Shown piece after piece: positions 1 to 19,786 of a stretch of DNA of 19,786 nt. The notes under the pieces are model-generated. The model was not told the origin of the DNA, made no database searches, and worked only from the letters and a program-made list of their open reading frames with translations. A program made the translations under genes and the position numbers. Every line of letters starts with the position of its first letter. Position 1 is the stretch's first letter. Source of the stretch: an uncultured Thermoplasmata archaeon (GTDB lineage Archaea > Thermoplasmatota > Thermoplasmata > RBG-16-68-12); the NCBI GenBank assembly GCA_963768855.1, contig CAVYJM010000022.1, positions 1 to 19,786 of the forward strand. Direction: 5' to 3'.

Positions 1-64
1 GAACCCGGGGACCGCGTGAGAGCGTGCCTGGGACGGCCCCGGGGCATCTCCCGACGCGGTCTCC

Positions 65-523
65 TTAGCGCCAGACCCGCCACTTCTGGTCCTTTCGGAT
101 CCAAGGCTTCCAGTGCGCGCTCAGGGGAGACGGACTCCGGACGGGCCTCTTCAGTGTGTCCCGCGTGAGGGAGGACAGGGGCTGGAACTTCGTCCAGTCC
201 CTCGCCTCCCGGGGCCGGGGCGATGCGCTCTGCCTGCGCTCCGCCAGGAGCTCCGCGACGACCTCGTCCGCGGGCTCTTCCCGGATCGGGACGTCCGACT
301 TGATCACGGAGATCGCCTCGAACGGGCACTCGATCTCGCACATCTGGCAGCCCGTACACTTGCCGACGAGGATGGGGAACTCCATCATCCAGGGCCGCGG
401 CGCGAAGCCGCCCTCGATGCTGCTCCGCTGGGGCGGCGTCATGTCGATGGCCCGCACGGGGCAGACGTCCATGCAGACGCCGCAGGAGTGGCACTGCCGC
501 GTGATCTGGATCGAGTACGCCAT
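65..523 (-). CDS. 2x[4Fe-4S] dicluster ferredoxin-domain protein, 152 aa, with basic Trp-rich C-terminal tail
   Basis: C-terminal part of ORF 65..1105. Starts MAYSIQITRQ at ATG 523, preceded by GGGGGG right after the upstream TGA. Two CxxCxxCxxxCP motifs: CHSCGVCMDVCP and CTGCQMCEIECP. The upstream Arg-rich part of the track ORF is a shadow of the 538..1419 gene. Confidence 0.88.
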   Translation of the reverse strand: MAYSIQITRQCHSCGVCMDVCPVRAIDMTPPQRSSIEGGFAPRPWMMEFPILVGKCTGCQMCEIECPFEAISVIKSDVPIREEPADEVVAELLAERRQSASPRPREARDWTKFQPLSSLTRDTLKRPVRSPSPLSAHWKPWIRKDQKWRVWR

Positions 524-537
524 CCGACGGTCCCCCC

Positions 538-1419
538 TCAGTCGGACTTCCCCGCCGCGGGCTGGACGGCCTTGTCCCGGGTCGACGGTGCGGGGACGGC
601 CTTCTTCGCGGGCGCCTTCCGGAACGGGAGCAGGTCGGGCTTCGTCACGTACAGGAACGCGTAGCCCGCGAAGGCGGACAGGGCCCCGAAGCACGCGTAG
701 AACGTCACTACGGCGAGCTGGGTGTTGACCGTGGAGCTGAACGCGTTGTAGACGGTCGTCCAGATGTCGCTCCCGCCCGTCGCGGTCGTGATCGCGCCGC
801 TCGCGGTCGCGATGTATCCCGCGTTCCCGTAGCCCGCGATGCTCTCCGTGACCATGAGGATTCCGAAGACGTAGAAGAACGTGGCCGCTGCGAGGAGCGT
901 GGACACGGCTCGGTTCCACTTCTCCTCCTCGTCCGGGTCCCGGACGAGCTTGATCACGAGGACCGCGGCGGTCAGGACGATGGCGAGGGGCATGAACGGC
1001 ACCGCGATCGGATAGTCGCCGTACGTGCCGACGAAGAAGAGCTCGAAGCCGAGTAAGAGGGCGCCGAACGCGAGCCCGTCCCGGATCATGATGTACGCGA
1101 GCCACCAGATATCCGCGCCGAGGCGGAGGGTGAACTTGTCCAGGGTCCGCAGGAAGTAGTTCCGCGCGATCTGGAGGCTGAACGCCCCGATGAACAGCAT
1201 TCCGACGGTCAGGGCGATCGTGGCCTCCGTGAAGATGCCGACGCCCGTCGCGATCGATCCGGAATCCGCCTGGGCCGAGACCGTGCCTGCCGCCGCCGGG
1301 GTGCTCCGGGCCCCGAGGCCGTTGAACGCTATGCCCACCAGGAACACGCCGGCGAGGACCAACAGCAGGATGATCGCCGCGCGATGCTCACGCTTCCCTT
1401 GCTTCCCCTTGAACTGCAT
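538..1419 (-). CDS. Hypothetical polytopic membrane protein (~6 TM), 293 aa
   Basis: About six long hydrophobic segments, GC-rich third codon positions, Lys/Pro/Ala-rich polar tail. Lies 14 nt upstream of the ferredoxin gene on the same strand. No family recognised. Confidence 0.85.
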   Translation of the reverse strand: MQFKGKQGKREHRAAIILLLVLAGVFLVGIAFNGLGARSTPAAAGTVSAQADSGSIATGVGIFTEATIALTVGMLFIGAFSLQIARNYFLRTLDKFTLRLGADIWWLAYIMIRDGLAFGALLLGFELFFVGTYGDYPIAVPFMPLAIVLTAAVLVIKLVRDPDEEEKWNRAVSTLLAAATFFYVFGILMVTESIAGYGNAGYIATASGAITTATGGSDIWTTVYNAFSSTVNTQLAVVTFYACFGALSAFAGYAFLYVTKPDLLPFRKAPAKKAVPAPSTRDKAVQPAAGKSD

Positions 1420-1641
1420 CCGTATTCGCTCCGACGCGGCCTTCCACGCGTCTTCCCTCTGAGACGGGGGTGGGCATATCAGCCCCCCGGCGGTAGAGTG
1501 CGTATTGCACGTACGCCATCACAGGTTTAGGCTAACCGAGACGAGGTCGCGCCGGTAGGCCCGCGTGCCATCGTCCGATAGCAACAATGGGTACGCAGGC
1601 TATTTCCCCCCGCCCGTGCCTGGTCGCGTCCGAGGGAACCG

Positions 1642-1986
1642 TTGCAGCAATGCGCCGTGTGCGAGGTGCGGCTTCCAAGCGAGCCGGAGGATGACTGCGA
1701 CGGGGAGATGGAGACCTGCCATCGGGTCTGCGCCCGCGTCCACATGGCGGAGTACAAAGACGGGCTCTTCTTCTGCACGAGCTGCTACCTCTGGCTCCTG
1801 GGGACCTACAACGACATCCTCGCCGGTCGATCCTTCGACACGCGCGCCGTGCGGTTCCTGCGGCTCATGGTTCTCGAGCAAGCACCGCTCCTCCAGGAGT
1901 GGGTGCGGACCGCGGTGAAGCGTGGAGGCCGGAGCCCACCCGCCCCGCGAAGGTCTGCTCGAACGTCGGGGGCGTCGCCCTCCTAG
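1642..1986 (+). CDS. Hypothetical Cys-rich, possible Zn-binding protein, 114 aa
   Basis: TTG start with GAGGGA just upstream. Motifs CAVC, CHRVC..H, CTSC. Coding-like codon use in the central part. Confidence 0.5.
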   Translation: MQQCAVCEVRLPSEPEDDCDGEMETCHRVCARVHMAEYKDGLFFCTSCYLWLLGTYNDILAGRSFDTRAVRFLRLMVLEQAPLLQEWVRTAVKRGGRSPPAPRRSARTSGASPS

Positions 1987-2013
1987 GTTCCGTTTCCGAC
2001 AGCCGAATCCAGA

Positions 2014-2340
2014 CTACTTGTCGAACGTGACGACGTTGACCATGGCGTGCGGCTGGCCGGGATAGTAGGAGACCCGGACGAACCGCCGTCCCACGAGCAA
2101 GGCGAGTTGCACGAAGCCATCGCTCCCGGTCTCCAGCTCCCCGATGGGTTCCAGCTCCTCATCAACAACGTTCACGATCTTCTTCGTCGCGTCCACGGGG
2201 AACCATCCCGAGTAGGGATCGAGGTGGAGGATCTTCTTGCGCAGGTCCTCGACCCGGATGTCCAGCGACTTCCGCGTCTTCGGGACAGAGGACTTCTTCT
2301 TGATTTCGCTCATCCGTTGCCCGATGCGCTCGAGGTACAT
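2014..2340 (-). CDS. Hypothetical protein, ~99-108 aa
   Basis: C-terminal part of ORF 2014..2547. Start is either ATG 2340 (MYLER, GGGGAGGG upstream) or ATG 2313 (MSEIKK). Strong coding bias (AAG/GAG/GAC) and a protein-like alpha/beta pattern. Confidence 0.65.
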   Translation of the reverse strand: MYLERIGQRMSEIKKKSSVPKTRKSLDIRVEDLRKKILHLDPYSGWFPVDATKKIVNVVDEELEPIGELETGSDGFVQLALLVGRRFVRVSYYPGQPHAMVNVVTFDK

Positions 2341-2458
2341 AGGCTTGAGGGCCCTCCCCTCGGCGAGGCCTTGTGAAGCCCAAGCTGGGTCCTTCGATTC
2401 TCGGTTCGCTGGCGATGGGACTCCGTGGGGCCAGGCAAGTCCGCGAGGTTGTCTTCCC

Positions 2459-2851
2459 TCACATCTTGCCCAGATCCCGAGCGATTCTCTCCGAGTCCGT
2501 GTAGAGCCGGTGGCTCTTGACCTTGCCCTCATGGAGCTCGAAGACATTCAACGCCTTCTGCTTCGTTTCCTTCCCGTTCGCCAACTTCCCCTCCTGGGTC
2601 CATTCCACGAACACGAGGTCCCCCGTCTCTTGGAGGTTCTCCACGTTCAGCCGCAGCCCTTCGGGCCAGGTGGCCCCGATCTTCCGCATCCATTCCTGGA
2701 CGCCTTCCTTCCCCCGGAACGAGCCGCCCGCGATCGTCCCGCTCGATTCGATCTGGGCCTCGCGGTCGTAGAGCTCCAGGACCGCGGGGATGTTCCCCTG
2801 GTTGAAGTGCTCGATGCCTTCCTTTATCCGTTCCGCGTTGTTTCCCGTCAT
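2459..2851 (-). CDS. SnoaL-like / NTF2-family protein, 130 aa
   Basis: ATG 2851 follows a strong SD (GGAGGGGGTGAT). Pattern typical of the family: FNQGNIPAVLELYD, FRGKEGVQEW, GDLVFVEW, VFELHEGKV..HRLYTD. Confidence 0.88.
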   Translation of the reverse strand: MTGNNAERIKEGIEHFNQGNIPAVLELYDREAQIESSGTIAGGSFRGKEGVQEWMRKIGATWPEGLRLNVENLQETGDLVFVEWTQEGKLANGKETKQKALNVFELHEGKVKSHRLYTDSERIARDLGKM

Positions 2852-3082
2852 ATCACCCCCTCCGTCCAAGACGGCGGTTCGAGAACATTGTTCGGCGCCC
2901 TTTGTCGGCGCGGTGGTCAGGGCCCGGTACGCCTACGCAAGAAACCCGAGCTCCAAGACCGTGTTAAGTCATAGCATGGAATGGCATGAACCTGCCGGTA
3001 TCCCGCTCGGCGCTGGAGACCTCCAAGCATACCTCCGGGGAACCGCGGTGGGCACGCCGTTGATGCGGGCCGGGGAGAGCGG

Positions 3083-3334
3083 TCACCGGTACACGGTGCT
3101 CCGATGGCCGACAGTCAGGACGTAGATCGTCTTGCCGTCCCAATCGATGTCCAGGATTACGCGGTAGTCCCCCACCCGTAGCTTGTAGGCGTCGACGGAA
3201 GTCAGGCGGCTCACGAAGCGCCGGGGATCCGAGGCCGCATCCCGGAGCTTCCGCGCGATCCGCTCCCGCACCGGTCTATCGAGCTTGCGGAATTCCTCCG
3301 CCGCAAGCTCGGAGAATTCCACCTGGAAGGCCAG
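3083..3334 (-). CDS. relE: Type II toxin, RelE/StbE (RelE/ParE superfamily)
   Basis: YKLRVGDYRVIL...IYVLTVGHRSTVY is a RelE signature, and the gene lies directly downstream of an RHH gene. Start uncertain: GTG 3322 (track) or in-frame CTG 3334 giving MAFQVEFS. Confidence 0.9.
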   Translation of the reverse strand: MAFQVEFSELAAEEFRKLDRPVRERIARKLRDAASDPRRFVSRLTSVDAYKLRVGDYRVILDIDWDGKTIYVLTVGHRSTVYR

Positions 3335-3338
3335 GGGC

Positions 3339-3563
3339 TCATTCCTCTTCCATGAGGCGCTCTAGGGAGACGGTCTTCCCCGCGCGGATCTGACGGCGGG
3401 ACTCGAAGATGTCCTCGATCGTCTTCAGGCTCAGGCGGTCCTCGAGGGCGCGGGCGATCGCGTACCGGATGAACTCGGACTTCGAAGGGAAGCCCCGCTC
3501 TTTTGAGGCCTCCGCCAGGAGTTTGGCCTGCTCCTTCGTGAGTTTGAGGCTGACCGTCTCCAC
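3339..3563 (-). CDS. Ribbon-helix-helix (CopG-like) antitoxin, 74 aa
   Basis: GTG 3563, METVSLKLTKEQAKLLAEASKERGFPSKSEFIRYAI: beta-strand, helix, G-turn, S-E-x-I-R-x-A-I helix. C-terminal GKTVSLERL is typical of antitoxins. Adjacent to relE. Confidence 0.88.
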   Translation of the reverse strand: METVSLKLTKEQAKLLAEASKERGFPSKSEFIRYAIARALEDRLSLKTIEDIFESRRQIRAGKTVSLERLMEEE

Positions 3564-3571
3564 GGTAGGTG

Positions 3572-3593
3572 GTAATACCCTGGTATTACTTAA
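3572..3593 (-). promoter_or_regulatory. Putative TA promoter/operator: perfect 8-2-8 inverted repeat abutting a TATA-like TTAAGT
   Basis: GTAATACC(3572-3579)-CT-GGTATTAC(3582-3589). Minus-strand TTAAGT at 3593-3588 ends 24 nt before the GTG start. Confidence 0.7.
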
Positions 3594-3643
3594 TCCTTGG
3601 TGCCGGGTCGGCGAATCCGGGCGCAGACGAGGCCCCGCCTCTG

Positions 3644-3726
3644 AGGACCACCGTTGCGACGCCGTCGAGGCAGGGCGGGTGGAACGTTCTCGGCCGGACT
3701 CTCTGTGCAGACGTCGCCCAGGTCGC
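3644..3726 (-). pseudogene. 3' remnant of a paralogue of the HNH gene at 4944..5534
   Basis: Aligns by eye with 4960..5044: 30/36 nt identical in the first block, 15/20 in the last, 2 nt shorter overall. Encodes CLDGVATVVLR versus CLDGVATAVLR, and DLGDVC versus DLSRVC in a shifted frame. Confidence 0.75.
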
Positions 3727-3937
3727 GCCCGCGTCCTTCCCGTCCTCATCCGCCTCGGCTCCTGGAACGGACCGGGCCCGGACGGATTTGAACCGTCTCA
3801 GAAGAGCAAAGGCCGAGGCTGCGGTCTCGTCCACCTCAAACCTAGGGCGGGCCACCATCGGATTTCGGACAACCGAAAGTGTGTTATAGGGGGCAAACCA
3901 TGCCGCCGCGACGGGGGTTCCGTCCAGGAGTGAGGGA

Positions 3938-4594
3938 ATGAATCATCGCAAGGTTTCTGTGTCAGCCGCCGCGTTCCTGTCGCAAGACAGGCAGCGTAGA
4001 ACGAACGTTGTCATCGTCTCCGGCATTACTCTGATGCTGATGTTCAGCCTGATCTTGTTCGTCACTCCGGCCGCGAAGGCAGCCGGGCCATGTGAAGAGA
4101 CGGCCTATGCCAACGGACAACTTTTCTGCATTCACGTGACGAAGGTCATCACGAATCCGAGCGCGGGTCTGCTTGCGACCGCAGAACCGATCTACATCGC
4201 GTCCTACTTCCCCCTGCCGACAGGATGCGACACGACCAACCCGTCGAGCTGCGCGCCTGAGACCCTCCCATCCGGATACCAGCCGCTCTGCAACCCCTGC
4301 TTCCATGGAGACGGCCTTGACGCTTTCCCGTACCACGACCACGTTATGGAAGGCGCTCCTGGCTTTGGAATCCATGGCACGGTGGACGGCATGAAGGGCC
4401 CATGGGTACTGATCATCGCCGCGTACGTTCCCACCTACAGCAACCAAGTGGGATTTACGCCGTTCAAGAGCACGGCAGACATCGCTGCCGGTGAGCTTGC
4501 CGGGCACTTCCAGACCATCAATCCAAGTGGGGCCAACCCCTACGAGGTCAACACGGGGGTCGTACTCATGTTCGGCGTTCAGCCACTTGGGTAG
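3938..4594 (+). CDS. Putative secreted or membrane-anchored Cys/His-rich hypothetical protein, 218 aa
   Basis: ATG after GGAGTGAGGGA. Basic N-region, hydrophobic stretch and AKA-A cleavage-like site. 6 Cys; motifs CNPCFH and YHDH. Three hand-counted 60-nt lines gave 57-60% GC, visibly lower than the core genes. Confidence 0.8.
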   Translation: MNHRKVSVSAAAFLSQDRQRRTNVVIVSGITLMLMFSLILFVTPAAKAAGPCEETAYANGQLFCIHVTKVITNPSAGLLATAEPIYIASYFPLPTGCDTTNPSSCAPETLPSGYQPLCNPCFHGDGLDAFPYHDHVMEGAPGFGIHGTVDGMKGPWVLIIAAYVPTYSNQVGFTPFKSTADIAAGELAGHFQTINPSGANPYEVNTGVVLMFGVQPLG

Positions 4595-4599
4595 TCGAT

Positions 4600-4905
4600 C
4601 GCCGCGCGGTCGTCGACGCATCCTTCGGACCCGAGCTCGAGGCCGCCCTCCCTCCCCTCCGGAAGGGTCGTCGCTACGAGATCGGCGGGCTGACATACGC
4701 GGGGGTGCATCGCGGGTTCGATGCGGACCATCCCCGGGCCCGGTGGCTCCTCCACGACGGGCTGTGGGCCACCCGGGGCTTTGAGGACACGAAGGTCCTC
4801 CACAGTCCCGCCTTCGTCGACCGGTGCTTCGAACTGTGCCGGGAACTTGCGCTCCTCCACCGCTGGCTCGTGAAGGTGGACCGGCGGGCGCACGCCCGAC
4901 GATAG
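4600..4905 (+). pseudogene. 5'-truncated DUF2461-like gene remnant
   Basis: The frame of ORF 4705..4905 extended upstream reads RRAVVDASFGPELEAALPPLRKGRRYEIGGLTYAGVHRGFDADHPRARWLLHDGLWA...LHSPAFVDRCFELCRELALLHRWL. From memory this resembles the DUF2461 C-terminal half (RVPRGFDADHP...LLKH.GL...L.PL..WL). No N-terminal half or SD/start seen. Confidence 0.6.
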
Positions 4906-4943
4906 GGAGCGTCCTCCGCCTCGGGGCGAGCCGTGTGAGGCGC

Positions 4944-5534
4944 CTAGCTCGGGTTTCGAAGGACCGCGGTCGCGACGCCGTCCAGGCAAAGCGGGGACAT
5001 CTTTCCGACCGAATCCTCCTGCTTGCAGACGCGACTGAGGTCGCACTCGGGGCAGAATCGGGCGTGGAGGTCGTCCTCCGTGACGCCGAGGACGTCCGCG
5101 TCGTCGAGGAGCTCGTAGAGAAGCTTGAGGTACTTCCCCTCGGCGAGGCGGGGGACGTCGTACTTGGCCGCCTTGAGGCCGCCCTTCGCCGTCGTGTAGT
5201 ACTCATAGAGGCGGCGCGGACCCTTCGAGGCGTTGCAGGACCGGCAAATCCACACGGCGTTCTTCTCGTCCTGCGGCCCGTGGAAGGCACGAGGCATTAG
5301 ATGGTCCAGGGTCAGGTCCCCCGCGCGGCCGCAGTACAGGCAACGGTGGAAGTCATTGTGCTCCTTCACATACTCTCGGATCGAGTCCCAGGCGATCTCC
5401 CCGGACTGGAGCTTCTTGAAGCGCTCCATGACGAAGGCCCACTGCCGCTTGCCGACGCCCGCGGAGTCGGCGATGATCTTCGCGTACTGCCAGTACATCA
5501 GGTCTCTCAGATCGCGGATCGCGGCGGGCGGCAT
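4944..5534 (-). CDS. Standalone HNH endonuclease, 196 aa
   Basis: ATG after GAAGGAG. CLYC...LTLDHLMPRAFHG...NAVWICRSCNASKG matches HNH (DH..P, N, CxxC-N..K). Extra C-terminal Cys cluster CPEC..VC..C. Confidence 0.9.
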   Translation of the reverse strand: MPPAAIRDLRDLMYWQYAKIIADSAGVGKRQWAFVMERFKKLQSGEIAWDSIREYVKEHNDFHRCLYCGRAGDLTLDHLMPRAFHGPQDEKNAVWICRSCNASKGPRRLYEYYTTAKGGLKAAKYDVPRLAEGKYLKLLYELLDDADVLGVTEDDLHARFCPECDLSRVCKQEDSVGKMSPLCLDGVATAVLRNPS

Positions 5535-5799
5535 GCGGCTCCTTCGATGCGCGAGACGAGGCTGGACGGCTATGAAGACTCGGTACGCATTGTGACCACG
5601 TTTTGATGGTCTAGGCCGAGGGAACGGGAGTCAGGATGACTACACCTCAGAGGCCTTCCACCCCGAAGCTTGCGTCTCGTCGGGCTCAGGAAGTTACTTC
5701 TTTCCGAAGTCATTAGCCGCCCGTGAGAGCGGCAGGAACAGGACGCGGTGAGCCGTGAGGAAACGCGGAGCAGGTCGCTCGGACGCGAGGGGTCAGAGC

Positions 5800-6948
5800 A
5801 TGAAGGTGCACGAGCCGCGACTGAACGAGACGGCGTTCCTGGGCATCTGCTATCCGTCGAAGAGGCTCCTCCTGAATGAGAAACGCCTGTTCATGCCCGC
5901 GTCCACGACGAAGCTCTACACATCGTGGCTCGCGTGCGAGTCGCTCGGAGAGGATTCCTCGTTCCACTCCGAGTATTCCATCGAGGGACGGTCTCTGTAC
6001 CTCCGCCCGATGGGAAACCCCCTCCTCTCCGAGGAATCGATCGGCGAACTGCTCCACGAGATCGGTGGCAGGACGATCGAGGAGATCGTCTTCGCTAGTC
6101 CCTTCCTCCAGACTCCCCGCTACCCGTCCACCTGGGTGATCAGCGACCTCCAGGAAGCCTGGGGTGCGCCCCTCTCCGACGTCTGCTTCCATGAGAACTA
6201 CGCGACAGTCAGCGGCTCCGGAGGCACCCTGACGACGCCGTCCAGTTCCTACTACTCCGTCCGGACCGTGGAGGGAATCGAGAAACCCGTCCTCCAAGGC
6301 CGGATCGTCTCCCTCCCGCCCGGGTTCTCCGGTACGTTCGATTTCCCGATCCTGGAACCGGAGGACTTCCTCTTCCACTGGCTGCGGGAGCGGATCCCTG
6401 GGACGGCAATCAAGAAGCGGACGGGTCAGCTGCGGGGGTCTCCGATCCCCTTCGCGCAGGCGTCCTTGAAGGACGTGCTCCGCACGATGAACAAGAAGTC
6501 GTCGAACATCCTCGCGGAGCTCCTCCTCGCGCACTCGGCCCGCGCCCTGGGCACGCCCCTCGACTACGCGGACGCCCTGCCCGTGTTCACGGACGCGCTC
6601 CAGCGAATCGGCATCCGGGACGCGCGGCTGTACGACGGTTCCGGCGTCTCCCGATACAACCTCGTCTCCCCGCGGGGGACCGTCGCCCTCCTGGAAGCCT
6701 GCACGAAGTACGACTCGATCGTGGACTCGCTGCCGATTGGGGGAAAGGACGGGACCCTCGCCGGCCGGAAGCTCCCCCGCAGGATCCGGGCGAAGACGGG
6801 CTCCCTCACGGGAGTCCAGGCGCTCGCGGGCTACGACGGAGACGAGCCGTTCTCCGTCGTGATCAACCACGCGTCCGCGGACGAGCGCGAGCTGATCGAG
6901 GAGGTCGACCGGATCGTGTCGGGTCGCGGACCCGGGTCGCGCCGCTAG
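5800..6948 (+). CDS. dacB: D-alanyl-D-alanine carboxypeptidase/endopeptidase, peptidase S13 (PBP4/DacB family), 382 aa, no signal peptide
   Basis: ATG 5800 after GAGGGG. PBP motifs S35xxK (PASTTK), S234xN (KKSSN..AE), K332TG (AKTGSL), plus S13-typical DGSGVSRYNL. No hydrophobic N-terminus. Confidence 0.9.
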   Translation: MKVHEPRLNETAFLGICYPSKRLLLNEKRLFMPASTTKLYTSWLACESLGEDSSFHSEYSIEGRSLYLRPMGNPLLSEESIGELLHEIGGRTIEEIVFASPFLQTPRYPSTWVISDLQEAWGAPLSDVCFHENYATVSGSGGTLTTPSSSYYSVRTVEGIEKPVLQGRIVSLPPGFSGTFDFPILEPEDFLFHWLRERIPGTAIKKRTGQLRGSPIPFAQASLKDVLRTMNKKSSNILAELLLAHSARALGTPLDYADALPVFTDALQRIGIRDARLYDGSGVSRYNLVSPRGTVALLEACTKYDSIVDSLPIGGKDGTLAGRKLPRRIRAKTGSLTGVQALAGYDGDEPFSVVINHASADERELIEEVDRIVSGRGPGSRR

Positions 6949-7262
6949 ACGCGTCTCCTCAGGGGTGCGGTCATCCTCCGGTAGAGGATTGCCTCGACCA
7001 GCAGGGTCGGCACGAGCAGGATCGCGAAGAGGAGGAACGAGAAGCCGCCCTCCAGGATGATCACGGCCCACGGCAGGAAGACGCCGTCCAGGAGGACGCA
7101 CGCGGAGAGGTACAGGTTCCGGAGGGTCAGGGTGGTCAGCGACTCGTCCGCCATCCGCGCAAGCCGCTGGAGCCTCCAGCGGCTGTACCGGCGCATCAGG
7201 CCGTCGATCCCGCGAGGCTCCTCGGCCGAGTCGTCCCCGGCTGCGTCGTCAGTGGGCTTCAT
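6945..7262 (-). CDS. Small 2-TM hypothetical membrane protein, 105 aa, last gene of the permease/ATPase operon
   Basis: ATG 7262 after GGAGGTGG, overlapping the dppF stop region. Two hydrophobic segments. Its TAG overlaps the dacB TAG in CTAG at 6945-6948. Confidence 0.7.
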   Translation of the reverse strand: MKPTDDAAGDDSAEEPRGIDGLMRRYSRWRLQRLARMADESLTTLTLRNLYLSACVLLDGVFLPWAVIILEGGFSFLLFAILLVPTLLVEAILYRRMTAPLRRRV

Positions 7263-8274
7263 GGACCACCTCCGAAACGGACTCGGGGGGCGCCACGCCG
7301 AAGACGTGGCAGGCGACGAAGTGACCCGGTTCCGCCTCAAGCAGCTCCGGCTCCACCTTCTCACACACGTCCACCTTGTACGGGCAGCGGGGATGGAAGC
7401 GGCATCCCGAGGGCAGAGAGCGCAGGCTCGGCGGCTCTCCCGCAAGCGTGACCGAGAGGTCCTTCCCCTCGGCCTCCGCGATGTCGAGGAGCGCGCGGGT
7501 GTAGGGATGGAGCGGATTGGAGTACAGGGCCTTCGTGTCGGCCCGCTCGACGACCTTGCCCGCGTACATGACCATGACGAGGTCGCACATGTGGTACACG
7601 ACGGCCATGTCGTGCGAGATGAAGAGGTAGGTGAGGTCGAACTCGTGCTGCAGGGCAGAGAGAAGGCGGAGGATCTGGGCCTGGACCGAGACATCCAGGT
7701 TGGACGTGGGTTCGTCCAGGATCAGGAGCTTCGGCCGGAGGGCGACGGCGCGGGCGATGCCCAGGCGTTGCTTCTGGCCGCCCGAGAACTCGTGGGGGTA
7801 GCGGTAGAGCTGCGCCTTCTCGAGCCCGACCTTGGCCATCAGGTCGGACACCTCCCGGGTGAACTCCTCGCCGTGGAGCTTGAAGTGGACCTTCAGCGGC
7901 TCCCCGATGATGTCGATCGCCAGCTTCCTCGGGTTGAGGGAGGAGATCGGATCCTGGAAGACCATCTGGAAGTTGACCCGGAACTTGCGCAACTTCTTGC
8001 CACGCAATTCGGTCATCGGCTGTCCGAGCAGGACGACCGAACCGCCCGTCGGATCGATCAGGCGGGCGATCGTCCGCGCGAGGGTCGACTTCCCGCTCCC
8101 GGATTCGCCCACGATGCCGAGCGTCTTCCCGTGCTCCAGCGAGAACGTCACGCCGTCGACGGCCCGGATGTACCCTTTCAGGAGGGACAGGAGGCCGGAG
8201 CGGATCGGGAAGTGCTTCTTCAGCTCCTCGACCGCTAGGAGGCTCTGCGGAGCCGTCGTGGCTTCAGCTTCCAT
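7249..8274 (-). CDS. dppF: Dipeptide/oligopeptide ABC transporter ATP-binding subunit (DppF/OppF), 341 aa
   Basis: Walker A GESGSGKS, Q-loop VFQDP, signature FSGGQKQR, Walker B LILDEP, ISHD, and C-terminal HPY domain with GCRFHPRC...C...VAC. ATG 8274 overlaps the end of the upstream gene. Confidence 0.95.
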   Translation of the reverse strand: MEAEATTAPQSLLAVEELKKHFPIRSGLLSLLKGYIRAVDGVTFSLEHGKTLGIVGESGSGKSTLARTIARLIDPTGGSVVLLGQPMTELRGKKLRKFRVNFQMVFQDPISSLNPRKLAIDIIGEPLKVHFKLHGEEFTREVSDLMAKVGLEKAQLYRYPHEFSGGQKQRLGIARAVALRPKLLILDEPTSNLDVSVQAQILRLLSALQHEFDLTYLFISHDMAVVYHMCDLVMVMYAGKVVERADTKALYSNPLHPYTRALLDIAEAEGKDLSVTLAGEPPSLRSLPSGCRFHPRCPYKVDVCEKVEPELLEAEPGHFVACHVFGVAPPESVSEVVHEAH

Positions 8275-10549
8275 GGGCACCTTCCCCCTTCATCGGATGG
8301 AAGCAGGCGGCGGTCCGTCCCGGCGCCAGGGTCTCGAGGGGCGGGTCCGTCTTGAGGCACTCCTCCGTCGCCCGCTCGCACCGCGGCGCGAAGACGCAGC
8401 CGACCGGGATCGACTTCAGCTCGGGCAGGGAGCCCTGCATCGTGTAGTATTCGCCCTTCGGGACGAACGCGCCCCCCTTCCTCACCTTCGGCAGGGACTT
8501 GATGAGCCCGTCCGCGTACGGGTGCAGCGGCGCGGAGAAGACCTGGTCCAGAGGCCCCTCCTCGACGAGCTTCCCCGCGTAGATGACCCCGACCCGGTCG
8601 CAGAACCGGCGGATCACCCCGAGGTCGTGGGAGATGAGGAGGACGGAGACCCCGAGTTCCTCCTTGAACTTCTTGATCAGGTCGAGGATGTTCCTCTCCG
8701 TCACCACGTCGAGCGCGGTTGTCGGCTCGTCCGCGATGAGGAGCTTGGGGTTCGAGGCCATCATCATGCCGATCATGACCCGCTGCTTCATGCCGCCGGA
8801 GAGCTCGAACGGGTACAGGTCGACCGTCCGCTCGGGGTCCGGCACGAGCGCGCGCCTCAGGTCTCGGATCGCGAGCTTGCGGCAGATCTGCCGGGTCCGC
8901 TTGTCCGGAGCCCGGTCCGGGCCGAGCTTCCGCTTCGCGTACGTCTGGTAGAGCTCCCGGTACTTGAGCAGCTCCCCGCGCTGGTGCCCGGAGAATTTCT
9001 CGGCTACGGCGTCCGCGGGCGAATGCCTCGCCCCCTTCGGCGGCTCGACCACGGACTGGCAATGTCCGCAGATCCATTCGCCCTCCTTCACCGTGGCGCC
9101 GCAGTAATCGCACGGGCGCTCGACGAAGGAGCCCTCCATCTCGGCCACCGCCATCTCCAGGACGAGCTCGAACTGGTGCAGGAGATAGGTCTGGCTCATC
9201 TGGAACTCGACCTTGTAGGAGGGATGGAGCGAGTCGGAGACCTCCTGGAAGATCATCGCGATGTCCTTCCCCCGGACCGCGTTCATCTCGTTCTCCTTGA
9301 GCGTGAGCAGGTTCGTGTACACGGCGGCGTTCGCCGGGTCCCGCACGAAGAAGACGTCGCCGGACGAGATCTGCGTGGACCGCATCGGGAGCAGGCCCAT
9401 GATCCCCAGCGCGACGGTCGACTTGCCGCTCCCGCTCTCCCCGATGAGCCCGTAGGCCTCGCCGCGCTTCACCTCCAAGCTGACGTTCCTCACGGCGTGG
9501 ACCGGGCCCTCGTACGTGCGGTAGCTGATCGAGAGGTCGTCCACCTTGAGCAGGGTGCCCGCCGGCGCGGGCCCCGGGGACTCCACGTGGGCCACTGCGG
9601 GCAGTCTGCGGGCATCCTGGGAGAGCCACCGCCTCGAGGTCGGGTCGAACACGTCCCGCAGCCCGTCCCCGAGCAGGTTGAACGCAAGGGACGTAGTGAT
9701 CAGGAAGATGCCCGGGAAGATCGGGTACCACCAGGCGACGAAGAGATAGCTCAGGCTCTGGGAGATGAGGAGCCCCCACTCGGCCGTCCCCGGGGTGGCG
9801 CCGAGGCCCAGGAAGCTCAGCGCGGCGATGGACAGGAGGACGCTCCCCAGGTCCGCGGTGGCCTGGATGATCGCGGGGGAGAGCACGTTCGAAAGGATGT
9901 GGCGGAAGAAGATCGACGTCCCGCTGAGGCCCGAGCTCCGGGCGACTTCGACGAAGTCCCGGTGCTTCATCTTGCGGGTCTCGCCGTAGATGAGACGAGC
10001 GTACCACGCCCACCAGGTTGCGATCATCGCGTACACGATGTGCTCGAGGGACGGGCCCAGCGCCGCGGCGAGGGTCAGCGCGAGCACGATGCTCGGAACC
10101 GCGAGGAACACGTCCGTGATGCGCATGAGGACCTCGCCGAACGTCTTCTCGAAGTACCCCGCGATCCCGCCGATCACGATCCCGAGGAGGGCCGACGGGA
10201 TCATCACCTCGAACGGGAGGACCATGTCGAGCTGCGCGGCGTAGACGGACTTGCTGAAGAGGTCGGTCCCGAGCTCGTCCGTCCCGAAGAGATGCTGCAA
10301 GGAGGGCGGCAGCAGGGCGATGTTCGTGTCCGTCGGCCACCGCTGTTGGAGCGCGCCATTCACGTTGACGTACACCGGATGCTGGAGGGCGATGAAGGGC
10401 GCCAGGAGCGCGATCACGACGAACGCGAGGAGGAGGATGAGGCCCACCATGGAGAGCTTGCTCGTTCGGAGGGCCCTGAAGGTCAGGTTCCCTTCCCGGC
10501 CCATGACCCGGAGCCGCTCCGTCGCACTGCCCCACCGGGCCGCCGCCAT
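8264..10549 (-). CDS. dppC/dppD: Fused DppC/OppC permease + DppD/OppD ATPase with Zn-ribbon insertion, 761 aa
   Basis: ATG 10549 lies 1 nt after the dppB stop, with GAGGAGGGGG upstream. Permease motifs HLFGTDELGTD, FVEVARSSG, FNLLGDGLRDVFDP. Then GESGSGKS, LSGGMKQR, LLIADEPTTALD, ISHD, HPY and GCVFAPRC...C...AAC. Confidence 0.92.
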   Translation of the reverse strand: MAAARWGSATERLRVMGREGNLTFRALRTSKLSMVGLILLLAFVVIALLAPFIALQHPVYVNVNGALQQRWPTDTNIALLPPSLQHLFGTDELGTDLFSKSVYAAQLDMVLPFEVMIPSALLGIVIGGIAGYFEKTFGEVLMRITDVFLAVPSIVLALTLAAALGPSLEHIVYAMIATWWAWYARLIYGETRKMKHRDFVEVARSSGLSGTSIFFRHILSNVLSPAIIQATADLGSVLLSIAALSFLGLGATPGTAEWGLLISQSLSYLFVAWWYPIFPGIFLITTSLAFNLLGDGLRDVFDPTSRRWLSQDARRLPAVAHVESPGPAPAGTLLKVDDLSISYRTYEGPVHAVRNVSLEVKRGEAYGLIGESGSGKSTVALGIMGLLPMRSTQISSGDVFFVRDPANAAVYTNLLTLKENEMNAVRGKDIAMIFQEVSDSLHPSYKVEFQMSQTYLLHQFELVLEMAVAEMEGSFVERPCDYCGATVKEGEWICGHCQSVVEPPKGARHSPADAVAEKFSGHQRGELLKYRELYQTYAKRKLGPDRAPDKRTRQICRKLAIRDLRRALVPDPERTVDLYPFELSGGMKQRVMIGMMMASNPKLLIADEPTTALDVVTERNILDLIKKFKEELGVSVLLISHDLGVIRRFCDRVGVIYAGKLVEEGPLDQVFSAPLHPYADGLIKSLPKVRKGGAFVPKGEYYTMQGSLPELKSIPVGCVFAPRCERATEECLKTDPPLETLAPGRTAACFHPMKGEGAHGS

Positions 10550-10550
10550 C

Positions 10551-11579
10551 CTAACCGGCCCCCTCCTCGGAGAACCGGATGCGCGGTTCGATCCAAGCGT
10601 ACGCCGCGTCCACGACAATGCTCCCGAGGACGTACGCCAGCGAGATGATGAACGTGTACGCGACGACGACGTTGTAGTCGAAGCCGATGATTGCCTGGTA
10701 GACCCAGTACGAGAACCCGGCCATGCCGAAGATTTCCTCGATGAAGACCGTGCCGCCGAGCAGGCTCCCGAAGCTCAGGCCCACGATCGTCAGAGTCGGC
10801 CCCATGGCCGCGCGGAAGGCGTAGCGCCGCACGATGATCTTCTCCGGCACGCCCTTGGCCCGCAGCGCCTTGACGAAGGGCGACGACAGAATCTCGAGCA
10901 TGCTCGACCGCGCCATGCGGAGCACGAGGGCGAATCCGGTGAAGCCGAGGGCGAATACCGGGAGGATGAGGTGCACGCAGGCCGACACGAAGTCCGGCAG
11001 GTTCCCAGTGAGGAGGGAATCGAGGGGATAGAACCCGGTGATGTGGGTCGGGGGCGTGTTGGTCGGCCCGAGCAGCCCGGTCAGCGGGAGGACGTGCAAG
11101 TTGACCGCGAACACCAGCTGGAGGATGACCGCCAGGAGGAACGAGGGGAAGGAAAGCCCGATGTAGGCGATCGTCCGCGAGACGATGTCCCCGAGCTTGT
11201 TCATCCGCGTGGCGGAGAGCATCCCCAGGAGGATGCCTACCGGGGTGGACCAGGCAATCGCGAGGACGACCAGGCCCAGGGTAGCCGGGAGGAAGAGCTC
11301 GATGCCCGTGTTCACGCTCATGCGGAGAGAAAGGGAATAGCCCAAGTTCCCCTCGAACAGGCTCGTGAGGTAGTACCAGAACTGCACGGGGATCGGATCG
11401 TTCAGGTGGAGCCGCTCCCTGATGGCCTCGAGGGTCGCCGGGGACGCCTTGATGCCCGCGTAGAGCTTCACCGGGTCCGACGGCGCCACGTGGGTCACGA
11501 CGAAGATAAGGACGATGACCCCGAGGAGGACCGGAATCGCCGAGATGAGGCGCCGCAGGATGAACTCCCACATCTTCAT
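10551..11579 (-). CDS. dppB: Dipeptide/oligopeptide ABC transporter permease (DppB/OppB), 342 aa
   Basis: FILRRLISAIPVLLGV, LHLNDPIPVQFWYY, GNLGYSL, HLILPVFALG, EAA-like FVKALRAKGVPE, EEIFGMAG, DYNVV. SD GGGTGA. Confidence 0.95.
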   Translation of the reverse strand: MKMWEFILRRLISAIPVLLGVIVLIFVVTHVAPSDPVKLYAGIKASPATLEAIRERLHLNDPIPVQFWYYLTSLFEGNLGYSLSLRMSVNTGIELFLPATLGLVVLAIAWSTPVGILLGMLSATRMNKLGDIVSRTIAYIGLSFPSFLLAVILQLVFAVNLHVLPLTGLLGPTNTPPTHITGFYPLDSLLTGNLPDFVSACVHLILPVFALGFTGFALVLRMARSSMLEILSSPFVKALRAKGVPEKIIVRRYAFRAAMGPTLTIVGLSFGSLLGGTVFIEEIFGMAGFSYWVYQAIIGFDYNVVVAYTFIISLAYVLGSIVVDAAYAWIEPRIRFSEEGAG

Positions 11580-11887
11580 CTCAGGTCACCCCATCTCGAC
11601 TACCGAGCCTCTCTTCTCCCGGTATCGGAGTGCCGTCCGCCCCGCAAAGCATGCCGCCGTCGCGTCTCGGTTCCCATTCCGGCGCGGCTCCTCCGCCCCT
11701 TCCCGCTAGGGAGCGGGCTTCTCGTACATAACCCTCTGGTACGTAACGCGTGCCCGCGGCCCATGCGTGCCTGCATCTGGAGGGAATCTCGTCACGGGTC
11801 GCGGACGGCGGTCCGCCACGGGCGGCCTCGGAACCCGTAAGTAGCGCCACGCGTTGCGCGGTGCGTCCAACGGAACGGGGGTTGGGT

Positions 11888-14461
11888 GTGCAGGACGCCC
11901 TGGACGGCTGCGGCGACGCGCGATGCGATTCGGCCGCAGATCACGCGTTCGCGCCTCCCGACACACCGCCGCAGTACGCACGGGAGCGGACGTTCCGTGA
12001 GTTGCATCTCAAGCTCGACATTTCCATCGATGACGAAGCGCGGACCGTCTCCGGGACCGCGGTGCACCGCCTCGCGCCCATCAACGACGGCCTGCGCGAG
12101 GTCGTCTTCGACCAGCAGGGTCTCCACATCCGCGGCGTGCGCGACGATGCGGGCCGCGCGCTGGAGTGGGAGATCCACGGCGACATCCTGTACGTGCGCC
12201 TCGCAAAGTCTCGCAAGGCCGGCGAGGCCTTCGAGCTCCGCATCCGCTACGCCGGCAAGCCGCGGAAGGGCCTCTTCTTCACGGCCCCGGATGCCGGATA
12301 TCCGCAGAAGCCCCGCACGGTCTGGACCCAGGGGGAGGAGATGGACAATCGCTCCTGGTTCCCCTCGTACGACTATCCGAATCAGAAGTTCACGACCGAG
12401 ATCATCGTCACCGTGAAGGAGGCGTACCGGGCCATCGCGAACGGCCACCTGGTTTCCGAGAAGCACGACCCGAAGAAGGGCACACGGACCTTCCACTGGC
12501 TCCAGGACAAGCCCCACCCGAACTACCTTGTGGGGCTGGTGGTGGGCGAGTGGGACATGAAGGAGTGGGACGCGGACGGCATCCCGGTCCAGGCGTACGT
12601 GCCCAAGGGCTATGGGAAGTACATCGACCTCGCCTTCTCCCGCGTGCCCGAGATGGTCCGCTTCTACGGACGCGTCACGGGGCTGCGGTTCCCCTGGGAC
12701 AAGTACGCCCAGGCGTGCGTCCCCGAGTTCATCTTCGGCGCGATGGAGAACACGACGATCACAATCTTGAACGAGAGTTACCTGACGGACGAACGGGCCT
12801 ACCCGGACTACGACGCCGACTCCCACCTGTCCCACGAGCTCGTGCATCACTGGTTTGGAGACTGGATCACATGCAAGAGCTTCGGTCACGTATGGCTCAA
12901 GGAGGGCTTCGCGAACTACTTCGAGTGCCTATGGTGGGAGGAGCGCCAAGGGAAGGACGAGTTCCTCGTCCACCTCGAGGAGATGCGACAGCGCTACTTC
13001 GAGGAGGCCGAGAAGGACTACCTGCGCCCCATCGTCACCCACACGTTCGTCGACGCGAAGGAGATGTTCGACTCGCACACGTACAGCAAGGGCGCCGCGG
13101 TGCTCCACATGCTCCGTTCCCTCCTGGGCGACGACCTGTGGTGGAAGGGGATCCGCGCCTACGTGGCGGCCCATGGGACGGCCGCCGTGGAGACGGACGA
13201 CTTCCGGGTCGCCATGGAGGCGGCGACCGGGAGGACGCTCGACGGATTCTTCGAGCAGTGGCTCTACCGACCCGGTCACCCCGAGTTCGAAGTCTCCTGG
13301 TCCTGGGACCCCAGGGGACGGCAGGCCGAGGTCCGCGTGCGGCAAGTACAGGAGACGAAGGACGGCGTCCCCGTGTTCCGGATGCCCGTGACCTTGGAGT
13401 TCGCCTCGGAGGACCGCGCGTGGCGGGAGACCGTGCACCTGGAGCGGGCGGAGCACATCTTCCGCTTCTCCTGCCGCGACCGACCCGAGGCGGTCCTGTT
13501 CGACCCCGACGGCGTCCTGCTCAAGCGTCTCGTCTTCCGGCGGAGCGTAGCGGAATTGCGCTGGGTGCTCGCGCATTCGGCCAGCTCATGGGCGCGCATG
13601 GAGGCCTGTGCCGCCCTCGGCAGGTCCGTGGAAGCGATCGACGTGATCCCCGCACTCGAGGAGGCGCTCCGCGGGGATTCGCAATGGGCCGTGCGACGCG
13701 CCGCCGCGCTCGGCCTGGGCGATGTCGGAACGCCCGCGGCCCGGGACGCGCTGCTCCGATCCCTCGCGGATTCCGACAGCCGCGTCCGCGTGGGGATTTA
13801 CGAGGCGCTAGGCCGGTTCCGCAAGGATGACACCGCCTTCGGGGCGCTCGCCAAGGCGTACGGGGATGACGGCAAGTATTACCCCATGGCCGCCGCGGGA
13901 GCCGCCCTCGGATCGACACGGCACCTCCGAGCGTTCGAGACGATTGTCGCGGGGATGGACCGTCTGTCCCATGCGGAGACGGTTGCGGCTCGCGCTGCGG
14001 AGGGTCTGGTCGCGCTGAGGGACGAGCGCGGCGTCGAGGCCCTCGTCCGGGGGACGCGATATGGCGAGCCCGAGATGCGGCGGTATGCCAACGCGATTGC
14101 CCTGGGTCGGCTTGGGCGGGCGCTGGAGGGGCCAAGGGCCGATGTGCTAGAGCACCTTGTCGGCCTGACGAAGGACGTGAACATCCGCACGAAGCTCGGG
14201 GCCATCGAAGGACTCGGTGAACTGGGTTCTCCCCTGGCCATCCCGGCCCTCGAGAAGGTGTACGAGGGCGAGGTCTTGTGGAGTTTCAAGAAGCGGGCAC
14301 GCCGCGCCCTCCGCAAGATCCGCGAGGCGCAGGAGAACCGTGCGCCCTCGCTCGAGCAGCAGAAAGCGCTGGATGCCCTCGAAGAGGACACCCGGGAGCT
14401 CCGGCGGCGTCTCGCAGCGCTCGAAGCGGCGGTCGATGGACTCGCGAAGTCGCGAACGTGA
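11888..14461 (+). CDS. pepN: M1 family Zn aminopeptidase (aminopeptidase N-like) with C-terminal HEAT repeats and coiled coil, ~857 aa
   Basis: GAMEN, HELVH-x18-E, YSKGA. HEAT-like repeats (WAVRRAAALGLG, SRVRVGIYEALG, IRTKLGAIEGLG). Likely start GTG 11888 after GGGGGTTGGG; no signal peptide. Confidence 0.93.
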   Translation: MQDALDGCGDARCDSAADHAFAPPDTPPQYARERTFRELHLKLDISIDDEARTVSGTAVHRLAPINDGLREVVFDQQGLHIRGVRDDAGRALEWEIHGDILYVRLAKSRKAGEAFELRIRYAGKPRKGLFFTAPDAGYPQKPRTVWTQGEEMDNRSWFPSYDYPNQKFTTEIIVTVKEAYRAIANGHLVSEKHDPKKGTRTFHWLQDKPHPNYLVGLVVGEWDMKEWDADGIPVQAYVPKGYGKYIDLAFSRVPEMVRFYGRVTGLRFPWDKYAQACVPEFIFGAMENTTITILNESYLTDERAYPDYDADSHLSHELVHHWFGDWITCKSFGHVWLKEGFANYFECLWWEERQGKDEFLVHLEEMRQRYFEEAEKDYLRPIVTHTFVDAKEMFDSHTYSKGAAVLHMLRSLLGDDLWWKGIRAYVAAHGTAAVETDDFRVAMEAATGRTLDGFFEQWLYRPGHPEFEVSWSWDPRGRQAEVRVRQVQETKDGVPVFRMPVTLEFASEDRAWRETVHLERAEHIFRFSCRDRPEAVLFDPDGVLLKRLVFRRSVAELRWVLAHSASSWARMEACAALGRSVEAIDVIPALEEALRGDSQWAVRRAAALGLGDVGTPAARDALLRSLADSDSRVRVGIYEALGRFRKDDTAFGALAKAYGDDGKYYPMAAAGAALGSTRHLRAFETIVAGMDRLSHAETVAARAAEGLVALRDERGVEALVRGTRYGEPEMRRYANAIALGRLGRALEGPRADVLEHLVGLTKDVNIRTKLGAIEGLGELGSPLAIPALEKVYEGEVLWSFKKRARRALRKIREAQENRAPSLEQQKALDALEEDTRELRRRLAALEAAVDGLAKSRT

Positions 14462-14472
14462 AAATCGAAGGG

Positions 14473-14500
14473 GCAGGCTCCCGGTCTCCCGGGCGCCTGC
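14473..14500 (-). terminator. GC-rich hairpin between convergent pepN and dppA; possible terminator or transcript-end stabiliser
   Basis: GCAGGCTCCCGG-TCTC-CCGGGCGCCTGC pairs 11 of 12 bp. On the minus strand the loop is GAGA (GNRA), followed by CCCTTCGATTTT. Confidence 0.45.
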
Positions 14501-14569
14501 GTTGGGTCTGTCGGGGCGGCAGGTCCCCTGGCCGCGATCGGCCCGTGTGGACTTCTCTCTCACCTGGCC

Positions 14570-16322
14570 CTAGGCGCGCAGGAGCTGCTGGTACACGTTC
14601 AGGAAGTTCCGGAACGGTTCGGCCGCCGACTGCGGAGCGACCGCAGCCCCGACCGATAGCGAGCTCGCTGCCACGCTCGGGCTGGGCAGGTAGAACCAGA
14701 AGTTGTACGTGATGATCGCGTTGTACGTGAAGTTCGTTAACGTCTTGGACACCGCGGCGATCGCCTGCGCCACACACATGTAGATCAGGCTGGGGTTCTG
14801 GTTCTGCACGGTCCAGACCGTGTGGTAGTCCGCGATCTCCCGAGCCAGGTCCGTGGTGCTCTGCGCGTCCGTGAGCGCGTTGTCGATCGTCGCGTTCGCG
14901 TACACGGTGTGGTACGTGTCCCCGCCGATTGCCGCACTGCCCACGAACGGGAGCGCGTAGTCGCTCGGGTCGTTGTAGTCCGGTCCCCACGTTTCGATCA
15001 TCAGGTCCCACCCGTTCGTCTTCTGGGTCGCGCTGCGCACGGCGTCCGGAACCGAGTGGATGTCTAGGGTGATCCCGATCTGCTGCAGGGCCGCCTGGTA
15101 CAGCTGGGCGACGGTCGGCTGCCACGCGATGGAGGAAATCGCATAGAACGACACGGCCGCGCCTCCGAACCGCAGGCCATTTCCGCCTTTCGTGAAGCCT
15201 GCGGCATCCAGAATCGCCGCCGCCTTCGTCAGGTTATAGCTGTAGTACTTCGTGGGCATCGAATCTTGGCCGAGGTAGATCTGCACTGGAACCGGCCCGT
15301 TCAACGGAGTGGCGTAGCCCTGGAACGCGTTCGCGATGACCTGGTCGTACGGGAAGGCCCAGCTGAGGGCCTGCCGCACGCTCGCGTTGGCCATGAACGT
15401 GTGGGTCGAGTTGATGTCGAACCCGACCATGTACGTCCTGGGGACCGGGGTCACCTTGAGCTGGACGTTCGTCGCGTTGGCCAGGGAGGCCGCCTGGGTG
15501 AACGGGATGTCCGCGATCGTCGCGTCCCCGCTCCTCGCCGCCGAGATGGCGGTCGAGGGTGCCTGGTTCAGGAGCATGACGACCTTGTCGTACCGCGCCC
15601 CACTCGTGTTGCCCCAATAATTCGGGTTCCGGACCAAGACAATCTGCTGCGCCTTGGTCCAAGACTGGACCATGTACGGGCCCGTGCCCACCGTGTTGTT
15701 CGTCATCCACGCGTTGTCCTGGCCATCCACGATGCCACCGTTCGCCTCCACCGCCTTCTTGTCGACAATCGCGTTCGGTTCGGCTGTCGCGAGGGTCTGA
15801 AGGAAGGGGTTGAAGACGTGGGTCAGCTTGAACTGGACCGTGTACGTGTCCACCTTCGTGATGCTCGACACGTTGAGGTCCTGGCTGTCGATCCATGCCA
15901 CGCCGGACGAGGGTGAGTTGATCCGGAGGACCCGCTGGAACGAGTAGACGACGTCGTCCGCGGTGAAGGGGTCGCCGTTGCTAAACTTCACGTTCTGCCG
16001 CAGGTGGAAGGTGTACGTCAGTCCGTCCGCGGAGATCCCGCCGTTAGCGACGGTCGGGATCTGGAGGGCGAGGGCCGGGAGCGAACTCGTTGATCGTGGT
16101 CAGCGGATAGCTGAGGAGCGTGTCGTACGAGTTCTGGATCGGGATGAACGATCCGGAGTCGTACGCGTCGGCCGGGTCCAAGGTCGAGATATCATATTGC
16201 GAGTAGTACACGAGCGTGCGTTGGGCCGGCGGTGGAGTCGACAAGAGGAAATACGCCGCGATCCCGGCAACCACCAAAATGACAACGACGGACACAACGA
16301 TAATCTTCGTTCGCTTAAGCAT
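14570..16322 (-). CDS. dppA: Peptide ABC transporter substrate-binding protein (family 5, DppA/OppA), ~583 aa, with one +1 frameshift near 16075-16079
   Basis: ATG 16322 (SD GGGAGGGGGGT): MLKRTK + TM anchor + TLDPADAYD...IQNSYDTLL..EFAP. After removing 1 nt it continues ALALQIPTVANGGISADGLTYTFHLRQNVKFSNGDPFTADDV, GTGPY, VRQALSWA, WGPDYNDP. Read error versus true pseudogene is unresolved. Confidence 0.9.
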
Positions 16323-16363
16323 TGTATACCCCCCTCCCTTCCCCCGCGGGACCGCAGGACCGC

Positions 16364-16369
16364 TATATA
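16364..16369 (-). promoter_or_regulatory. TATA-like box of dppA
   Basis: Minus strand AAGAAACGGG-TATATA-G in ~68% GC surroundings, ~42 nt upstream of the ATG. Purine-rich BRE-like stretch immediately upstream. Confidence 0.55.
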
Positions 16370-16615
16370 CCCGTTTCTTAGAACTCTTCTCGAACCGCAT
16401 CCGCGTGAATCGTCTGCGTCTCGCCCTCCTGATTTTTCGGCGGGACCCGGTCGGCGTGTCGCGCATATCGTTGGCCATCTCCGCCGAGGAGTCGCCGCTC
16501 TCCGCGCGGCAGAGAATCTCTTAAGCTCGCGAGCCGCATCCCAAGGGCGAAGGCGAGGCGGTCGCCCGTGATCCTGAAGAGCGACTCCGTGAAACTCGAC
16601 GCGAGGATCGGTGAC

Positions 16616-17683
16616 GTGCGTCTCGCGTCGGCCAAGGTGCACCTCCTGAGCATCCCGCTCCGCCACCCGTTCGTGATCTCTCTCGGCACCCAGCGCGACT
16701 ACATGGGGACGATCGTGGAGCTCGAATCCGAGGAACACACGGGATTCGGGGAGGGCTCCACGATCCCGCAGATCACGGGCGAATCTCCGGAGGCGGTCGC
16801 GGCCACCGCGAAGTTCATCCTGAGCGCCCTGGCGGGGCGGACCTTCGGCGGCCTGGAGGAGTTCGCATCCGCCGTGCATTCGGCGATCCACGCGAGCCCG
16901 ACGGCGAAGAGCGCGATCGACATCGCCGCCCACGATCTCCTCGGGAAGGCCTGGGGTCTCCACGTGATCCAGATGCTCGGCGGCCGCTTCGCCGATCTTC
17001 CGACGAGCCTCACGATCGGCCTGGGCACCGTGGAGGACAGCCTGCGGCAACTCAAGGAGTTGCAGGCCGAGAAGTGTCAGATCATCAAGGTCAAGGTCGG
17101 CGGGAACCTCGAGGAGGACATCCGAAGGGTGCGGGCCGTCTCGGAGCACCTCCAGAGCGAGCGCTTCTACGTCGACGCGAACCAGGGATACTCCCTGCGG
17201 GACGCGCTTCGCCTGTGCTCGGTCCTGCTGGAGTGCGGCGCGTTGTTCTTCGAGCAGCCCCTCGGCCGCAATGCCCTCGAGGACCTCCGCGCCCTGCGGA
17301 AGTCGTCGAACGTTCCCGTGATGTTGGACGAGAGCATCTCTTCGCCGGGGGACGTCATCGAGGCGGTGCGCCGCGAGGCCGCGGACTTCGTGAACGTGAA
17401 GCTGACCAAGAGTGGCGGCATCCGGAACGCGTTGAAGACGCTGATCACCGCGCAGGCGTACGGCATCGAGGCGATGGTCGGCTGCATGGTCGAGGGGAAG
17501 CTGGGCACGGCGGCGGGGCTGTGCGTGGCGTCCTCCGTCGGGAACGTGAAGTTCACGGACCTCGACGGCTACACGTCCATGGTCACGCAGCCGTTCGAGG
17601 GAGGGCTGACCTACAAGGACGGGATCAACAGCCCCGTGCGGGGCGTGGGGATGGCCGTGGAGAAGGTGCCGGCCAACTGGTGA
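16616..17683 (+). CDS. Dipeptide epimerase (L-Ala-D/L-Glu epimerase family, enolase superfamily MLE subgroup; YcjG/YkfB-like), ~355 aa
   Basis: KVK, DANQG, EQP, DES, NVKLTK, GCMVE and the DLD motif diagnostic of dipeptide epimerases; PF.IS.G loop. Start probably GTG 16616 (GAGG 9 nt upstream, MRLASAKVHLLSIPL); alternative GTG 16568. Confidence 0.9.
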   Translation: MRLASAKVHLLSIPLRHPFVISLGTQRDYMGTIVELESEEHTGFGEGSTIPQITGESPEAVAATAKFILSALAGRTFGGLEEFASAVHSAIHASPTAKSAIDIAAHDLLGKAWGLHVIQMLGGRFADLPTSLTIGLGTVEDSLRQLKELQAEKCQIIKVKVGGNLEEDIRRVRAVSEHLQSERFYVDANQGYSLRDALRLCSVLLECGALFFEQPLGRNALEDLRALRKSSNVPVMLDESISSPGDVIEAVRREAADFVNVKLTKSGGIRNALKTLITAQAYGIEAMVGCMVEGKLGTAAGLCVASSVGNVKFTDLDGYTSMVTQPFEGGLTYKDGINSPVRGVGMAVEKVPANW

Positions 17684-17684
17684 C

Positions 17685-18971
17685 TCACCGGGCGACTTGC
17701 GGAACGAGCTGGCCCCGCAGCAGATCCTGCAGCGTCTCCCGCTCCCGCACGAGGCGCGCCTGGCCGTCTGCGATGAGGACTTCCGCGGGCAACGGTCGGG
17801 TGTTGTAGTGGCTCGACATCGTGAACCCGTACGCGCCGCAGTTCAGGAACGCGAGCAGGTCTCCCCGCTCCAGGGCGGGGAGCCTCCGGTCCTTCCCCTG
17901 GATGTCCGTGTTCTCGCATATCTGGCCGGTCACGTTCACCCGGACACTCCGCCTCGCATCGAGCTTGTTCGCCGGGAGGATCTCGTGGTAGGCCCCGTAG
18001 AGGGCGGGACGCAGGAGCGTGTTCATCCCCGCATCGCAGCCGACGAAGCGCTTCGCGGACGTCTTCACGTGCGTGACCGAGGCGAGCAGGACCCCTGCGT
18101 CCCCGACGAGGTAGCGACCCGGCTCGATCACGAGCGTCGGATCGCCGATTTCGGGGTTGCTCGCAAGCTTGTGCTCGTACGCGTCCACGACCTTCTTGGC
18201 GAGCTCCTGGACGGGGAGGCCTTTCTGGCTGATCTTGTCCGGGGTGCCGAACCCTCCGCCGAGATCGATGAAGTCGAGCTCGATGTGGAGCGCCTTCGCG
18301 ATCCTCGCCGCGATGCCTGTGAGGCGGTCCGTGATCGCGGCCCAATAAGGCGTCTCGAGGACGTTCGACCCGGCCATCATGTGCACGCCGAGGCGTTCGA
18401 TGCCTGCCTCCTTCGCGAGGCGATACGCCTTCAGGGCCTCTCGCTCCCGCATCCCGAACTTCGCGTCCGGTCCGGCGGTCACGACCCCGGGGAACTTCCC
18501 CTTGCCGAAGCCCGGGTTGATCCGGAAGCAGAGGGCGCGCGGTTTGCCGAACTTCAGGAGGCGTTCGAGGAGGGGACCGTCGTCCAGGTTGATCTCCGCG
18601 CCGGACTCGAGCCCGTACCGCAGCTCCTCGTCCGAGTTGTAGTTCCCGGAGTAGAGGAGGCGGTCCCCCGGGAATCCCGCGGTCTTCGCGAGCAGGATCT
18701 CCGCGGGGCTCGCGCAGTCCGCCCCCGCGCCCTCCCGCCGCAGGAGGTCCAGGACGGACAGGTTGTTGTTCGCCTTCACCGCGTAGTTCGCCCGGAAGTT
18801 CTTCCTCCGCGCGGCGAAGGCTCCGTGGATCCGGCGATAGTTGTCCTGGATCCTCCGGGCGGAGTACACGTAGAGCGGCGTGCCGAAGCGGGAGGCGAGG
18901 TCGACCGAGCTGATCCCGTCCACGTACATCACGCCGTTCCGGTTCTCGAGGTAATCGTAGATTCCGGGCAC
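17685..18971 (-). CDS. lysA: Diaminopimelate decarboxylase, 428 aa
   Basis: GTG 18971 after GGAGGA. FGTPLYVYS, PLP-lysine YAVKAN, KFG, HMMAGS, IDLGGGFG, EPGRY, NTLLRPALY, G.ICE, GAYG..MSSHYN.RP. The upstream part of the track ORF is a shadow of the EamA gene. Confidence 0.93.
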   Translation of the reverse strand: MPGIYDYLENRNGVMYVDGISSVDLASRFGTPLYVYSARRIQDNYRRIHGAFAARRKNFRANYAVKANNNLSVLDLLRREGAGADCASPAEILLAKTAGFPGDRLLYSGNYNSDEELRYGLESGAEINLDDGPLLERLLKFGKPRALCFRINPGFGKGKFPGVVTAGPDAKFGMREREALKAYRLAKEAGIERLGVHMMAGSNVLETPYWAAITDRLTGIAARIAKALHIELDFIDLGGGFGTPDKISQKGLPVQELAKKVVDAYEHKLASNPEIGDPTLVIEPGRYLVGDAGVLLASVTHVKTSAKRFVGCDAGMNTLLRPALYGAYHEILPANKLDARRSVRVNVTGQICENTDIQGKDRRLPALERGDLLAFLNCGAYGFTMSSHYNTRPLPAEVLIADGQARLVRERETLQDLLRGQLVPQVAR

Positions 18972-19022
18972 GGGGATTCCTCCTTCCGTCTTCCGCGGCA
19001 CCCCGGTGAGTTTCGGAGGAGG

Positions 19023-19028
19023 ATATAA
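19023..19028 (-). promoter_or_regulatory. TATA-like box in the lysA/eamA divergent spacer
   Basis: TTATAT on the minus strand ~52 nt upstream of the lysA GTG; the only AT-rich island in the spacer. Confidence 0.4.
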
Positions 19029-19110
19029 TCCAGTCGTCCGTACCTTCGACCAGCGTGCATCACAGGCCGTTCGCAATCCTGATGCGTCCGGTCCCGCTCC
19101 CCGGGCCACC

Positions 19111-19752
19111 ATGGCGCTCGAGTGGCTGGGACTGGCCCTGGCGGCCGCGGTCCTCAACGGCTTCAGCGTCCTCGCCGCGAAGCCGAGCGCGGACCGCCTC
19201 GGTCCGTGGGTCATGTGGCTGGGCGCCATCCTGACCGAGGGGATCGCCTTCGGCGTGGCAGGGCTCCTGTCCCCGCGCGGGCCCGGGACCGCCGACGCAC
19301 GCCTCGTCCTCGCCGCGGTCTCTGCGGGGATCCTGGGCGCGGTGGGGTACCTGACCTTCTTCGCGGGGATGCGACTCGGGAGCGTCGGCCTCGTCGGCAC
19401 GATCTCCGCGGCCGCGCCGGTGCTGACCGTGGTCCTGAGCGTCCTCTTCCTCGGGGAGACGCTGGGGGCGCTCCAGATCCTGGGGATCGCGATGACGGTC
19501 GCGTGCGTCCTGCTCCTCACCGCGGAGCCGGGACGTGGGCGTGTCCCTCGCCGCCTGGCCGTGGTCCTCAGCCTCGGCAGTTTCCTGGTGTGGGGCCTCT
19601 GGGCCTTCCTGGTGAAGGCGAGCGTGAGCGCCCTCGGGGAGGGCGACCTCTTCCTCTTCCTGGCCTCCGGGTACCTGGGCGTCTCCGTGGTGGCCGCGAT
19701 TCGCTGGAGGAAGGAGGCCGCGCCCCGGGATCCGCCCTCCCGGCCGACGTGG
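19111..19752 (+). CDS. EamA/DMT-family transporter, 3'-partial (absent from the ORF track because it has no stop)
   Basis: ATG 19111: MALEWLGLALAAAVLNG...GYLTFFAGMRLGSVGLVGTISAAAPVLTVVLSVLFLGETLGALQILGIAM...LVWGLWAFLVK. First EamA repeat complete, second started. Confidence 0.9.
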
Positions 19753-19786
19753 AGCAAGCACCGTAACCGAACGAATAGGGTTACAC
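19753..19786. other. Probable residual Oxford Nanopore ligation-adapter sequence (technical artefact)
   Basis: AGCAA-gcac-CGTAAC-c-GAACGAA resembles the adapter reverse complement AGCAATACGTAACTGAACGAAGTAC. Abrupt drop in GC and loss of EamA-like coding at the very end of the window. Confidence 0.75.

Follow-up and report, generated by a model that had tools for sequence, protein, structure and literature searches.

A Thermoplasmata gene cluster with a putative role in salvaging stem peptides of bacterial peptidoglycan

The window analyzed here, a stretch of 19,786 nucleotides that constitutes an entire contig (C22), raises the question of why a wall-less soil or wetland archaeon of the class Thermoplasmata should carry a DD-peptidase of the PBP4 type, enzymes that normally remodel the wall of their producer, together with a peptide importer, a dipeptide epimerase, and a diaminopimelate (DAP) decarboxylase. 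A first-pass annotation had interpreted positions 5800–18971 as a locus for scavenging murein peptides. The cluster that it named is real, and the S13 peptidase, ABC importer, M1 aminopeptidase, epimerase, and LysA genes all lie where it had placed them; its gene list required correction for a frameshift in the binding protein gene, a fusion of the C and D components of the ABC importer, the lack of a signal peptide in the S13 enzyme, and an additional syntenic EamA gene. The identical gene order recurs on contig C21 of the same bin and in genomes G009, G014, and G023, with a rearranged form in more distant lineages, which argues that the arrangement is no chance juxtaposition. The scavenging interpretation is supported, by comparative evidence only, and it is judged likely, but not secure, that the cluster is a salvage or catabolic module for meso-DAP-containing, D-amino acid-bearing stem peptides from bacterial peptidoglycan; biochemical data are lacking, and none of the enzymes has a demonstrated activity. 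The interpretation rests on an orphan LysA, the co-occurrence and linkage of the S13, epimerase, and LysA genes, the murein-related neighbors of the S13 clade, the failure to find a PBP transpeptidase in the host genome, intact motifs in the S13, epimerase, and M1 proteins, and the failure of prediction to find export signals in any of the cluster enzymes.

The S13 gene (5800–6948, plus strand) encodes a compact PBP4/DacB-type protein of 382 residues that in profile searches scores 139 bits with PF02113 and 108.3 bits with TIGR00666, against a cut-off of 107.8. Its ATG start at 5800, where the annotated cluster begins, is kept in four copies, and the catalytic motifs SxxK (Ser35/Lys38), SxN (Ser234/Asn236), and KTG (residues 332–334) are invariant in 31 clade members. 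The best fold matches of an AF2 model (pLDDT 92.6) are PBP4 structures, with TM scores of 0.72–0.79 and sequence identities of ∼20–24%. The archaeal protein thus shares its fold and its three motifs with PBP4/DacB of Escherichia coli and Haemophilus influenzae, PBP4a of Bacillus subtilis, and the Actinomadura R39 DD-peptidase (MEROPS S13), but differs from them in having no signal peptide and in being ∼70–85 residues shorter; in a comparison with chain 3a3d, ∼43 of the missing residues fall between SxxK and SxN. Neither a transmembrane segment nor a signal peptide was predicted, and the enzyme is assigned on this basis to the cytoplasm, a location that would place trimming after import and so refines the original model. 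Strong homologs bearing a name are all from Thermoplasmata, Thermoplasmatota, or Sysuiplasma, with bacterial PBP4s scoring no higher than 104 bits; the compact clade appears, as far as seen, to be discrete and confined to Thermoplasmata.

The epimerase (16568–17683, plus strand; 371 residues; MR_MLE_N and MR_MLE_C) belongs to the MLE subgroup of the enolase superfamily. Its KxK, D/E/D, and K residues and its DxD motif, FTDLDG, match those of the dipeptide epimerases 3jva, 2zad, and 1tkk, which identifies it by sequence as a DxD-type dipeptide epimerase of unknown dipeptide specificity. The best NCBIfam model is L-Ala-D/L-Glu epimerase, with a score below the curated cut-off, and there is no Arg at the position that we take to be that of the Glu-binding Arg24 of YkfB; both observations count against the stem peptide interpretation. 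Identity to the epimerases of sister clusters is only 34–37%, which counts against it as well.

The importer genes are on the minus strand. A small membrane ORF (6945–7262; 105 residues, two C-terminal hydrophobic helices), which overlaps the DppF stop, has homologs of 44–54% identity in the same position in loci L034, L036, and L037. It is followed by a DppF/OppF-type ATPase (7249–8280; ABC_tran and oligo_HPY; 86% identical to the C21 copy), a 784-residue fusion of a DppC/OppC permease with a DppD/OppD ATPase (8264–10618; OppC_N, BPD_transp_1, ABC_tran, and oligo_HPY in a single frame) that is also found in L034 and L037, and a DppB/OppB permease (10551–11579; BPD_transp_1_N and BPD_transp_1; 98.8% identical to the C21 copy). 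The family-5 solute-binding protein (14570–16322, minus strand; SBP_bac_5, 263 bits) has an N-terminal membrane anchor or signal, with one transmembrane segment at residues 7–25. Alignment shows that a run of C near 16079 is one letter longer than in C21 (CCC versus CC), an insertion that separates the signal-anchor part, in another frame, from the remainder; the gene is intact on C21. Its generic type, as well as the frameshift, also counts against the stem peptide interpretation. The M1 aminopeptidase (plus strand, from ∼11750, or from a GTG at 11861 that may be the true start, to 14461; Peptidase_M1_N, Peptidase_M1, and C-terminal HEAT_2 repeats) is predicted to be cytoplasmic, with no transmembrane segment, and by alignment retains its GAMEN and HELVH...E motifs. 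It is not present in the orthologous L034 cluster and is therefore an addition in the genus of the window. Beyond LysA, an EamA/DMT transporter gene of unknown role (19006–19785, plus strand; PF00892), truncated by the contig end, occupies the same position in C21, G009, and G023.

LysA (17685–18971, minus strand; 428 residues) starts with a GTG at 18971, the end of the annotated cluster, and passes the TIGR01048 equivalog cut-off with 390 versus 298 bits. Among solved structures its best matches are without exception DAP decarboxylases (263 and 248 bits), and from sequence it is classed as a bona fide enzyme of this type, without demonstrated activity. A genome search for dapA, dapB, and dapF had been proposed in the first-pass annotation, and DapA, DapB (two models), and DapF were not found in the host genome (G000), G009, or G023, nor, where these were searched for, in G013 or G003. 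Since a control genome of the same class, G195, displays dapA-dapB...lysA-dapF as an operon, LysA in the host appears to be an orphan with no visible endogenous substrate, and its decarboxylation of meso-DAP may provide a major part of this organism's lysine. Apart from its own biosynthesis, meso-DAP is, to our knowledge, essentially restricted to murein. It should be noted that G000 is only 93.6% complete, so gene absences are unproven. Some genomes that lack S13 likewise have LysA but neither DapB nor DapF, namely G013, in which LysA lies amid unrelated genes, and a complete genome of family f24, and in family f14 LysA adjoins DapB and looks, from this context, biosynthetic; these observations count against the stem peptide interpretation.

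Of 44 genomes of the family, the same 4 carry the S13 gene and the epimerase ortholog, and 6 carry LysA, including those 4. In a sample of 401 genomes of the class, LysA is present in all 8 S13 carriers, compared with 132 of 401 overall, but related genomes in these counts are not independent observations. Across lineages ranging from 34 to 66% GC the three genes occur in three different orders without losing their linkage, which holds in close and distant relatives alike. Locus L034 (54% GC) has the order SIS-epimerase-S13-small ORF-DppF-DppCD-DppB-SBP-LysA, its Dpp, binding protein, and LysA genes being orthologous to those of the window (62–77% identity). In family f25 (34% GC), SBP-epimerase-S13 is convergent with LysA-M55, followed by an SH3-NlpC/P60 gene, and neither DapB nor DapF was found. 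In Sysuiplasma-like genomes the S13 clade neighbors Opp, NagB, a BadF-type kinase, S12, NagA, GH3, SH3-NlpC/P60, an epimerase, a MurQ-like SIS protein, NamZ, and AnmK. In other genomes the S13 clade lies beside Amidase_2, NamZ, or GH20, and neighbors in distant lineages also include YkfC-like NlpC/P60, M55 D-aminopeptidase, NagZ, and AmpD-like genes. We know of no substrate other than murein for NamZ, AnmK, MurQ-like, and YkfC-like enzymes.

A route consistent with these data would begin with capture of stem peptides outside the cell by the membrane-anchored binding protein and their import by the DppB, DppC-D, and DppF transporter with a small membrane subunit, a system whose family assignment is clear and whose substrate is inferred. 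The cytoplasmic S13 enzyme, to judge from its fold and motifs, would then remove the C-terminal D-Ala from D-Ala-D-Ala ends or, alternatively, open D-Ala-meso-DAP cross-links of imported peptide dimers. Further trimming could come from two enzymes with genes at other places in G000, one of the S66 LdcA family and the other an M55 D-aminopeptidase; the first-pass annotation had noted that LdcA was not at the locus and might be elsewhere. The γ-D-Glu-meso-DAP bond would be cut by an enzyme as yet unidentified in the genus, after which the epimerase would turn a dipeptide of the L-Ala-D-Glu type into its L,L form, the M1 aminopeptidase would hydrolyze L,L peptides, and LysA would decarboxylate the freed meso-DAP to L-lysine. 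The gap at the γ-D-Glu-meso-DAP hydrolase, already recognized in the first-pass annotation, persists in G000 and its congeners, where searches for the NlpC/P60 and M14 families and tblastn with proteins of the sister clusters were all negative, and no complete route can therefore be drawn up for this genus; sister clusters contain the YkfC-like NlpC/P60 enzyme. No glycan branch genes were found in the genus, and searches for a racemase acting on free D-Ala or D-Glu came back empty. These absences, too, count against the stem peptide interpretation.

The locus might instead serve general oligopeptide uptake and degradation, the S13 enzyme and epimerase handling D-residues whatever their source, aged or racemized proteins and non-ribosomal peptides included, and LysA being an unrelated neighbor or using free environmental DAP or another substrate. 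The binding protein, which among solved structures is closest to proteins that bind peptides, nickel, or opines, and the transporter are of generic Dpp/Opp types, of which G000 encodes several others; the M1 enzyme is an aminopeptidase of broad type, and G000 encodes a paralog of 61% identity at another place; epimerase specificity cannot be read from sequence, the best solved relatives including epimerases of other dipeptides; and G013 keeps LysA without the cluster. This explanation is nevertheless considered unlikely, given the linkage through three gene orders, the murein-specific neighbors of the S13 clade, and the restricted occurrence of meso-DAP together with the undetected DAP biosynthesis genes. 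A role in the archaeon's own envelope, as in a D-amino acid or DAP surface polymer, or in defense against β-lactam-like compounds would fit the usual function of PBP4-type enzymes and the single Mur_ligase_M-type gene in G000 and its congeners, but genomes that lack the cluster have that gene too, the S13 enzyme has no export signal, no transpeptidase was found, DapA, DapB, and DapF, which DAP synthesis would require, are missing, and the cluster is accessory within the family; it is therefore given very little weight. Ordinary bacterial murein recycling on a contaminating contig can hardly be entertained, despite an estimated bin contamination of 7.7% and the shortness of C22 as a separate contig, because the locus recurs on the 112-kb contig C21, at 88% nucleotide identity, and also in independently assembled congeners, homologous loci are found in Thermoplasmata MAGs, one of them on a contig that also carries the archaeal ribosomal protein S3Ae, the named S13 homologs are archaeal with bacterial PBP4s at 104 bits at most, and bin redundancy is of the sister-strain type (copies 88–99% identical). 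C22 is probably the haplotype of a sister strain, as the C21 copy indicates. The archaeal small subunit (16S) rRNA in G000 identifies the host as an archaeon, as had been inferred; a bacterial host and unlinked genes, either of which would have refuted the first-pass interpretation, were not encountered.

The salvage of stem peptides has bacterial precedents. The B. subtilis dppABCDE-ykfABCD locus encodes the M55 D-aminopeptidase DppA, the Dpp importer, the LD-carboxypeptidase YkfA, the L-Ala-D/L-Glu epimerase YkfB, and the γ-D-Glu-diamino acid endopeptidase YkfC. The archaeal cluster likewise combines a Dpp-type importer with a D-specific peptidase and a dipeptide epimerase of the MLE type, and the f25 cluster adds the M55 and SH3-NlpC/P60 genes, the M55 and S66 genes of G000 lying elsewhere. 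It differs in that its host makes no murein, its conserved peptidase is a cytoplasmic S13 enzyme, an orphan LysA is physically linked, M1 is inserted, and the genus of the window has no YkfC equivalent. In E. coli, murein tripeptides are recycled or catabolized by Opp/MppA, LdcA, MpaA, YcjG, PepD, and Mpl. The proposed sequence of import, D-Ala removal, γ-D-Glu-meso-DAP cleavage, L-Ala-D-Glu epimerization, and hydrolysis is the same, but no M14 MpaA was found in the host genome, with no wall to rebuild, the archaeon has no Mpl-type reuse, and what the pathway yields appears to be lysine, formed by LysA, rather than recycled tripeptide.

Whether archaea feed on bacteria is an open question to which the module is relevant, and a literature search found no published description of such a module in archaea. 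The archaeal peptidoglycan hydrolases Woldo and Danwoldo are secreted and kill bacteria, and their description asks whether the killed bacteria are themselves a resource, without mention of carboxypeptidases, recycling, or catabolism (PMC12352652). Murein-free archaea encode enzymes against bacterial peptidoglycan in both cases, but the module described here would act by import and intracellular catabolism rather than as a secreted lytic weapon. Anaerobic ciliates have laterally acquired a peptidoglycan degradation set comprising pbp4b, NamZ, anmK, murQ, nagB, pepN, and lysA (PMC13198582), which resembles the archaeal set in its murein-free host, D-Ala-D-Ala carboxypeptidase, M1-type peptidase, and LysA; the ciliates are eukaryotic phagotrophs for which no clustering was reported, whereas the archaeon has an ABC importer and a conserved, operon-like linkage.

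The stretch from 5800 to 18971, which the first-pass annotation had singled out as a cluster for scavenging bacterial wall debris, is supported as a predicted module of bacterial-type stem-peptide catabolism in archaea that lack murein, tied to lysine supply. Genes were assigned by picking frames by third-position GC and scanning them against Pfam and NCBIfam, and this domain scan bore out both the gene inventory and the two end coordinates. The cluster comprises an S13 DD-peptidase gene (5800-6948, + strand), a 105-aa open reading frame with two transmembrane segments (6945-7262, −), DppF (7249-8280, −), a DppC-DppD fusion (8264-10618, −), DppB (10551-11579, −), an M1 aminopeptidase with HEAT repeats (about 11750-14461, +), a family-5 binding protein (14570-16322, −), an MLE-type epimerase (16568-17683, +), and LysA (17685-18971, −).

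The S13 protein exceeds the cut-off of PF02113 (139 bits versus 22.8) and, barely, that of TIGR00666 (108.3 versus 107.8). The catalytic motifs SxxK, SxN, and KTG are present as PASTTK, SSN, and KTG and are invariant across 31 members of its clade. The best Foldseek matches of its AF2 model (pLDDT 92.6) are 3a3d, 1w5d, 2ex2, and 1w79 (TM 0.72-0.79, E about 1e-28), the top fold matches being PBP4 of H. influenzae and E. coli, PBP4a of B. subtilis, and the R39 DD-peptidase, with the predatory endopeptidases of Bdellovibrio next at TM 0.55. No export signal was found in the protein: its reading frame begins immediately downstream of a stop codon and has no hydrophobic segment, and the start (MK...), common to four copies, lies 34 residues before the active-site Ser. 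A transmembrane or signal segment is missing from the enzymes S13, LysA, the epimerase, and M1, in contrast to the binding protein, which has one. The S13 enzyme is predicted to be cytoplasmic. The clade is discrete, consisting of signal-less proteins of 361-397 aa that are 31-95% identical to the window protein, below which scores fall from 253 bits to 104 bits or less for bacterial PBP4s of 450-550 aa. The module defines a discrete clade of intracellular penicillin-binding-type S13 enzymes, whose DD-peptidase activity and β-lactam binding are inferred. An intracellular DD-peptidase would be sensible if the imported cargo consisted of pentapeptides ending in D-Ala-D-Ala or of D-Ala-mDAP cross-linked dimers, which is likewise an inference.

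All domains of a Dpp/Opp importer were found, namely those of a family-5 binding protein, a pair of permease domains, and a pair of ATPases that end in oligo_HPY tails; the binding protein matched only generic peptide, nickel, and opine binders. It should be noted that in the window contig (C22) a C-run near 16079 in the binding-protein gene is one C too long, so that the N-terminal membrane anchor is split from the rest of the protein, and that the copy on C21, a 112-kb contig of the same bin (G000), is intact. Comparison with metagenome runs reported no indel, but cover of the C-run is unproven and the frameshift remains unresolved. No shared operator was apparent in the three 5′ or divergent intergenic regions, which have only 9-10-mers in common, as expected in GC-rich DNA. 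The M1 aminopeptidase has the GAMEN and HExxH...E motifs. In MLE dipeptide epimerases a DxD motif binds the ammonium group of the dipeptide, KxK and a second Lys are catalytic, and Asp, Glu, and Asp are metal ligands; the window epimerase has all of these residues, and its motifs IKVKVG, VDAN, FEQP, LDES, VKLTKSGG, and FTDLDG align with 3jva, 2zad, and 1tkk. It falls below the curated L-Ala-D/L-Glu models (204 bits versus a cut-off of 500 for NF041118 and 97.6 versus 343 for NF011708). When the segment PFVISLGTQRDY is set against the 20s loop of YkfB, an alignment that is uncertain, a residue other than Arg stands at the position of R24, the 20s-loop Arg that binds the Glu side chain, and an Arg occurs three residues on. 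By its motifs the protein is a putative dipeptide epimerase, but it is below the curated models and, as far as the uncertain alignment shows, has no Arg at the R24 position, and its dipeptide specificity is not settled.

LysA scores 389.7 bits with TIGR01048 against an equivalog cut-off of 297.9; its PDB matches 2p3e (263 bits) and 1twi (248 bits) outscore BtrK and a D-Orn/D-Lys decarboxylase, and the closest relatives of known structure are DAP decarboxylases. A start at 19028 was rejected as merely an in-frame extension, the start codon being the GTG at 18971. The first-pass annotation had proposed a genome search for dapA, dapB, and dapF. None was found in G000, with positive controls: no match over the cut-off was obtained for DapF (PF01678), DapB (PF05173 and full-length TIGR00036), or DapA (PF00701) in G000 or in the congeners G009 and G023, which carry the locus, and the outcome was also negative, wherever searched, in the cluster-free congeners G013 (98% complete) and G003 (94%). 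In G023, one match at the end of a contig was a fragment of 35 bits, below the cut-off. The 14 control genomes behaved as expected, and a control from the same class (G195) has dapA, dapB, lysA, and dapF inside 5 kb. Because matches to DapA, DapB, and DapF are missing, LysA seems to have no evident internal supply of meso-DAP in this genus, that is, to be an orphan. Absence of DapF by itself was tried as a diagnostic and dropped; LysA without DapF is common in the S13-free families f24, f17, and f28, and the orphan claim therefore rests on DapA, DapB, and DapF jointly. An orphan LysA is not exclusive to the cluster, since it is also found in an S13-free f24 genome (G102, complete in one contig), where a LysA-like gene occurs without DapF and without DapB too, and in G013, where LysA stands amid unrelated genes.

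Two further genes touch on this subject. At G000:C18:107326-107475 (L027) lies a gene for a LysW carrier protein, which exceeds the cut-off with 55.8 bits, and none was found in the four congeners searched; a LysW route of lysine or arginine synthesis may be peculiar to G000, unless so short a gene was overlooked in the congeners. In G009, a second LysA-like gene (G009:C73:5186-7184; L052, L055) scores 323 bits with TIGR01048, over the cut-off, is 33% identical to the window LysA, and directly adjoins a gene of the Asp/Glu-racemase family; the two could be another pair for handling D-amino acids.

The gap conceded in the first-pass annotation, the lack of an MpaA- or YkfC-type γ-D-Glu-mDAP hydrolase, holds genome-wide in G000, where no match to PF00877 (NlpC/P60, YkfC) or PF00246 (M14, MpaA) was found and tblastn with NlpC/P60 proteins was negative. 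The query proteins came from sister clusters, rearranged S13-bearing loci in distant Thermoplasmata lineages, in which a YkfC-like candidate for this hydrolase (NlpC/P60) is present. LdcA had also not been visible to the first-pass annotation, but a full, two-domain LdcA-family S66 protein is encoded outside the cluster at G000:C6:661866-662906, although the distribution of S66 tracks that of LysA only partly. An M55 gene is also present in the genus outside the cluster. The neighborhoods of the S66, M55, and second epimerase genes in G000 consist of housekeeping or unrelated genes, with no candidate hydrolase. As for the glycan branch, G000 has no match to the NamZ or AnmK families, tblastn with the NamZ, AnmK, SIS, NagA, NagB, and Amidase_2 proteins of sister clusters gave no match in G000, and S12 homologs of the sister-cluster protein were not found in the genus of the window. 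Because NamZ, AnmK, NlpC/P60, M14, and homologs of NagA, NagB, S12, SIS, and Amidase_2 were not found, this genus appears, as far as gene content can tell, to have a peptide-only version of the module. Searches of G000 for alanine racemase gave only weak cross-matches to a PLP-fold LysA paralog on contig C7, and those for Asp/Glu racemase gave none. The most serious gap in the model is the γ-D-Glu-mDAP step, for which this genus offers no candidate; it doubles as a pointer to an unknown enzyme, and the missing hydrolase is worth hunting for.

Of 44 genomes of the family, 4 have S13, and the epimerase ortholog is present in exactly these; LysA occurs in 6 of the 44, those 4 included. In a sample of the class, the compact S13 is found in 8 of 401 genomes, from three families, and LysA is present in all eight versus 132 of 401 overall. 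Because the eight carriers represent at most three or four independent lineages, no statistical claim is made for this co-occurrence, and physical linkage is the stronger evidence. The locus of one relative (L034, 54% GC) reads SIS-epimerase-S13-small ORF-DppF-DppCD-DppB-SBP-LysA and has a GH3 gene close by; its Dpp, SBP, and LysA genes are orthologous to those of the window (62-77% identity). In family f25 (34% GC), a PKD-SBP5 gene, the epimerase, and an S13 about 33-35% identical to that of the window are followed by convergent LysA and M55 D-aminopeptidase genes and then by SH3-NlpC/P60; neither DapB nor DapF was found in f25. In the Sysuiplasma-like family f14, S13 lies inside a full muropeptide island with Opp, NagB, a BadF-type kinase, S12, NagA, GH3, SH3-NlpC/P60, GNAT, the epimerase, a MurQ-like SIS protein, NamZ, AnmK, and an FAD oxidase; the LysA of f14 adjoins DapB and probably serves biosynthesis. 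Further S13 proteins of the clade are found beside Amidase_2, NamZ, or GH20. The clade is constantly accompanied by a Dpp/Opp importer and by enzymes known to act on parts of murein, and LysA joins the cluster where the host is without DAP synthesis.

The strong S13 homologs that carry names are labelled Thermoplasmata archaeon, Candidatus Thermoplasmatota archaeon, and Candidatus Sysuiplasma superficiale, and ribosomal protein S3Ae is encoded on the same contig as one sister cluster. In G000, an archaeal SSU rRNA is present on a 1.1-Mb contig, the M55 gene stands beside GatD/GatE, and the S66 gene stands beside the small subunit of an archaeal primase. A haloarchaeal origin was ruled out, the proteins not being acidic. 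No PBP transpeptidase was found in G000 or four congeners, and a single Mur-ligase-like gene is present in cluster carriers and non-carriers alike. As a separate observation, the cluster-free congener G003 has a second Mur-ligase-like match about 1.2 kb from an M14 peptidase gene (G003:C26:14911-17378, L046).

The simplest account, which is an inference, is that stem peptides would be imported and then dismantled in the cytoplasm, with mDAP salvaged as lysine. The original proposal of scavenging from wall debris is thus upheld by comparative genomics in refined form, with S13 placed in the cytoplasm, LysA recognized as an orphan, and LdcA and M55 homologs located elsewhere in the genome; the hydrolase is still missing. 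A more specific hypothesis is put forward only tentatively, as a possibility on the doubtful side: that some wall-less Thermoplasmata are lysine auxotrophs fed by bacterial murein, in which a lineage-specific cytoplasmic S13 DD-endopeptidase would resolve stem peptides imported with D-Ala termini or cross-links and the freed meso-DAP would be turned into lysine by an orphan LysA, this genus using a γ-D-Glu-mDAP hydrolase of unknown family. If true, archaea would here depend for their nutrition on another domain, in the form of bacterial necromass or prey.

Peptidoglycan ranks among the largest stores of nitrogen and carbon in the microbial necromass of soils and sediments, and its breakdown is usually credited to bacteria. 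The nearest described systems are the dpp-ykf locus of B. subtilis and the tripeptide recycling of E. coli. No description of an archaeal pathway of murein catabolism was found in the searchable literature, but subscription literature is poorly covered and a prior description is possible; no mention of peptidoglycan is made in papers on the diversity of Thermoplasmatota or on Lutacidiplasmatales. Archaea are known to secrete murein hydrolases, and whether bacteria serve them as food was left open (PMC12352652); that work deals with neither import nor catabolism, unlike the module of the window. A parallel is provided by anaerobic ciliates, which have a laterally acquired set of genes including pbp4b, NamZ, anmK, murQ, pepN, and lysA (PMC13198582). 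A conserved module of import and catabolism, with its end point in an orphan LysA in archaea apparently unable to make DAP (DapA, DapB, and DapF being undetected), provides a concrete and testable genetic handle on the question of whether archaea eat bacteria.

The window is a complete contig of 19,786 bp in an assembly of 2.87 Mb and 24 contigs (93.6% complete, 7.7% estimated contamination, about 66% GC). When the whole window (1-19786) was compared with G000:C21:90060-105829, C22:4957-19683 proved collinear with C21:91109-105829 at 88% nucleotide identity, and every gene from that of a SnoaL-like protein in the left part of the window through a truncated EamA transporter (19006-19785, +) is repeated in C21 in unchanged order at 68-99% amino acid identity. 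The C22 epimerase is 96% identical to the G009 copy versus only 82% to the C21 copy. It is most likely, although not proven, that C22 is no true duplication but a haplotype from a sister strain or species that was binned together with G000, because many small contigs duplicate parts of large ones at 88-99% identity, from which it follows that the bin mixes closely related strains or species. The contigs C1, C5, C13, C14, C16, C19, C20, and C23 are such copies. Whether as sister haplotype or as duplication, the locus belongs to the archaeal genus of G000; it is also present in the independently assembled congeners G009, G014, and G023 and in soil metagenome contigs that share the left-flank genes of the window. 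In a search of sequencing runs, the best DNA matches were wetland, freshwater-sediment, and soil metagenomes with no more than 24% of words, and four of these, when compared with the window, contained only short fragments of relatives; no RNA run with the window sequence was listed, and no claim about expression or habitat is drawn.

Within this comparison, the S13 genes of C22 (5800-6948) and C21 (91952-93091) encode proteins of only 68% identity, whereas the neighboring proteins are far closer (HNH 96%, DppB 98.8%, M1 94%, SBP 96%), and the C22 S13 is only 78-79% identical to that of G009, although the epimerases of the two are 96% identical. This divergence, which is unexplained, suggests that S13 either has a mosaic history or evolves fast. 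The block C22:3008-4956, with a toxin-antitoxin pair of ParE (3083-3361) and RHH (3339-3749) types, is an insertion relative to C21, which has only about 56 bp there. At the left end, where a Fer4 protein and a 293-aa membrane protein are encoded, the frame 65-1105 (−) overlaps the better supported frame of the membrane protein (538-1419, −), and its Fer4 matches are confined to the C-terminal third; since the gene calls of two related loci (L036 and L037) have a separate 152-aa Fer4 protein adjoining a 295-aa protein, the true Fer4 gene is probably only about 65-523. The gene for a 196-aa HNH-domain protein (4944-5534) is directly upstream of S13 in C22, C21, and G009 (88-96% identity) and is also found near LysA in G013 and G023.
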